DNA of 64,000 bases from IMG/VR virus record IMGVR_UViG_3300045988_179664, positions 22,072 to 86,071 of that record; one strand, written 5' to 3'. A program made the position numbers and the translations under genes. Under the pieces are notes generated by a model. The model saw only the letters and a list, made by a program, of their open reading frames with translations. It was not told where the DNA came from and made no database searches. The DNA comes from a virus. How positions within the stretch are numbered: position 1 is the first letter of the stretch; each line of letters begins with the position of its first letter. Positions 1-64,000 of the stretch are shown here, piece by piece.

Positions 1-578
1 GGGATTCATTTCGAGCATCTGGTAGGTGAAGTCGTCGAGGTCAAGAATATCAAGACCCTGACGGAACTGGTTGTAGTAGAACTTTTTCATGCGGTCATCG
101 CGTGCATCCTTGTACTCGGCGTAATTCTGAAGCAGAATCTTATACGACGGCTCCGAAATATCGACCTTCACGAGATTTCCTGTCAGCTGAGGTCTGAGCT
201 CTTCCGGGTATTTTTTCAGGTCATTGTTCGTTACCGGCACAGCGTATCGAGATGCTGCATAGTTTACATAATATCCGCCGCGTTTATCATTGTAGATGTA
301 CAGGCGAGTACCATCTGTTAACTCACCTACGATACGGTCAATGAGTGTTTCAAGGTCCCGCGTAAACGGCACCCTCTTGTCAAGCATAGCTTTGACAGTA
401 GCAGTATCCCACTGTAAAAAGTTCTCGGATAATGCCCCGCTGTCCAGCACCTGTTTCTTGTAGGTGTCCTCGAATGTTTTGAGGGCATCAGGGCTGGTTT
501 TCAGCATTGCGGCAAGTTCTTCGTAGGAAAACGATTTATCTTCCATTTTGGTCATCATTTTACCAATTTTGGCAATCA
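1..578 (-). CDS. Hypothetical protein. The start codon is in the window (ATG at 578) and the gene continues past the window start.
   Basis: Translating the reverse complement of 1-578 gives MIAKIGKMMTKMEDKSFSYEELAAMLK... with no stop. There is a GGAGGA Shine-Dalgarno 8 nt upstream. It was not in the ORF track because it runs off the edge. Confidence 0.5.
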
Positions 579-605
579 TATTTTCGATTTCCTCCTTTTT
601 GGGAA

Positions 606-1631
606 TCAGGTGTTTGCAAAATTCGGATTCTTCCAAATCGACTTATTCCCGTAATAGACTTCGGGAATGTACTTGATGGGAATTCTGCGATTGTCTTCGA
701 GTTGCGAATCGTTGTTCGCGATAAACTCCTCGATGCGATTTTCTTCACTGCGCGGGGTGATGTTGCAAGTCGAGAAACCTCCACCGTACAGGATATCACT
801 GTTCATCATACCTTTGACCGGATACTTTACTTCGGTCGTTTTACCGTTGATGTTCAGGACAAGGCGAACGGTTTCGTATTGCTTAGCAAGTTCTACAAGA
901 AGCCTGAACATGATTTCCTGAGTGTTCGGACTATTGTACTTTCTCATATACTCTTCCGTCAACTCTTCCACCACAGCCAATGTAATCCCGTATAGGCGTC
1001 CAGACCGCCCGGAATTTGCCTTTTTGATTTTCTCCATCGTCCGTTCAGCCCAGCCGGTGGGATTAGCAAGATAATCCACTACCAGTTCATCAGCGTTTGT
1101 GGATGTCAGGCCAAAGCAAGACCCATTTCCAATCTCATCGACAATGCTGTCAATAGGGCTGCGATAATTCTTATGCCCATTTATTATGCGACAGAAAGCG
1201 TTCTGTCGTGCTATCTTGTCGTAATAACCGCCCTTGAGAATTTTCTTCTTGTCTTCTTCCATCACATTCTCTCGGAACATATCGAACAGCTTCTGTGCCA
1301 TTTCCTCTATGACAGAATCCGAGGTAAAAGAAGAACGGCAGAAAATCGTTTTGAAGTCCTGTGTTTCATTGACGGTTTTGGCATTGTCGACAACGAGGCA
1401 AAGGAAGCGTATCTCTTGGTTGAATGTTACGGGTTTCTTTTCCAAGGTTCCATAAAACCGCTGCCCGTACAAGGCATCTACCTTGTGCTCGCCATTGGCG
1501 AGCGGCACACGAATGAAACGGTAGTAGCGCCCGGACGGTTTTCCGGTATCGGGAATTGTGTTGCCTTCGAACACGGATGCGCCGGATTTGATAGCTTGCT
1601 CAAAATCCTCACGAGTTAAATTGATAGTCAT
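606..1631 (-). CDS. Hypothetical protein of about 341 aa with no recognisable domain. It is the last complete gene of the radical SAM operon.
   Basis: Long ORF. The start MTINLTREDF at 1631 is preferred because AGGAAG lies 7 nt upstream. The ORF-track start at 1682 has no RBS. Confidence 0.5.
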   Translation of the reverse strand: MTINLTREDFEQAIKSGASVFEGNTIPDTGKPSGRYYRFIRVPLANGEHKVDALYGQRFYGTLEKKPVTFNQEIRFLCLVVDNAKTVNETQDFKTIFCRSSFTSDSVIEEMAQKLFDMFRENVMEEDKKKILKGGYYDKIARQNAFCRIINGHKNYRSPIDSIVDEIGNGSCFGLTSTNADELVVDYLANPTGWAERTMEKIKKANSGRSGRLYGITLAVVEELTEEYMRKYNSPNTQEIMFRLLVELAKQYETVRLVLNINGKTTEVKYPVKGMMNSDILYGGGFSTCNITPRSEENRIEEFIANNDSQLEDNRRIPIKYIPEVYYGNKSIWKNPNFANT

Positions 1632-1660
1632 AATTTCTTCCTTTCTGTTTTTATTATTTT

Positions 1661-2425
1661 TTAGCTGTTTTCTTCGATGCACAATTTGCTGCTACGAATG
1701 TTTTCCAACCATTTTTCATCCATAACATTGCCAATACGATACTTCCTCTGGGATTCATAGGACCAGTCACAACCGACGACAACATCACCGATGGCATTCA
1801 GATACAGTTCTCCATCAGTGATATTGATTCCGGCTTCATTTCCCGGTTTACAATCTCTCTCATATTCAATCACAAGTTCCGAAACCATAGGTTCTCTCTT
1901 TAGAATCTGATTTGCGTTGATAGTTTTGGCACGGCCCTCGTTAATGAGATATTGCTTGCGAAAATCCGTTACTTTATCATTACGATTATATCTCAAGCCG
2001 CTAAGAATACTCGCACTTTCGCGGGGAATTTCTTCATGAAAATCATCACTGCTGATACAAAGACCACACGAATAGTCATCCTTGTCATCGCAATAATTCC
2101 ACCATTCGAGGCTCGCCAAAGCGAGTTCTACCATCTTATCGACGGCTTTCCCGTTGGTTACCATATAAAAACTCCCAACGGAAATGTTTCGCTCTCTTAC
2201 GGCGTTCAAAGTATAGCGGATAGCAGGAATATTCAAAGAAATTTCTCCACCCGTAAAGGTCAAGGAACTGATGTATCCTGCATTAGCAAAACTGTCAAGA
2301 AACGCATCGATATATCTTTCCTGAATATCGACCGCCTCCGCATCACCACGCAAACAATGCGCACAGCACATATTACAGCGACGCGTAACCTCGATTACCA
2401 CATTACAAGCGTTTGAAATATACAT
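1661..2425 (-). CDS. Radical SAM domain protein of unknown specificity.
   Basis: CNMCCAHC is a CxxxCxxC 4Fe-4S/SAM motif close to the N-terminus. It also has the FTGGE glycine-rich SAM motif and a VTNG motif. AAAGGAG lies 8 nt before the ATG at 2425. Confidence 0.75.
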   Translation of the reverse strand: MYISNACNVVIEVTRRCNMCCAHCLRGDAEAVDIQERYIDAFLDSFANAGYISSLTFTGGEISLNIPAIRYTLNAVRERNISVGSFYMVTNGKAVDKMVELALASLEWWNYCDDKDDYSCGLCISSDDFHEEIPRESASILSGLRYNRNDKVTDFRKQYLINEGRAKTINANQILKREPMVSELVIEYERDCKPGNEAGINITDGELYLNAIGDVVVGCDWSYESQRKYRIGNVMDEKWLENIRSSKLCIEENS

Positions 2426-2439
2426 CCTATTTACTCCTT

Positions 2440-2751
2440 TCACCAATTCTCATCCGTGAGACTTTCGTTGCGGTCTACGATAATATCCACATCCAGTGGT
2501 GCAACTTTAGCCAGACCGTAATTCAAGAAGAACGAGCCGGGAATGTCATCGACATCACCCCAGTTCCAGCAACCACAGTTGATTTCCAGATGGCGCTTGC
2601 CTTCGTCCGTCTTGAGATAATCTTTGATTGCGCCGCGCAGGACGCTTTCCGGGTCATGGATTTGCTCCGGATTATAGCTAAACTGAATCAGTGTGCATTC
2701 CACTGCACGGTCAACAACCTCATTAGCAACAATTGTAAAAACCTTTGTCAT
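2440..2751 (-). CDS. Hypothetical protein of 103 aa.
   Basis: ORF with GAGGAGG RBS 6 nt upstream of the ATG at 2751 (MTKVFTIVANE...). It is tightly packed between the radical SAM gene and the 151-aa gene. Confidence 0.45.
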   Translation of the reverse strand: MTKVFTIVANEVVDRAVECTLIQFSYNPEQIHDPESVLRGAIKDYLKTDEGKRHLEINCGCWNWGDVDDIPGSFFLNYGLAKVAPLDVDIIVDRNESLTDENW

Positions 2752-2773
2752 AGTAATCCTCCTCAATAAACAG

Positions 2774-3229
2774 TCAGGCACAACGAACGCGAATGACATT
2801 ATCATCATTCGACAAGCAAACAATCACGTCCACATCCGGTCCCTCTTTCTCAAGAGCACCTTCAAGGATTGGCTTGATTTTGTGCCATTGATTTTCTGTG
2901 ATTTTACAGCCGGGGCTCATAAGCAGAATATTTGCTTCGGCCAGCTTTGCTTTCATGACCACTTGTAGGAAACAACCGTATAGGTATCCGTAATTCACCT
3001 TGTTATTTTCAAGACAAATCATATCTGCTATTACGGTCCTTTTATTACCATAGCAGTTCACAACATGTCCCAAGCGATGCTCAGATTTGTCATACCGTAC
3101 CTTGGCATCCGGAAACATGCTTTCAATAGATTCGTTTTTGAAAACACCACTGCTATCACAAAAAACGCAAACGATATTTTTGCCGGGAAACTCCTGACTT
3201 GATAAACAGCTTTTTGTCTTTTTTATCAA
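2774..3229 (-). CDS. Hypothetical protein of about 151 aa. The start is uncertain.
   Basis: ORF MIKKTKSCLSS... The ORF-track start is a TTG with a poor RBS. A short out-of-frame ATG-AAG-AAA-AAT-TGA lies just upstream. This is the first gene after class-2 promoter A. Confidence 0.45.
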   Translation of the reverse strand: MIKKTKSCLSSQEFPGKNIVCVFCDSSGVFKNESIESMFPDAKVRYDKSEHRLGHVVNCYGNKRTVIADMICLENNKVNYGYLYGCFLQVVMKAKLAEANILLMSPGCKITENQWHKIKPILEGALEKEGPDVDVIVCLSNDDNVIRVRCA

Positions 3230-3256
3230 TTTTTCTTCATCATCCTTTCGGCGATA

Positions 3257-3294
3257 ACAAAAAATACCGCCACCTCTTACGAGATAGCGGTATG
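3257..3294 (-). terminator. Terminator-like hairpin (ATACCGC-N16-GCGGTAT followed by T6) between promoter A and the first gene.
   Basis: A 7-bp stem followed by TTTTTTGTTAT on the minus strand. It may be an attenuator or a weak terminator. Confidence 0.35.
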
Positions 3295-3337
3295 TTGATT
3301 TTGAATTGTAATTGTATTTTATCTATCGAATATACTT

Positions 3338-3365
3338 AGTATATCGATTTTGCAGCAATTTGCAA
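3338..3365 (-). promoter_or_regulatory. Class-2 promoter A. It has -35 TTGCAA, a 16-nt spacer ATTGCTGCAAAATCGA and -10 TATACT.
   Basis: The minus-strand reading is gctgcgcTTGCAAattgctgcaaaatcgaTATACT. It is one of six near-identical elements. Confidence 0.55.
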
Positions 3366-3421
3366 GCGCAGCTATTTAGTGGCGTTTCAACTTTTCCGGG
3401 GGTTTTACTTTTTCGCTTTAC

Positions 3422-4219
3422 TTACAGCAAACTCATCTCTGCACGATACGCATCGGCATCGTAGCCCCAGATATTACAAGCAAAATCGATTGCTGCGTTA
3501 CCTTTGCTGGGATAACCGTCGTCAACAAAATCTCCTTTGCAAAGCGCATACCAGCCACAATTACTTCCGATATCCTCATCCGCATATTTTACACGAATAT
3601 TGGCGTGTGGGAATTTACGGCTCAGTTCGACAATGGCGCATGCAGGTGTATTCCAAGGGGTTTTAAAATTGATGGCAATTTCCGTATCATTTATTCTACG
3701 GATATTCACATCAAAAACATCCCACTTTACGCCCCAGTTTGCGACACGCCAATAATACCATGAAGCATATCCATATTTTACGGCATTTTCCAAAGCACGC
3801 TCCGCTACAGTATCGAACTCTTCGACATTATAGGGGATACGTTTCAGGTTGATGAGTTTGCTATCTTTCACGTGTTCCAGTTTGGAGCGAGCTTCCGCAG
3901 CTTCCTTGCAAACACCAACCATATCTGATGCAGTAAGTTTTTCCTTCCTGTGCAGGAGAAAAGTTTCTCTGCAAATAGCCTTTCTTACGTTTTCCGGATA
4001 CTTCTCCGGGTCAATTCCGTATTTATTTACGGCCGCCCATGCGAGCATCCTGTCACATGGCGATACGATTTGCAGTGATTCCGGCATAGGAACAACAGAC
4101 TGAAGCGAAAAATCTTTTTCGCCATCATCGTCTTTTCCCTTGACACGATTCAGAAAATCCTCCAACTCTGCCTGAGAATTGAAAGAAACAGACATGATAT
4201 TCATGATATTGTTTGCCAT
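3422..4219 (-). CDS. Conserved hypothetical protein of 265 aa with a WYYWRVANWGVKWD motif. It may belong to a family associated with plasmids or conjugative-element leading regions, but the family was not confidently recognised.
   Basis: ORF with AAAGGAG RBS 7 nt upstream. The tryptophan-rich motif and a Cys/His cluster (CGWYALC) suggest a conserved fold. Confidence 0.55.
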   Translation of the reverse strand: MANNIMNIMSVSFNSQAELEDFLNRVKGKDDDGEKDFSLQSVVPMPESLQIVSPCDRMLAWAAVNKYGIDPEKYPENVRKAICRETFLLHRKEKLTASDMVGVCKEAAEARSKLEHVKDSKLINLKRIPYNVEEFDTVAERALENAVKYGYASWYYWRVANWGVKWDVFDVNIRRINDTEIAINFKTPWNTPACAIVELSRKFPHANIRVKYADEDIGSNCGWYALCKGDFVDDGYPSKGNAAIDFACNIWGYDADAYRAEMSLL

Positions 4220-4236
4220 TTATTTTCTCCTTTGTC

Positions 4237-4416
4237 TTACGCGGGTACGCGTACGCAAGAATAGTGGCAAGCTCCACAATTCAGGAACTTTGCCCGCTTC
4301 ATCGCCTCATCCAAGCTGAACCGCGTCGCTTCGTTAATGTTGGCAGTATCACTCTTACACTCTACGTAAAAACGCACATCTCCAAAAAACGGGTCTTTAC
4401 GGCTTAGCGCATACAT
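4237..4416 (-). CDS. Small hypothetical protein of about 59 aa (MYALSRKDPFFGDVRFYVECK...).
   Basis: GGAGG lies 8 nt upstream of the ATG at 4416. A truncated paralogous copy lies at 4964-4999. Confidence 0.4.
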   Translation of the reverse strand: MYALSRKDPFFGDVRFYVECKSDTANINEATRFSLDEAMKRAKFLNCGACHYSCVRVPA

Positions 4417-4440
4417 ATTTTCCAAAATAAGTCCTCCTCA

Positions 4441-4520
4441 AATATATTTCTCTCAGAACTTCTCGAATTCCTCGCTCGGCATCTGTGCTTTCGCTTCATC
4501 CAGCAGTCTTTTGTAGGAAT
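4441..4520 (-). pseudogene. Remnant that matches only the 3-prime end of the 246-aa gene at 5012-5752. It encodes ...DSYKRLLDEAKAQMPSEEFEKF then a stop.
   Basis: About 85 percent DNA identity to 5012-5090. No start codon and no upstream coding partner. It lies inside the 4318-4513 / 4936-5109 direct repeat. Confidence 0.4.
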
Positions 4521-4552
4521 CGCTGGAAACATTTCCTTTCTATTTATTTTCG

Positions 4553-4894
4553 TCAAATGATAACGGCTTCCAATGCTACAGCACCAGACCCGATTTCATC
4601 AGCAACTTTTGATGCTGTTGCAAAATCGTTGTGAGCATACGGTCCTTGCGAATCCATATAAGTGACTCGGTAGGCATAATCTGGCTCAAATGATGGGCTT
4701 ACAATAATGTAAATACCAGTGTTTAACTGATATGTGATGGCATCAGCTTTTTCGATTTGAGCGATGATTTCCTTTCGACGCTTAGCTTCCGACTGCAAGT
4801 ATTCAGATGCTGCCTCTTTAATAGGGTCACAAAGGAAAATATCGTCTGGATTACCCGTAATCGGGGGTAGGTCACCCGGATAATAGGATATCAT
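4553..4894 (-). CDS. Hypothetical protein of 113 aa.
   Basis: ORF with AAGGAG RBS 8 nt upstream of the ATG at 4894. Confidence 0.45.
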   Translation of the reverse strand: MISYYPGDLPPITGNPDDIFLCDPIKEAASEYLQSEAKRRKEIIAQIEKADAITYQLNTGIYIIVSPSFEPDYAYRVTYMDSQGPYAHNDFATASKVADEIGSGAVALEAVII

Positions 4895-4963
4895 GCTTTC
4901 ATCTCCTTCTTTTTGTCTTCAGCGATGACTTTTTGGAACACGTTAATGTTGGTGGTATCGCTC

Positions 4964-4999
4964 TTACGCTTTACGGCTCAACACATACATATTTTCCAT
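4964..4999 (-). pseudogene. Truncated copy of the small 4237-4416 gene. It reads MENMYVLSRKA then a stop.
   Basis: GGAGGA RBS followed by a start codon as in copy 1. A deletion of about 30 nt relative to 4350-4385 creates a premature stop. Confidence 0.35.
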
Positions 5000-5011
5000 A
5001 ATAAGTCCTCC

Positions 5012-5752
5012 TCAAATGTACCTCTCCCAGAACTTTTCGAATTCCTCGCTCGGCATCTGTGCTTCTGTTTCATCCAACAGTCTTTCGTAAGAATCACTGG
5101 AAACATCGGTGCCAATAAAATCGGCAACGGCATCATGACCGCGCTGCATCAAAGCGTCTTTCAGAATCGCCCAACGGCATTCGTGAATGGCATCATCCAG
5201 CGTTTTGTTGCCATCAGGCTGCCAATACTCGCCTGTCTGCTGAATTCTATAAAACTCATCCAGCGCATCATCAACATTGTTTTCGAGAAGAATATCGTCA
5301 ATAAAATTGACAGGATAATCCTTGCCGTTGATTTTCACTTCTGCATAACTGAAACAGTCGTCGTCACACGGCATTGCTGCGCATGTGACATCGAAAATTT
5401 CGTGCGTTTCCTTGTTTACCTTGCAAGGCAACTGGAATGTTGCTCCGGACTCGAAGTAAGAAAAGACGACCGCTTCCTCAACATCGTTGTCGGGGCACTT
5501 TGCAGACTGGATAAATTCCGGCATGGACAGCACATCAATACTCTCCCTTCGGTCACCCATGGCAGGATAAACCTTCATGATTGTATAACCATCATGCTGC
5601 AGCTTTCGGATAGCACGGCACAGGTCGAGATGCATTTCATGAAGACTGATGCCACTGCCTCGTCCGTCTTTTTTGGTATAGATTTCGACAACTACATCTT
5701 CAGAGGTGGTCTGAACAACATAATAAGTCTTATCATTACAAATCTTAAACAT
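5012..5752 (-). CDS. Hypothetical protein of about 246 aa (MFKICNDKTYYVVQ...).
   Basis: ORF with GGGAG RBS before the ATG at 5752. Its last 25 codons are duplicated at 4441-4520. Confidence 0.5.
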   Translation of the reverse strand: MFKICNDKTYYVVQTTSEDVVVEIYTKKDGRGSGISLHEMHLDLCRAIRKLQHDGYTIMKVYPAMGDRRESIDVLSMPEFIQSAKCPDNDVEEAVVFSYFESGATFQLPCKVNKETHEIFDVTCAAMPCDDDCFSYAEVKINGKDYPVNFIDDILLENNVDDALDEFYRIQQTGEYWQPDGNKTLDDAIHECRWAILKDALMQRGHDAVADFIGTDVSSDSYERLLDETEAQMPSEEFEKFWERYI

Positions 5753-5773
5753 AGCACTTATCTCCCTTCTCAA

Positions 5774-5971
5774 TCAAACAAAAGCCAGAAAATCGTTGGC
5801 CGGAATCTGTCGCTGGGCATCGTAAGCGGTGCCGTAGACATCATCACCCCAACTGATTTGCACATCCTTCGTCCACAGAGCAAGCTCAGACATTTTTGCT
5901 GCCACGGCTTTTGCGGAGCTGCAGATATACTTCTTGACGGCGTTGTTTTCTTTTACGTTAATTGTAAACAT
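5774..5971 (-). CDS. Small hypothetical protein of 65 aa.
   Basis: AAGGAGG RBS 8 nt upstream of the ATG at 5971. It is the first gene after promoter D and the terminator hairpin. Confidence 0.35.
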   Translation of the reverse strand: MFTINVKENNAVKKYICSSAKAVAAKMSELALWTKDVQISWGDDVYGTAYDAQRQIPANDFLAFV

Positions 5972-5993
5972 TTCAATTTCCTCCTTAACACAA

Positions 5994-6026
5994 CAAAAAA
6001 AACAGCCATCTCGATTGAGATGGCTG
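5994..6026 (-). terminator. Strong rho-independent terminator (CAGCCATCTC-AATC-GAGATGGCTG followed by T8).
   Basis: A perfect 10-bp GC-rich stem and T8 on the minus strand. It lies between the 73-aa gene and promoter D upstream, and the RBS of the 65-aa gene downstream. Confidence 0.6.
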
Positions 6027-6090
6027 CACGAACAGATTTTGAACTAAAACAAGTCAAGGAATTGATACTTTGATTTATCTTAGTTCCTTA

Positions 6091-6118
6091 ATTATATCTA
6101 CTTTGCAGCAATTGACAA
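6091..6118 (-). promoter_or_regulatory. Class-2 promoter D. It has -35 TTGTCA, spacer ATTGCTGCAAAGTAGA and -10 TATAAT.
   Basis: Member of the six-copy motif family. Confidence 0.5.
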
Positions 6119-6148
6119 GATAGCCACAACAGGAATGCAACATCGTAT

Positions 6149-6370
6149 TCACGGTACTTTTTCAACGACATCTTCACCGTAAACCACGAACAGACCAGAG
6201 CCGTTATCCCAGCGAACCATGATACTGCCGGTATCGTCTATACCTGAAACTGTGCCGAGTGTTCCAATAGGTGGAGCCTGAATATCATCCATTTTCAGCA
6301 GTTTCACGCGTGTTCCGGCTGGATATTCGGCACGGAGCGCAGCGACGATTTCTCGATTTGGGAAAGTCAT
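6149..6370 (-). CDS. Small hypothetical protein of 73 aa.
   Basis: ORF within the operon. Resembles small conserved proteins of Firmicute mobile elements, but no confident family assignment. Confidence 0.4.
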   Translation of the reverse strand: MTFPNREIVAALRAEYPAGTRVKLLKMDDIQAPPIGTLGTVSGIDDTGSIMVRWDNGSGLFVVYGEDVVEKVP

Positions 6371-6386
6371 AAATGTACCTCGCTTC

Positions 6387-6935
6387 TTAATATGTCACGG
6401 TGTCAAAGAACTCCTGACATTCCTCATCGTTCAACACAACGCCAAAGTACGCAACACGCTCGACGGTGGTTTCCCACACCTTAACGGTACGCGTCATAGG
6501 CTGAACGACCCACGAATGCTGTCGCCAAAGGCCATCTTCACTTAAAGCGTACCCGGTTGCAATCTGACATCTGCCACGATTTGCATCCCACAGATAAGCA
6601 GCGTTCTGATGGCAACGACAATCTTCGCCCTTCTTCATATACTTGGAACCATAGAAGAACTGTCCTCGTTCCAGAACTTTTTCCGCATCCTCATCACGGG
6701 TATTGAGCAAAACCTCATCACCGCCGAAAGTTAAAATTCTATCACGCAGAGCACGCAAAGTCTTTTTCATTTCGTTTGTGAGCCAAGGCGCGGTGGCGTC
6801 CTCGTTGTACAGCTGCATTGCCTCTACTCGTTTTTTCCATTCCTTATCCATTGGATTCCAGCGGACAGGGTTCGCAACCATATCAGGAGAGGTCATGGGC
6901 GTTTTGGCATTCCAACTAAATTTCTTATTTGCCAT
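6387..6935 (-). CDS. Hypothetical protein of about 182 aa (MANKKFSWNAK...).
   Basis: AAAGGAG RBS 7 nt before the ATG at 6935. Confidence 0.5.
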   Translation of the reverse strand: MANKKFSWNAKTPMTSPDMVANPVRWNPMDKEWKKRVEAMQLYNEDATAPWLTNEMKKTLRALRDRILTFGGDEVLLNTRDEDAEKVLERGQFFYGSKYMKKGEDCRCHQNAAYLWDANRGRCQIATGYALSEDGLWRQHSWVVQPMTRTVKVWETTVERVAYFGVVLNDEECQEFFDTVTY

Positions 6936-6994
6936 TATAATACTCCTTTTCAACAAAACCGCTTACCTTTTTCAGGTAAGCGGTTATATTTTGA

Positions 6995-7646
6995 TTATGC
7001 GAGCATGGGATATATTTCTTTCTTTACCGCCCTCATAAGAGCGGCAGCATGTGCGGCGTTTTGTGCATTGCCAACACCTGCGCGAGATATTTTTGGATTC
7101 ACACGCTCAATGAAATTTTTCTTATACGGGGCAGAAATGCTCCTTGCAGCATCGATAATTTGTTTCATGTTTTCAGCGTCGATTTTTTGCTGAACGCATA
7201 ATTTTTGTAACCGTGTGCAAAAAGCGTCTTTGTTGTCCCGTACAGAAGTAGAATGATTTTTTGTTTCTTTATGTGGGATGACTGCCTCACAGGCTATCCG
7301 TTTAACGCTTAACCCTTTACTGCACATGGTCTGAATAAGCCCGTCATATCCCTTGTCTGCCGACACGATGATATAATTGCTTTTCTTTCCTGTTGTGCAA
7401 AGACTACCAAGTTTAGCAACAACGTGGAAATCCATGCTGTTTTTCCCTGCATTAGAGACGCAAAACTCTACTTGGTTGACTGGGTACTTTGCCAGAAAAA
7501 CCTGCAATTCTTTAAGTGACATGTATGTGGCTTCCGGACCGATGAAGATAATCAGCTTGTCCTTTTTGGTTTTAAAATGCACTACATTTAGCCATTTCTT
7601 TTGGACATTCTCGGTATCTATTAGCCAAACGGTTCGAGTGCAGCTC
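6995..7646 (-). CDS. NYN/LabA-like (PIN-related) domain protein. It is a putative nuclease.
   Basis: The WLIDTENV ... IIVSADKGYDGLIQ motifs resemble NYN-domain acidic motifs. The start is probably a GTG near 7646. The ORF-track start at 7705 overlaps the upstream gene by 50 nt. Confidence 0.5.
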
Positions 7647-7653
7647 ACACATT

Positions 7654-7950
7654 TCACCCCCACACTTCGGTGACTTTTCTGGGGATTCCGTGCTTGTCGA
7701 TACACTGCCGGTAAATTGTAAACTTACTGTTCGGGTGCGCCTTCATATAGTCAGCGCGTGCCGCGTCCGTGTTCGCAATCAGCAAATTTTTATCGGCAAT
7801 AAGAACGCTTTCCCATCCGGAATCGAGAAGCGTACTGGCAACATCTTTGAAAGATACGTCTGCAGGCGTATCGCACTTACAAACCCCTCGTGCGATAGGA
7901 TGCGCAGTGGCAATGATTTTTGCTGCCGTCATCACAGTCTCGTAACTCAT
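7654..7950 (-). CDS. Hypothetical protein of 98 aa.
   Basis: ORF in the operon. Confidence 0.4.
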   Translation of the reverse strand: MSYETVMTAAKIIATAHPIARGVCKCDTPADVSFKDVASTLLDSGWESVLIADKNLLIANTDAARADYMKAHPNSKFTIYRQCIDKHGIPRKVTEVWG

Positions 7951-7962
7951 AGTGTCCTCCTA

Positions 7963-8220
7963 TCATGCCACCTCGGAATACTTTTCGACATCGCTGTTGA
8001 TAGAACGCGCAGGAACACCCTTGGTCTTCTCACTGTAGTAGCCACGCTTTTTCAGCGTGTTCTTAACAATAGAAATGCTCTTGTCGCTGCGCATGGTACG
8101 CTTTCTCTTTTCGATGCGTGCAGAACGAATGCGCTTTTCGTACTTCTGCATACGCACAACATCCATGATGATAGGAGCAGTAGTCTCCGCGATATACTCA
8201 TTAAAAGTTTTCATATTCAC
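7963..8220 (-). CDS. Hypothetical protein of about 85 aa. The start is either the ATG at 8214 or the GTG at 8220.
   Basis: GGAGGA RBS upstream. It is the first gene after promoter B. Confidence 0.4.
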   Translation of the reverse strand: MNMKTFNEYIAETTAPIIMDVVRMQKYEKRIRSARIEKRKRTMRSDKSISIVKNTLKKRGYYSEKTKGVPARSINSDVEKYSEVA

Positions 8221-8249
8221 ATATCCTCCGTAATATATTATTTTTCTAA

Positions 8250-8284
8250 ATAAAAAAGGCAGCTATTTTTTCAAAAATAGCTAC
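8250..8284 (-). terminator. Terminator-like leader hairpin (GGTAGCTATTTTT / AAAAATAGCTGCC followed by T6).
   Basis: A 13-bp stem with one wobble pair and a T-run on the minus strand. It lies between promoter B and gene 7963-8220. Confidence 0.4.
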
Positions 8285-8377
8285 CTTTAGTACATTGTGA
8301 TTGGCGATAATTCAATCACGCACGCCCATAAAACTCTGGTGCGATGCATTGTGTGATTTTATTTATCGGATAACTAT

Positions 8378-8405
8378 ATATTATTAACTTTGCAGCAATT
8401 TGCAA
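8378..8405 (-). promoter_or_regulatory. Class-2 promoter B. It has -35 TTGCAA, spacer ATTGCTGCAAAGTTAA and -10 TAATAT.
   Basis: Identical -35 and spacer core to promoter A. Confidence 0.55.
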
Positions 8406-8420
8406 GCGCAGCATACAATA

Positions 8421-8452
8421 AAAAGCGCCTCCCGTATTACGGGGAAGCGCCT
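8421..8452 (-). terminator. Rho-independent terminator of the 9808-8462 operon.
   Basis: Imperfect GC-rich hairpin GGCGCTTCCCCG...CGGGAGGCGC followed by TTTTT on the minus strand, immediately after the stop at 8462. Confidence 0.5.
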
Positions 8453-8461
8453 TAGTGTTAT

Positions 8462-9061
8462 TTATTCTTTGTTATCCGAAGGAATTTTCGGAGACTTCTT
8501 CTTCTCAACGAAAGCATCAATCGTTCGGCCGAAACGATTAAGAAGCATTGCGCCAAGATAAAGAATGATGCCGCTAATCATGATACCAACATCAAGCGTC
8601 TCAAATCCTGCAAAACTCTTGCAATAAATAGAACTGACTGCGAGAGCGCCAAGCGTTGGCAGCGAAGCAATCGTTACCGTAAGTGCCGCATACACAACAC
8701 TATTCAGAACAGTACCAATACTTGCAATAATGCCGCGCTTTTTAAATGTGCGCTGCTTATCGTAGGACATCTGATAAGCCCCGATAAGACTTGGCTCACG
8801 AATAATGTCGCGCAGATGCAGCAGACACCACGCCAAAACAGCACACCCGATGCCGCAGCCGACCTTATAGGCACTCATGCGAGAACCCCACAGGTCATTT
8901 GCGTTGGCGGGAACGACGAACGCCAGAATGTTGAACAGGACGGCAAACAAGACGAACATTGCCATGTGGGGATTCTTGGCAGTGTTGCGAGCCTCGTTCT
9001 TTGCCTTACTGGCGACTTCCTCGGTCTGATTGTGAATTTTTACATTGAGAATCTTTTCCAT
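8462..9061 (-). CDS. Polytopic membrane protein of 199 aa with about four transmembrane segments and unknown function.
   Basis: Hydrophobic segments FVLFAVLFNILAFVV, VGCGIGCAVLAWCLL, ASIGTVLNSVVYAAL and ISGIILYLGAMLL. Confidence 0.5.
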   Translation of the reverse strand: MEKILNVKIHNQTEEVASKAKNEARNTAKNPHMAMFVLFAVLFNILAFVVPANANDLWGSRMSAYKVGCGIGCAVLAWCLLHLRDIIREPSLIGAYQMSYDKQRTFKKRGIIASIGTVLNSVVYAALTVTIASLPTLGALAVSSIYCKSFAGFETLDVGIMISGIILYLGAMLLNRFGRTIDAFVEKKKSPKIPSDNKE

Positions 9062-9105
9062 TTTTTACCTTTCCTTTCATGTGGGCGATTTAGTTGTAAA
9101 TCGTT

Positions 9106-9438
9106 TTAATCTCTGTGATAGCGCTGCATCATACCGAACATAGCCGCAAGCGCCAATGCAAGGTAGATGTAAGTGTATCCCTTTTCAATCATGTTCAGAA
9201 TCACGATGGTAAAGCTCGAAAAAGCACCACAATAAAAAGCGGCACCAAGTTTATCGACCAAAAACATCAACATCTGGGCAACGACTGCCGCAGGAACAAG
9301 AAGCTTGAGACGCTTGGCCTCAATGATTCCGTCCCAGTCAAGAACAGCAATGAAGCTGGCTCCCATGCAGATGACCCAAACAAAAGCGAAAATAAGGGTT
9401 GCTGTGTCAAAAAAGTTACTCATATCAGTTACCTCCAA
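9106..9438 (-). CDS. Small membrane protein of 110 aa with about three transmembrane segments and a charged C-terminus (RYHRD).
   Basis: Tandem paralogue of 9479-9808 (about 45 percent identity, same length, same C-terminal RYHR). Confidence 0.5.
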   Translation of the reverse strand: MEVTDMSNFFDTATLIFAFVWVICMGASFIAVLDWDGIIEAKRLKLLVPAAVVAQMLMFLVDKLGAAFYCGAFSSFTIVILNMIEKGYTYIYLALALAAMFGMMQRYHRD

Positions 9439-9478
9439 AATTACTGATGGTTTACGGGTTTATGGACATCGAATCGCA

Positions 9479-9808
9479 TTATCTGTGATAGCGCTTTGTC
9501 ATGCCAAACATAGCTGCAATCATAATCGCCAAATATGCGTACAAATACAAATTCTCAATCATTCCAAGAACTGAAATTGTAAGACTGGCGAACATACCGC
9601 AATACAGAACAGCACCAATTTTTTTGATGATGAACAGCGTGGCTTGCGCAATGATGGCGACAACGAGAAAAACTTTGATGTATTTAGCCTCAAATAAACC
9701 ATCCCAATCGATGGCAAGGAAGATACAAGCCCCCACAGCGAGAGCCCAAACCAAAGCAGCAACAGATGCAACAGCGTCAAAGAAGCTTAACATAGCGAAT
9801 ACCTCCAT
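9479..9808 (-). CDS. Small membrane protein of 109 aa, paralogue of 9106-9438.
   Basis: Same architecture. The flanking DNA (ATCTGTGATAGCGCT...) is also duplicated. Confidence 0.5.
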   Translation of the reverse strand: MEVFAMLSFFDAVASVAALVWALAVGACIFLAIDWDGLFEAKYIKVFLVVAIIAQATLFIIKKIGAVLYCGMFASLTISVLGMIENLYLYAYLAIMIAAMFGMTKRYHR

Positions 9809-9845
9809 GTTTTAAATTAGGTTAATGTTCGGACATCTATATAAA

Positions 9846-9883
9846 CAGCAAAAAGCCGCCAATGGGACAATCCACTGGCGGCT
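9846..9883 (-). terminator. Hairpin (AGCCGCCA...TGGCGGCT) plus T-run lying between promoter C and the 9808 start.
   Basis: 8-bp stem followed by TTTTTGCTGTTTAT on the minus strand. Confidence 0.4.
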
Positions 9884-9936
9884 CAGTTGCCGATTGCAAT
9901 AATACAGTTAAATCATTTGATTTATGTTATGTCTCA

Positions 9937-9964
9937 ATTATATTAACTTCGCAGCATAATGCAA
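9937..9964 (-). promoter_or_regulatory. Class-2 promoter C. It has -35 TTGCAT, spacer TATGCTGCGAAGTTAA and -10 TATAAT.
   Basis: Member of the motif family. It abuts the sortase stop codon. Confidence 0.5.
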
Positions 9965-9972
9965 GAGCTTTT

Positions 9973-10944
9973 TCAGAAGACTTCGTCAAGTTTTGCACAT
10001 ACAATAAAACGAGTATCGTAATTATCACTGCCTGAACAGGTGGACAAAATCAAAACCTTATCATTCAATCCAACTTCTGTGGCGTACTGATTGTAAGAGT
10101 AAGCTTTCATACTTGCAATCTCTGTCAGGAAATACGAATCATCCGGATTCGCAATGGTATAACTTGGGTCAATAGGATAATCGGCAACAGCAAAGATTTT
10201 CCATCGTGTCTGTCGTTCACCCAAAGTAAGATAAATATACCGATGTTCTTTTGCAAAGTTGACATCGCGGAAGTATTTCAAAACACTGAATTTCTTGTGC
10301 ATACTGTTTCCGTTGCTATGTCCAAAAATAACAGTTACTCTGTACATATCGTCAACATTGCTGACATTCCATTCGGAGGGAACAAAATAAGCGCCCCAGA
10401 TACTTTCCCTATCGAACTCATTGTGAGTCAGGTAATAATCATCGTCTGTGGGATGCTGCAAAATGGGCTCATCTGTAACATCAACGCCGGGAACAGTTAA
10501 GTAACCAACGGTGTTCTTGGAATACGCTGGCTTTGGTGCCGGTTCCGGTTCTGAATCACTCTCACTTGAATTAGAAGACGGGATAAGAATCGAGGGGGTA
10601 GAAACGGGTTCTTCTACATCGTCGGAGATGTCTCCTGTTTCATATGCAGGAATATGATAGTAATCATACGCCTTCCATCCAATATAGCCAATCATGGCAA
10701 TAAGAACGATGCAAATTACGACCAACAAAACTGTCCAGATGGAAAATCGCCGTTTCTCTTTGCCCTCTGACACGTCCATCGCATCCATCGATTCATTGTC
10801 ATCCTCGTCATGGCTTGCCTTTTGATGAGGGAAGTTTTCACCAGTTCCATCATCCTCATCATTTGGAATGTAATTGTACGCACCAAGTTCCTGCTCGAAA
10901 TGTTCTTCTTTGGGCAGTGGTGGAATAATAGGTGTTTTTGCCAT
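9973..10944 (-). CDS. srtB: Sortase, class B-like transpeptidase with an N-terminal membrane anchor.
   Basis: The catalytic His (IFGHSNG), Cys in a TLxTC-type motif (LILSTCSG) and Arg (TRFIV) are present. One TM segment FSIWTVLLVVICIVLIAMIGYIGW follows an acidic N-terminal tail. Confidence 0.75.
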   Translation of the reverse strand: MAKTPIIPPLPKEEHFEQELGAYNYIPNDEDDGTGENFPHQKASHDEDDNESMDAMDVSEGKEKRRFSIWTVLLVVICIVLIAMIGYIGWKAYDYYHIPAYETGDISDDVEEPVSTPSILIPSSNSSESDSEPEPAPKPAYSKNTVGYLTVPGVDVTDEPILQHPTDDDYYLTHNEFDRESIWGAYFVPSEWNVSNVDDMYRVTVIFGHSNGNSMHKKFSVLKYFRDVNFAKEHRYIYLTLGERQTRWKIFAVADYPIDPSYTIANPDDSYFLTEIASMKAYSYNQYATEVGLNDKVLILSTCSGSDNYDTRFIVCAKLDEVF

Positions 10945-10955
10945 AATACATCACC

Positions 10956-12119
10956 TTACTCAGCTGCGGCAGACCGCTCGTACACATCAATGCAGTAGTT
11001 GCCCATAATCTTGTTATACATACACTCCTGTGCCAAAGGACCTGCTCCATAGGTATCAACGGCGTTATCGTAGTTACTGCCAATATAAGCTTTCACTTCA
11101 TCGACAGACGGTTTATAGTCCTGTTCCTCTGCCAGATACTGCGCAACAAGGCTCAGTAAAACATTTTCTTCCGTCTGACTACGAAGACTTTCTGAATACT
11201 CCTCCGAGGTCTTATAATTGCTGTATGTCTGAACGAATGTCTCCAAGTCCATATTGTAGGCAGTTGCTTCGTTTTCGACATACTTCAAGTTGGTTTCAAG
11301 ACTCAGGTTGACAAGGTCTGTCGTATCCTTTTTGAGTTTTACATTGTCAATGAAATACTGTTCAATCTCATTCTGAATCTTATTCATCCGAAGATTCTCT
11401 TCAACATATTCACGAAGCAGAGCTACTGTAGTTACAGCAGTGCCGTCTTGCAGCTTGTAGCCACTCATGATACCGGCAACATCAGCATCTGTCATGCTAT
11501 ATTGAGAAATTTTATTAAGCGTTACATGGAAAACAGCTTCCTTGTTGGCGAGTTCGATAGTCTGCTCGCCTGTAGTTCTATCTGTTGTACTGCTATATCC
11601 ATCAGGGAATGTTACCGTAACATCAAACGAATCCCCCGTGTTATGCCCGACGATTTGCTCTTCAAATCCGTCAATAAAGGTATTGGAACCGAGTTCCAAA
11701 TCGTAGTCTTCTGTTGTTCCACCGGTAAAAGCAACACCATCAACCGTACCCTCATAGTCAATGTTCACAACATCGCCTTCCTGTGCGGCGCGGTCTGTTA
11801 CCTCTGTTGTCAGCTTGTAATTGGACTGAAAATAATCCAACTCACTTTGAATCTCCTCGTCCGTAACAGCGTATACATCTTTGCTGACCGTATATTCCTT
11901 ATAATTCTTGGGCATCTTTATGTATTTGGACGCGGTCACATCACGAAAATACCCGTCATCATCAAGACCGAGGTCATACTCAACAGCGGAAGCCGTTTCA
12001 GAGGTAGCTGTTTCCGCAGTTTCAGATGTACTTGCATCGGTCACGTTTTTGCCACACGCGGTCAATGCAATACATGCAGCACTGATGACCGCCAGAATCA
12101 TTTTTGCGTTTTTCTTCAT
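10956..12119 (-). CDS. Lipoprotein resembling trigger factor without its ribosome-binding N-domain. It contains an FKBP-type peptidyl-prolyl cis-trans isomerase domain.
   Basis: Lipobox LTAC after MKKNAKMILAVISAACIA. The segment GDVVNIDYEGTVDGVAFTGGTTEDYDLELGSNTFIDGFEEQIVGHNTGDSFDVTVTFPDGY aligns closely with the trigger-factor PPIase domain. AAGGAG RBS before the ATG at 12119. The ORF-track start at 12434 is an upstream artefact. Confidence 0.7.
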   Translation of the reverse strand: MKKNAKMILAVISAACIALTACGKNVTDASTSETAETATSETASAVEYDLGLDDDGYFRDVTASKYIKMPKNYKEYTVSKDVYAVTDEEIQSELDYFQSNYKLTTEVTDRAAQEGDVVNIDYEGTVDGVAFTGGTTEDYDLELGSNTFIDGFEEQIVGHNTGDSFDVTVTFPDGYSSTTDRTTGEQTIELANKEAVFHVTLNKISQYSMTDADVAGIMSGYKLQDGTAVTTVALLREYVEENLRMNKIQNEIEQYFIDNVKLKKDTTDLVNLSLETNLKYVENEATAYNMDLETFVQTYSNYKTSEEYSESLRSQTEENVLLSLVAQYLAEEQDYKPSVDEVKAYIGSNYDNAVDTYGAGPLAQECMYNKIMGNYCIDVYERSAAAE

Positions 12120-12130
12120 GAAAATCTCCT

Positions 12131-12170
12131 TTATAAAAAGACCCCGGCAGACAGGTTGCCTACCGGGGCA
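12131..12170 (-). terminator. Terminator-like hairpin (CCCCGG...CCGGGG followed by a T-run) between the SecE-like gene and the PPIase gene.
   Basis: GC stem followed by TCTTTTTAT on the minus strand. Confidence 0.4.
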
Positions 12171-12175
12171 GTATT

Positions 12176-12427
12176 TTAAACGAACAGGAACGGGACATGA
12201 AGCAGCAGGGCATAAGCTGCATCCATGATACCAATGATAACGGCAGACACAGCGCTCACAGCAAGAACTGCTCCGGTTCGACGGAACGTATTGCGCATAC
12301 TCGGCCAAGTCACATTTTTGGGTGCAACCAGATTGTGCAGTTTCTTGGGCGTGCTCTTGATGAAAGAAGGAATTGCCTTCACGAAATTCACGATAGCCAT
12401 TCCAATCTTTTTCAGTTTCTTTTTCAT
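12176..12427 (-). CDS. secE: SecE-like small membrane protein of 84 aa.
   Basis: KNVTWPSMRNTFRRTGAVLAVSAVSAVIIGIMD matches the SecE signature (K-V-x-W-P ... single C-terminal TM). AGGAGG RBS before the ATG at 12427. Confidence 0.55.
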   Translation of the reverse strand: MKKKLKKIGMAIVNFVKAIPSFIKSTPKKLHNLVAPKNVTWPSMRNTFRRTGAVLAVSAVSAVIIGIMDAAYALLLHVPFLFV

Positions 12428-12678
12428 GCCGCACCTCCTACTCCGGTTACTACGAACATGATGATTGCGATAACAAGCAGAATAGCTGTACATACAGCAA
12501 CCAGTTTATTTGCGGACGTTTTCGTGCTGTCTTTAGCACTCGAGCGCATTGTATCACTGATTCCGGTGATAACACTAAGACTGTTCTTGTCAGCCTTATC
12601 CATGGAAAGCGTAACCGCACAAACCAGAACAGAAACCAGCAGAATCAAGATGCACAGAATGATTTCATAAATTGCCAT
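12424..12678 (-). CDS. SecG-like two-TM small membrane protein of 84 aa. The similarity is weak.
   Basis: Topology is TM, then loop SMDKADKNSLSVITGISD, then TM, like SecG (LLQxxKxxGLSGAxxGG). GGGAGGG RBS. Translationally coupled to the SecE-like gene (ATGA overlap). Confidence 0.4.
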   Translation of the reverse strand: MAIYEIILCILILLVSVLVCAVTLSMDKADKNSLSVITGISDTMRSSAKDSTKTSANKLVAVCTAILLVIAIIMFVVTGVGGAA

Positions 12679-12693
12679 TGTGTTGCCCTCCCG

Positions 12694-14034
12694 TCAATTC
12701 AAGAAACCTTTGTGATGGCGAACCACCAAATGGCTGTTAAGAGAATCGATAACTTCAAGCGTAACACCTGTGACAATCAACAGACTGGTACCGCCAAAGT
12801 GCATATTCAGACCTGTAACCGCAGTTGCCAAGATAGGCACACATGCAATAACCGAAAGAACAAATGCTCCCGAACCGGCGAGAGAATGGCAAGCATTGCG
12901 CAAATAATCACTGGTAGCTTTGCCTGCTCGAATACCGGGGATACTGCCGCCGTTCTTGCGCAGGTTGTTTGCCATTTCGATGGGGTCGAATGTGATGTCG
13001 ATGTAGAATAAGTTGAATGCGAAAATCAGGGCTACATACGCAACATCATAAATCCAATTCCGTGAATTCCAAGATGCCAGCGCCATATACAGGCTGGGGT
13101 GCTTGTTGTAATCGAGGAACATCGTCACGAGAGACGGCATACTGCAAATGGTGGACGAGAAAATAATAGGCATAACACCCGACATAATCAGTTTGATGGG
13201 GATATAACTGGACTGACCAGCGGATGCTTTGTTCCCTACATTTTTACCGGCATACTGAACAGGAACGCGGCGCTCTGCATCGCTTGCGAAAACGACATAG
13301 AAGGTGGCCGCCAAAACAAAGAGGATGACGCCGGGAATCATCAGATAATACCACCATCCATTTTCTTTGCCCATTGCAATAGAGTTCTGGAACAACGAGA
13401 TGACAGCATCCCATCTGGAAATGATACCGGTAAAGATGATAAGGGAAATACCGTTGCCAATACCTTTTTCGTCAATCAGCCATCCAAGCCAGATGACGAT
13501 TTGAGAACCAGCAGTCAGAATGGCAATAACAGTAATGGCTTCCACGACCTGCGAAATGCCGGAAGTGTATTTCATCGCACCGTAGTTCTTCATAATAAAG
13601 AAGTACCCGATAGCTGTTACAGCCGCCAAACCACAACCAACATACTGCGTGATTTTATTGATTTGCTTCTGCCCGCCGATGTCCTTGCTGATTTCTTCCA
13701 GTTTCGGAATCGCAACAGTCAAAAGCTGGATGATGATGCTTGCGTTGATGTATGCAGATACGCCAATCGCAAATACCGCACACTGAGAAAGTGCGCCACC
13801 GGAAACCAGATTGTAATAATCCAGTACAGAGGTGCTTCCGAACATAGTCTGAAGCGCAGCGGTGTTTACGAACGGAATCGTAATACCGCAACCCAGACGA
13901 TAAATCAGAAGACAAAGGATGGTGAAGAGAATCTTGTTGCGAACATCATCCACCATCAGCTTCTGGAAGATGGTGCTGTTCGAATAAGACTTTTTGAGTT
14001 TCGGCTTTTTCGCCGGATTTTTAATGTTGTCCAA
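12694..14034 (-). CDS. secY: Preprotein translocase SecY of canonical type, located outside the ribosomal-protein (spc) operon.
   Basis: DDVRNKILFTILCLLIYRLG, GVSAYINASIIIQLL and the C-terminal GGTSLLIVTGVTLEVIDSLNSHLVVRHHKGFLN align along their full length with Bacillus SecY. TTG start at 14034 with GGAAGGAG 6 nt upstream. There is a 27-aa N-terminal extension. Confidence 0.85.
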   Translation of the reverse strand: MDNIKNPAKKPKLKKSYSNSTIFQKLMVDDVRNKILFTILCLLIYRLGCGITIPFVNTAALQTMFGSTSVLDYYNLVSGGALSQCAVFAIGVSAYINASIIIQLLTVAIPKLEEISKDIGGQKQINKITQYVGCGLAAVTAIGYFFIMKNYGAMKYTSGISQVVEAITVIAILTAGSQIVIWLGWLIDEKGIGNGISLIIFTGIISRWDAVISLFQNSIAMGKENGWWYYLMIPGVILFVLAATFYVVFASDAERRVPVQYAGKNVGNKASAGQSSYIPIKLIMSGVMPIIFSSTICSMPSLVTMFLDYNKHPSLYMALASWNSRNWIYDVAYVALIFAFNLFYIDITFDPIEMANNLRKNGGSIPGIRAGKATSDYLRNACHSLAGSGAFVLSVIACVPILATAVTGLNMHFGGTSLLIVTGVTLEVIDSLNSHLVVRHHKGFLN

Positions 14035-14058
14035 TGCTTACTCCTTCCGCGACTGAGA

Positions 14059-14334
14059 TTATCGAGCAAAGAAAGCAACGATGATTCGCATCAGAAAGGC
14101 TACAACGGCCAACTTCGTTGCAAGCCACATGAACCAATCGAGTTTGTCGATACCTTCGTCGAATACATTTGTTGCGGCAGCATCTTTTTTGTTACTGTCG
14201 CAATCCCCATCAACATGGTTTTTCTTGATTTTGTTGCGATTAAGCACAAACAAAGTTCGAAACAAAGCCCATGTTGCAATACAGAATCCGTATACGATTA
14301 GAAGCTCGATACAGAAACTGTGCAAAGACGACAT
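14059..14334 (-). CDS. Small membrane protein of 91 aa with two transmembrane segments.
   Basis: ORF immediately upstream of secY. Hydrophobic N- and C-terminal helices. Confidence 0.4.
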   Translation of the reverse strand: MSSLHSFCIELLIVYGFCIATWALFRTLFVLNRNKIKKNHVDGDCDSNKKDAAATNVFDEGIDKLDWFMWLATKLAVVAFLMRIIVAFFAR

Positions 14335-15011
14335 TAAGCGGATGCGCCGTTGGCGTCAGGAGTCGTATTGGAGGCGGTCTCGGCAACGGCCTCTACCGGA
14401 GTTTCCGTGACAGTCTCTGCGGGAGAAGTGATATCCCCGGTGATTGCGGGGACGTTGGCATCTTCTGCGACCGACTCATTGATGGGCGCTTCAATAACCG
14501 CATCCTTGACTCCATCAGCAGTCACTTTCTTTGCTGCGATTTTTGCGAAGTGCTCATTGCGCTTTTCACGGCAAGCCTTGCAGCGGGTGGGGAGCTTGTA
14601 GTCATGGACGACATACCAGTACAGCTCGCGATTGGTAAACTGCAGCTTCTGACCGCAATCTGCGCAGGCGTCTTCCAGACCGATGTTATCCAGCCCACGC
14701 TTCACGAAGTCGCGATGAATCTTGCGGCATTCCGGGCAGCGGTTCGGCAGAGAATAACCGTGGCTCTCGAAGAAATCGCGGTCACGATTGGTGATGTCGA
14801 ATTCATGACCGCAGTCAACGCACTTGCGGGTCTCAAACACCTCATTGCTCTTTGCATCAGCTTCCTTGCGAGCTTCATCCTCTGCGCGGCGCTTTGCGAA
14901 ATCGTCACGCATACGACACTCGCGGCACAGCACCTCGCTCTCATTGGCGGTGCTGAACGGCTTGTTGCACTTCTCACAGGTCTTGCGGAATTTCTTTGCT
15001 GCATCTTTCAT
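14334..15011 (-). CDS. Zinc-ribbon repeat protein of 225 aa with three CxxC...RCxxCR units and an acidic C-terminal tail.
   Basis: CEKCNKPF..CRECR, CVDCGHEF..LPNRCPECR and CADCGQKL..LPTRCKACR repeats. AAAGGAG RBS. Confidence 0.5.
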   Translation of the reverse strand: MKDAAKKFRKTCEKCNKPFSTANESEVLCRECRMRDDFAKRRAEDEARKEADAKSNEVFETRKCVDCGHEFDITNRDRDFFESHGYSLPNRCPECRKIHRDFVKRGLDNIGLEDACADCGQKLQFTNRELYWYVVHDYKLPTRCKACREKRNEHFAKIAAKKVTADGVKDAVIEAPINESVAEDANVPAITGDITSPAETVTETPVEAVAETASNTTPDANGASA

Positions 15012-15055
15012 GGTTTAAGTCTCCTTTATGGTAAAAAAATTAAAATAATGATTGA

Positions 15056-15571
15056 TTAGGCGTTGGGACCAGAAAAAGAATCGATAATTTCATCAACGTG
15101 GACGTTCAAGTCGGACTTGTCATCATCTTTCTTGGCGGGCTGTTTTACAGGAACAACGATATCAGGCTCATTCTTCTTTTCCTCCGCCGCCTTTTCTTCA
15201 ACAGGCTTCTCTGCGGATTCATCCTTGGCCTTAGTGACCTCGGACGCGCTATCGGAATCCACCTTGCCGGATTCATCCTTATCGGCATCAGGATTCGCCT
15301 CGGTTGCCTTATCAGTATCCTTTTTCGTCTCATCATGCTTGCGTTCTACGCGGATGACATGAACGGCAGCCACGGGCGCGTGATGAATATCATCGATGCG
15401 CTCATCACAACCGCAGCACTCATCACAGTCATCACAATCGTCGTCATCATAAAGATAACCGTCATCCTCCAACTCTTTGATGACCTCGTTCTTCACATAC
15501 TTGGTCGTGAGTTTCAGGGCAACGGCTGCAACGGTGGCGGCACCAATAACGGACAGAATGTTCTTCTTCAT
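15056..15571 (-). CDS. Secreted or membrane-anchored acidic protein of 171 aa with a Cys-Asp cluster (DDDDCDDCDECCGCDE).
   Basis: N-terminal signal/anchor MKKNILSVIGAATVAAVALKL. AAAGGAG RBS. Driven by a class-1 promoter. Confidence 0.5.
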   Translation of the reverse strand: MKKNILSVIGAATVAAVALKLTTKYVKNEVIKELEDDGYLYDDDDCDDCDECCGCDERIDDIHHAPVAAVHVIRVERKHDETKKDTDKATEANPDADKDESGKVDSDSASEVTKAKDESAEKPVEEKAAEEKKNEPDIVVPVKQPAKKDDDKSDLNVHVDEIIDSFSGPNA

Positions 15572-15618
15572 AAATTTCTCCTTTGACTAAAAAGCAATGT
15601 TTCGCTTGGAATATTTAT

Positions 15619-15647
15619 ATTATACCACATAAATATAATGTGGTCAA
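15619..15647 (-). promoter_or_regulatory. Class-1 promoter with -35 TTGACC, 17-nt spacer and extended -10 TGTGG-TATAAT.
   Basis: The minus strand reads TTGACCacattatatttatgTGGTATAAT upstream of the 15571 start. Confidence 0.6.
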
Positions 15648-15667
15648 TACAAATTGCGAATAAAAAA

Positions 15668-15689
15668 ATGCCCTGCCAAAGCAGGGCAT
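15668..15689 (-). terminator. Rho-independent terminator (ATGCCCTGC-CAAA-GCAGGGCAT followed by T7).
   Basis: A perfect 9-bp stem and TTTTTTT on the minus strand. It probably terminated the 17751-17098 gene before the IS element inserted. Confidence 0.6.
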
Positions 15690-15864
15690 GTAAAATATCA
15701 GAAGTGTCTTATCAGATTGCGCCGTAAAACCCCTTGTTTTAGCTATGGGAATATAAGGCGCAGTGAAACTTAAGTTGTAATGTTTACAAATTGCACAAGT
15801 ATTGAATGGCGAGCTGTGATATAATAAATCAAAAAATTTCTCAACGGCAAAAGGATAAAATGGG

Positions 15865-16965
15865 ATGACATTTCAAAAGGGTGTAAAATTTAGAATCTAC
15901 CCAAACCGGGAGCAGCGCAATCTGATTGACCGCACTCTCGGTTGCAGCAGACTCATTTACAATAAAGGTCTTGCCATGCGGGAGGACGCTTTCAAAGGTG
16001 GGGAAAAGTGCGGCTACAAGCAAACTTCTGCTATGCTGACAGCGCTCAAGCAGGATGTGAACTACGCGTTTCTCAAAGAGGTGGATTCCATTGCTTTGCA
16101 GCAAGCGCTGCGAAACCTTGATACCGGATACACAAACTTTTTTGAGCATAGGGCTGCACATCCAAAATTTAAGAATAAGAAAAGCTCTAAGCAGTCGTAT
16201 CATACGCTTAACATTGGTAACGGTATCCGTATTTCTAATAAGCGTATTCGCTTACCGAAAATTGGTTGGGTAAAAGTTCATCAGTCTATGGAGATTGGTG
16301 CAATTCACAACGCAACAGTAGTGCGTACAACCACCGGCAAATATTTTGTAGTTCTTAATGTGGAATATGACCCTCAGCCTATGCCAAACAACGGTTGTGT
16401 AGTAGGCATTGATGTTGGACTCAAAGAATTCTATTCCGATAGTAACGGTACTGTGGTTAATAACCCCAAATACTTGGAGAAGAAAGCCAAAAAACTTGCT
16501 CGCGAACAACGGCGTTTGGCTCGCAAACAGAAAGGCTCACATAATCGTGAAAAGCAGCGCATAAGAGTCGCTGCCACCCACGAAAAGATAGCTAATCAAC
16601 GAAACGATTTCCTTCAAAAACAGTCTACTATGCTGGTGCGTGAAAATCAAACTATCTGCATCGAAGACCTTAATGTAAAGGGAATGCTTCGCAATCATAA
16701 ACTTGCAAGAGCTATTTCCAGTGTTTCGTGGTCGTCTTTCTTTAACATGCTGGAGTACAAAGCCTATTGGTTCGGTTGTACAGTAATTCGTGTACCTACA
16801 TTCTATCCAAGCAGCCAAACATGCAGTTGCTGCGGTCATAAGAATGTGGCTGTTAAGAATCTCAGCATCCGAAAATGGGAATGCCCGTCTTGTCACACGG
16901 TTCATGACAGAGACAAGAACGCTGCCATTAACATTTTGCGTAAAGGGCTTGAAAAGTCCGCTTAA
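15865..16965 (+). CDS. tnpB: TnpB (IS605 OrfB family RNA-guided endonuclease).
   Basis: N-terminal FRIYPNREQ, RuvC-I GIDVGLK, zinc finger CSCCGH...CPSCH and RuvC-III DRDKNAAINILRKG. 366 aa. Confidence 0.85.
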   Translation: MTFQKGVKFRIYPNREQRNLIDRTLGCSRLIYNKGLAMREDAFKGGEKCGYKQTSAMLTALKQDVNYAFLKEVDSIALQQALRNLDTGYTNFFEHRAAHPKFKNKKSSKQSYHTLNIGNGIRISNKRIRLPKIGWVKVHQSMEIGAIHNATVVRTTTGKYFVVLNVEYDPQPMPNNGCVVGIDVGLKEFYSDSNGTVVNNPKYLEKKAKKLAREQRRLARKQKGSHNREKQRIRVAATHEKIANQRNDFLQKQSTMLVRENQTICIEDLNVKGMLRNHKLARAISSVSWSSFFNMLEYKAYWFGCTVIRVPTFYPSSQTCSCCGHKNVAVKNLSIRKWECPSCHTVHDRDKNAAINILRKGLEKSA

Positions 16966-17100
16966 ACTAATACATACCGTACCGTGGGACACACGGGAAG
17001 TAACGCCTGTCTGACATCGTGTAAGACGCAACAGCTTCGGTTGCTGTGCAGTGGTGGTTGATGCAGGAATCCCCCTGCTTTAGCCGTGGGGAGAATGTCA
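16850..17100 (+). ncRNA. Putative omega-RNA (right-end element RNA) of TnpB. The extent is a guess.
   Basis: By analogy with TnpB systems, the guide-scaffold RNA overlaps the 3-prime end of tnpB and the right end. Hairpins such as CCGTGGGACACACGGG lie downstream of the stop. Confidence 0.3.
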
Positions 17101-17751
17101 ACGAATACCGTATCCCATATCTTGTCGTACAAGTTTTATTTCCGAAGTGTTTTTCAGACTATCGGGGAACATCTCTTTAGCGTAATCCTGATAGCGTTTC
17201 GTAACATACTTTACACCGAGTTCTTCCGGTTTGATATCTGCTACAGTTTTTCTGATACGTTGATTCGATGCGCGAGAAGAACATTTCTTGCATAAGCAAA
17301 GCGCGACATTAGAAATGCCTTCATTCCCGCAGACGGCGCATTTTGCATGCGTCTTATCTCTGTCCCATTCCTTTATTTCTTTTCCGTTTTCCGGGTCTAT
17401 TACAAGGCGGTTGCGCTTACAGCGGCGCACATAGAACACGCTTTGGCAGCAGGCAACGCATAAGCCTAAATCTTTGCGGTAGTGAGAAGAGAGACCATCT
17501 GTGACTTCACCGCACAAAAGGCATTTATTTTGAGAAACAATATTCTTGTACTTATTAGCCTTGTTCTCTAATAGTTTTTTTATGATTTCGCCGGTCTTAT
17601 CGGGTTCAGGAGGATACGCATCCCATCCGTTTACAGGAAAAAAGCTGGAAAAGTCGTTCCATTCATCATCAGAAAACGAACAGCCGACAGGCTTGAGTAT
17701 CTTAGGAAGTTTATTGGACCATACTTTTTCTGCATTAGACTTCTTCGGCAT
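17098..17751 (-). CDS. Cys-rich zinc-finger protein of about 217 aa and unknown function.
   Basis: CLLCGE...CVACC and CAVCGNE...CLCKKC motifs. GGAGGAG RBS before the ATG at 17751. The stop codon abuts the IS right end. Confidence 0.45.
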   Translation of the reverse strand: MPKKSNAEKVWSNKLPKILKPVGCSFSDDEWNDFSSFFPVNGWDAYPPEPDKTGEIIKKLLENKANKYKNIVSQNKCLLCGEVTDGLSSHYRKDLGLCVACCQSVFYVRRCKRNRLVIDPENGKEIKEWDRDKTHAKCAVCGNEGISNVALCLCKKCSSRASNQRIRKTVADIKPEELGVKYVTKRYQDYAKEMFPDSLKNTSEIKLVRQDMGYGIR

Positions 17752-17782
17752 ACAGGCTCCTCCTTTGGAAGGAGTGACAGAA

Positions 17783-19207
17783 TCAATATTCTGCCACGAT
17801 GTTATCATCGGGTTTCTTCTTTATCAAAGAGTCCCCGAATCGATTTACATGTTCTTTCGGCGGTTCAATGACCTCGATGTCGGTATCCTCCACTTTTTCG
17901 ATTTCGTCAGAGGAATCGTCATCTTTTTCATTCTGAACCTTATCCGATGGATTGGTGATTTGTGCATCCTCTTTTGCAACATCTGAAAGCAAATCAAATG
18001 TCAACTGAGAATTTGAGGACGCTGGTTTCTTTTCTCTTTTCTTGGTTGTTTGGCGTTTTTTGGAAGTTCTTTTTGACTTTACAGGTTCATTGGAACCACC
18101 CTCGCTTGTTTTTGCACTTGCTGTGTTTGAATCAGCAACCGCATCCGCTGAAGCCTTATCCTTGTTTGTTTCTGTGGCGGGTTCCTGAACCTTTTTGTTT
18201 TTTGATAAATCATCTTTGTCGGATTGTTTTGATTCCAAAGCAGAAGACTCTTGTGCGTTTGAGCCTTGTTCTTCTTGCACTACAGATTCTTCCTTTATTG
18301 GAACCTTGGCAGTTCCCTTCTGCAAAAGGCCATCGATTGCTACAACGGCCTCAGACTTCTTTTCTTCGGACTCCGCCTTTTGTACTGCACGGCGAATCGC
18401 CTCAGTTTTTTCTTTCTTTTCTTTTTCTGCTGATGCGGTATTTTCGCTTTCCTTTATCTCAGCAGGCACATTCATGTCAGATTTCGAATTCCACCACTTC
18501 TCAATAGTAGTAATCGTTCTTTCTACTAATATTATACCACAAAATTTGTGGTTTGACAACTTGCGGCTCGGCACAAAGCATACAATACCGCACAGAGAAG
18601 CAACCAGTAAAACAATAGCAAGTCCTGCATCAAAAATAAAACAGATAAACGACACCGGAATCAGCAGCTCGCAGATACCGCGCATAATAAATACTGTTTT
18701 ATCTCCTTGGTCTTTTCGGTTTTGCATAAAACTGTCTCTCCCCTTCTGCGGGTGATAAGACAAACCACTTGACAAGCCGTTTGTTGCCCAATCACAAGGT
18801 ATCTCGTAAGTCTTTTCTCCTAAGCTGTCTGTGTACTGAATTACAGCAATATCAAAATACTCACCATTCTTCTGTGATGCCAAGAATGCACGTAAGAATT
18901 CATTTCCAACAGACCGCGCAGGAACAATAATCGTTTCGATGCCGTCAGAATCTTTTGCGGCGATATCTACTACATAGGTATCATCTTCACCGCGCCATAC
19001 GTTCTGCACAATACCGCGCACCAATATACCGCGCTTATGAACACGCCTTCCCATAAAAGTAAAGGAGTTTTCAGAATACCACGTGTTTACCATGCAATAC
19101 GCAGCAATAATAAGCAATGTAAGGTACTTAACATTTATGGTGATAATGCTTAAAGAAAAAATATACGGAACGAGCATCAGCAAGACGAATGATACAAAGC
19201 TATTCAC
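17783..19207 (-). CDS. Membrane protein of 474 aa with N-terminal TM segments, a second TM pair, and a long Lys/Glu/Ser-rich disordered C-terminal region.
   Basis: Long ORF with a GTG start at 19207 (or a downstream ATG). It is a paralogue of the next gene in the N-terminal domain (conserved KGIVV / RGIVQNV region). Confidence 0.45.
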
Positions 19208-19887
19208 TTTGAATCACCGCCTTCGCCAAATCCGTCCAAAAAGACAAGATTTTCTTTTGTGTGTTTCTTTTTTTGTTCAATAACTTCTTTTTCAGCTTCT
19301 TGTTTGACTTTATCGTACGCTTCCAACGGACTCATAGAAGGTACTGATTTCTGCGTATCAGCGGGGACAATAGTATCATCGTTTTTGACGGCTGTCGTTA
19401 CACGACTGCAGGTTACGAGATTTCTGTCATTAAACGCAGTTACGCCATCCTCATTTGATTTAAAAATAAAGTCATACATAGCACCAACGAAGAAAGAGTT
19501 TTTAACGTTTTTCTTTGATTCGTTGACGCTGAGGAAAAAATCGTATTTTCCGTTTTTGTCGATAAACTCTCCGTCCTCATTGACAGGGATGATTCGATAG
19601 GTTGAAATTTGCTGGCGAATCATATTTTTGCTGGACTCATCGGATACAACAATTCCCTTGACAGTCTTATACCGTTCATTTTTTTCATCATTATGAATCT
19701 CATAAATTTGAAAAATAAAATAAGCAGCGCACATCAAGCCGATAAGAAGAATCTTCCACTCCCGCATTACAACAACACCGAAAATAGAAGCAATCAAGAA
19801 CAGAATAGCGATAAGCCCATTCTTCACATACATAGATGTGATAAGAGATTTGCAATCCGGATGATAAATCTTAGACATTTTATTCAC
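19204..19887 (-). CDS. Membrane protein of 227 aa with two N-terminal TM segments and a soluble domain. Paralogous to the N-terminus of 17783-19207.
   Basis: ORF. TM helices [16 protein letters not shown] and [13 protein letters not shown]. Confidence 0.45.
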
Positions 19888-20866
19888 CGCCTTCTACGTT
19901 AGAATCTTTATCTGCGCTGTTTGTCGTACTGGCAGACTGTAAAATGCTTGCACCCTGCTCATTCAAAACATCCTCGATTGTCTTGTCGCGTAGTTTAATA
20001 CTGGACAAAACGACATCGTAAGACGCCCCGGACGAAGTAGTTACCCGTGCGATATATTGAATGGTCGTATCCCCCGCAAGCAATGCGCCATCTATTGTTT
20101 GCTTCTGACGATTTCCATCCTTATCTTCGGTCTCAACCACATACATATCCTGTGACGCTTTTTGTGCAGATATAGAAGACGTCATAACAATATCTCCGGC
20201 CTTCATATCAGAGGTCGCAAACTTGTTTACGATGGAACCTGTTCTATCCACAAAGAACACGGGGGTATCCTGCTGCATCTTCCCATCGCCATCTACAAAA
20301 TGCGAACCGCATAAGGATTCGTATTCGTTGACACTCAAAGTCTTATAGCTGAGTTCTGAATCCTCGATGGTATCCCCGGAAGGAATATCCACATTTACGA
20401 CAGCAACTTTATATTCTCCGGTAAGCTGTCCACTGATTTGGACCCAGTTTGTGTATACGAAGAAGCCAATAGCGATGGCGACAACGGCAACAATGAACAT
20501 TGCGATACCGATATTACGCTTGTTATTGTTTTTGATGATTTGTGCCTGTTCTAGGATTTCCTTACTGGCATGCTTAGTATCTTTAAGCGTCTGGTTTGCT
20601 TCATCCAGTGTATCGCTTGTCTTTGTAAGCACTTCGTAAGCTTTGGTCTCTCTATGGCCGACATTCACATTCAGCCCTTTTGCGCCATTGTTGTTGGCAG
20701 ACTTTGCGTTGTTGTATTCGGCGCGAAGCGTTTCCACAACGGAATCGTCAAGCGTCATCTGTTCCCCGTTAGGCAGAATTACCGTACCATCATCATAGAC
20801 ATCGAAAACACGTTCCTTGCCTTCATACATGGCGCGTACCTGACCGATAACATAATGTTCGTTCAT
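19880..20866 (-). CDS. Bitopic membrane protein of about 328 aa with a cytoplasmic N-domain, one TM segment and a roughly 200-aa extracytoplasmic domain.
   Basis: TM IGIAMFIVAVVAIAIGFFVYTNW. The start was taken at the ATG at 20866. The ORF-track GTG start at 20941 overlaps the upstream gene. Confidence 0.45.
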   Translation of the reverse strand: MNEHYVIGQVRAMYEGKERVFDVYDDGTVILPNGEQMTLDDSVVETLRAEYNNAKSANNNGAKGLNVNVGHRETKAYEVLTKTSDTLDEANQTLKDTKHASKEILEQAQIIKNNNKRNIGIAMFIVAVVAIAIGFFVYTNWVQISGQLTGEYKVAVVNVDIPSGDTIEDSELSYKTLSVNEYESLCGSHFVDGDGKMQQDTPVFFVDRTGSIVNKFATSDMKAGDIVMTSSISAQKASQDMYVVETEDKDGNRQKQTIDGALLAGDTTIQYIARVTTSSGASYDVVLSSIKLRDKTIEDVLNEQGASILQSASTTNSADKDSNVEGGE

Positions 20867-20880
20867 GTTTATCACATCCC

Positions 20881-21375
20881 TTATCTCTTGTACTTTTCGA
20901 ACACCTTGCGCGAAGGAGCTCTCGGGCCGCACATCTTGCACTTTTTACTCTGCTCAACATAATCAATGAGCATCTGACGTTCCCATTCAAGGTATTCGTC
21001 CATATTTTTTTTTTTCCATGAATCGAATTTTCCGTATGAAACACCGAGATAACTGGCGAATATGCTGACAGCATTCAGCATATAATCATTCGGGATTACA
21101 ACCCTTTTCCCGTCCAGATTGTAAGCATGTCCCGTAGTGATTTTATTTCTTGTCTGTCCTATCTTCATTCGCCTCGTTTCTGTGTTCTTCTTTACCTGAG
21201 TTTCTCTTCTTAGGGTACTGCAGGACTTGCAATATTGAGTATTTTTGGCGGTAGAATAAAAAATCCTGCCGCATTCCTTGCATTTGCGTTCGTACGTTAT
21301 GGTTTTAGGAGTTGTACTTTGTTTTTGGGTTTCTGTATGGTTGCTGTTTTCAGAAGTACAATGATTCCGAGCCAT
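20881..21375 (-). CDS. Zinc-ribbon protein of 164 aa (CKECGRIF...CKSC and CKMCG).
   Basis: ORF with AAGAGG RBS. Confidence 0.4.
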   Translation of the reverse strand: MARNHCTSENSNHTETQKQSTTPKTITYERKCKECGRIFYSTAKNTQYCKSCSTLRRETQVKKNTETRRMKIGQTRNKITTGHAYNLDGKRVVIPNDYMLNAVSIFASYLGVSYGKFDSWKKKNMDEYLEWERQMLIDYVEQSKKCKMCGPRAPSRKVFEKYKR

Positions 21376-21391
21376 AATCTGTACCTCTTAT

Positions 21392-22453
21392 TTAAACGCG
21401 AGCGTCAATCAGGCAATTCAGCAGCCCGTTCGCGTCACAGCCAAACAATAAGCATCCGAACACACCAATGGCATGTCCTTTTCTGGTAGAGAATGTTCCT
21501 GCCGTAACACCAAGATGCCCGGCAATCTGCTCATCTGTCCAGTTGTACTTTTTCCCCTCAATCATTGCAAGGATAACGTCATAATAACGTTGACCAAGCG
21601 GAAACTGTTTCATGATTTCGACAGCCCCTCGTATGAGTTTCACATACTCCACAATGAGATAGGCATCGCTTCTGTTTTTATCAGAAACTTTGATTTTACT
21701 CAAATCTTCGTACGAAGAAGACCCAAGCAGCTTCATGGCGGGGTCCTTTGACCGTGAGGCACGATACAGAATACGCGTGTATTCCGTAAGGAGCAGCGGA
21801 ACATTATGATAAAGGCTTGCTTCTTCTACCCCGTCCACATCACTGCTTGTCATCAGGATTTTATAATATTCCTTGATAACACTACCTGCTGTATTGTAAA
21901 CGGATTCAATGCACCGCTCGCAATACTTCATGATTTTGATGCGTCCATTCTTCGGAAGAACGGCAGGATTCAAAAAGCAATCAAACACCTCCCGCATGCT
22001 GGAACAATAATCGACTTCGTACAAGAGTTCTAACCGCGACTCCTCAATGGCGTCAAGAAGCATCTGACAACTTTCAAAGTATTCTTTGCGTTTCCTGAAA
22101 TGCAAAGACTCTTCCTCAATGTTCGGAGCCAGCCAGCTCTGAATACGGCGCAGACGGGAAATGGCTTCGACATCGCACATCTCATCGTCGTGAACGTTTT
22201 CACAGTTCTGCATCATGACATCAAGGTCTTGTGCCTGCATCATCCATTTGAGTGCCGGATACAATATCATCAGAACAGCCGCTTCTTTCAGTTCCGGCCG
22301 CTCTTCCACAACACGGTTTACGCACTTTGTCAGCACATAAGAATTGGGGATGTCTCCGCCAAAACTTCTACGCAGAACAATGTTGTCCTGCATAATAGCA
22401 TCGAGCAATGCGTAAAGCTGCTGTTCTTGGGCTTTATTCAATGCTTCGGACAA
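21392..22453 (-). CDS. Putative regulator of 353 aa with a C-terminal sigma-70 region-4-like helix-turn-helix.
   Basis: YNWTDEQIAGHLGVTAGTFSTRKGHAIGVF resembles a sigma region 4 / LuxR-type HTH. Confidence 0.45.
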   Translation of the reverse strand: MSEALNKAQEQQLYALLDAIMQDNIVLRRSFGGDIPNSYVLTKCVNRVVEERPELKEAAVLMILYPALKWMMQAQDLDVMMQNCENVHDDEMCDVEAISRLRRIQSWLAPNIEEESLHFRKRKEYFESCQMLLDAIEESRLELLYEVDYCSSMREVFDCFLNPAVLPKNGRIKIMKYCERCIESVYNTAGSVIKEYYKILMTSSDVDGVEEASLYHNVPLLLTEYTRILYRASRSKDPAMKLLGSSSYEDLSKIKVSDKNRSDAYLIVEYVKLIRGAVEIMKQFPLGQRYYDVILAMIEGKKYNWTDEQIAGHLGVTAGTFSTRKGHAIGVFGCLLFGCDANGLLNCLIDARV

Positions 22454-22893
22454 TTTGCCTTCCCTCCTTTCGCAAGATTCGTTTCAATATGAATATGCGT
22501 GTTATCATGTACGGTTTCGGACAAAAGGCCACTATAATGGAACATGACCTTGTACTTCTTTGCGCTACAGGCATATTTGAGTCGTGCCCAAAGGTCTTTG
22601 TTATGACTGGGCTCAGTATCGCCGTCCTCTACGCCAAAAGAAGCACCAGTACGCGCAATCGCATTATCGCTGCTGAATACGACAATCTGAGACCCTGTTG
22701 GCAAACCGATGTTCTCGATAATGCGGCAGAGCTCTGCCAATTTCAGCCTTGTATAACCAATTGGAGTAGCCATAAAATAAGTATCCTTCTGTCTATCCGA
22801 CTTGGCGGAAGGATTTACGACAAAACTGTGAACGCACACCTCCCCATTCAGTTCCGGCGTTTTGACGATATCAAGATAAATAATAGCGGCCAT
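22438..22893 (-). CDS. RNase H-like protein of 151 aa.
   Basis: Size and motif spacing resemble RNase HI: IIYLD ... LKLAEL ... VVFSSDNAI ... KDLWARLKYA ... HDN. Confidence 0.4.
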   Translation of the reverse strand: MAAIIYLDIVKTPELNGEVCVHSFVVNPSAKSDRQKDTYFMATPIGYTRLKLAELCRIIENIGLPTGSQIVVFSSDNAIARTGASFGVEDGDTEPSHNKDLWARLKYACSAKKYKVMFHYSGLLSETVHDNTHIHIETNLAKGGKANCPKH

Positions 22894-22936
22894 AAATCGC
22901 TCCCCCTAATGTACAGTAATTGACTTTTTCGCGTTT

Positions 22937-22972
22937 TTGTGGTATTATATAAGTGCAGTAAAGGTATAATTT
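22937..22972 (+). promoter_or_regulatory. Plus-strand class-1 promoter with TTGACT, 17-nt spacer and TGTGG-TATTAT.
   Basis: TTGACTttttcgcgtttttgTGGTATTAT lies about 75 nt upstream of the XRE gene. Confidence 0.5.
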
Positions 22973-23047
22973 ATATTACCGGTTACAAAGATTGTTGTTT
23001 TCGGTAATTATATAAACTTGTCTGTTAAACCAAGCAGGAGGGAAATT

Positions 23048-23710
23048 ATGAGTAACAATATCAACAACAACCACGAATCGGTAGAGAATATCTTCAATGC
23101 TTTCTTGATGGGAAGTAAAATGAACACTGCTTCCAAGCAAGAACGGGCAAAAATTGTAGATACCTTTATGGAACAGGCAAAATCTTGCTTTGTTGACACG
23201 GAGAATACCGTGAAATATCTGAATGTTCTGATGGAACGGACGAGACTCCGTTATGGGTTTACCGCTGATGAATTTGCAGCAATGTTGGGATACAGCAGCA
23301 CTGCCGCTTACAACAAGACATTCATGCAACCAAATGCAAATTTTGGAACTGTAGTATTTCCTTATGTGGTTCAGTTTTGCTATCTGTTTGGCTATAATTT
23401 GTCAATTCCTGATTCCGTGTCTGCTCCGCAAACAGTGGCAGACCTATACTCTTTGGAACTGGCTTCTTTTCTGATTTCTCTTGGCCCCGATGCAATGGAT
23501 GATATTTCAAGAACATTGGTCGGTGCCGAATACCTTGACCCGAATTTAAGAAAAACAAGTTCTCAAATACTTTCAAAGGCAAAGAAATACTTTTATGGTA
23601 ATGATGGTGAAGCGTTACCCAATGAAGTTCAGTACCGCAACAGATTAGATAACGCTGAGAATAAGATTAAGCGTCTCGATAAAATAGAGAAAGCCAATCA
23701 CGACAAATGA
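23048..23710 (+). CDS. XRE-family helix-turn-helix regulator of about 220 aa.
   Basis: HTH YGFTADEFAAMLGYSSTAAY. GGAGGGA RBS before the ATG at 23048. Transcribed away from the leftward genes. Confidence 0.55.
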   Translation: MSNNINNNHESVENIFNAFLMGSKMNTASKQERAKIVDTFMEQAKSCFVDTENTVKYLNVLMERTRLRYGFTADEFAAMLGYSSTAAYNKTFMQPNANFGTVVFPYVVQFCYLFGYNLSIPDSVSAPQTVADLYSLELASFLISLGPDAMDDISRTLVGAEYLDPNLRKTSSQILSKAKKYFYGNDGEALPNEVQYRNRLDNAENKIKRLDKIEKANHDK

Positions 23711-24175
23711 TTAGCCACCAAACATGTCGGCTAACTGTAATGCAAGCATCGCTTCTTCTGAAATAGGAGGCGGTGCTTCTTCTATTTTGGAAGTTGTGTT
23801 GATGGTTTGTGTGTCTGTAATGTTTTGGGGGGAGTAATTTGAAGCTGGCGCAGCTACCGCAATCCCGTTTTTCTGAATGCTGCTTGTCACTGCATCTACA
23901 ATCTGAGGGATACAGCTTCTGATTTCTTCTGCTATTGTGTTTTGCAGTTCCTCTTTTAAGATGGACTGCGCTTCTTGCATCTCATGTTGTTTTGTAGCCT
24001 TGTCGATTATAGCATTTACAACCGCATCGGTTTTTCCGCCCCGTTGCAAACTGTTCAGATAATCATATACAAGTACATGATTGTCTTTGCTTAAATCAAA
24101 AACAAGTGTGGTTCGTACCGTCGTGCCAACGGTCTCTTTTTCTGTTTCATTCTTTTTGGGACGTCCACGCGGCAT
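23711..24175 (-). CDS. ParR-like DNA-binding adaptor of 154 aa, possibly ribbon-helix-helix.
   Basis: Basic N-terminus MPRGRPKK. A predicted beta-strand VRTTLVFDL. Located immediately downstream of the ParM-like gene. Confidence 0.4.
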   Translation of the reverse strand: MPRGRPKKNETEKETVGTTVRTTLVFDLSKDNHVLVYDYLNSLQRGGKTDAVVNAIIDKATKQHEMQEAQSILKEELQNTIAEEIRSCIPQIVDAVTSSIQKNGIAVAAPASNYSPQNITDTQTINTTSKIEEAPPPISEEAMLALQLADMFGG

Positions 24176-24208
24176 TCAGTGCTCACCACGCTTTCGAAAA
24201 CGGTGCTC

Positions 24209-25168
24209 TTAAATTTCACCGCTCATGGTCAGCTTTGCACGAGCCATGATTTCATATCCTTTTGCATTTGCGGTTACATCCGTCAAGAAGAAAAGGTTCT
24301 TGGTGTCAATGGCTCGCTCGATGCTTTCGCGCATCATAGCAGAACCACCGCCCATAAAGATGAAATAGGATGTTTTGAAGTCGTCCTTGATTTTTTCGGA
24401 AATCGTACGAATCAATGCTGTTGCATAATTGTCTGCGGTTTCCTTGGCAATTTTCACGGCGTTTTCATCGACCAGCATGTTGTTGTTCCCTGCAAGGATT
24501 GCCTCAGCCATGTAGTCATCGACCGACAAGGAACAATGGACACGCAGCTCGCTCTCGACAGTGCTCAGGAGTTCAATGACTCCACGGTCATAGCTTTCGC
24601 AGAAAGAAAGGTCCGGAGCATAAGTGTTGCCACGACCAGAGAAACGAATCACATCCGTGGTATACCCGCCGATGTCTACGACATAAGAACGGGGATAGCG
24701 CTTGATTTCCTTCTGAATCTCGCTTGCTGCCGTAATAGAAAAGCCCTGAGGATAGACAAAGACATGCTTGACAGTAATCTCAAACGGGATATCTTTGTAC
24801 ATGAAATTGATGAGTTTCCCGCTTTTGCCGAAATACTCATCATACTTCGCTTTCAGGGACATATGCTGCGGGGGCAAGCCCATCGCGAGGCATACATCGT
24901 ATTTGTAGAATTTCTGATTGGGATACTTCTTTATAAGGTTCTTTGCTACGGCAATCAGCGTCAGCAAAAAGTAAGTATCATCCTTCGTCTTATCCTGCTG
25001 ATAAGGCGTGCGGCTGTCATTGAGAGAATAATACTTCCCCATATAGCACATCGTCTCTCCCTTGATAGCCGGTTCAGTCGTACCGTGACGAACAAGACCA
25101 GTGGGAAACGGCTCACAGCCAGGCGTCTTCATTGCCTTGTTTCCGGTATCTACTCCAATAATCTCCAT
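24209..25168 (-). CDS. ParM/StbA-family actin-like ATPase, a type II partition protein.
   Basis: Phosphate-1 IGVDTGN, phosphate-2 VVDIGGYTTDV and adenosine motif FIFMGGGSAMM. GGAGGA RBS before the ATG at 25168 (MEIIGVDTGNK). The ORF-track N-terminal extension is an artefact. Confidence 0.75.
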   Translation of the reverse strand: MEIIGVDTGNKAMKTPGCEPFPTGLVRHGTTEPAIKGETMCYMGKYYSLNDSRTPYQQDKTKDDTYFLLTLIAVAKNLIKKYPNQKFYKYDVCLAMGLPPQHMSLKAKYDEYFGKSGKLINFMYKDIPFEITVKHVFVYPQGFSITAASEIQKEIKRYPRSYVVDIGGYTTDVIRFSGRGNTYAPDLSFCESYDRGVIELLSTVESELRVHCSLSVDDYMAEAILAGNNNMLVDENAVKIAKETADNYATALIRTISEKIKDDFKTSYFIFMGGGSAMMRESIERAIDTKNLFFLTDVTANAKGYEIMARAKLTMSGEI

Positions 25169-25406
25169 AAAAAATCCTCCGAACGAGTCGCAATATAGTT
25201 GAAAGTACGAATTTTGGGATACTCTGCGTGATAAAATATAAGTGTCTACCAGATAACAATGGGACTCACTGACTGATGTATAGCGGTTGTTAAAACGGAA
25301 AGAACAACTAATATACAACTGCCTGTTGTTATCATGATACCACACATGCAGTTGTCCAGCAACGAACTTTTGTTCGCATAGACAACAAAAAAGAAAGGAG
25401 TTATTT

Positions 25407-25637
25407 ATGCCATCCACCTTTGATACCATGGTAGGAAAGCGAATCAAAAAGCAACGAATGGAAATCAATTACAGCCAAGAACAGTTGGCGGCAAGCACGA
25501 ATTGTTCCTATCGCTGCATCCAAAAATGGGAGTCAGGAAAGACGATGCCGCGAGCGCAGATGCTATGTAATTTAGCAAAAGCCTTACATGTTTCGTCTGA
25601 CTGGCTGCTGGGTATTTCCAATGACAGGAACGGTTAA
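25407..25637 (+). CDS. XRE/Cro-like HTH regulator of 76 aa.
   Basis: RIKKQRMEINYSQEQLAASTNCSYRCIQKWESGKTMP is a classic HTH_3. AAAGGAG RBS. Confidence 0.7.
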   Translation: MPSTFDTMVGKRIKKQRMEINYSQEQLAASTNCSYRCIQKWESGKTMPRAQMLCNLAKALHVSSDWLLGISNDRNG

Positions 25638-26983
25638 TCGTTTACCGGGAAAACCAGCGTCTTAGCGATTGTCTCGGCAAGGTCCTGAAACTCGCTCTCA
25701 ACGTGCTCCGGGATAAAACCGATAGCAGCTTCCCTCTTCAAAACGTCGATAGCCTTCGTAAACTGAGAACGGGTGTACGAATACCCCCAACGAAGACCAT
25801 CGGCGTTTTGCTGTAGAATTTCGCAAAGCGGGTCCAGCACAACAAACATGATTTCCTTCACGTTGTTTTCCGTGCAGATACGCATAGCCTCGATAGCTCC
25901 GGCAAAGCCGTACTCCCATTCATCGCTCGTGTGTCCACACATACCGTGGATGATTCGCTTGTCTCCCATATCTACCACGATACCGTAAGCGCCTTCACGC
26001 GTCTCGTCGTTGTAAACGCAAGTGAGGAATACATTCGTACGGAATGCATTCGAAGCCTTCATGGCGGAATCATATTTTGAACCACGGTCGCTCTTCATCG
26101 GAACAATGCCGGTAATAGAAAGCTTGTCTGTCTTAGGCTTCTCCATCTGCATACCGGACTGTCCACGAGCCATGATTGCACTATTCCCTTTCTGAGGAGA
26201 TTCTGTGCGCTGTGCAGGCTGTGAAACAGGCTTCTGAACGGGTTTCGCCTCTGGCTTCATTTCCGGTGCAGAAACCGTCTTATCCGTCACGGGCTTTTTA
26301 TCCTTAACCGGAATGACAGGAGGCTTGGGCTGTTCCGAAATCTGTTCGGAAACAGAAGGCTTTGCAATCACCGGAGCAACCTTCTTCTGTTCCAGTTCGG
26401 CATCTTTCGGCCCTTGTTCGTTTTCTTCCGTTTTGTTCAGAACCGTTTCAAAAACATGGAGCGCTTCCTTCGTTTTAGACTCGGTAGCCTCATTCTTGGA
26501 TTCGTCCTTTACAGGAAGAGATTCTTCTTTTACGGGTTCATCCTTTGTTGCAGGCTTGACGACGGGATTTGATTGCGGTTTCGGCTCTTTCTTAGCGGTG
26601 ACACCGAAAAGATTTGCGAGACGTTCTTCCTCTTTCTTCTTCCTTTCAGCTTCCTGCTTCTTGCGTTCTTCCGCAAGCTTACGTTCCTGCTCTGCCTTTT
26701 CGGCTTCTTCCTTTTCAATTTGCTTGCGCATCTTTGCGCGGCGAGCCTCCTCAATGCGCTTTGCTTCTTCTTCTTCTTTCTTTTTCTTTTCGAGATACTC
26801 AGAGTGAATCGGACGAGATGTCGTGGGAGCTGCTTGCAGAGGCTTCTTTGCTTCCACCTGTTCCCCCTTATTCTCCTCCTTCTTGAGTTTTTCCTTTTCT
26901 GCGGCATCAACTTTGCGCTGTGTCATATTGTTGAACAGCTTATTCAACGCCTCAGACTCGGCGATATAAGACTCCTTACTCAT
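25634..26983 (-). CDS. Protein of 449 aa with a Lys/Glu-rich coiled-coil and proline-rich N-terminal two-thirds and a C-terminal RNase H-like (RVT_3-like) domain.
   Basis: The C-terminus GAYGIVVDMGDKRIIHGMCGHTSDEWEYGFAGAIEAMRICTENNVKEIMFVVLDP resembles an RNase H-like fold. AAAGGAGG RBS. Confidence 0.45.
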   Translation of the reverse strand: MSKESYIAESEALNKLFNNMTQRKVDAAEKEKLKKEENKGEQVEAKKPLQAAPTTSRPIHSEYLEKKKKEEEEAKRIEEARRAKMRKQIEKEEAEKAEQERKLAEERKKQEAERKKKEEERLANLFGVTAKKEPKPQSNPVVKPATKDEPVKEESLPVKDESKNEATESKTKEALHVFETVLNKTEENEQGPKDAELEQKKVAPVIAKPSVSEQISEQPKPPVIPVKDKKPVTDKTVSAPEMKPEAKPVQKPVSQPAQRTESPQKGNSAIMARGQSGMQMEKPKTDKLSITGIVPMKSDRGSKYDSAMKASNAFRTNVFLTCVYNDETREGAYGIVVDMGDKRIIHGMCGHTSDEWEYGFAGAIEAMRICTENNVKEIMFVVLDPLCEILQQNADGLRWGYSYTRSQFTKAIDVLKREAAIGFIPEHVESEFQDLAETIAKTLVFPVND

Positions 26984-28646
26984 TACCGGTTGCCTCCTTT
27001 TTCGTGATGAGTGTATAGATTAACTCCTCTGTAAGAGGAATAGATGTAACATTGGGCAGATGCTCGAATCGAATACCACGAGCCTTACAAATCTGCTTCG
27101 CCTTTCCGTACAAAGAATGACTCATCTGTGTAACACGGAAAATAACAATGTCACTGTTTGCGATAAGCGCATCGCAGGTAGCCAGATTACACTGGTCAAC
27201 ATACGAGATGTCCGGCTGTGCATTACGAAGCATGTTGACAAAGTTCTGCTGTCCACCGCAGAAAACAATTTTCTTGTTCTTTGCCATCTGATTCAGCTCT
27301 TTATGATAGTCTATGACTTCTGTTTCCTGTTCACAGATACCTGCATCGGAATCATCAAAGTCATCAAACTCGGAAGTTTCTGGCCGAAGCTGAATGAGCT
27401 TTCGCTCTGCGTTCGCCAACAGCTTTTCCAGTTCATGGATTCTACTCTCGGCATCATCGTTCTTTTTGCGCAAAGCCGTTTCTCGTTTCATGGATGTGGC
27501 CTTGAAATCGTAAAGTTCTTTTTTGACCTTTTCCAGTTTGGCGTTTGTGCTTGCCTCAGCCACTTCCTTTTTGACTTCGGAAGCCTTTTGCTTTAGCTGC
27601 TCCTCGTATTTTTTGTTTTCGAGTTCGCGTTTTCTCAGCTTTCTCTGGTTATAGATTGTAGTGCTCTTTTCGAGAATTGCATTCTTTTGCTGCTTTTCTC
27701 CAAAAGAAGAAACAACATATTGCCAGACAAGAGCAATATAAGCATCACGAATTCCTCTGTCGATAGACGCTCTATGTACCATCTTTCTCGGGTCTACTGT
27801 GCAGCTCATTGCCATAATTGCGCAAATTCGCTCTTTCATTTTCTCCGTGATGGGGAACTTATAAAGCGAATGATGATTGACACCGATACTGGTGGAAATC
27901 CGGAAAGAACTCATACACATATCGATACGCGGACGACTGGACATATTTAACGGAGGCGCTGGAGCAACGCCATTCTTGACGGCTTGCGTAAAGAAATCCG
28001 CCATTTCCGGCATATCCCAGCTGTTACAGTCACTGTCGTATCGCAGCGCATAAATCATATCGCCGAGTGTGGCGACATCCCAGATATCGGACACTGCTTC
28101 TTTCACAAAGGCCATCATCGCTTCCGTGCCGCTGTCAGAGAAGGAGTTATCAAAATCTTTGACGATTTTCCTGATACTGTCTCCGTCCTTCACGGATGCT
28201 GCCTGAAAAATGTCCAATGCAGCCTTAAATCCACGCGTAATGGTTCTCTTACTCAAATCATTCTCGTGGAACATCTTTTCGAATAGCTTATCCGATTCGC
28301 CGTCGATTTTCTTTACAATCTGGTACAGCGTGGGATTCGTCTTATCGGCTTTGATGACCAGATACGAAAGGATGTCAAGTGCCGTATCTGTCAATCCATC
28401 ATTCCCTGCAAGAATGATGGTAAGGTCATTTTCGCCTTTAAGGATTTTCCTTTTCATCTTCTGGCAATCGTTGTCTGACTGAGCCAGTTCAATGATTTCC
28501 TTCCTCAAAGGGAAGCACTCGATTAGAAAAGCAATCCGCTGATACACAAAATCAACGGTGCTGATTTTAAATTCTTGCGGGAAATCCCTGATTTCAGCAA
28601 TATCATCAGGAATCACAAAGCCGTTAATCACATTCTGTGTAACCAA
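26976..28646 (-). CDS. Protein of 556 aa with an N-terminal unknown domain, a central coiled coil and a C-terminal DUF2325-like Rossmann-type domain.
   Basis: The C-terminus KKIVFCGGQQNFVNMLR...SDIVIFRVTQMSHSLYGKAKQICKARGIRFEHL resembles DUF2325. TTG start with GAAGGAG RBS. Confidence 0.45.
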   Translation of the reverse strand: MVTQNVINGFVIPDDIAEIRDFPQEFKISTVDFVYQRIAFLIECFPLRKEIIELAQSDNDCQKMKRKILKGENDLTIILAGNDGLTDTALDILSYLVIKADKTNPTLYQIVKKIDGESDKLFEKMFHENDLSKRTITRGFKAALDIFQAASVKDGDSIRKIVKDFDNSFSDSGTEAMMAFVKEAVSDIWDVATLGDMIYALRYDSDCNSWDMPEMADFFTQAVKNGVAPAPPLNMSSRPRIDMCMSSFRISTSIGVNHHSLYKFPITEKMKERICAIMAMSCTVDPRKMVHRASIDRGIRDAYIALVWQYVVSSFGEKQQKNAILEKSTTIYNQRKLRKRELENKKYEEQLKQKASEVKKEVAEASTNAKLEKVKKELYDFKATSMKRETALRKKNDDAESRIHELEKLLANAERKLIQLRPETSEFDDFDDSDAGICEQETEVIDYHKELNQMAKNKKIVFCGGQQNFVNMLRNAQPDISYVDQCNLATCDALIANSDIVIFRVTQMSHSLYGKAKQICKARGIRFEHLPNVTSIPLTEELIYTLITKKEATGNE

Positions 28647-28670
28647 GTTATCAACTCCTTCACCGGCAGT

Positions 28671-28952
28671 TTAAGTTCGATGAACTTTGTTTTTCATACA
28701 ACAAGGAAGGCAACAGACACCGTATGTGTTATTGCCCCACTCGCAATGCGCTCGACTACAAATAACACCGCGTTGGGCTTTGACGGTTTTCTTCTCTTCT
28801 TTCTTCTTTTCGATTTCGCCTTCCCGAAGAATGGTCTTTACTTCCTTTGTTGTGATACCATACTTTCTGGCAATCTGAACGACCGTTTTTCCTCCGTTGA
28901 ATTCCTCTACAGCCTGTTCATGTGTTACGCCACAGCCAAATTTTCCGTACAT
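28671..28952 (-). CDS. Small HTH protein of 93 aa with a Cys-rich C-terminus.
   Basis: TVVQIARKYGITTKEVKTIL is HTH-like. The C-terminus is CSRAHCEWGNNTYGVCCLPCC. Confidence 0.4.
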   Translation of the reverse strand: MYGKFGCGVTHEQAVEEFNGGKTVVQIARKYGITTKEVKTILREGEIEKKKEEKKTVKAQRGVICSRAHCEWGNNTYGVCCLPCCMKNKVHRT

Positions 28953-29036
28953 GATTTAACCCTCACTCTAAATACGGCAAAAAGGCCATGCGCTCTATTT
29001 CCTATAAGAAATGGCGGTATGGCCTGTTTGCCTCGC

Positions 29037-29555
29037 TTAAATAATCGAGAACTTACGCTTTTTGTTTGTGAACTCAACAATCATAGAAGGACGACGACTG
29101 CCGATAGTCTCTTTCCGATTCTCAGAGTCAATGAACAGATAAGGGTTCGTCATCTTGATTCTGGCAGGCAGAAACTTTACCCTTACTCCCTGCTGTCCAT
29201 AAATGTATCTCTGGAACCAGTCAGAGTCCGTAGAAACGGGTAAAAGCATGACGACCGTGGTATTCTTTTTCCTTGACTCCTCGTACGCCTTGCGCACCCA
29301 CAACTTAAAGGACTTATGCCCTGTCGGGGGATTGCAAAATACTGTTTCACCTTTCCAGTCCTGCAAGAGACCATCGACACGCTCCGTGTAATATTTCTTG
29401 CATTTATGATTTTTGTCCGATGCAGCCGCATCCAGAGTGAAACCGTATTCCTTGTTCAGGTCATCGAAAAGCCCCTGAGGCGTCTCCCATTCCTGTTTGT
29501 GAGTATTCTTGACTGCATAAGTCTTATCCGTTGTTTTCGTTTCTACGCTGTTCAT
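29037..29555 (-). CDS. Phage-type DNA N6-adenine methyltransferase (Dam family, about 170-aa class).
   Basis: QEWETPQGLFDDLNKEYGFTLDAAAS plus the motif IV-like FCNPPTG. The size is typical. The motif reads NPPT rather than NPP followed by Y, F or W. Confidence 0.6.
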   Translation of the reverse strand: MNSVETKTTDKTYAVKNTHKQEWETPQGLFDDLNKEYGFTLDAAASDKNHKCKKYYTERVDGLLQDWKGETVFCNPPTGHKSFKLWVRKAYEESRKKNTTVVMLLPVSTDSDWFQRYIYGQQGVRVKFLPARIKMTNPYLFIDSENRKETIGSRRPSMIVEFTNKKRKFSII

Positions 29556-29584
29556 GGCAATCTTCCCCTTACGATTGATGATGT

Positions 29585-30223
29585 TTATTTCGTGGCTTTT
29601 GGGCCTTTTAAAAGCCCCTTGGTTCTGAGAATGTTCCGCACATATGCAAGGCGTCTTCTGCCAAAGCCATGTGCATTCTGCTTACTTTTGTTTTCGGCAT
29701 AAGCCATATCAGAATACTTGATGCCGTCTTTGTAATGCTTCAAGAGATAATCTGTAACAGTCGTATCTCTGATTGCAAGAATAGCATCGACAATTCTCGC
29801 TTCTTCTTTTTTCGAATAAGGATAATCGTCGATGTTATACCTGACCCCGTCCAGCCCGCAAATGATATTCACGGGCCAACCCTTGCGGAAGGCAATGTTT
29901 GCTTCGCGGATATTCCGTTCTGTCATGACATCGCCGGTCTTATCTCTTCTGTGCCTGTACAATGTTCGCTGCGCACAGGCTTTGCATACACCCCGCGCAT
30001 ATATGATAGAAAGCCTATTACAAATAGGGCATTCTTCGATTCGGACATGTTTTCCGGACTTAACGGTTTGATAATCCAATCCGTTGATGTAAGTCTTGTT
30101 GTTAAAGGTGATTGTTTCTGCACCCTTATATTCAGGGAACTCATCTCCTGTATAAATTCCCTTCATCTCTGCGGGGAGAGTATCTGCGTCGCTTTGAAGT
30201 ACGTAGAATTTCTTTTTGCTCAT
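29585..30223 (-). CDS. Hypothetical protein of 212 aa with a CPICN...CKAC zinc ribbon.
   Basis: ORF only. Confidence 0.45.
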   Translation of the reverse strand: MSKKKFYVLQSDADTLPAEMKGIYTGDEFPEYKGAETITFNNKTYINGLDYQTVKSGKHVRIEECPICNRLSIIYARGVCKACAQRTLYRHRRDKTGDVMTERNIREANIAFRKGWPVNIICGLDGVRYNIDDYPYSKKEEARIVDAILAIRDTTVTDYLLKHYKDGIKYSDMAYAENKSKQNAHGFGRRRLAYVRNILRTKGLLKGPKATK

Positions 30224-30242
30224 GGTCTACCACCGTTTCTGT

Positions 30243-30962
30243 TTATCCTGCGATGCTGCTTTCAGCAACCTCGAATGGCTTTACATCAACAAGCCTTACA
30301 GAAACAATGGTAGCAAGCAGGTCTTTGGTGCTATTGAAGATGATGTTCTTCTTCTCGCCAAAGGTATCATAGAACTGAGCAGAGCAGCGATTCGGATTGT
30401 CATCGGTATCCAGCATTTTGAATCCGCTCTCTCCTCTGCACAGCATCGTGGTAATATAACTACCCATGTTGCAGAAGAAATCGGTTGTAGTGAACCGGAA
30501 TACCGGAGGCGTTTTCTTACGGATGGTGATGTACCGCTCGTAAAGCTCTCCGTTGATTTCCGTAACCATCAGAAGTTCAAAGGTACAGATGAACTGCCCT
30601 GCTGTCGGTGACGGAATTCCGTGCGTAGGAGTTCCCTTGTGCTGCGCCGCACTCTCCGCCTCGTACATGATTCCGTACTGTGTAACGTTGACGGTGCCGA
30701 GATTGTCAATCTTCTTGACAGTCTGATGTTTGACGAGATAGCCGTCGTACATAAGACGGTCAATAATTCTCTCGCCCTTGGCTTTCAGATTGTCGCCCTC
30801 AATCGTTGAAACGACTTCGTCAGAACCCTCGTACTGATAGCCAACGACACGACCAAAACATGCAGGCGCATCGTTTTCACTTTCTACTTTCAGGGACATA
30901 ACTGACCCGAAAGGGCAATACTCCGGAATTCTTTTCTTTGCTACATAACGTTTTTCTACCAT
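30243..30962 (-). CDS. Hypothetical protein of 239 aa.
   Basis: ORF driven by the class-1 promoter at 31127-31155. Confidence 0.45.
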   Translation of the reverse strand: MVEKRYVAKKRIPEYCPFGSVMSLKVESENDAPACFGRVVGYQYEGSDEVVSTIEGDNLKAKGERIIDRLMYDGYLVKHQTVKKIDNLGTVNVTQYGIMYEAESAAQHKGTPTHGIPSPTAGQFICTFELLMVTEINGELYERYITIRKKTPPVFRFTTTDFFCNMGSYITTMLCRGESGFKMLDTDDNPNRCSAQFYDTFGEKKNIIFNSTKDLLATIVSVRLVDVKPFEVAESSIAG

Positions 30963-31126
30963 TGAATCTGTCCCCCGTGTTTGCTTGTTGATTCGTATGA
31001 TATTGCCTATTTATTCTAATATAGTCAACATCAAAAAACTGCGTAAAAAATCGCACAGATGTTCTTCTGCGCTGTTCCACCATAGAAATATCACCGATAT
31101 TCCCTGTTCATCTTGAACATATCTAT

Positions 31127-31155
31127 ATTATACCACATTAAAACAAGGTAGTCAA
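31127..31155 (-). promoter_or_regulatory. Class-1 promoter with TTGACT, 17-nt spacer and TGTGG-TATAAT.
   Basis: The minus strand reads TTGACTaccttgttttaatgTGGTATAAT. Confidence 0.55.
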
Positions 31156-31223
31156 CGACAAAAACCGTCGCAAATGTTAGTTTTCGCATTTACGACGGCT
31201 GAAGTTATATTTTTTTGAGCAAA

Positions 31224-32759
31224 TTATTTTATGTCGCTTGTGTTTTCGTCAGGTTCGATATGTGTATTGTCATCAGCCTTCTCGATTACAGGCAAACCGT
31301 GAATTTTGATATTGCGGTCAGTCTTAGCATTGATACTGTTCGCACGAACGATATCGGCCATATCGATACCGGTAGCTTCCTTGACGGTCTGCATGGTCTG
31401 TGCCATCAGCACGGGAACATTCCCAGACACGCCGGAAACGCCAGATGCATCGCCGCCGATGATAGATACCTTATCGATTGCGGACAAGGGCTGAGCCACA
31501 TTCTTAGCAATATCAGGCAGGACCTTGATAAGCATTTCAGCGACAGCGGCATCGTTGTACTGCTTGTAAGCCTCCGCCTTTTGCTTCATAGCTTCGGCTT
31601 CAGCAATACCCTTCTGACGGATAGCCTCAGCTTCTGCCTTACCTACAAGGGCAATACCTTCGGCTTCCTGCTGCTTTGCAAATTTCTGAGCCTCAGCAGC
31701 GCGTTCGGCTTCGTATTTTTTTGCTTCTGCTTCTTTTTGGCGTTTATACAATTCGGCATCCGCAGCTTTGCGAACCTCTGCATCCAGTTTTCTCTGCTGA
31801 ACCTCGGCTTCCTGTGCAGCAAGGTCGACCATCTTCTTCTGCTTTGCGATTTCCGCATCAGCTTCGGCTTCTTTGATTTCCTTGGCGCGAAGATTTGTCT
31901 GAATCTGTCCTGCAGCGTTGGCATCAGCAGCAGCCTTGTCAGCCTCGGCCTTCAATTTGGCCTTTGCCAGCTGCAATTCATTGTTGCGCTGTGCAATAGC
32001 AGTCTGGGCTTCAACTTCCTTTTCATTGGCTGCCATTTCAGCGTCAGCCTTTGCGCGAGCAATATCACGAGCGGCTTCGGCACGAGCAATCTCTGCGCGT
32101 TTCTTGACGGCTTCTTCCTGCTCAATACCAATAGCCTCAATGACGCCGTGATTGTGACCTTGCGCATCGACGGCGTCTTTTACATCCTGCACATTGAAGG
32201 TCACAACTTCGAGGCCCATCTTTGCAAGGTCAGGACGGGCATTTTCGATTACTGACAGCGCCATTTGTTTACGATTTGTGAGAATCTGGTCAACCGTCAT
32301 ATCCGAAACGATTTCGCGCAGGTTGCCTTGCAAGACATCATTTACTTTGTCATTGATGCCTTTTTCGTCCATGCCAAGGAAGTTCGAAATAGCCGACTGC
32401 TGACGACCCGTAATATATTCCTTGACATCCTTTGCACCAGATGCCTGAACCTCAGAGTCGAGAACAGTAGAATTATCGCTGTATACCTGAATCGTTACAA
32501 CAGAATCAATCCAGAGCGATACGCCTTCTTTTGTCTTGACACCTGTCTCAGGGGTTTTGACATCAATTTTCAGAAGACGCATATTCAACTTATCTGCACG
32601 CTGCAGCACAGGGATGACGAATGTACCCTTTCCGCAAACGACCTTGGGCTTTTTCAAGCCGAATCCAGTCACAACGATGGCTGCTGTGGGAGGCGCTTTT
32701 TTGTAGCATGTGAATGCGAACAAAACAAACAATACGACAATGATGATTCCTAAAAACAT
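31224..32759 (-). CDS. Flotillin-like SPFH/band-7 protein (FloT/YuaG-like).
   Basis: N-terminal TM, an SPFH domain, then a long Ala/Glu-rich coiled-coil region (EAEA repeats). 511 aa, as in B. subtilis FloT. Confidence 0.8.
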   Translation of the reverse strand: MFLGIIIVVLFVLFAFTCYKKAPPTAAIVVTGFGLKKPKVVCGKGTFVIPVLQRADKLNMRLLKIDVKTPETGVKTKEGVSLWIDSVVTIQVYSDNSTVLDSEVQASGAKDVKEYITGRQQSAISNFLGMDEKGINDKVNDVLQGNLREIVSDMTVDQILTNRKQMALSVIENARPDLAKMGLEVVTFNVQDVKDAVDAQGHNHGVIEAIGIEQEEAVKKRAEIARAEAARDIARAKADAEMAANEKEVEAQTAIAQRNNELQLAKAKLKAEADKAAADANAAGQIQTNLRAKEIKEAEADAEIAKQKKMVDLAAQEAEVQQRKLDAEVRKAADAELYKRQKEAEAKKYEAERAAEAQKFAKQQEAEGIALVGKAEAEAIRQKGIAEAEAMKQKAEAYKQYNDAAVAEMLIKVLPDIAKNVAQPLSAIDKVSIIGGDASGVSGVSGNVPVLMAQTMQTVKEATGIDMADIVRANSINAKTDRNIKIHGLPVIEKADDNTHIEPDENTSDIK

Positions 32760-32774
32760 GGTATACTCCTTTTC

Positions 32775-33005
32775 TTATCTGCAATGGGATTTGCAATACT
32801 TTGACACTTTGCTGGCGACCTCTTTCTTGAATGCATATTCATCACATTGTGCCAAACGCATTTTATATATCTCCTGTTGTTTGGCAACACGAGCCGAATA
32901 GCCTTCGCATACGGAATGACATCCAGCTTTGCGATGTAGGCATTGATAACAGGTTCTAAAAATGTCGTGTTCGCTCGCACTTCCAGTATTGCTGTTCGAT
33001 GTCAT
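32775..33005 (-). CDS. Small Cys-rich protein of 76 aa.
   Basis: ORF upstream of and co-oriented with the flotillin gene. Driven by the class-1 promoter at 33044-33072. Confidence 0.35.
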   Translation of the reverse strand: MTSNSNTGSASEHDIFRTCYQCLHRKAGCHSVCEGYSARVAKQQEIYKMRLAQCDEYAFKKEVASKVSKYCKSHCR

Positions 33006-33043
33006 AAATGGAATTCCCCCTGTCTTTCCAATTGATATATTAT

Positions 33044-33072
33044 ATTATACCACAAATAAGCAAAAGAATCAA
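33044..33072 (-). promoter_or_regulatory. Class-1 promoter with TTGATT, 17-nt spacer and TGTGG-TATAAT.
   Basis: The minus strand reads TTGATTcttttgcttatttgTGGTATAAT. Confidence 0.5.
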
Positions 33073-33079
33073 TTAAAAA

Positions 33080-33105
33080 GGCGAGCAAGATACTTCTCGC
33101 TCGCC
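33080..33105. terminator. Bidirectional rho-independent terminator (GGCGAGC-N12-GCTCGCC with T-runs on both sides).
   Basis: Perfect 7-bp GC stem. TTTTTAATT on the minus side terminates the 34212-33124 gene. Confidence 0.55.
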
Positions 33106-33123
33106 TTCTGCTTTTCTGTGTTG

Positions 33124-34212
33124 TTAGATTTCTTCGCTGCCTTCGCTATCTTCTTCTTTGCGACTATCCTTAGAGAACCCAACAAAACCGCATGCGCCTG
33201 CGGAAATTCCGAAGATTACTGCCATGATGGGCATGATGAGTCTGTTTCGATATACAGCGCCTACAATGAAATTGGCGTTAGCTACCTGCTCCAACACATA
33301 GTGCGCAATCGCGCAAATCGTAAGTTCAGAAGCGTTACCGAACGATTCATCAAGACCGATGCTGAGCAACGACATGGAATAGGTTGCGCTGGCTACATAC
33401 TTAATTTCGATAGGTGCAGCGGTTTCATATACAGCTACATAACTCTTGCCGGTATTCTTTTGACCGTAGATAGACAGTGTGCGGTAGAATCCGCCTTCTG
33501 CCCTTGCTACTGGGTCGCTTGTCCACTTACCGCCTGTGATTTTATAGGAATCACTGTTCAGACCGATGGCAGACATCAAATCGCTCTTATAACCATCCCA
33601 AAGCGGTGTGGCGGGATTGTATGTGTGGACTTTTCCGAGATAGACATATGCGGTGGCACCTTCCGGAATTACGACTTGTCCATCAATCGTGAAATCGACC
33701 CATGTATCGGTGTCCTCGACTTCATTGACCTCTTTCAGAACGCCTTCAACTTCCGTACCATCATCAAGAGTGAAGGTCTTGTTTTGCGGGGCGTTCGGTT
33801 TCTTGTCTTCGCCCTTATACTCTACTGTCATTTCTGTGGGAATATCGGCTTGCTCTTCCGTGTACTGAACATCTTCGAGCGGCAATTCATACTGTTCTCC
33901 GCCCAGCGTTACAGTATAGGTCTGAGGAACTTCTTTTACAGTCAAATCCGTATATTCTACGGTTTCTTGATACTTGGTATTGAGTTCCCTTTGCTGATAA
34001 TCTACGCTGTCTTCGTCGAGGACATAGGTATTACCGTTCTCCTCAATTTCCTTCGGAAGAGGATTGGCATCGACTTCTTCTTGGTCCTTGTAATTGAACT
34101 CACGAGTGATATCAATATCAATATCACCAAGAGAAGTCAACGCTTGTGTAGAAATACATCCTACACAAAGCAGCGCACTTACAAAAGCAAGCACTCTCAT
34201 TACATTTTTCAT
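33124..34212 (-). CDS. Secreted protein of about 362 aa with a signal peptide and a C-terminal hydrophobic anchor plus acidic tail. No N-x-K-T-G motif.
   Basis: Signal MKNVMRVLAFVSALLCVGCISTQA. C-terminus IMPIMAVIFGISAGACGFVGF + SKDSRKEEDSEGSEEI. The start was chosen downstream of class-2 promoter E. Confidence 0.5.
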   Translation of the reverse strand: MKNVMRVLAFVSALLCVGCISTQALTSLGDIDIDITREFNYKDQEEVDANPLPKEIEENGNTYVLDEDSVDYQQRELNTKYQETVEYTDLTVKEVPQTYTVTLGGEQYELPLEDVQYTEEQADIPTEMTVEYKGEDKKPNAPQNKTFTLDDGTEVEGVLKEVNEVEDTDTWVDFTIDGQVVIPEGATAYVYLGKVHTYNPATPLWDGYKSDLMSAIGLNSDSYKITGGKWTSDPVARAEGGFYRTLSIYGQKNTGKSYVAVYETAAPIEIKYVASATYSMSLLSIGLDESFGNASELTICAIAHYVLEQVANANFIVGAVYRNRLIMPIMAVIFGISAGACGFVGFSKDSRKEEDSEGSEEI

Positions 34213-34276
34213 AGCTTTTTTGGGCGTCTTAGCAGCTTGTCTGCCTGTACGCCGCCTCCTTTCGAATTCTCCTTTT

Positions 34277-34304
34277 ATTGTATCTACTTTGCAGCAAATA
34301 GCAA
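34277..34304 (-). promoter_or_regulatory. Class-2 promoter E. It has -35 TTGCTA, spacer TTTGCTGCAAAGTAGA and -10 TACAAT.
   Basis: Member of the motif family. Confidence 0.5.
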
Positions 34305-34351
34305 AGAAAAAAGCCGAGCGGCTTATCACCGCTCGGCATCCCCATCACATA

Positions 34352-34906
34352 TCAATCTTCATCGACGTCTTCGTTGACAGTCGTGTTTACTCGTTCCTCT
34401 TTCGGAATGTACTTAGGTGTGGGCTCACAACGACATTTGAGTACATATTCACTATCGCCAAACGCAAGTTCCTTTAATGCTAACGGATAGGCAAAAAACA
34501 GCTTCTTGGCAAATGCTTCATCCTTATCAAACGCTTTTGCCAGTTTCTTGTAGAAGAACCAGCAATAAGCAGACAATGCAAGAGTGTAAGCAATAGAATC
34601 AAACTGAAACATCGTGAATCCAGTTCCCAACTCAACATGGTTCATAAAATACCATACCCAAAGCCAAGACGGAACACACTGAATGATAGAGCCTACACCG
34701 TATACCAGTGGATACACGCCATAGGTACCATAGGCGAAAATGAGCGGAGAAGCTCCCTTCTTATATGCCTTATAGGACATTTTCATAACACAAACAAAAA
34801 TAAAAAGAAGTGTTACGGTAGTCAGCAGATTAGCAATGAAGTGTAAGAAGCCAAGCCCCTTCGTACAAAGATGTAAAGTCAATCCTAAATAAAGAATAAT
34901 CGGCAT
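34352..34906 (-). CDS. Polytopic membrane protein of about 184 aa.
   Basis: The ATG at 34906 with GAGGAGG 7 nt upstream is preferred over 34912. Class-1 promoter at 34929-34957. Confidence 0.45.
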   Translation of the reverse strand: MPIILYLGLTLHLCTKGLGFLHFIANLLTTVTLLFIFVCVMKMSYKAYKKGASPLIFAYGTYGVYPLVYGVGSIIQCVPSWLWVWYFMNHVELGTGFTMFQFDSIAYTLALSAYCWFFYKKLAKAFDKDEAFAKKLFFAYPLALKELAFGDSEYVLKCRCEPTPKYIPKEERVNTTVNEDVDED

Positions 34907-34928
34907 TTTCATTCCTCCTCTTTTCTAT

Positions 34929-34957
34929 ATTATACCACATTTTGCCTTAATGGTCAA
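34929..34957 (-). promoter_or_regulatory. Class-1 promoter with TTGACC, 17-nt spacer and TGTGG-TATAAT.
   Basis: The minus strand reads TTGACCattaaggcaaaaTGTGGTATAAT. Confidence 0.55.
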
Positions 34958-35155
34958 CTTGTATAATACAAAAAAAGATAGCCACCCATTTCTGAGCGGC
35001 TATCTGAAGGTTTGAGGTCCGCATTCAGTGCCTAAACACTGTTTTGCTTCCCTGATGACTGGTTTTATCGTTGCTCGCCAACCGCAGGTCTATACATCCT
35101 GCATCGCACTTTGAGAAAATAATCGAGTTTATGTGCCAGCCTCACAAGGCGTCTT

Positions 35156-35812
35156 TTAGCCTACTGCGGTTTCGTCAGCAGGGGCCTCGGACTCAGCAGC
35201 AGAATCAGCCTCGGCAGTATCCTCAGAGGAAGCCTCCTCGGTGGACTCGGCGGCATCGCCATCAGTCTCAGCGCTTTCAGCCTCGCTGTCGGCAGCTTCA
35301 CCATCAACGGCTTCGGATTCGGCAGCGTTCTCAGCCTCGGATGCAGCCGCTTCCTCCGCAGACACAGAGGTAGACACCAGCAGATTGCCCTCGGCATCAG
35401 CCTGACCACAGTTGTACAGATATGCGAACGCGGCGCTCAGATTGTCGAACTTGGACAGGTCGGGAACTTCAACGGTAGAACCATCCTCGGCAGTCTTGGT
35501 ACCGTCGAAATGAACGCTGCCGTCCTCGTCATAGCGAACGGTGACAGTGTAGCCATCGCTTGCCAGAGCCTCGGTCATATAAGCGGCATAAGCATTCATG
35601 GTGGTCTTCATCTGGTCCTCACTCAGAGAAACACCATCGGGCATCTCAGTCAGCTTGCTGTTATCCAGAACCTCAACTGCGGACTCACTGGTCGCACTGC
35701 TTGCACTGGTAGCATCATCCTTCTTGCCACAACCAACAAATGCAGTGCAGGCCATTGCCATAGCAAGACACAGCGCAGCACCCTTCTTTACAGAACTCTT
35801 GTTAACCTTCTG
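35156..35812 (-). CDS. Lipoprotein of about 219 aa with a highly acidic Ala/Glu/Ser-rich C-terminus.
   Basis: Lipobox FVGC after MQKVNKSSVKKGAALCLAMAMACTA. AAAGGAGAAG RBS before the ATG at 35812. Confidence 0.55.
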   Translation of the reverse strand, partial: QKVNKSSVKKGAALCLAMAMACTAFVGCGKKDDATSASSATSESAVEVLDNSKLTEMPDGVSLSEDQMKTTMNAYAAYMTEALASDGYTVTVRYDEDGSVHFDGTKTAEDGSTVEVPDLSKFDNLSAAFAYLYNCGQADAEGNLLVSTSVSAEEAAASEAENAAESEAVDGEAADSEAESAETDGDAAESTEEASSEDTAEADSAAESEAPADETAVG

Positions 35813-35883
35813 CATGAGTAACTTCTCCTTTTTCATGTGTGTTTGTTTGATGTGCATAAACAAGCTTCATGCACTATGCTTAT

Positions 35884-35912
35884 ATTATACCACCAAAAAC
35901 ATAAATAGTCAA
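35884..35912 (-). promoter_or_regulatory. Class-1 promoter with TTGACT, 17-nt spacer and GGTGG-TATAAT.
   Basis: The minus strand reads TTGACTatttatgtttttgGTGGTATAAT. Confidence 0.55.
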
Positions 35913-35991
35913 CAAAGAATAGCGCCCCACAGATTTACCTGCGGAGCGCTATATGTTATCTCTTACGCGGAGTAGAGATTATTTCAGTTGG

Positions 35992-38900
35992 TTACTGCTT
36001 CTTTTCCTCGGTTTTATCCTCAGTCTTTTCAGCAGCTTTTTCTTCGCTATCGCCCTTCTTCTTCTTAACGATGACAAATGCGCCAACGCCAATCAGAGCA
36101 ACAACAACGATAACAGGAACGATGATGTCTGCGCCAAAACCAACGCCAGTCTTGTAGTTAACTACAACAGGTGCCGGAGTGGGAGCGGGTTCATTCTTGA
36201 CTACAGGAGTCGGAGTCGGTCTGCTTTCTTCCGGAGGATTCTCCAGCTTAACACTTGCTACCCGAACATCACCGTAGTTGCCTGCCTTATCGACTGTACG
36301 GGTCACAATGTAACCAGTCCAATCGGGGCTCAGCTTGAAGGTAACGTAACCGTTGTCCTTATCAATGCTTGTGACATCGACAGTCTCGAACTTGGTTTCG
36401 TCGAAGGTGTAATCGCCCTTAGCACTCTTGGCAATAGCAGAACCATTGACCTTGTAATACTGAATCTTAGCGACACCGGAGTTGTACTCGCCATCCAGAG
36501 CGGAAATAGCAGGAACGGAATCCTTGACCTTTACAACAGGCACGAAGTCGGGGTCTTCGGTATCGTCCTTATCACCGTTTTCGTCGGGAGTAGCAACGAC
36601 ATCGTTACCGTTTTCATCACCGGTCTCGTCGCCGGTTGTGAAGAGAGCGGGCTTACCATGAGCAATACGAAGCGTAGTGGCTTCGGTCTTGTCATCGGTT
36701 GTTTCGGCCTTCTCGGACTCGCTGGGAACTTTCTCCTCGGTACCGGATTCGGTTTCATCCTTCTTGTCGGAATCTTCCTTCTTATCGGTATCGTCGGTAT
36801 CGTCCTTCTTGTCGTCTTCCTTCTCAGGTGCCTTGCCGGTCTCTTCACCAGTAATGAACACATTGATGGTGCTCTCGAACTTGACGAACTTCTCGTTCAG
36901 CAAGTCGGTCTTATTGGTGGAATCAACCTTATCGGCAGCGAAAGCAGAAGCAACGACAGGAGCTTCGGTATCAACAGATGTGGTGATAGTTCCCATCTCG
37001 GTAATGGCACCAGTCTTCAGGTCAATCAGGTAATAGGTAGAAGCAACCTTCTCACTATTAGCGGAAATGACCATCTTCTCGGCCCACTCAGCATCGGTCA
37101 GGGAATCGCTGGTTCCGATTGCGTAGCCCTTAGGAGCGATAACTTCAACCTTAGAGTTGAAGTACAGGCCACTCAGGTCATCAGTCGTCTTCTTGGTAAC
37201 CTCAACAGGCTTACCGGTCTTTTCGTCAGCCACAGTACCAACGATAGTTGCGGGCTCTACATCGGCAAGATGCAGACGCTGAACTTCGAGGTCTCCGGTG
37301 GTAGGCAGGTAATTGTAGTTGTCGTAAGCGCCGCCAACATACTTGAAAGCGTCCTTCGTCAAGCCAACATTACCGAAGATACCATCGATGCTGGAAGCAA
37401 CAATGAGTTCGAAGGAAGGCAGCTTAACGGTTTCAGCAGTCTCGTCGAAAGCGTAACCACTGGTCTTGATTTCGGGAATCTCCGTCTTAGTGCCATACAG
37501 CTTGACGACGGGGTTCGGGTCGAGAGTAACCGTCAGGTCTTTGCGAGCGATAACGAACTGACCATCGGCTTCGTTCTTATCGGCATCGACGACATTGATT
37601 GTTACTGCGTAATTCTGCTCAACAGCAGCATCGTAATCAGAGGTAACGGTGTAGGTGTAAGTACCAGCGTTCTTGACATTCTCAGTCTTGAACTGGCTGT
37701 CGCTCTCCACGCCGTCATCGCCGCTGGCGATGTCAGGAGTCAGAGTCGCCTTTGCATCAGCAGTCAAGGGAGCAGTCTGTGCATTGTCGGTGGTCTTGTC
37801 GTTCTCGAAAGGAGTATAAACAAGTGCCATCTTCAGGCCCAGAGAATCAGGTTTGACAGCTGCACCGTGTGTACCGTCGCCATTGGTGGCAACAGCATTT
37901 ACGGTGAAGTCGGGGTTAGTGGTATCGCCATAGACGATATCCTTGGGCTCGGTGACAGTGACTTCGACCAGACGTTCGCCAATGGTATAAACGCCATTAA
38001 CAATCGTAATCAGGTAATCGTCATTGTCGTAAGAACCGACCATGTCGTATGCACCGTAATTCTTGACAGATTCGGGCACGCTCTCCGCAACCAGAGACGC
38101 AGCACCATCAGCAGACTTCATGGAAATCTTTTCAGCAACCGCGTTCTCAACATCCTTCTGAGTGATGCTGATAATAGCTTTCAGGTCATCGCCATTTACG
38201 ATGGTCTTCTTATCGGCATCGCCAGTATAGGTAAGAGTATTGCTCAGTTCAGCCATTTCATTGCCGTAGACAGAACCAACAGTGCCGATGGTCCAAGTCA
38301 GAGGACGCTGAGTGACCGTGTAAGTGCCGTTCATAGCAGTTACCAGATAATCCTGATAAGAAGCCTGACCGACACGGTGAGCCAGACCGGAGAAGGAAGG
38401 AACGATGTCGTAGCCTCCGACATGGCTTGCAGAAGTGACGAGGCACAGGTTCGTGCCTTCCAGAATATCACCATTGACCAGAGCTGCCTTGGCAGTGTCA
38501 CCAGTGTATTCCAGAACGTTCACGGTGCCGTAATCAGACCAATCTTCAACAGCAACATCGTCGCCATAGATAGAAGTCTGGGGTTTAGCGGTGACAGTGA
38601 TGGGACGCTTGTCGATAACAAAATCAACGGGAGCGTAAACAAAGGTGTAGTTGTTTGCTGCGGCATTCTCAACATTTGCAGGAACGACCTTGCCGGTACC
38701 AGCGTGAGAAGCTACCGTTGCGGGAGCTCCCTCAGCATCGGTGAAGTTGAAGGTCAGGTTTGCAATGCTCAGGACACCAGCATCATCAGGAGTAGTGTTG
38801 CCCTTGACGGGTTTCACAACGAATCCATCGAAAATCAGGTCATCGCCGGAGAGAACAGGGTTCTCATCGCCGTAAATCTTGCTCTGGGGAGCCAGAGTAA

Positions 38901-41900
38901 CATTCAGCGTAGCAGGAGTGATTTCAAAGGTGTTGTTTACGCGGGTGATGTTGAAGTTGGCATCATCGCCCTCGATAATCATCGGGTGCTTGCCGACATC
39001 TTCACCAGCATCGGTGCCAGCGTCAGGACGAACAACCTTCAGGTTTGCAAGGTCGCCTGCATCCTCGCTCACATAGTAAGCGCCGTCACCAGTTGCAGTC
39101 CAAGTCAGTTCGGGGTCAGCCTCGCCGTAGACCTTCTTCTGGCCTTCGTCAACAACCACGATTACATCGCGCTTATCGACATGCAGAGAACCATCAACAA
39201 AGACGATGGGGTCATAGTTCTTTGCGCCCTTGTTTTCCAGACCGCTCATGGTGATGACATAATCGCCAGCAGCAGGACGAGCAGGAATCTCGGACAGAGA
39301 ACCGTCAGCATTCTTGATGTTGTAGACAACCGAGCCAGTGAATGCGGAAGCAACGGTGTCATTGTTCTTCAAGCCAGTAACGGTGTAGCTGAACGTGGGA
39401 ACGGTGCCGCCATAAATCATGGAGTAACCGCCAGCCACAGTAAAGGTGACCTTAACGGGCTTGATGGTCAGAGTAGCAACTTCCATAGCTTCGGGCTCGG
39501 TGGTGGAAGAACCAACATCGACGGAAGTGCCGGAGCCAGTCACGATGGTGATGGCGTAGTTGCCGTACTTGTTGTACAGAGTGGAGCTGATGGGATATTC
39601 ACCGACATCCTCACCGGCTTTGCGAGTAACAGAGCCGCTCAGAGCACCAGTAGTCAGTTCCAGCGTATTCTTCTTCAGACCATCGTTGGAAATGTTGCCG
39701 GAAATCTCGCTGTAAGAGAATGCGGGGTCTGCATCGCCGTAATCCTTCTCGTAGTTGGAGAAAGTCAGGGTGATGGGACGAGGAGTGATGGTGATGGTAG
39801 AATCAATCACCGTCAGGTCGTAGTTGGCAGGCTGTGCGTAGATAGCTTTCAGAGCATAAGTGCCAACGCTTGCGGAAGCAGAAGTTGCACCGGAAGTCAG
39901 GGTAATGCCCTTAAGAATCTTTTCGGCTTCTGCTGCCTGAACATCAGTAGTAGTCAGCAGACCAGTGCCGCCCTTGATGTAATCCTTCACGTTCATAGAA
40001 GTGAGGGTCTCACCATAGGTCTTTTCGGTTTCAAGCAGGTTGATAACGGCAGTACGCTTATTGATGGTGAAACGAACATCATTGGTGAAGCTGATACGAT
40101 AGTTCTTTGCCATCGTCTGCTCATAGATGTTACCGCTGTAAATCGGATAAGTGCCAGCGTTCTCGCCTGCTTCACGGCTCAGACGAGCCTGTGCGAAGTC
40201 AGCCTTGGGTTCTGCGAAGCTGGTGGTATTGTAGTCGAAGATGACATAGGTATCGTTGACTGCAAAGCTGGGGTCAGTCTCGCCGTAAGTCTTGGACAGG
40301 CCATAGCGAGGAGTGATGGTCAGGGGCATCTGATGAACAATCAGCATGTTCTTACCATCGGGCTCAGACAGCTTAACGCTGTTTGCGGGCTGGTTATCCA
40401 GACGGAAGGTCAGGTTGTAAGAACCTGCATCGTACAGACCAGAAGCGTTCGCAGTAGCCTCAACGGCGATACGAACAACACCCAGAGAAACATCCTTGCC
40501 GTCCATCTTGATATTGACGGTTTCGCCATCGTGGTAAATCTGAGTGCCATCAGAGGTATTCACGTTGACGGAAACTTCCTTGGCGATGGTGTCGGGCTTC
40601 TTCTCACCGTAAGTAGTCTGCAGGGCGTTGAAGGTGACAGAGACATCAGCCTCGGTGACTTGGAACGTAGCCTGCGGAGCAATCGTTACGATGTAATTGG
40701 GGTTCTCATCATAGGAGATGGTAGCCTCATAGTTGCCAACAACCGTGGTGGGGTCTTCCCACTTGGTCAGGTCGATGTGGATGTTCAGCGGGCTGCCCTG
40801 CGGGTCAACCACATTGATAGCCTGAGAACCGGTCTCGTCATACAGCGCATAGCTGGGGGTGTTCTTACCGGCAACGCCGTACTTGCGGACGCTGTTGGTA
40901 GTACCCTTGATGGTGACAGGCAGTGCATTGATAGTCAGCGTACCGCTTGTACCATCGCTGTAAGTGCCGGTGTAAACGATGTTGTAGTTGGGGTTGGTGT
41001 AACCGGAAACAACAATAGGATAGGTACCGACACCAGTCAGCTTGCCAACGGTATTGTCAACGCCATACTTGATGGTGACAGTGCCACCCAGAGAAGCGAC
41101 GGTATCGTGGATGCCGATTTCATCGTTGCTTGCGAAGTTCTTGTATTCCAGTGCGCCGGTAATGTCGGCATCGCTGGGATTCTCGGAACCATACAGACGT
41201 TCACGGTTCGGAACGGTGATAGTCAGAGTACGCTTGGTGATAGTGTACTTATCGGGAGCATTGAAGGTGATATCGTAGTTCTTGGCGATTTCAGCAGTCT
41301 GGAACTGTGCATCGCTGTAAGCGTAAGAACCAACAGTCTCGCCGACCTCACGGGTCACAACGCAGCCAGCAAAGTCGGAGCCAACACGGCCACCCTTGCC
41401 ATTGACGGGGTCAAGAGTAAAGGCAACGCCGCCCTTGGCATCACTGTCGCCGTAAACCTTCGTCTGACCACCCATCACATTGATGGCGATAGGACGCTTG
41501 GTGACGGTCAGCTTGCTGTTGACAAAACGAACCAGATAGTTGTCGTAACGGTCGTAGTTCTTGCCATCGGCATTGGGGTCCCAGTCAGAAGACCAACGCT
41601 CCTGAGAAGCACCCTGCACAGATGCGCTGACGGTGTATTCGCCAACATTGGCAGTTGTAGGAGTGCCGCTGTTGCCAGCCGCATCTACCATAGTAAAGCC
41701 AAGCTTGTCCTCGGTCAAACCGATGCTTGCCTGTGTATCGTTCAGTTTGAAACCTTCGATGGATTTAATCTTGCCAGAACGAGCAGCACCATACATTGCG
41801 GACAGGTCATCGAGAGTGACAGTCAGCATTGCAGGATGGATGATGTACTTGCTGTTGATGACTTTGACGTCATAGTAAGCAGTGCATGCAGGGGGAACTT

Positions 41901-43944
41901 CGACAGTCATCGGATATTCGCCAACATTCTTATTGTCGATATCCTGACGCTGTGTTGTCAGAACCATGCTGACCAGCTTGTTCACACCGTCATCAGCGGT
42001 GATGTCAGAACCAGCGACAATACGCTTATCGGAGGCCACTGCCTGAGCAGCACCGTTATAAGCAACAGCGTCGAAGGTAATGGTGGAAGACTTGCCCTTT
42101 TCAGCCTCACCATAGATGGCATCAATCTGGTCGTTGGTGATGGTTACGTTACGCTTGGTAATTTCAAACGTTGCGGTAGCAAGGTTAATGTTATAACCAT
42201 TGATAGGCGCATTCGTCTGGATATTGCCGATTGTAACAGTGTAGCCACCTGGAGCAGAGGTGATGCTGGGCAGAACAACGGTGGGTTCACCGCTCAGACC
42301 AAGCATCTCTTTCAGAGCAACTGCGTTGGACTTGTGCTCGTTGTTGGTCTTATACTCGAAATTCGTCTTATCGGTATCAGACCAGCCGGTAATCACGAAG
42401 TCAACCTGAGGATTCTGCTGACCATACTGACGAGTGGCTTTGCTGCCGGTCGTCTGTACGCCATCATTGCCCTTGAAGACAAATACAGGAGTCAGGGTCA
42501 GAGTCTTTTCAGAAACGACAACATACACATCGCCGGTATTGGGCTGAATGTCGATGTTGTAGTTCGTGTTGCTCTTCGCGGAGGAACCTAAGATGATTTT
42601 GTAAGAACCGGTAGTGTCCTTATCAAAGTTCTCTGTGGTCAGAACATCCGCAGGAAGCAGGTCGCCGTCAACCAGACCACCATTGGTATCCATAACGGTG
42701 TAGTTAATCTGGCTGATGGTATTGCCCTTCGTAACATAAGTGGTATGAGGGACAATGTAAATCTGACGCTTGTTGATAGTCACACCCGTGTCATTGCGGA
42801 TATTCTTAGAAGAATCCAAGTTGGAACCGTCAATGATGGTGTAATTCAGACCATTCACAGTAACGCTTGTGGCACCTGTATCAACATAAGTCGGATAAGT
42901 ACCGGCATTGCAATGAATGTCTGTGGGATTCTGGCCGTCGCCGTCAGCCGGAGCATACATGATGAAGCTCAGACCGTCGATGGCTGCCTGAATATCCTTT
43001 TCGACTTCCTGAGAAGTACGGGAATCAGCAGTGCTGTATTCGATGGTCAGACCCTTAGACTTGAAGGAGTCACCGTAGGTGTAGGTAACAGTCTGAGGCA
43101 GAATGCGAATGACATTCTCCTGACCGTTAATCTTGGTATACTGAATACCAGTGCCTGCGGCAATCTGCTTACCAGTCTCAGCAGCGGTGATTGCCTGATA
43201 GTCCCCGATGACAGTCGTAGAACCGCCGCCATCAAACGCGCTGGCACCGCTGTTGTCTACGGGGTTTTCCTGACGGTCGCAAACCTGCAGATACAGGTCA
43301 GACATATCAAGGTATGCACTCATGACGGGCTCGGCGACCTGCTCATCCTCGCTCAGAGAATAATACATGTCTTCAATGGGTTCCCAGTCATAAACTGCAT
43401 CCAGTTCCTCAGTGCGACGCGTGACCATCGCATCAAGAACCGCGTTTTCCTTGTCAGCCTGCCATGCCTTGCTTGCAAGACCGAAGTTGTTTGCAGCAGT
43501 CAGAATTTCATCTTTACGGCTTACAAGGGCGTTAGCCGCATCGATAAATGCCTGTGCTGCTTCACTGATGCTGCCAGTGGTAGAAGCTTCGCTGGAAGTG
43601 CTGGTGCTTGCACCAGTATCAGAGGCAGCACTGTTTGCGTAGGCAGTGGTCGTTTCAGACCCCGCCTGACTTGTAGCCTCAGAAGAAACATCGCTCGTCA
43701 CAGAAGTGTCGCTGGACGCGGAACTTGCTGTGTCGGTAACATCGCTTTTCGGCGCGGGAGTAGTAGCGGAAGAGTCGGAGTTTGTTGTCGTAGTGCTGAG
43801 TGCATCAGTTTCCTTCGGAGCTTCTTCACTCTGCGTGATTCCACTCGCGCTCTCCACTGCATAAGCAGTGACAGGAGCAAACTGAGACAGGCACATTGCT
43901 ACGGCGACAATCGCACTCAAAAACCGCTTACGAGGTTTCTGCAT
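35992..43944 (-). CDS. Giant cell-surface adhesin of about 2650 aa. It has a signal peptide, a Ser/Thr-rich region, many MBG (YGx-type) repeats, and a C-terminal NYKTG sorting signal followed by a hydrophobic segment and a KKKK tail.
   Basis: Signal MQKPRKRFLSAIVAVAMCLSQFAPVTAYA with AGGAGGG RBS at 43944. Repeated K-x-YG-x-x-DP motifs. C-terminus NYKTGVGFGADIIVPVIVVVALIGVGAFVIVKKKKGD. Confidence 0.85.
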   Translation of the reverse strand: MQKPRKRFLSAIVAVAMCLSQFAPVTAYAVESASGITQSEEAPKETDALSTTTTNSDSSATTPAPKSDVTDTASSASSDTSVTSDVSSEATSQAGSETTTAYANSAASDTGASTSTSSEASTTGSISEAAQAFIDAANALVSRKDEILTAANNFGLASKAWQADKENAVLDAMVTRRTEELDAVYDWEPIEDMYYSLSEDEQVAEPVMSAYLDMSDLYLQVCDRQENPVDNSGASAFDGGGSTTVIGDYQAITAAETGKQIAAGTGIQYTKINGQENVIRILPQTVTYTYGDSFKSKGLTIEYSTADSRTSQEVEKDIQAAIDGLSFIMYAPADGDGQNPTDIHCNAGTYPTYVDTGATSVTVNGLNYTIIDGSNLDSSKNIRNDTGVTINKRQIYIVPHTTYVTKGNTISQINYTVMDTNGGLVDGDLLPADVLTTENFDKDTTGSYKIILGSSAKSNTNYNIDIQPNTGDVYVVVSEKTLTLTPVFVFKGNDGVQTTGSKATRQYGQQNPQVDFVITGWSDTDKTNFEYKTNNEHKSNAVALKEMLGLSGEPTVVLPSITSAPGGYTVTIGNIQTNAPINGYNINLATATFEITKRNVTITNDQIDAIYGEAEKGKSSTITFDAVAYNGAAQAVASDKRIVAGSDITADDGVNKLVSMVLTTQRQDIDNKNVGEYPMTVEVPPACTAYYDVKVINSKYIIHPAMLTVTLDDLSAMYGAARSGKIKSIEGFKLNDTQASIGLTEDKLGFTMVDAAGNSGTPTTANVGEYTVSASVQGASQERWSSDWDPNADGKNYDRYDNYLVRFVNSKLTVTKRPIAINVMGGQTKVYGDSDAKGGVAFTLDPVNGKGGRVGSDFAGCVVTREVGETVGSYAYSDAQFQTAEIAKNYDITFNAPDKYTITKRTLTITVPNRERLYGSENPSDADITGALEYKNFASNDEIGIHDTVASLGGTVTIKYGVDNTVGKLTGVGTYPIVVSGYTNPNYNIVYTGTYSDGTSGTLTINALPVTIKGTTNSVRKYGVAGKNTPSYALYDETGSQAINVVDPQGSPLNIHIDLTKWEDPTTVVGNYEATISYDENPNYIVTIAPQATFQVTEADVSVTFNALQTTYGEKKPDTIAKEVSVNVNTSDGTQIYHDGETVNIKMDGKDVSLGVVRIAVEATANASGLYDAGSYNLTFRLDNQPANSVKLSEPDGKNMLIVHQMPLTITPRYGLSKTYGETDPSFAVNDTYVIFDYNTTSFAEPKADFAQARLSREAGENAGTYPIYSGNIYEQTMAKNYRISFTNDVRFTINKRTAVINLLETEKTYGETLTSMNVKDYIKGGTGLLTTTDVQAAEAEKILKGITLTSGATSASASVGTYALKAIYAQPANYDLTVIDSTITITPRPITLTFSNYEKDYGDADPAFSYSEISGNISNDGLKKNTLELTTGALSGSVTRKAGEDVGEYPISSTLYNKYGNYAITIVTGSGTSVDVGSSTTEPEAMEVATLTIKPVKVTFTVAGGYSMIYGGTVPTFSYTVTGLKNNDTVASAFTGSVVYNIKNADGSLSEIPARPAAGDYVITMSGLENKGAKNYDPIVFVDGSLHVDKRDVIVVVDEGQKKVYGEADPELTWTATGDGAYYVSEDAGDLANLKVVRPDAGTDAGEDVGKHPMIIEGDDANFNITRVNNTFEITPATLNVTLAPQSKIYGDENPVLSGDDLIFDGFVVKPVKGNTTPDDAGVLSIANLTFNFTDAEGAPATVASHAGTGKVVPANVENAAANNYTFVYAPVDFVIDKRPITVTAKPQTSIYGDDVAVEDWSDYGTVNVLEYTGDTAKAALVNGDILEGTNLCLVTSASHVGGYDIVPSFSGLAHRVGQASYQDYLVTAMNGTYTVTQRPLTWTIGTVGSVYGNEMAELSNTLTYTGDADKKTIVNGDDLKAIISITQKDVENAVAEKISMKSADGAASLVAESVPESVKNYGAYDMVGSYDNDDYLITIVNGVYTIGERLVEVTVTEPKDIVYGDTTNPDFTVNAVATNGDGTHGAAVKPDSLGLKMALVYTPFENDKTTDNAQTAPLTADAKATLTPDIASGDDGVESDSQFKTENVKNAGTYTYTVTSDYDAAVEQNYAVTINVVDADKNEADGQFVIARKDLTVTLDPNPVVKLYGTKTEIPEIKTSGYAFDETAETVKLPSFELIVASSIDGIFGNVGLTKDAFKYVGGAYDNYNYLPTTGDLEVQRLHLADVEPATIVGTVADEKTGKPVEVTKKTTDDLSGLYFNSKVEVIAPKGYAIGTSDSLTDAEWAEKMVISANSEKVASTYYLIDLKTGAITEMGTITTSVDTEAPVVASAFAADKVDSTNKTDLLNEKFVKFESTINVFITGEETGKAPEKEDDKKDDTDDTDKKEDSDKKDETESGTEEKVPSESEKAETTDDKTEATTLRIAHGKPALFTTGDETGDENGNDVVATPDENGDKDDTEDPDFVPVVKVKDSVPAISALDGEYNSGVAKIQYYKVNGSAIAKSAKGDYTFDETKFETVDVTSIDKDNGYVTFKLSPDWTGYIVTRTVDKAGNYGDVRVASVKLENPPEESRPTPTPVVKNEPAPTPAPVVVNYKTGVGFGADIIVPVIVVVALIGVGAFVIVKKKKGDSEEKAAEKTEDKTEEKKQ

Positions 43945-44261
43945 GTTAGTTGCCCTCCTAATAATGTGAGTGTTCTGTGGTTTTACCACAGCCGGATTTA
44001 TATACACCCTTACCTACTCCCTAGTGTGCAGCCTCGATTGTAGATAAGAAAGTATATCAAAACACAAGCAATCAAATTGCATATTTACAATATGCCACAA
44101 AAAGACAGAAAAGTCAATCAAAAAATTTGGCACAAAAATGCCACCCATGAACGCATTCTCATATTTCGTATGGACATGGATGGTTGAAACATTAACGCAA
44201 AACCTGCTTGACTATAGCTATTATTTGTTCTGAGAAATTTGATGCTGTATTTATATCTATT

Positions 44262-44289
44262 ATATTACTTACTTTGCAGCAACGGTCAA
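44262..44289 (-). promoter_or_regulatory. Class-2 promoter F. It has -35 TTGACC, spacer GTTGCTGCAAAGTAAG and -10 TAATAT. It drives the 2650-aa adhesin gene with a leader of about 300 nt.
   Basis: Member of the motif family. Confidence 0.5.
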
Positions 44290-44320
44290 TAATTATTCTG
44301 AAAATTAGAAGCTTTTTACG

Positions 44321-44344
44321 CAAAAAAAAAGAGCAGCAGCTCTT
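44321..44344 (-). terminator. Rho-independent terminator of the giant DUF11 adhesin gene (AAGAGC-TGCT-GCTCTT followed by T8).
   Basis: 6-bp stem followed by TTTTTTTT on the minus strand, 30 nt after the stop at 44373. Confidence 0.55.
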
Positions 44345-44372
44345 TCGAACCACCGCTCTATTGTTTTACCGC

Positions 44373-47300
44373 TTATTCAGCGGAATCATCCTTATGGTTA
44401 TCTTTGTTGTCGTTTTCGTCCTTCTTGCGCTTGTGGTTTACTACCACCAGAGCAGCGACGCCAATGCCAACCATTGCTACCAGACCAACAATGCTCTGTG
44501 CAAATCCGATACCCGTCTTCTTGTTGCTCGTGAAGATAGAGAAGAGGGAGAAGGGTTTGCCGTCTACCTTGAAGATATCGAGCCAGCCAATCGGCGGGGG
44601 CTTGGGCTTCTCAGTAGGAACAGGGGTCGGAGTAGGCTTCGGGTTGTCAGGAGTCGGAGTCGGTTTAGGCTCGTCAGGCGTTGTGGGAGTAGAGGGTTTC
44701 ACAACAGGGACTTTCACCTCGTTGGAAGGTTTCTCTACATCTTCATCAATCGGCTTGGACGGGTCCTTACCATGACCCGGATTCTCGGGGTCTTCGGGAT
44801 TCTGACCCGGAGCCTTAGCGACAGCCACGTTAATGACATCGTGTCCGGCATCCGCGTCAACGGCAACATAAGAATAGGTCAGAGTGAAGGATTCGCCAAC
44901 AGGGATACGAACAATAGTGAACGTTGTCGTTGCGCTATTGTAAGTATATCCATCACCGTTCTGGGCTTCAATATGGCTTGCGCCGTCATTGTTGTCCTTT
45001 ACGGTTACATTGACAAGGTCTACTTCACCGGTATTGGTTACTACCACACGATAATTGATGGTTTCACCGACATTGACTTTCGTCTTGTCAGCACTCTTCA
45101 CAATCGTGAGGCTCTTTTCGAGCGGAACATCCGTTTCCGTACCGGAACCCGGAACTTCCACATCGACCTTGTTGGACGGAATATCCGTATCAGGGTCAAT
45201 CGGTTTCGTCGGGTCTTTACCCTGTCCGGGATTCTCCGGGTCTTCGGGGTTCGTACCGGGAACATGAATCGTCGCTACGTTTTCAAGAATGTGCGTAGTC
45301 ACATCGGCGATACCGACAGTATAAGCGTAGTGGACAACCACATCGCCGCCAGCAGGAATCGTGTCGATGGTGAATACACCATTCTCATAGTGATAACCAG
45401 CGCCATCCACTGCGAAAATGCTTCCGGAGAAGTTATTCTCATCAGTCAGAGCAGCATTCTGAATATCGTGGTCTTTGCCATTGTGTACCGTTACGGTATA
45501 GGTGACAGTCTCACCCGGCTTTGCGACAGTCTTGTTTGCAGACTTCCAGATGGTGACAACGCCATCATCAGGCTTCTTCACATCGACTGTATTGGACGGG
45601 ATATTATACTGCTCGCCATCGTGCGTGTACTTAATGGTTGCGGTATTTTCCATAACGCTCTCATCGGTCGTCTCTACCGTATAGGTATAAACGATATCAA
45701 GAGCCTCACCGACATCCAGATAACCGATAGTCCAAGTGCCATCTCCGTTATAGGTATAGCGGTTAGAACTCTCAGCCGTAACATCACCCGCAAAGTTGTT
45801 ATGGTCTGCGACAGTGATATCGTTTACGGTTTCGTCTGTCGTATTCTTCACCGTAATGGTGTAGGTCACAACATCCGTTACCTTGGCAATATACTTATCG
45901 GCATCCTTTTCAACATCGATAGGCGGTGTCGGGTCTTTCACAACAGCAGCGTTCAGGACCTTAGGAGCATCAGCGGTAACTACCACATAGGTAAAGTTAA
46001 GCGTTACGCTCTCGCCAGCCTTTACAGTGCTGATGGTATAGGAGTTGTCGCCGTTATCCGCAACGCCATCCATGGGCACAAAGTTGAGCGTTCCGTTGCC
46101 ATCGAAGAAGTCTTCGACCACAACATTTTCCGCATCAGCCTTGCCCTTATTGGCGACAGTAACCGTATAGTTGAGCGTATCGCCAACCTTGGCCTCTGCC
46201 TTATCAACGGACTTGGTGATTTCGATTACAGGAATCTCTGTTTCGGTTTCAGAGCCAGGAACTTCCACATCAACCTTGTTGGACGGAATCTCCGTATCGG
46301 GGTCAATGGGTTTCTCGGGGTCTTTGCCGTGACCCGGATTATTCGGGTCTTCGGGATTCGTGCCGGGAACATGGATTGTTGCAATGTTTTCGAGAATCTG
46401 CGTGGGCACATCAGCAATTTCAACCGTATAGGTGTAGTGGATAACCACATCACCGCCTGCGGGAATCTTATTGATTGTGAATTCGCCGTTCTCGAAGGTG
46501 TAATCTGCACCGTCAACGCTTACGATTTCACCAGCAAAGTTGTTGGTATCTGTCAGACGAGCGTTTTCGATGTCGTGATTCTTTCCGTTATGAACCGTGA
46601 CGGTATAGGTTACAACCTCACCCGGCTCAGCCTTTGTCTTATCTGCAGCCTTGCGGATGGTAACAACACCATCATCGGGCTTCTCGACATCGACGGGGTT
46701 AGAGGGGATATTGTAATCTGTGCCATCCTTGCTGTAAGTCACATTTGCAATGTTTTCGATGACGGTGGCATCCTCAGCCTGCATCGTATAGGTGTAGGTG
46801 ATATAGATGGTCTCGCCAGCGGCAATAGTCGGGATGGTCCACGTCTTATTGCCATTGTAAGTGTACTTGTCAGCGTTTTCGGCCTTGATTTCGCCCTTGA
46901 AGTTGTTAGTATCGGTGACAGTTACATTGTCAACAGGCTCAGAAGTGGTGTTCTTCACGGAAATCGTGTAGGTTACAACCTCATCTACCTTTGCAATGTG
47001 CTTGTCGGCTTCCTTCTCAACGTCAACAGGCGGTGTCGGGTCTTTGATTACTGCGGCGTTCAGTACGAGAGGTTCGTCTCCTTCAACTACAACATAGCTG
47101 AAACGAAGCTTTACGCTCTCCCCTGCTTTGACCGTAGAAATAGTGTAGGTGTTGTCTCCGTTATCTGTCACGCCATCCATGGCCTTGAAGTTCAGCGTTC
47201 CGTTTCCGTCAAAGAAATCCTTAATCAGGATATTCTCAGCATCCGCGTTACCGCCGTTCTTGACAGTGACGGTGTAGTTTAGCGTATCACCAATCTTGGC

Positions 47301-50300
47301 AGTAGGCTTATCTACAGACTTGGTAATAGAGATTTCCGGAATCTCTGTCTCAACTTCGGAACCGGGGACTTCCACTTCGACCTTATTGGACGGAATGTCC
47401 GTATCGGGGTCAATAGGTTTATCCGGGTCCTTGCCGTGTCCGGGATTCTCAGGGTCTTCCGGATTCGTGCCGGGCACATGTGCCGTGGCAACATTTTCCA
47501 GAATGTGAGTGGGTACATCTGCAATCTGCACCGTGTAGGTGTAGGTCAGAACAGCGTCTGCACCAGCAGCAATCTTATCGATTACAAAGTGTCCGTCAAC
47601 GAACTTGTAGCCGACACCATTTGTGCCGGTAATCGTTCCAGCAAAGTTGTTGGAATCGCTTACGACCACATTGGTGATGTCATGCGCCTTGCCGTTGTGA
47701 ATCGTAACCGTGTAGGTCACGACCTCACCGGGCTCTGCAATCTTCTTGTCACCGCTCTTGACAATCGTAACTTCGCCATCCTTCGGGACAACGACTTCAA
47801 CGGGGTCTGCCTTGATGACATACTCGCCATCATCGGTCGTGTAGCGAACATCAGCTTCGTTGACCAGCGTAGAGGGGTCGGTAGTCTTCACAGTATATGT
47901 GTAGAGAATATCGATGCTCTCACCAGCCTTGATGCTGGGGATAGTCCAAGTATGGTTGCCATTGTAGGTGTACTTGGCGTTGTCTTTAGAGGTGATTGCA
48001 CCTGTAAAGTTGTTGGTGTCGCTAACCAGCAGGTCGGTAACGGTCTTGTCAGTCGTGTTCTTCACCGTGATGGTGTAGTTGACGACTTCATCGACCATCG
48101 CCACATGCTTGTCTGCGGTTTTCTCGATATCAATGGGAGGAGTCGGGTCTTTCACAACAGCAGCGTTCAGGACCATCGGCGCATCTCCGGTAACGACCGT
48201 GTAAGTGAAGCGGAGCGTAATGCTCTGACCCTTCTCCACATTCGCAACCGTATAGGTGTAATCACCGTTATCCGTCACACCGTCCATCGGAACGAAGTTC
48301 AGGACACCGTTACCGTCAAAGAAATCCTTGACGACAGCGTTCTTGACTGCCTGTCCGCCAACATTCGTCAGCGTAATCGTGTAGTTCAGCGTATCGCCAA
48401 CCTTGGCTTCCGTTTTGTCTACACTCTTAACGATTTCAAGTTCGCCTTCCGGCACATCAACATGCGTGCCGTCACCGGGAACCTCAACATCGACCTTGTT
48501 GGAAGGAATCTCCTCGTCAGGGTCGCCGGGGTTCTTGCCGGGAACATGAGCCGTTGCAACGTTCTCAAGAATCTTGGTCGGAACATCGGCAATCTGGACT
48601 GTGTAGGTGTAGTGAACCACTGCGTCACCGCCAGCAGGAATCTTGTCAATGACAAATTCGCCGTTGATGAACTTGTAGCCAGCACCGTCAACGCCCTCAA
48701 TCTTGCCCGCGAAGTTGTTCGCGTCAGTCAGACGGACATTCTTGATGTTGTAATCCTTACCGTTGTGAATCGTAACTGTATAGGTAACGACCTCGTTCGG
48801 TTCAGCCTTGGTCTTGTCGGCAGTCTTAAAGATGGTGACAACACCATCGTCAGGCTTTTCGACTTCGACGGGGTTGGACGGAATATCGTAGTCGGTACCG
48901 TTGTGGCTATAACGCACATCGGCAGTGTTTTCAATGACAGTTTCATCGCTTGCCTGCATCGTATAGGTGTAGGTAATGTCGATGGACTTGCCGGATTCGA
49001 GCGTTGCGATGGTCCAAGTCTTATCACCGTTGTAGGTGTAGCCCTTGCCATCCTTGGCTTCAATTTCGCCCTTGAAGTTGTTCGTATCGCTTACCAGCAG
49101 ATTCGTCAGCGTGTCCTTGGAATTGTTCTTCACCGTGATGGTGTATGTAACAATCTCATTGACCTTGGCGATATGCTTGTCAGCGCTCTTTACAATATCC
49201 GTGGGCGGTTCGGGAGTTGTGATGACTGCCGCGTTCAGAACCTCAGGTGCGTCACCGTCAACCACCACATAGGTGAAGTTAAGCGTTACGCTCTCGCCAG
49301 CCTTGACACTTGCAATCGTGTAGGTGTCATCACCGTTATCGGTGACGCCATCCATAGCCACGAAGTTCAGTGTGCCCTTGCCGTCGAAGAAGTCCTTGAC
49401 TGTGACATTCTCAGCATCGCCCTTGCCGTTGTTCTTGGCAGTAATCGTGTAGTTCAGAGTATCACCGACAGCGGCTTCACTCTTGTCTACACTCTTCGTC
49501 AGAACAAGGTCAGGAATCTTGGTTTCAGTTTCGGAACCCGGAACCTCAACATTGACAGGATTCGAAGGAATCTTCTCATCGTTATCGATAGGCTTGTTCG
49601 GGTCTTTACCGTGACCGGGGTTGTTCGGGTCTTCGGGGTTCGTGCCGGGAACATCAGCCGTAGCGATGTTTTCCAGAATCTGAGTAGGCACATCACCAAT
49701 TTCAACCGTGTAGGTGTAGGTCAGAGTGACCGAAGCGCCTGCGGCAATCTCAGCGATATGGAACTCGCCGTTCTCGAAGGTGTAATCTGCGCCGTCAACG
49801 CCAGTGATTTCGCCAGCGAAGTTATTAGCATCAGTTACTACAACATCGTGAACATCGAAGCCCTTGTTGTTAGTAACGGTGACATTGTAGGTGACGACCT
49901 CACCCGGCTTAGCCATCTTCTTGTCCGCTTCCTTGTGGATGGAGACAGTGCCCTTATCGGGTACGACCACATCGACAGTCGGCGTATCAAGTTTCACGGT
50001 ATCGCCGTTCTCGGAATACGTCACATCAGCCTTGTTCTCGAGGAGCTTCTCATCATTGCTCTGTACCGTGTAGGTATAGGTAATGCCGATGGTCTCCCCT
50101 GCTCCGATTTCCGGAATCGTCCAAGTATTATCGCCGTTATAGGTGTACTTGTCTGTATTGGCGGCATTGATGCTGCCAACAAAGTTATTGGTATCCTTGA
50201 CAGTGACATTCGTCTTTGCCTTGGTATCGGGGTTATACACGCTGATGGTGTAAGTCACGATTTCATCGACAAATGCGAACTTCTTGTCAGCCGTCTTGGT

Positions 50301-53300
50301 GGGTTCGAGCGGCGGGTCAACGGGCGGTGTCGTGACGACAGCGGCGTTCAGGACCTCAGGCTCATCGCCTTCCACGATAACATAGGTGAAGCGGAGCTCC
50401 ATGAATGTACCGGCAGGCAGTTTGTTGATGGTGTAAGTGCCATCACCGTTCACTACAACACCGACAGCCGGGATGTAGTTGAGTTTACCGTGTCCATCGA
50501 AGAAGTCTTCGACCAGAATATTTTTCAGTTCGCCATCGCCAACATTAGACACCTTAACGTTGTAATGCAGCATATCGCCAACAGAAGCACTCTTCTTGTC
50601 TACGAATTTCTCGACTTTCAACTTGCCCTCGGGCGGGTTGACAGGAACAGGTACATCACTGCCGGGAACCTTGACGGTGACCTCGTTAGAAGGCTTCGTC
50701 TTTTCATTCTCAGGAGTCTGGTCTTCGTCAGCGAACCAGTAATGCAGCGTAGCCACATTCTTCAGCTCGTTGTAAGTATCCTGACCCTTACCGGCATCGG
50801 TGTTCAACACAATGTAATCATATTCTACCGTGACAGTCTTGCCAGCCGGAATAGTGCCGACCTTGATGACTGCGGAACCGGCAGATGCAGATTCCAGAGT
50901 ACCGTTCTTGACATTCGCGATAACGCCGTTGAAGTTGTTCTTGTCGTGCAGCGCTGCATTCACATAGTCAACAGTATCATTGTTGTGCATGACGACGGTG
51001 TAATGCACCGTATCGCCGATGTTTGCAATGGCCTTGTCTGCCTGTTTTACAACGGTGGGTCCGACATGTTCCGGTGTGGGAGTTTCGGGGATGACAGGGA
51101 TATCAACCTCATTGGAAGGAATCTTTACCTTGCCGGAATCCGTCACATATGTCATTTCAGCGTTATTGACAAGCATGGTATTGGGAGCATCTTCATTCAT
51201 TACCGTGTAGGTGTAGACAATGTCTACGCTCTCACCAGCGCCGATAGAAGAAATATTCCAGACCTTGTCGCCAATATAGCTTACAACATCAGTGTTTTCG
51301 GCAGGCGTGATAACGCCCGTGAAGTTGTTCGTATCCTTGACCTCAACATTCGTCTTGGTCTCGTTAGTCGTATTGGTAACGGTAATGGTGTAAGTCACCA
51401 CCTCGCCAACCACTACGGTCTGTTTATCTGCCTTTTTCTCGATTTTGGGAACTTCCGGAATCTCGACAGCAGCATTGTTTACGGTGCCCTTGTCGCCTTC
51501 CTGTACGGTATAGGTGACAGGAATCTCAACGACCTCACCAGCCGCAATCTCTGCGATGGTGAAGGAATGAGTCGCTGCGTCATAGGTATACTTGTCGGAA
51601 CTTGCAGCATTGATTTCGCCAATGCCGTCATTGAAGTCGCGTACAACTACATTCTGAGCAGTCATTGTGCCGTTGTTCGTAACGGTAATGGTGTAGTGAA
51701 TGGTATCGCCAATCATCACACTGGATTCAAGAGAAGTCTTCACAACGCGAATGTCGCGGTCAGGCACTTCGCCTACATGGACAGTCTCAGTATCGGGGTC
51801 GCTCGTAACAGTCTTGTTGTCGGGGTTCTTGCCCTCAGCAACAGCCGTATTCACGATGTTACCGTTATCGAGGTTCATGTCCTCTGCCACAGCAGTATAG
51901 ACATAAGTGATTTCAACGGAATCGCCTGCGTTCAGCTCAGGAATCATCCACTTGCCGTTTCCGTCATACATCAAATCGCCAGTGTACTCGACAGTGCCGT
52001 TGCCGTTGGATGTATCGGTAACGATAACATTCGTCAGCTTTGTGTTGCCGCTGTTCTTAACGGTCAGAGTATAGGTTACGGTCGTGTCATTGCCGTTCAT
52101 ATCAACGAAGCTCTTGTCAGCGTTCTTTACGATGGTCAGTTCATCACGGAGCACATCAACCTCAACAGGCTTAGAAGGCTCTTCGATGTCCTTGTCACCC
52201 GGAATCTCAGTATCGGGATTCTTGGGAGCGTGAGCAGTAGCTACGTTGATAATCGTTTCGGGGTCACCGTTCTGCACAATATACAGGTAATTCAGCGTAA
52301 CGGAATCGCCGACATTCAGAGCAGGAATGGTGAACAGTCTGGTTTCGGGGTTATAGGTATATCCGTCGCCGGTAGAGACGATAAACATACCCAGAGCATT
52401 GGTGTCATCGGAGACGGTAACATTCGTCATATCGACAGTGCCGTCGTTCGTGACAGTGACCTGATACTTGACGACTTCGCCGGGATAAGCGTGGTCGCGG
52501 TCAGCAGACTTGACAATCGTCAGGTGCTTGTAGTACAGCGGCACGATTACTTCGTTGGAATCGACAGGTTTCTCAGGAATAGTCGGGTCTTCGCGAGCAG
52601 GAATCGTTGCGGTAGCAATGTTATCCAGCTTGCCGTTTGCGAGGTCATCTGCAACAACCGTGTACTTATAGGTGATGGTTACGGACTTACCAACGCCAAG
52701 GCTGGTGATTGTCCATGTTCCATCATCGTTGACACGATAGCCGAAGTGGAGCTTCGTGTTCTCGACAGGCTCGCCCATGAAGTTGTTCGTATCCTTTACG
52801 ACAACATTTTCAAGCTTCGTGTTGCCTGTATTGGTGACTTTCAGCGTGTAAGTGACGACATCACCTACGCCAGCCTCAGTTTTATCAGCACTCTTTTCGA
52901 TGGTCAGATTCTGACGGATGATTTCCACATCAACGTCAGGAGTCTTGACCAACCAATCCTTGTTAGGCTCGGTATAGTTCGGAGTGGTGCTGCCATCAGG
53001 GTTCTCAGTATAGCTTTCGACTACCTTCATATCGGTAATCTTGGCGTTGTTTTCGAGGATATCGTTGTTGTTGGTGCCGTGGTCGGTCGGGTCTACCGTG
53101 TAGGTATAGGTGAACGTTACGGCATTGGTATGGGCTTCATCGCGCAGATGGGAAATCTCTGCGATAACGAACTCGCCCTTCTCTGCATCATAGGTCACAC
53201 TGTTTGCCTGAGACAGGACAGGAACACCAACGAAGTTGTTGGTATCTTTGACGATGACGTTGTGCAGGTCATGACTGGTCGCGTTCGTAACGGTAATCGT

Positions 53301-56300
53301 GTAGCGAATCACATCGTAATCCGTAGCGCGTTCACGGTCAGCAGATTTCTCGATAGAGACAATTTCCTTATCGCGAACGGTCAGAGTACCATCCACATAC
53401 TTGATGATGTAGTTGGCATTGCTGCCGCTGCCATCTTCGGTGTTGATGATAACTGCATCGCTGGGAACGTTCTTGCTGGAACCCACTTCGGTCTGAGAAC
53501 CGGTTACGGTCACAGAATCCATCTTATCGTGAATGCCAAGCAGGTCGTTATCTACGAGTTCCGGAGCGTAGGTATAACCGGGTTCCGTCAACGGAGTGCC
53601 GTCATATACCTTTTCTGCGGAGTTTGCAGTAATGGTTACCTCACGCGGGTCAATGAAGAAATGTCCGGGAGTTACTGTGCCAATCTCAATATTATCTACC
53701 TCTGTATAGGTAGGAACAATGGAATAGCCGGGGTTCTCGGTACGAACATTCTCACCCGGAACACGAGCTGCATCCAGATTCAGGGCACGGTCGATATAAT
53801 CGCGCAGGTCCTTATCCGGAGTGTAAGGCTCATCTTTCTCGTTCGTGAGCGTATAGGAAACGTTGAACTTATCGGGGTCGTTATCACCGTAGGTCTTGCG
53901 GTCGTCTTCTGTCTTGATGTTAATAATCAAGGGTTTGACGGTCAACTTACCATCGATGTAAACGAAATCGTAGTTCGGGTTATGGAAAGTAGAATCCTTG
54001 GCAGATACAGGATATTCACCAACAGGGCTCCACTTCTCTGCATCAGTCTTGGTCTTGAGCGCATCTTTACCACCGATATCATCGATGGTGTCACCGCGCT
54101 TATAGCCGGTAATGGTTACGTTGGGTGTCGGGTTATCTTCGCCGAAATACTTTTCGTCGTCAATAACTGTAACAACGATGGTTGCAGGAACAATGGTCAG
54201 AGTTCCGGGAGTGGTAATGATTTCGTAGTTGCCGGACGGGTCAGTGCCATCAATGGTGATGGGATACTTGCCTACCTGCTCACCGTCATCAGTATCAGCG
54301 CCGGGACGCTTTGTGGTGATATCGAAGAAGTCTTCGTCACCGGGATTGACCAGTTCTTCGGGGTCAGTAATCGTCCAAGTCAGCGGGTCGGGGTCTTTCT
54401 CTCCGTAAACCTTCTGCTGGTCATCTGCCTTCACATGGATAGGTTTCTTACCAATCGTCAGGTCACCGCCAACATAGATAAACTTGTAATTGCTGTTGTC
54501 AGCAACCAACTGCTGTCTATCGTAGTTGATGGGATAATTACCAACTTTCGTCTTATTCGTTACGGGATTGCCAGCGTTATCGTTGCAGTACATTGTAGCA
54601 GTGCCGGAAACCTTGGATTCATCGTCCTTGATACCGGTACCTGTTTCATCCTTAACGTCACGACCGACAAAACCTGTGATGGAATAAGTGAATTCGGGAA
54701 TCTCATCGCCGTAGGTGGTCTTGTATCCGCCATCGACCGTAACAGTGAGCGTTGCGGGGATGATTTTCAGAGAACCATCGTATACGGTAACGGCATAGTT
54801 CTTGTTGTTTGTATCGTACTTTGCGGAAATGAGGTAATCACCATCATAGAGGGTAGTTCCCCACTTATTGAGAGAATCTGCTGCAGTGACATCGCCGCGC
54901 ACAACATTCTCACCCTTGGTGCGGTACAACTCAACATTCAGCGGGCTGTTTTCGGGGTCAATCAGGCCAATCACATTGCCAGCATTGTCTTCGTAATGGA
55001 AGGTAAATGCCGGGTCAGCAGTGCCGTAGGTCTTGACCTTATGGTCAATACGAACAATCAGTTCCTTCGGGTTGACAGTGATATCGCCATTGACATAGCG
55101 GATAACATAGTTCTTCTCGAAGTTTGTGTTGCTCTTGACTTCGAAAGTGGAGCCGATATGCTCTTCACCGTCTTCCAGAACAACGCAATCCGGGTTCACC
55201 GCATCCTCGTTGTTGTTGCCAGCAGTTACGATGTACTTGCCAGCGTCAGACAGGTCGAAGCACAGAGTAGCGAAGCCAAGTTCACCGTTCAGAACGGTTT
55301 CCTTCGTGTCATCACGCTTGAAGCCGGTAATATCGGCATCAAATGCGGGATTCTCTTCGCCATAGGTCTTGGAATAGCCACCCTTTACGGTAACAACCAG
55401 CTCAGCCGGAGTAATCGTAAAGTTGCCATTCTCCATGGTAATAACGTAGTTGGTGATACCATCCTTGCTGACAGGGCTGATATCGTTGGCATTGATGGCG
55501 TAAGCCTTGCCGAACGAATGCTCGCCAGTCCAGACATCTTCACCGGGTTCACGAGTCACGCCAGTACCTTCGAGGTCGCCGGGCTGGACAGGCACATCCG
55601 CGCCTTCCTTCTCGGTGAGAACAGGGCCATTCGCGTACTCAATGTAGTAGTTGCCATCTTCGCCACGGACACCGTCATGGAGCGTGTACTTCAATTCGGG
55701 GTCAGCATCGCCGTAAACCTTGGTGTTATCCGCAGCAATAACGGAAACGGGGCGAGGAATGATAGTCAGGTTGCCAGCGGTAATCGTGATGTCGTCATCA
55801 TCATAGATGGTGCTGTGGACACCGGACAGGCTGATGCAATCCTTGTAAGTGCCGCTGGAACTGGTCTGCGTATCCAGATGGGTAAAGGTAAAGGAATTGG
55901 TGTTGATACCGGCTTCCTCTGCCGTGATTTCAACAGCCTCGCCGTTTTCTACCTTAAACACATGATAGGTGTAATCGGTAGAACCATCGTAGAAGCGGTT
56001 GACACGGTCGCCGTAATAGCGAACCTTATCATCCACGGTAATCATCAGACCCTGACGCTTGACAATGAGGTCGTTTGCGTAACGATATTCAAAGTCGTAG
56101 TTCGGGTTATCCAGTTCAAGCTGTTTCTGGTCATTTGCCGCGAGGTTTCCAATCTGACGGTCCTGCGGCGTGGAGTAGACGGGATAAGAACCGACTTCTT
56201 CACCCTCTGCACGAACCAGATTGAAGACGATGGGAACCTTATCGGGGTTCACAACAACGCTTGCATCCGTGATACGGCTGCCTGCGCCGAGCTTCTGCTG

Positions 56301-59300
56301 ACCATTTACGGAATTATGGGTAATCATATCGGTCAGGGTGAAATCCTGAACCTTATCAGCATCGCCCAGTTCCTTCTGCCAGCCAGTGACTTCCAGCAGC
56401 ATCGGACGAGGTTTGATAGTCAGAACACCGGGTGTGTAGTTCGCAATCGTATAGTTATAACCGCCATCTGCGTTTTCACGAGGTACGAGAATCGTATGCT
56501 CTTCGCAGTAACTCTTATCGCCATACAAGTAATTGGAACCGACATCGGTGTACTTATTGTAAGTCAGGTTGATGTAATCGCTCAGAGTATTCTTTGCGGT
56601 TTCAAGAACCTTTGCGGTTGCGCCATCGTTATTCTTCAAAGCAACATCAGCAGTATCGCCGTGCTTCAAGCCAACAACGGTCAGCGTGTAGTCGTTTTTG
56701 TTATCTTCGCCGTAGTAACGCTCCTGATTACCAAATACGATTGTCAGCGGGACAGGCGTAATGGTCATCTTAGCGTCGTTCGTTTCGACGATATAGTTGC
56801 TTGCTGTGCTCTTTTCGTAAGAGATACGGATGGTATAGCCTTCGTCACGGACATTCTCGCCGCTGTCACGAACTGCCTTGATGCCGAGCATTTCACTGGT
56901 AGGCTTAATGATTTCGCCATCGACAGTCCACTTCAATGCGGGTTCCGTGCCGCCGTATGCTTTCGTTGCATCCAGAGCCGCAATGCGAATCAGACGAGGA
57001 TGTACTTTCAGAACATTGGACTCGTAAACGAGTTCGTAGTTGGAAACTACCTGTCCTTCACTGTTCGTGACGGTCTTGATGCCAAGAGTGTTGCCGTAAC
57101 CGGTGTTTTCGTTCACGGATACAGGATATCCGTTTACGGGAACATGGGTATGCGGATGGTCATCGTCATGATAATGCTCATGACCCTTGTGCATTTCGTT
57201 GTATTTCTCCAAGCAGTAAGCGCATTCTTCTTCGGGAACATCCGTCTGATAGATTACATCACTGCTCTGTGTAGCGGTTGTCAGATAAGGCAGATTAGAA
57301 GTGCCGTTCTTGAATGCCAGAGCGGTGCGGGAAGCGCCGTTTACGACTTCAACCACATTACCGATGGTATCATTACCAATCAGATGCATGTTGTTGTAAT
57401 CAACGGTAGCGTCATCGCCCAGAACGGTCCAATTGTTCTCGTCCGAAACATCCAGTTCATTGCCTTGGTCATCTGTGCCAAGAACCTTGAATGTGGAGTT
57501 GAAGAACGGGTTCGTTGTACCGTAAATCTTCTGGCTTTCGTCTACGGAAATCATAATCTTGCGGGGCTTGACCTCGATAGAACCGGGGTCTTCCGTGACA
57601 ACATAGTTCTTCAATACATCATAGTTGAACTCGTTCAGACCAATGTAAGATACAGGGTAAGAACCAGCATCCGTCGTCTCACTCGGTACTACATTGTATA
57701 CGAATTTACTCTGATAATTGTTTGTCTTTTTCGCTTTCAGGTCGAGTTTTTCGTCGTCCGAAGAAGCGGTCTTATGGTCTTCGACCAGACCTTCCATGGT
57801 CAGCCAGCTATCAGAACCCTTATTCCAGTAGTAGACATCGTCTGCATACGGAAGTTTGATATTCTTGAAGCCATGTCCATAAGTGGTGCTTACGCTCTTG
57901 ACCTGCGCACGCAGCGTCGTACGGTAAATACCACCGCTGAAAGTCTTGTCTGCGATATAGTAGTCGTTGTAGTTATTGTTCACAAGGTACATTTCATTGT
58001 TCTGTTCAATGTCACGCACCAGCGCGTTCGTATCATCGATATCCTGTACAGTGTACTCGAATACGATGTTTACGGTGCCGCCAACCGGAATTGTGTCAAT
58101 GTAGAACTCTGTACCCTGCTGGTTCATACGAATGCCATTTGTGGATTTCAGGGTGATGGGACCATTACCTGCAAATCTGCTCTTCAAACGCAGGTTCTGG
58201 ATAGCAACAGGAGCAACATAATTGTTCTGCGCTGCCAGACCATATCCGGTATCCTTATTCGTTACTGCAATCGTAACAGTCATCTTCTGACCAACCTGCG
58301 GGGTGGTCGTGCTGTAGCTGTACTTTACAGAATACGGCAGATGGCGAATCGTATTCGTCGAAAGACCATTGTAACGGTCTTCCTTGATGACACCATTGTC
58401 GCCGTTTGCATCATACCCGGTCAGCTGTTCGCCAGCATTGCTGTCAGCATAAGAACCAACATAGGTCTGAGCATTCAGTTCAACGGAATCGTAGTTGGTG
58501 ATATTATCAATATAGATATTTCCCTGTCCTTCTTCACCGATATTGGCGTTGTAGTAGGAATCATATACCTTGATGTTGTTCGGATTCACTACCGTGTTCT
58601 GGTAGTTATCCTGCTCGGTCTTGGTATAGCGGGTAATATCGATGTTTTCCTGTTTACCAGCAAGAATCATTTCATATGCCTGCTCGATAGTCACATTCTG
58701 ATTATCGTAGACAGTCGTGTCGGTCAGATACTTGCCGTTTCCGATATCATTGGAGTTACCATCGTAGTTCCACTTGTATTTGTTCACATCATGATACTGA
58801 CTGTGAACATACAGAGGACGAGGATTGATGGTACCAGTGAAATCTTCACTTGCAATATAATAGTTGTCGAACGGATTGTTAATCAGTTCAAGAATCGTAA
58901 CGGTCTTAATACTGTGCAGACCCGTGTGGATGGACTCTCTGAAACTCGTCTTTGCGAAGTCCTCAGGAGCATAGTTTTCGCAATAATAGCCGTAAGCCAG
59001 TGTGCTGTTCAGCGCGACAGTATCGCCGTGAACAATACCGGAATCAGCAGTTGCTGCTTTGATTTTAATATCAGATACCTTTGCGGTGCTGATATTGTCG
59101 TAAATCTTATTGTTGTCATAGCTGTAAAGATGCAGCGGGCGCGGATAAATATCGAAGTATACGACATTACCGTTGCCGGATACATATTCATCAGGTGTAG
59201 TGCTTTCGCCACGGACTACATAAGTCTTGCCGGGTTTCGTGTTTTCCCAGCAGAAAGTAACTTCGTACTTGCCCGTGTAGGTTGCCGTAGCAGTGTAGGA

Positions 59301-62300
59301 GCCGGTACGAACGAGAGGCTTCTTCTTGCTATCGGTAGTAGCGTTGGTAGGATATGTGATGTTGGGAGATTCGTTGTTTGAATAGGTGATGTTTACACCG
59401 CGCAGGACTTCCTGTTCGTTGATGCCTGCATCGGTATCGCCGTCCCATACAACGTGTGCGGTAACAGTCAACTGGTTGCCGTCGTACATCTTGTTAGCAA
59501 CAGTCAGCATGACCTTGGCACGAGTAGGAGTGCATTCGTTTGCATCCTCGAAGCCAATATCCATTGCGTTCTTGCCAACGCGACGATACAGACGCTTGTT
59601 CAGGTCAACGACCTTGATTTTTGCACGACCAGCCTGACCAATACCGGAACCGGCACCGTCATTCAGCTGGTTTGCACCAGTGACGTTTGCTTTAATGATG
59701 ATGTTGCCGTTGTCAAGGTTTTCACCAACAGAAGCGGCATAAGAAGAACCACGCAATGCACCATCGGTAGAAGCAGACTGCCAACCAGAACCGCCGCCGT
59801 TTTCGTGCAGAGTGTTGTTGTAGCCTTCCTCGTCTTCTCGCTGCATTTTGATATCACTGCTGTGGGTGCCACTGTAAGTCCAGCCACAGATATCACCATG
59901 ATGGTATTCGTAGCCATCGCTGAAGACCTTGTCTTCCTTTAATGCACAGTGATAACGCTGACCACTGTAGTCTGAACCAGAACCGCCGACACCACGCTCG
60001 GTGTATCCATTGCCGGAGATAATTGCAGCACCGGAACCGCCGCCAGCAACGCCGAACATCGACGAGCCGTCACCGTAGTTCTTCAGCTGTCCGTCACCAA
60101 TAAGGCCGAATGCAACCGTGGTAGCGCCACCACCACCGCCAAAGCCTATGGGAGAATTGCTGTGGTAGCTGTGGTCAGGGTCGCCTCCCCCTTTATAGCA
60201 GTCATAGAACACTGCGCCGACACCACCGGAACCACCGCCGTTATAGCCACCGGAACCACCGGAACCACTGCCGGTAGAACCGCCACCGGAACCACCACCG
60301 GAACCGCCACCGCCTGCACCGCCAGCGACAAAGTAGAGGGTCGTGCCTTCCTTAATGTCTGCTGTGATAATGGTGTGGCTGCCGGAGTTGCCGCTGATAC
60401 CATCTGTCATACTTGCATTGCCGCCGCCAGCACCCCACAGGTCAATCTGATAGGTTGCATCGAACGGAGCGGTCCAAGAAGAAGTGGGATTGTTTCCGTC
60501 ATTGGCTTTGAAGGACTTGTCGGCCGCACGAACATTCTTTTCATCGATGTAGAAGAAAACCTGTTCGTTGGTGCCGTCAAACTCTTCCATGTCGTAGCAA
60601 TGATACTGGATAGCATTGCGCCAGAACCATTGCCAGATTTCCTTCGGGTAAGAATAATCGGACCATAATGCATAGCCGTGGTCCAGATAAGGCGCATAGT
60701 CCTCGTTGTTCTTGTCCAGATATCCGCGTTCATCGAGGGAAATGCCAAGTTCAGCCATCGTCTTGCCCTGAACATCAATCTGAGAAGGATTACCGTTCAT
60801 GTCATAACGAGTAACGGTTGTCATTTGTCCACGATACTGAGTACCGAGATTGACGCTCAGATGGTCACTCTGGTTAAACACAGTACGAGAAGTGTCTCTG
60901 TGCTTGCCATACGGGAACTCATTCACAATCTGATAGCGGGACATAATGTACCGAAGTCCATTAGGCGCTTCAATTGTCAGTTCGGGATACATGAAAATAG
61001 AGTGCTTATCAACGCCGCAACTAACAAGATTGCGCTCGTTTGCATGGATACTGATATTGTAATCCAGCCACAACTCTGCACCTGTGTCGGTGTTATTTTT
61101 ATCAATACCGCCGTTCACATAGTCAAAGTTATGAGCAAGAGTATTTGTGATGGTCTGGCTCTTCAGTTTCGTGCTGTTGTAGCCGCGAATGTATTCCAGA
61201 TACGGCTTGCACTGGAAATAGAAGTGCTCAGTACCGAAGTCCATCGGGTTCGTTGCGGATTCAATGTGCAGGCTTGTGGTAATGCTCCACTTAGCATATG
61301 CACTGTTGATGTCAAACGGCTGACCATTCAACATCGTATCCTCAACAGGTTTGATGTCGTCAATTGTGATGTAGGCAGTGAACTTGCCGAACGGAGAACC
61401 GGAGTGCTCAGTTTCGATTGCGTCCACGACCTGCTTCATCACAGAACTGTCATCTGTATTGATGTCGTATCTGGTTTTGACGATATTTGCCCAGTCTTTG
61501 TAGTTTTCGGTAGTCAAACCGTTACCGTTGTTAGCGTACCCGTTGATATTGATGGGGTTGATGACGGGTTTGTACTCCGTGGATGCAGAATTCAAGTCGT
61601 CTTGGAAGCCCCACTGCAATACAGGGATAAGGATACGGTTTCCGGATTCTGTCAATTTGCTGGGAGAGAATGTGATAGTCGTTGTATAAACGGCCACGTT
61701 CTTATCAGAAATCAACGGGTTATTAGAATCGCCTCTGCTGGCATTCCAGTTATCCACTTGGTCTTGCGTTGTCTCAACAGACCAGTAATTCTGACCAAAA
61801 TTGCCAGTCGCATCGCCCTCGCTGTTATGCTCCTGCATCATCAATGCACGAGCTTCCAGCATAGTTGCGGAAACGAAAGGCGCATCGACCTGCAACAGGC
61901 CATAACGGGAAGTGTCGAATCCTGCGTTGTCAGCATCGCCGATTGCGCTGTAGGAGTTCTCGACCTTGGTTCTCTTTTCGTTAAAGCGATAGCTTGCAAC
62001 GATACGGAAATAATATCCGGACCAGTTGTAATCTGCCGCGTGCAGGGTAAGGGTGATGGTAGTGTGTTTCTGAGCACACTGCTGGTCAGTGAAACCATCA
62101 GGACGCCAGAAATCAGCAGGCAGCCATTTGTTGTCATGAATCATACTTGCGGTCTCTTTCCCCTTTGCGAGGGTATCGACCGTATGTGCTTCGATGTCAA
62201 CCTTGCTTACCTGACTATTATCTACGGTATTCAGTGTATAAGTACCGCCGAATGTGACGGATGTGGCAAGAGTCTGCCAATCGTCATCATAGGGGTCTTT

Positions 62301-64000
62301 GTACTGAACATCGTAGCTGTAGCCCTTATCATCAAGGCCCTTCCAGTAATCTGTTTCAAATACGAAGGTGGCTTCGTCCTGAGTCATAACACGCTGATTC
62401 GGTGCCTGCGTCATGGACATGGGGCGCTCTTCGATTTGAATGATACCGGAGGCTTCCGGAGTGATTACGCCGGGGTCGATGGTGGAATAAGTCTTACCCT
62501 CAACCTCGTAGTCTGTACGAAGCTGAATAGCGTTTCCTGTATATGCCAGCATTTGCAGCTGTACATCCACGGAACTGTGCGGGTAATTGTATACACCATC
62601 ATTGCCGTCGTGGAATACCGGCGTTTTGATGATACCTGTTACGGCACCGTCTTCGGTAGTGAACTGACCGTAATGACCAATCTTGACCCAGTCGCTCAGA
62701 GCATTATTGGTATTGCGCAGGTCAACCACGCGGTAATACCATGTTACGGATTCATTGCTGATGGGCTGATTGTAGATGATACCGGAACCTTCGAGAACCT
62801 TAGTGGTCTCGCCTTCCCAGTAACGGTAGTTCTCAATAGGTGTTGCTTCGATTGTCAGCAGTTCCAGAGGAACCGTTTCGCAGTCGTTCCAGAAATGAGG
62901 AGGAACCTTTGCAACGATAGGACCGTATTTGGTGACCTCATTGCCAGCCTTGTCATATACGCGGGCACGAAGAATCGTTTTACCGCCTACATAGATACAG
63001 GGCAGGTTAGAAATACAATACTGGTCTACGTTGTTGACTACACAGCTGAAATCGTCGCCCGGCTGTAATAGTGCCGTGTTATCCTCGTACCGGATATGAA
63101 CGGTATATCCCTCGTGAACCTGACAATCGTTGAACAACTTTGCGTCGCTCAGCTTGCCGTAGATACGAGCGATACCGGTGGTACGAACGGACGGAGAACT
63201 GTTACCGCTGTCCTTAAAGACAGTGTCCCAGCCTTTCAGTCTATCAGTACCAAGGTTCCAGTCGTTGCCGTCTCCTGTACGATATGCACCCAAATCACCG
63301 GTGGTGTTATCAAACAATGCACCGTCTTTAGGGACTTTTACATCGAAGTATTTGCTGTTCCAGTGGCCTGTGAAGTTCTTGATGGGCTTCCAAGTCGTGG
63401 AATCAAAGCCCAGCTTCGTCAGGTCGAGGTTTTCCATCAGTTCGTAGCAATCGCTCAGAGGATACCAGTAGCTGCCGCCGTTGGCGAGAGCTGTCAGAAT
63501 CTTCTTGGCGTTTGCTGCGTTGACGCGATGGACAAAGTGCGTCATCTGCTGGTCGGCTTGGTCAGCGGCACAGACTTCACACTGCTTGCGCTGAGAAATC
63601 CACATCAGGGTGTTGACGCAAAGTTGCATCTCCTCAGGAGAAGCTCTATTCATGCCGCCAACGCCGATAATGGGCAAGTGACCAATCTGGTTCATAACAA
63701 AGTTGCCGGAACCAGCCAGATAGAAGTTGTTGGTGCCGCTGCGTCCATCGACAGTGGGTTCATACAACTTGCCGAGTCCTGCATCTGTGAAATCAGATGC
63801 GCAACCATCATACTGAACCCAGATATCGTCGAATGCGACCTGACCATTACTGTGCGTCAGAGCGGCAGGGACTGTCTGCCCTACACTGAACTTATAAGGC
63901 CAGTTTGTCGGTGTACGATGTTTGATATCAGGGTTAACCATAGCCTCTTCATAGGTATATCCGCCGTTTGCACGGATACGAAGACTACGGCTACCGTAGA
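44373..64000 (-). CDS. Giant cell-surface adhesin of more than 6540 aa, partial at the 5-prime end (the N-terminus lies beyond the window end). It has MBG repeats, a Gly-rich region, more than 15 DUF11 repeats, a Pro/Thr linker and a C-terminal NKKTG sorting signal.
   Basis: The reading frame remains open from 63941 to the window end. DUF11 units such as KSADKTKAEPGEVVTYTVTVHNGKDHDIENARLTDTNNFAGEI. C-terminus SNKKTGIGFAQSIVGLVAMVGIGVAALVVVNHKRKKDE. Confidence 0.85.
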   Translation of the reverse strand, partial: YGSRSLRIRANGGYTYEEAMVNPDIKHRTPTNWPYKFSVGQTVPAALTHSNGQVAFDDIWVQYDGCASDFTDAGLGKLYEPTVDGRSGTNNFYLAGSGNFVMNQIGHLPIIGVGGMNRASPEEMQLCVNTLMWISQRKQCEVCAADQADQQMTHFVHRVNAANAKKILTALANGGSYWYPLSDCYELMENLDLTKLGFDSTTWKPIKNFTGHWNSKYFDVKVPKDGALFDNTTGDLGAYRTGDGNDWNLGTDRLKGWDTVFKDSGNSSPSVRTTGIARIYGKLSDAKLFNDCQVHEGYTVHIRYEDNTALLQPGDDFSCVVNNVDQYCISNLPCIYVGGKTILRARVYDKAGNEVTKYGPIVAKVPPHFWNDCETVPLELLTIEATPIENYRYWEGETTKVLEGSGIIYNQPISNESVTWYYRVVDLRNTNNALSDWVKIGHYGQFTTEDGAVTGIIKTPVFHDGNDGVYNYPHSSVDVQLQMLAYTGNAIQLRTDYEVEGKTYSTIDPGVITPEASGIIQIEERPMSMTQAPNQRVMTQDEATFVFETDYWKGLDDKGYSYDVQYKDPYDDDWQTLATSVTFGGTYTLNTVDNSQVSKVDIEAHTVDTLAKGKETASMIHDNKWLPADFWRPDGFTDQQCAQKHTTITLTLHAADYNWSGYYFRIVASYRFNEKRTKVENSYSAIGDADNAGFDTSRYGLLQVDAPFVSATMLEARALMMQEHNSEGDATGNFGQNYWSVETTQDQVDNWNASRGDSNNPLISDKNVAVYTTTITFSPSKLTESGNRILIPVLQWGFQDDLNSASTEYKPVINPININGYANNGNGLTTENYKDWANIVKTRYDINTDDSSVMKQVVDAIETEHSGSPFGKFTAYITIDDIKPVEDTMLNGQPFDINSAYAKWSITTSLHIESATNPMDFGTEHFYFQCKPYLEYIRGYNSTKLKSQTITNTLAHNFDYVNGGIDKNNTDTGAELWLDYNISIHANERNLVSCGVDKHSIFMYPELTIEAPNGLRYIMSRYQIVNEFPYGKHRDTSRTVFNQSDHLSVNLGTQYRGQMTTVTRYDMNGNPSQIDVQGKTMAELGISLDERGYLDKNNEDYAPYLDHGYALWSDYSYPKEIWQWFWRNAIQYHCYDMEEFDGTNEQVFFYIDEKNVRAADKSFKANDGNNPTSSWTAPFDATYQIDLWGAGGGNASMTDGISGNSGSHTIITADIKEGTTLYFVAGGAGGGGSGGGSGGGSTGSGSGGSGGYNGGGSGGVGAVFYDCYKGGGDPDHSYHSNSPIGFGGGGGATTVAFGLIGDGQLKNYGDGSSMFGVAGGGSGAAIISGNGYTERGVGGSGSDYSGQRYHCALKEDKVFSDGYEYHHGDICGWTYSGTHSSDIKMQREDEEGYNNTLHENGGGSGWQSASTDGALRGSSYAASVGENLDNGNIIIKANVTGANQLNDGAGSGIGQAGRAKIKVVDLNKRLYRRVGKNAMDIGFEDANECTPTRAKVMLTVANKMYDGNQLTVTAHVVWDGDTDAGINEQEVLRGVNITYSNNESPNITYPTNATTDSKKKPLVRTGSYTATATYTGKYEVTFCWENTKPGKTYVVRGESTTPDEYVSGNGNVVYFDIYPRPLHLYSYDNNKIYDNISTAKVSDIKIKAATADSGIVHGDTVALNSTLAYGYYCENYAPEDFAKTSFRESIHTGLHSIKTVTILELINNPFDNYYIASEDFTGTINPRPLYVHSQYHDVNKYKWNYDGNSNDIGNGKYLTDTTVYDNQNVTIEQAYEMILAGKQENIDITRYTKTEQDNYQNTVVNPNNIKVYDSYYNANIGEEGQGNIYIDNITNYDSVELNAQTYVGSYADSNAGEQLTGYDANGDNGVIKEDRYNGLSTNTIRHLPYSVKYSYSTTTPQVGQKMTVTIAVTNKDTGYGLAAQNNYVAPVAIQNLRLKSRFAGNGPITLKSTNGIRMNQQGTEFYIDTIPVGGTVNIVFEYTVQDIDDTNALVRDIEQNNEMYLVNNNYNDYYIADKTFSGGIYRTTLRAQVKSVSTTYGHGFKNIKLPYADDVYYWNKGSDSWLTMEGLVEDHKTASSDDEKLDLKAKKTNNYQSKFVYNVVPSETTDAGSYPVSYIGLNEFNYDVLKNYVVTEDPGSIEVKPRKIMISVDESQKIYGTTNPFFNSTFKVLGTDDQGNELDVSDENNWTVLGDDATVDYNNMHLIGNDTIGNVVEVVNGASRTALAFKNGTSNLPYLTTATQSSDVIYQTDVPEEECAYCLEKYNEMHKGHEHYHDDDHPHTHVPVNGYPVSVNENTGYGNTLGIKTVTNSEGQVVSNYELVYESNVLKVHPRLIRIAALDATKAYGGTEPALKWTVDGEIIKPTSEMLGIKAVRDSGENVRDEGYTIRISYEKSTASNYIVETNDAKMTITPVPLTIVFGNQERYYGEDNKNDYTLTVVGLKHGDTADVALKNNDGATAKVLETAKNTLSDYINLTYNKYTDVGSNYLYGDKSYCEEHTILVPRENADGGYNYTIANYTPGVLTIKPRPMLLEVTGWQKELGDADKVQDFTLTDMITHNSVNGQQKLGAGSRITDASVVVNPDKVPIVFNLVRAEGEEVGSYPVYSTPQDRQIGNLAANDQKQLELDNPNYDFEYRYANDLIVKRQGLMITVDDKVRYYGDRVNRFYDGSTDYTYHVFKVENGEAVEITAEEAGINTNSFTFTHLDTQTSSSGTYKDCISLSGVHSTIYDDDDITITAGNLTIIPRPVSVIAADNTKVYGDADPELKYTLHDGVRGEDGNYYIEYANGPVLTEKEGADVPVQPGDLEGTGVTREPGEDVWTGEHSFGKAYAINANDISPVSKDGITNYVITMENGNFTITPAELVVTVKGGYSKTYGEENPAFDADITGFKRDDTKETVLNGELGFATLCFDLSDAGKYIVTAGNNNEDAVNPDCVVLEDGEEHIGSTFEVKSNTNFEKNYVIRYVNGDITVNPKELIVRIDHKVKTYGTADPAFTFHYEDNAGNVIGLIDPENSPLNVELYRTKGENVVRGDVTAADSLNKWGTTLYDGDYLISAKYDTNNKNYAVTVYDGSLKIIPATLTVTVDGGYKTTYGDEIPEFTYSITGFVGRDVKDETGTGIKDDESKVSGTATMYCNDNAGNPVTNKTKVGNYPINYDRQQLVADNSNYKFIYVGGDLTIGKKPIHVKADDQQKVYGEKDPDPLTWTITDPEELVNPGDEDFFDITTKRPGADTDDGEQVGKYPITIDGTDPSGNYEIITTPGTLTIVPATIVVTVIDDEKYFGEDNPTPNVTITGYKRGDTIDDIGGKDALKTKTDAEKWSPVGEYPVSAKDSTFHNPNYDFVYIDGKLTVKPLIINIKTEDDRKTYGDNDPDKFNVSYTLTNEKDEPYTPDKDLRDYIDRALNLDAARVPGENVRTENPGYSIVPTYTEVDNIEIGTVTPGHFFIDPREVTITANSAEKVYDGTPLTEPGYTYAPELVDNDLLGIHDKMDSVTVTGSQTEVGSSKNVPSDAVIINTEDGSGSNANYIIKYVDGTLTVRDKEIVSIEKSADRERATDYDVIRYTITVTNATSHDLHNVIVKDTNNFVGVPVLSQANSVTYDAEKGEFVIAEISHLRDEAHTNAVTFTYTYTVDPTDHGTNNNDILENNAKITDMKVVESYTENPDGSTTPNYTEPNKDWLVKTPDVDVEIIRQNLTIEKSADKTEAGVGDVVTYTLKVTNTGNTKLENVVVKDTNNFMGEPVENTKLHFGYRVNDDGTWTITSLGVGKSVTITYKYTVVADDLANGKLDNIATATIPAREDPTIPEKPVDSNEVIVPLYYKHLTIVKSADRDHAYPGEVVKYQVTVTNDGTVDMTNVTVSDDTNALGMFIVSTGDGYTYNPETRLFTIPALNVGDSVTLNYLYIVQNGDPETIINVATAHAPKNPDTEIPGDKDIEEPSKPVEVDVLRDELTIVKNADKSFVDMNGNDTTVTYTLTVKNSGNTKLTNVIVTDTSNGNGTVEYTGDLMYDGNGKWMIPELNAGDSVEITYVYTAVAEDMNLDNGNIVNTAVAEGKNPDNKTVTSDPDTETVHVGEVPDRDIRVVKTSLESSVMIGDTIHYTITVTNNGTMTAQNVVVRDFNDGIGEINAASSDKYTYDAATHSFTIAEIAAGEVVEIPVTYTVQEGDKGTVNNAAVEIPEVPKIEKKADKQTVVVGEVVTYTITVTNTTNETKTNVEVKDTNNFTGVITPAENTDVVSYIGDKVWNISSIGAGESVDIVYTYTVMNEDAPNTMLVNNAEMTYVTDSGKVKIPSNEVDIPVIPETPTPEHVGPTVVKQADKAIANIGDTVHYTVVMHNNDTVDYVNAALHDKNNFNGVIANVKNGTLESASAGSAVIKVGTIPAGKTVTVEYDYIVLNTDAGKGQDTYNELKNVATLHYWFADEDQTPENEKTKPSNEVTVKVPGSDVPVPVNPPEGKLKVEKFVDKKSASVGDMLHYNVKVSNVGDGELKNILVEDFFDGHGKLNYIPAVGVVVNGDGTYTINKLPAGTFMELRFTYVIVEGDEPEVLNAAVVTTPPVDPPLEPTKTADKKFAFVDEIVTYTISVYNPDTKAKTNVTVKDTNNFVGSINAANTDKYTYNGDNTWTIPEIGAGETIGITYTYTVQSNDEKLLENKADVTYSENGDTVKLDTPTVDVVVPDKGTVSIHKEADKKMAKPGEVVTYNVTVTNNKGFDVHDVVVTDANNFAGEITGVDGADYTFENGEFHIAEIAAGASVTLTYTYTVEIGDVPTQILENIATADVPGTNPEDPNNPGHGKDPNKPIDNDEKIPSNPVNVEVPGSETETKIPDLVLTKSVDKSEAAVGDTLNYTITAKNNGKGDAENVTVKDFFDGKGTLNFVAMDGVTDNGDDTYTIASVKAGESVTLNFTYVVVDGDAPEVLNAAVITTPEPPTDIVKSADKHIAKVNEIVTYTITVKNNSKDTLTNLLVSDTNNFKGEIEAKDGKGYTYNGDKTWTIATLESGKSIDITYTYTMQASDETVIENTADVRYSHNGTDYDIPSNPVEVEKPDDGVVTIFKTADKTKAEPNEVVTYTVTIHNGKDYNIKNVRLTDANNFAGKIEGVDGAGYKFINGEFVIDKIPAGGDAVVHYTYTVQIADVPTKILENVATAHVPGKNPGDPDEEIPSNKVDVEVPGDGTHVDVPEGELEIVKSVDKTEAKVGDTLNYTITLTNVGGQAVKNAVVKDFFDGNGVLNFVPMDGVTDNGDYTYTVANVEKGQSITLRFTYTVVTGDAPMVLNAAVVKDPTPPIDIEKTADKHVAMVDEVVNYTITVKNTTDKTVTDLLVSDTNNFTGAITSKDNAKYTYNGNHTWTIPSIKAGESIDILYTYTVKTTDPSTLVNEADVRYTTDDGEYVIKADPVEVVVPKDGEVTIVKSGDKKIAEPGEVVTYTVTIHNGKAHDITNVVVSDSNNFAGTITGTNGVGYKFVDGHFVIDKIAAGADAVLTYTYTVQIADVPTHILENVATAHVPGTNPEDPENPGHGKDPDKPIDPDTDIPSNKVEVEVPGSEVETEIPEISITKSVDKPTAKIGDTLNYTVTVKNGGNADAENILIKDFFDGNGTLNFKAMDGVTDNGDNTYTISTVKAGESVKLRFSYVVVEGDEPLVLNAAVIKDPTPPVDVEKEADKHIAKVDEVVTYTISVKNTTSEPVDNVTVTDTNNFKGEIKAENADKYTYNGNKTWTIPTIAAGETIYITYTYTMQAEDATVIENIANVTYSKDGTDYNIPSNPVDVEKPDDGVVTIRKAADKTKAEPGEVVTYTVTVHNGKNHDIENARLTDTNNFAGEIVSVDGADYTFENGEFTINKIPAGGDVVIHYTYTVEIADVPTQILENIATIHVPGTNPEDPNNPGHGKDPEKPIDPDTEIPSNKVDVEVPGSETETEIPVIEITKSVDKAEAKVGDTLNYTVTVANKGKADAENVVVEDFFDGNGTLNFVPMDGVADNGDNSYTISTVKAGESVTLNFTYVVVTADAPKVLNAAVVKDPTPPIDVEKDADKYIAKVTDVVTYTITVKNTTDETVNDITVADHNNFAGDVTAESSNRYTYNGDGTWTIGYLDVGEALDIVYTYTVETTDESVMENTATIKYTHDGEQYNIPSNTVDVKKPDDGVVTIWKSANKTVAKPGETVTYTVTVHNGKDHDIQNAALTDENNFSGSIFAVDGAGYHYENGVFTIDTIPAGGDVVVHYAYTVGIADVTTHILENVATIHVPGTNPEDPENPGQGKDPTKPIDPDTDIPSNKVDVEVPGSGTETDVPLEKSLTIVKSADKTKVNVGETINYRVVVTNTGEVDLVNVTVKDNNDGASHIEAQNGDGYTYNSATTTFTIVRIPVGESFTLTYSYVAVDADAGHDVINVAVAKAPGQNPEDPENPGHGKDPSKPIDEDVEKPSNEVKVPVVKPSTPTTPDEPKPTPTPDNPKPTPTPVPTEKPKPPPIGWLDIFKVDGKPFSLFSIFTSNKKTGIGFAQSIVGLVAMVGIGVAALVVVNHKRKKDENDNKDNHKDDSAE
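44800..50800. repeat. At least five tandem DNA repeats of about 1.1-1.2 kb inside the giant gene. Each unit encodes three DUF11 domains and a HVPGTNPEDPxNPGHGKDPxKPIDPD linker.
   Basis: Near-identical blocks recur at about 45180, 46290, 47400, 48480 and 49560. The protein shows supra-repeats of about 390 aa. Confidence 0.7.

Follow-up and report, generated by a model that had tools for sequence, protein, structure and literature searches.

This locus raises the question of whether two giant surface proteins end in genuine sortase sorting signals and, if so, which sortase would attach them to the cell wall. The window, a stretch of 64,000 nucleotides from IMG/VR record IMGVR_UViG_3300045988_179664, comes from a conjugative megaplasmid of the "Hodor" type, a kind of element that occurs in human-gut Bacillota (Firmicutes) and was described by Yuan et al. 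in a bioRxiv preprint of 22 February 2026 (PMC12934698). We consider it rather probable that the two giants are adhesin-like Hodor proteins with complete sorting signals, and that they are most likely anchored by the class B sortase that the plasmid itself encodes.

As in the published elements, the window carries a module with the gene order hypothetical protein-SecY-SecG-SecE-trigger factor-class B sortase (SrtB), TnpB insertions, a ParM/Alp7A-like gene (24209-25468), and two giants, for which the preprint gives >7300 aa and ~2642 aa, signal peptides, a motif, a transmembrane segment and a K/R tail (PMC12934698). Size, human-gut source and ParM likewise agree with those of Hodor elements (211-389 kb; PMC12934698), and in both cases human-gut contigs of 240-390 kb are filed by IMG/VR as viruses. 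Contigs of 240-346 kb from IMG/VR and metagenomes encode sortases 98-99% identical to that of the window. Local GC content suggests membership in Hodor group G2. The SrtB, Sec and giant genes are among the few that are common to both Hodor groups, and further Hodor traits (Rep_3, ParA/ParB, VirB4/VirD4 type IV secretion genes) are located beyond the window, as are a class A sortase present in every Hodor and a class C sortase found additionally in group G1 (PMC12934698). The host also has sortases of its own.

The preprint already treats precisely these two giants as putative sortase-anchored proteins, which makes their anchoring a known prediction (PMC12934698). No motif sequence appears in its main text, and the trigger factor is regarded there as a generic chaperone; here T-G is identified as the invariant part of the motif and P4-P2 as its variable part, and the trigger-factor-like protein is found to be a lipoprotein. 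The gain over the preprint is thus small but concrete: a definition of the motif, comparative evidence for a real sortase signal, and an apparently extracytoplasmic "trigger factor". The features of the giants are as follows.

35992..43944, minus strand: giant A, 2650 aa, with a Sec signal peptide, MBG_2 repeats, an Ig-like domain, a Pro/Thr-rich linker and a predicted C-terminal sorting signal
43858..43944, minus strand: signal peptide of giant A, MQKPRKRFLSAIVAVAMCLSQFAPVTAYA
36160..36243, minus strand: Pro/Thr-rich linker of giant A, ENPPEESRPTPTPVVKNEPAPTPAPVVV
36145..36159, minus strand: sorting pentapeptide NYKTG of giant A, predicted cut between T and G
36067..36144, minus strand: hydrophobic membrane segment of giant A, 26 aa, VGFGADIIVPVIVVVALIGVGAFVIV
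35995..36066, minus strand: charged tail of giant A, 24 aa, KKKK and then a K/E-rich extension, KKKKGDSEEKAAEKTEDKTEEKKQ
44373 to at least 63998, minus strand: giant B, at least 6541 aa, with DUF11 (23 copies), DUF7507, MBG_2 and a predicted C-terminal sorting signal
44526..44690, minus strand: Pro/Thr-rich linker of giant B
44511..44525, minus strand: sorting pentapeptide NKKTG of giant B
44433..44510, minus strand: hydrophobic membrane segment of giant B, IGFAQSIVGLVAMVGIGVAALVVVNH
44376..44432, minus strand: charged tail of giant B, KRKK and then an acidic extension, KRKKDENDNKDNHKDDSAE

The N-terminus of giant B runs past the end of the window, so that 6541 aa is a lower bound; a whole length of 7309-7704 aa and a signal peptide have been reported (PMC12934698). 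Giant A begins with a Sec signal peptide, as sorting-signal proteins do, and homologues P0056 and P0058-P0062 have the same type of N-terminus; the full-length homologues found span 1310-2584 aa. Its linker is presumed to be the wall-spanning segment by analogy with LPXTG proteins.

The preliminary description held that both giants end in N-x-K-T-G, a hydrophobic segment and a basic cluster, and the minus-strand translation bears this out: each pentapeptide precedes a hydrophobic segment of 24-26 residues that is followed by a K/R cluster. The predicted proteins of the window total 20,513 aa and contain the pattern N.KTG exactly twice (0.47 expected), both times directly before a C-terminal hydrophobic segment. 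Since the two tails are ~40% identical to each other and have KTG-[VI]-GF in common, they are homologous rather than two independent occurrences of a motif. The signal had been called classical, which suits its parts, all of which are present, but not its tails: each basic cluster runs on into an extension of unusual length, mostly acidic or rich in K/E, leaving 19-24 residues past the hydrophobic segment, more than in classical tails. Curated sorting-signal models (LPXTG anchor, SrtB target and others) gave no match to the tails at E <= 0.1, and the sole match of this kind was a sub-threshold hit to Loki-CTERM that covers the hydrophobic segment.

Comparison with homologues defines the motif more closely. 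At the homologous site, relatives of giant A have NYKTG, QAPTG, NYKTG, QSQTG, IPQTG, NSKTG, NSKTG and LPATG, and those of giant B have NKKTG, NKKTG, NWKTG and PAKTG. T-G is invariant in all 12 homologous tails, from at least six lineages, while the flanking linker residues diverge, and P0058, P0059 and P0062 keep it although their downstream hydrophobic segments have unrelated sequences. A Pro/Thr-rich linker lies ahead of every motif. In the most distant homologue, P0062, the site is occupied by a canonical LPATG, with a hydrophobic segment and then RRRK; an LPXTG signal at this very position supports reading the tails of both giants as real sortase-type sorting signals. N-x-K does not survive as the conserved determinant that it had been taken for, given the QAPTG of the giant A orthologue in the sister group; judged from these alignments, it is one variant of a T-G sorting signal.

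The candidate enzyme lies in the Sec module:

9973..10944, minus strand: class B sortase, 323 aa, with an acidic N-terminal cytoplasmic extension, a transmembrane helix at ~residues 68-95, and a catalytic domain with His208, Cys302 (LSTC) and Arg311
10956..12119, minus strand: trigger-factor-like FKBP peptidyl-prolyl isomerase (PPIase) with a lipoprotein signal peptide (…IALTAC/GKN)
12176..12427, minus strand: SecE, plasmid-encoded (precomputed PF00584 match in identical metagenome contigs)
12424..12678, minus strand: SecG-like membrane protein, 84 aa (weak PF03840 match; named SecG in PMC12934698)
12694..14034, minus strand: SecY, 446 aa, plasmid-encoded (PF00344, E = 9.5e-87)

What had been described as an SrtB-like enzyme does belong to the class B sortases and retains the full His-Cys-Arg triad; GH208, LSTC302 and TR311 are invariant among 25 homologues. 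Its best NCBIfam match is the class B model TIGR03064 at 78.4 bits, under the equivalog cutoff of 153.75, and Pfam Sortase PF04203 gave no match at E <= 0.1; these scores mark it as divergent, and by sequence it is best regarded as a divergent member of class B and not as an SrtB equivalog. In a family-profile search of the PDB, 15 of 15 matches were SrtB-type (4.5e-37 to 1.3e-16), the best being the NPKTG-specific SrtB of B. anthracis (4.5e-37). The AlphaFold model, with pLDDT >90 across most of the catalytic domain, has a class B fold; the top 19 Foldseek matches in the PDB were all class B (target-normalised TM-score 0.65-0.84), and class A appeared only from E = 4e-7. The predicted helix at residues 68-95, with the hydrophobic stretch WTVLLVVICIVLIAMIGYIGW, constitutes an N-terminal membrane anchor. 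Immediately upstream lies the gene for the trigger-factor-like PPIase, predicted to be an extracytoplasmic foldase that acts outside the membrane.

The module of SecY-SecG-SecE, trigger-factor-like protein and SrtB recurs in contigs with an identical sortase and again in a lineage where sortase identity is 68%. The sortase, previously said to be adjacent to the giants, is separated from them by 25 kb and ~30 genes. In a sister group (sortase 74-75% identical) the giant A stop codon lies ~9 kb from the sortase; apart from this group, no substrate-like ORF was found within 10 kb of the sortase across 78 loci. Four distant relatives have giant A homologues near SecYEG, with no sortase within 10 kb.

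Known class B motifs include NPKTG (cut between T and G), NAKTN/NPKSS, NPQTN, (S/P)PxTG and (E/Q/V)(V/P)PTG (PMC8225981, PMC3019223). NYKTG, NKKTG and QAPTG resemble these motifs more than they resemble LPXTG, as had been noticed earlier for N-x-K-T-G, and class A enzymes characteristically require Leu-Pro at P4-P3 (PMC8225981). The accompanying proposal that the giants are substrates of the class B sortase holds as a plausible one, in that motif and enzyme class agree; the pairing we infer from this agreement, on a plasmid that also has a class A sortase. SrtB (9973-10944) is thus probably the enzyme that cuts both giants. In the sister group, a single SrtB would have to accept QAPTG and NKKTG alike.

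It is unlikely, to our judgment, that the sorting signals are real but are served by another sortase (plasmid class A or host housekeeping), leaving the class B enzyme to a different substrate. Such a division of labor would accord with the class A sortase of every Hodor, between which and class B the preprint does not decide ("class A and/or B"; PMC12934698), with the location of the class B gene away from the giants, and with the distant relatives whose giants lie near SecYEG without a sortase within 10 kb. The site can also evolve towards class A-type recognition, as homologue motifs range to canonical LPATG and IPQTG. However, NYKTG, NKKTG and NWKTG lack the Leu-Pro that class A characteristically needs (PMC8225981), Asn/Gln at P4 and Lys at P2 agree with class B motifs, and SrtB and the giants are co-conserved across two deeply diverged groups. 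Because class A prefers LPXTG, the plasmid's class A sortase, encoded outside the window, does not qualify as the better-matched enzyme that, by the preliminary description, would refute the pairing.

Less likely still, the C-termini could be plain uncleaved transmembrane anchors in which T-G merely begins a conserved membrane-proximal segment. A pair of giant A orthologues is in fact conserved exactly from T-G onward through the hydrophobic segment, K/E-rich cytoplasmic tails of 19-31 residues in several lineages are atypical of sorting signals, and the curated models are silent. A neighboring 362-aa protein (33124-34212), which begins with a signal peptide, shares the C-terminal hydrophobic segment and a charged (here acidic) tail with the giants but, as correctly described before, is devoid of the motif. 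Against simple anchoring stand the retention of T-G in 12/12 tails despite unrelated hydrophobic segments, the textbook LPATG, hydrophobic segment and RRRK of the most distant homologue, the Pro/Thr-rich, presumably wall-spanning linker before each motif, and the co-conservation with the giants of a sortase that is catalytically intact by sequence. Finally, it is very improbable that the enzyme polymerizes its substrates in the manner of S. pyogenes and S. pneumoniae class B pilus sortases, joining the giants together or to another subunit instead of directly to the wall: the sister-group QAPTG resembles the (E/Q/V)(V/P)PTG of Spy0129 substrates (PMC3019223), the structural matches include pilus-type class B sortases (3psq, 4y4q) and two substrates with related tails are co-transcribed, but the closest enzymes in sequence and structure are anchoring SrtB enzymes, neither a pilin motif nor isopeptide (SpaA-type) domains were found in the giants, and proteins of 2650 aa and >7000 aa are improbable as pilin subunits.

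In the anchoring pathway that we favor, each giant would be exported through a Sec channel, possibly the plasmid's own SecY-SecG-SecE, by means of its N-terminal signal peptide, and the C-terminal hydrophobic segment and Lys/Arg cluster would retain it in the membrane. A sortase, likeliest the plasmid class B enzyme encoded just downstream of the lipoprotein foldase and, before that, the Sec genes, would then cut NYKTG or NKKTG between Thr and Gly and link the Thr carboxyl group to the lipid II cross-bridge, so that the giant would end up covalently bound to peptidoglycan with its Pro/Thr-rich linker across the wall. The data show directly how the sequences are built, to which class the enzyme belongs, that its catalytic residues are intact, that T-G is conserved across homologues, and the synteny; we infer cleavage, wall linkage and the identity of the acting sortase, as well as any role that the giants may have in conjugative contact between cells. 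Should the prediction hold, the conjugative megaplasmid would bring its own translocon, foldase and sortase to display 2,650- and >7,000-residue proteins on the wall, an unusually complete secretion and anchoring kit for a mobile element that could explain how these plasmids make cell contact across different gut Bacillota. More tentatively, and with odds we place somewhat below even, the plasmid may possess a self-contained portable surface-display pathway, in which its own SecYEG, an extracytoplasmic trigger-factor-derived lipoprotein foldase and a class B sortase of relaxed P4-P2 specificity ([N/Q/P]-x-[K/P]-T-G) would export, fold and anchor the two giants in different Bacillota, whatever the host sortases recognize. 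If true, this pathway could underlie a broad conjugative host range.

Outside the Hodor elements themselves, the closest known systems are B. anthracis SrtB/IsdC (NPKTG), L. monocytogenes SrtB/SvpA (NAKTN) and S. aureus SrtB/IsdC (NPQTN). The window's enzyme has their class B fold and His-Cys-Arg triad, and the giants, like their substrates, carry a pentapeptide other than LPXTG in which P4 is Asn, P2 is Lys and P1 is Thr; enzyme and substrates again lie on one genetic unit, and Gly at P1' is shared with the B. anthracis motif. The differences are that P3 of the giants is not Pro, that the proposed substrates are giants built of MBG/DUF11 repeats where the known ones are NEAT-domain haem receptors, that no single operon contains both enzyme and substrates, and that the sortase is just ~25-30% identical, under the NCBIfam equivalog cutoff. 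The SrtB of Clostridioides difficile ((S/P)PxTG) is likewise a class B general anchoring enzyme of Clostridia for adhesin-like x-x-x-T-G proteins, unlinked to haem uptake, but it is chromosomal and the sole sortase of its cell, and its motif must have Pro at P3.

Accessory Sec systems (SecA2/SecY2) export serine-rich-repeat LPXTG adhesins and similarly devote an additional SecY to a very large adhesin encoded nearby, which a sortase subsequently anchors. The window differs in having SecE, SecG and a lipoprotein PPIase, in being without a SecA2, Asp or glycosyltransferase gene, and in being plasmid-borne. Conjugative plasmids carry LPXTG aggregation substances, such as PrgB of pCF10, which is also a wall-anchored adhesin from a conjugative plasmid that presumably aids donor-recipient contact; PrgB relies on a host class A sortase and a canonical LPXTG, whereas here the plasmid supplies its own sortase and translocon.

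Translation of the minus strand gave the C-terminal tails of the two giant surface proteins, giant A and giant B, as the preliminary description had written them. A Pro/Thr-rich linker is followed in giant A by NYKTG, VGFGADIIVPVIVVVALIGVGAFVIV and KKKKGDSEEKAAEKTEDKTEEKKQ, and in giant B by NKKTG, IGFAQSIVGLVAMVGIGVAALVVVNH and KRKKDENDNKDNHKDDSAE.

Giant proteins and small genes downstream of giant A
33124-34212, minus strand: 362-aa secreted protein; C-terminal TM segment, acidic tail, no motif
34352-34912, minus strand: 186-aa polytopic membrane protein
35156-35863, minus strand: 235-aa probable lipoprotein (AFVGC/GKK), acidic in its C-terminal half
35992-43944, minus strand: giant A, 2650 aa, with a typical Sec signal peptide at its start and MBG_2 repeats
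44373 to at least 63998, minus strand: giant B, at least 6541 aa visible, N-terminus beyond the window edge; 23 DUF11 stretches, DUF7507 and MBG_2

Of the three small genes downstream of giant A, two are probably part of the operon that a preprint on the Hodor plasmids describes for the giants (PMC12934698). The 362-aa product has a signal peptide, together with the C-terminal hydrophobic segment and acidic tail attributed to it earlier, and lacks the motif, as had also been stated.

Across the predicted proteins of the window (20,513 aa), N.KTG occurs twice (0.47 expected), both times in the giants' tails. The two tails are ~40% identical, with KTG-[VI]-GF in common; they are homologous, so the repetition of the motif does not represent two independent events. 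Curated sorting-signal models in NCBIfam and Pfam scans had no match in the last 200 residues of either giant.

The tails were then compared with those of homologues. Word-based searches with both tails matched only the two Hodor groups, and an exhaustive HMMER search was needed to find distant homologues. In that search, a profile of the giant A C-terminus retrieved full-length proteins of 1310-2584 aa, with signal peptides alike in all. The sister group, plasmids whose sortase is 74-75% identical to that of the window, has a giant A ending in AAQAPTG-VGLSANIVIPVIVVVALIAVGAVVIV-KKKGG and a giant B ending in GNKKTG-IGFVQGIAGL.

Motifs at the homologous site in distant relatives
P0056 (giant A homologue): NYKTG
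P0058 (giant A homologue): QSQTG
P0059 (giant A homologue): IPQTG
P0060 and P0061 (giant A homologues): NSKTG
P0062 (giant A homologue): canonical LPATG, then a hydrophobic segment, then RRRK
Giant B homologue upstream of P0056: NWKTG
Giant B homologue upstream of P0059: PAKTG

QAPTG in the sister-group giant A indicates that N and K are not invariant, and the N-x-K proposed initially as part of the motif is inaccurate, with QAPTG, QSQTG, IPQTG, LPATG and PAKTG all found at homologous sites. T-G was kept in all 12 tails, which represent at least six lineages, while positions P4-P2 (the first three of the pentapeptide), the linker and the hydrophobic segment itself vary. One relative, P0062, has a textbook LPXTG signal at this site. 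Such invariance amid changing surroundings, together with the LPXTG signal, is strong comparative evidence for a sortase recognition and cleavage motif, with cleavage predicted between T and G. The comparison argues against reading the tails as plain membrane anchors, and the original reading of them as sorting signals is well supported; the giants are likely sortase substrates. The long K/E-rich extension past the basic cluster is lineage-specific, and the tails of P0058, P0060, P0061 and P0062 are short and classical.

Sortase, Sec module and neighboring genes
9973-10944, minus strand: sortase, 323 aa; acidic N-terminal extension, one TM helix, catalytic domain
10956-12119, minus strand: trigger-factor-like FKBP protein
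12130-12175, minus strand: terminator-like hairpin (CCCCGG…CCGGGG, then a T run) between the SecE stop and the trigger-factor-like gene start
12176-12427, minus strand: SecE
12424-12678, minus strand: SecG-like
12694-14034, minus strand: SecY, first in the gene series that ends in the sortase
15865-16965, plus strand: IS605-family TnpB (OrfB_IS605 / Cas12f-like); no other clear plus-strand gene in the region
24209-25468, minus strand: ParM/Alp7A-like actin partition protein, between the giants and the Sec/sortase module
31224-32759, minus strand: flotillin/SPFH protein, between the giants and the Sec/sortase module

Judged by sequence and predicted structure, the product of 9973-10944 is a divergent class B sortase with its catalytic residues intact. 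Its score with the NCBIfam class B model was 78 bits (cutoff 153.75), and Pfam Sortase gave no match, but GH, LSTC and TR are invariant in an alignment of 25 homologues. Every PDB match of a family profile was a class B sortase (top, B. anthracis SrtB, 4.5e-37), and the AlphaFold model, with pLDDT >90 across most of the catalytic domain, matched 19 class B structures ahead of any class A enzyme. The class originally assigned is thus confirmed. Searches of INPHARED phages and PLSDB plasmids by tblastn with the sortase as query returned class B sortases only, at ~25-34% identity, and no related annotated element was among these matches; a scan of genome contigs yielded a single distant sortase, 25% identical, from an Acetatifactor metagenome-assembled genome. 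Residues 1-67 form an acidic cytoplasmic extension of ~65 residues, ahead of the TM helix, that is highly variable in length and sequence among homologues. The giants' cytoplasmic tails are likewise unusually long and charged, and an interaction between extension and tails is possible.

The sortase does not adjoin the giants as had been stated; 25 kb and ~30 genes separate them. In the sister group, only ~9 kb separate the sortase from the stop codon of giant A. Class B motifs in the literature include NPQTN (S. aureus), NPKTG with T/G cleavage (B. anthracis), NAKTN and NPKSS (Listeria), (S/P)PxTG (C. difficile) and (E/Q/V)(V/P)PTG (S. pyogenes Spy0129) (PMC8225981, PMC3019223). NYKTG, NKKTG and NWKTG, with Asn at P4 and Lys at P2, fall inside this range, as does QAPTG, and all four lack the Leu-Pro preferred by class A enzymes. 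SrtB and the giants are also among the few genes common to both Hodor groups (PMC12934698). Motif range and co-conservation make the proposed pairing plausible, and the enzyme-substrate link itself is one that we infer.

A firm assignment to SrtB meets several objections. The plasmid reportedly has a class A sortase at another site (PMC12934698), and the sister-group SrtB would need to take QAPTG as well as NKKTG. The giants of distant relatives are still syntenic with ParM and SecY-SecG-SecE, yet have no sortase within 10 kb; for five distant giant A homologues, the flanking 10 kb held neither a sortase nor a trigger-factor homologue. An approximate S. aureus SrtA query detected no class A sortase in the window or in the 78 loci examined first, and six later loci gave no sortase with the S. 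aureus SrtA sequence and the A1 sortase profile. In the 78 loci, the 10 kb around the sortase contained no further substrate-like ORF. On balance, we lean towards this class B sortase as the enzyme that acts on the giants.

Among the neighboring genes are the ParM/Alp7A-like actin, a DNA methyltransferase, flotillin and TnpB, and PHROGs and Pfam scans of the neighbors matched no phage structural or terminase genes. With ParM-like partition and no such matches, the IMG/VR viral label was rejected in favor of a plasmid. TnpB is a recent insertion, as it is absent from L003 and L005, two loci with an identical sortase and the same neighboring genes, and split in L004. Human-gut contigs of 240-346 kb, viral according to IMG/VR, bear sortases 98-99% identical to that of the window, and the sister lineage reaches 389 kb. 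Around the sortase, window-type loci have 44.0-44.4% GC, against 46.6-48.1% for the sister type. Hodor conjugative megaplasmids (211-389 kb; Yuan et al., bioRxiv 22 Feb 2026) comprise G1 (47.1% GC; sortases A, B and C) and G2 (44.6% GC; sortases A and B) (PMC12934698). By GC content alone, the window is probably G2 and the sister type G1.

Other very large contigs carry sortases 37-51% identical to that of the window. The termite-gut contigs L009 and L073 (127-197 kb), and L007, L064 and L072 (262-345 kb), encode a DnaE-type polymerase, topoisomerase, sigma-70, RepB primase, Band_7 protein and DUF4314. These may be Hodor-like elements, some of them outside humans; Hodors were reported only from human gut and wastewater (PMC12934698).

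The trigger-factor-like gene has a strong ribosome-binding site, and its product starts MKKNAKMILAVISAACIALTAC/GKN, a signal peptide of the lipoprotein type. The lipobox in it (IALTAC/GKN) is conserved both in the sister group and in a lineage with a 68%-identical sortase (L016, L043, L011). The trigger factor profile match starts only at profile position 108, indicating that the ribosome-binding N-domain is missing. On these two features, the protein is predicted to be a foldase tethered to the membrane on its outer side, in a PrsA-like role, adjoining SecYEG and SrtB. Even distant relatives (L079, L081, L082, L084) whose giants have other motifs (NSKTG, QSQTG, LPATG) keep the gene order giant A homologue, ParM-like, SecY-SecG-SecE, so the link between giants and translocon predates the Hodor G1/G2 split.

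The core idea has already been put forward as a prediction, and for just these plasmids: Hodor giants of 7309-7704 aa and ~2642 aa have a signal peptide and a sorting signal consisting of a motif, TM segment and K/R tail (PMC12934698). The Hodor class B sortase sits in a hyp-SecY-SecG-SecE-trigger factor region with separate SecYGE and TF-SrtB transcripts (PMC12934698), which the hairpin at 12130-12175 fits. The preprint assumes that the trigger factor is a cytosolic chaperone (PMC12934698), whereas the protein described here would be an extracytoplasmic lipoprotein.
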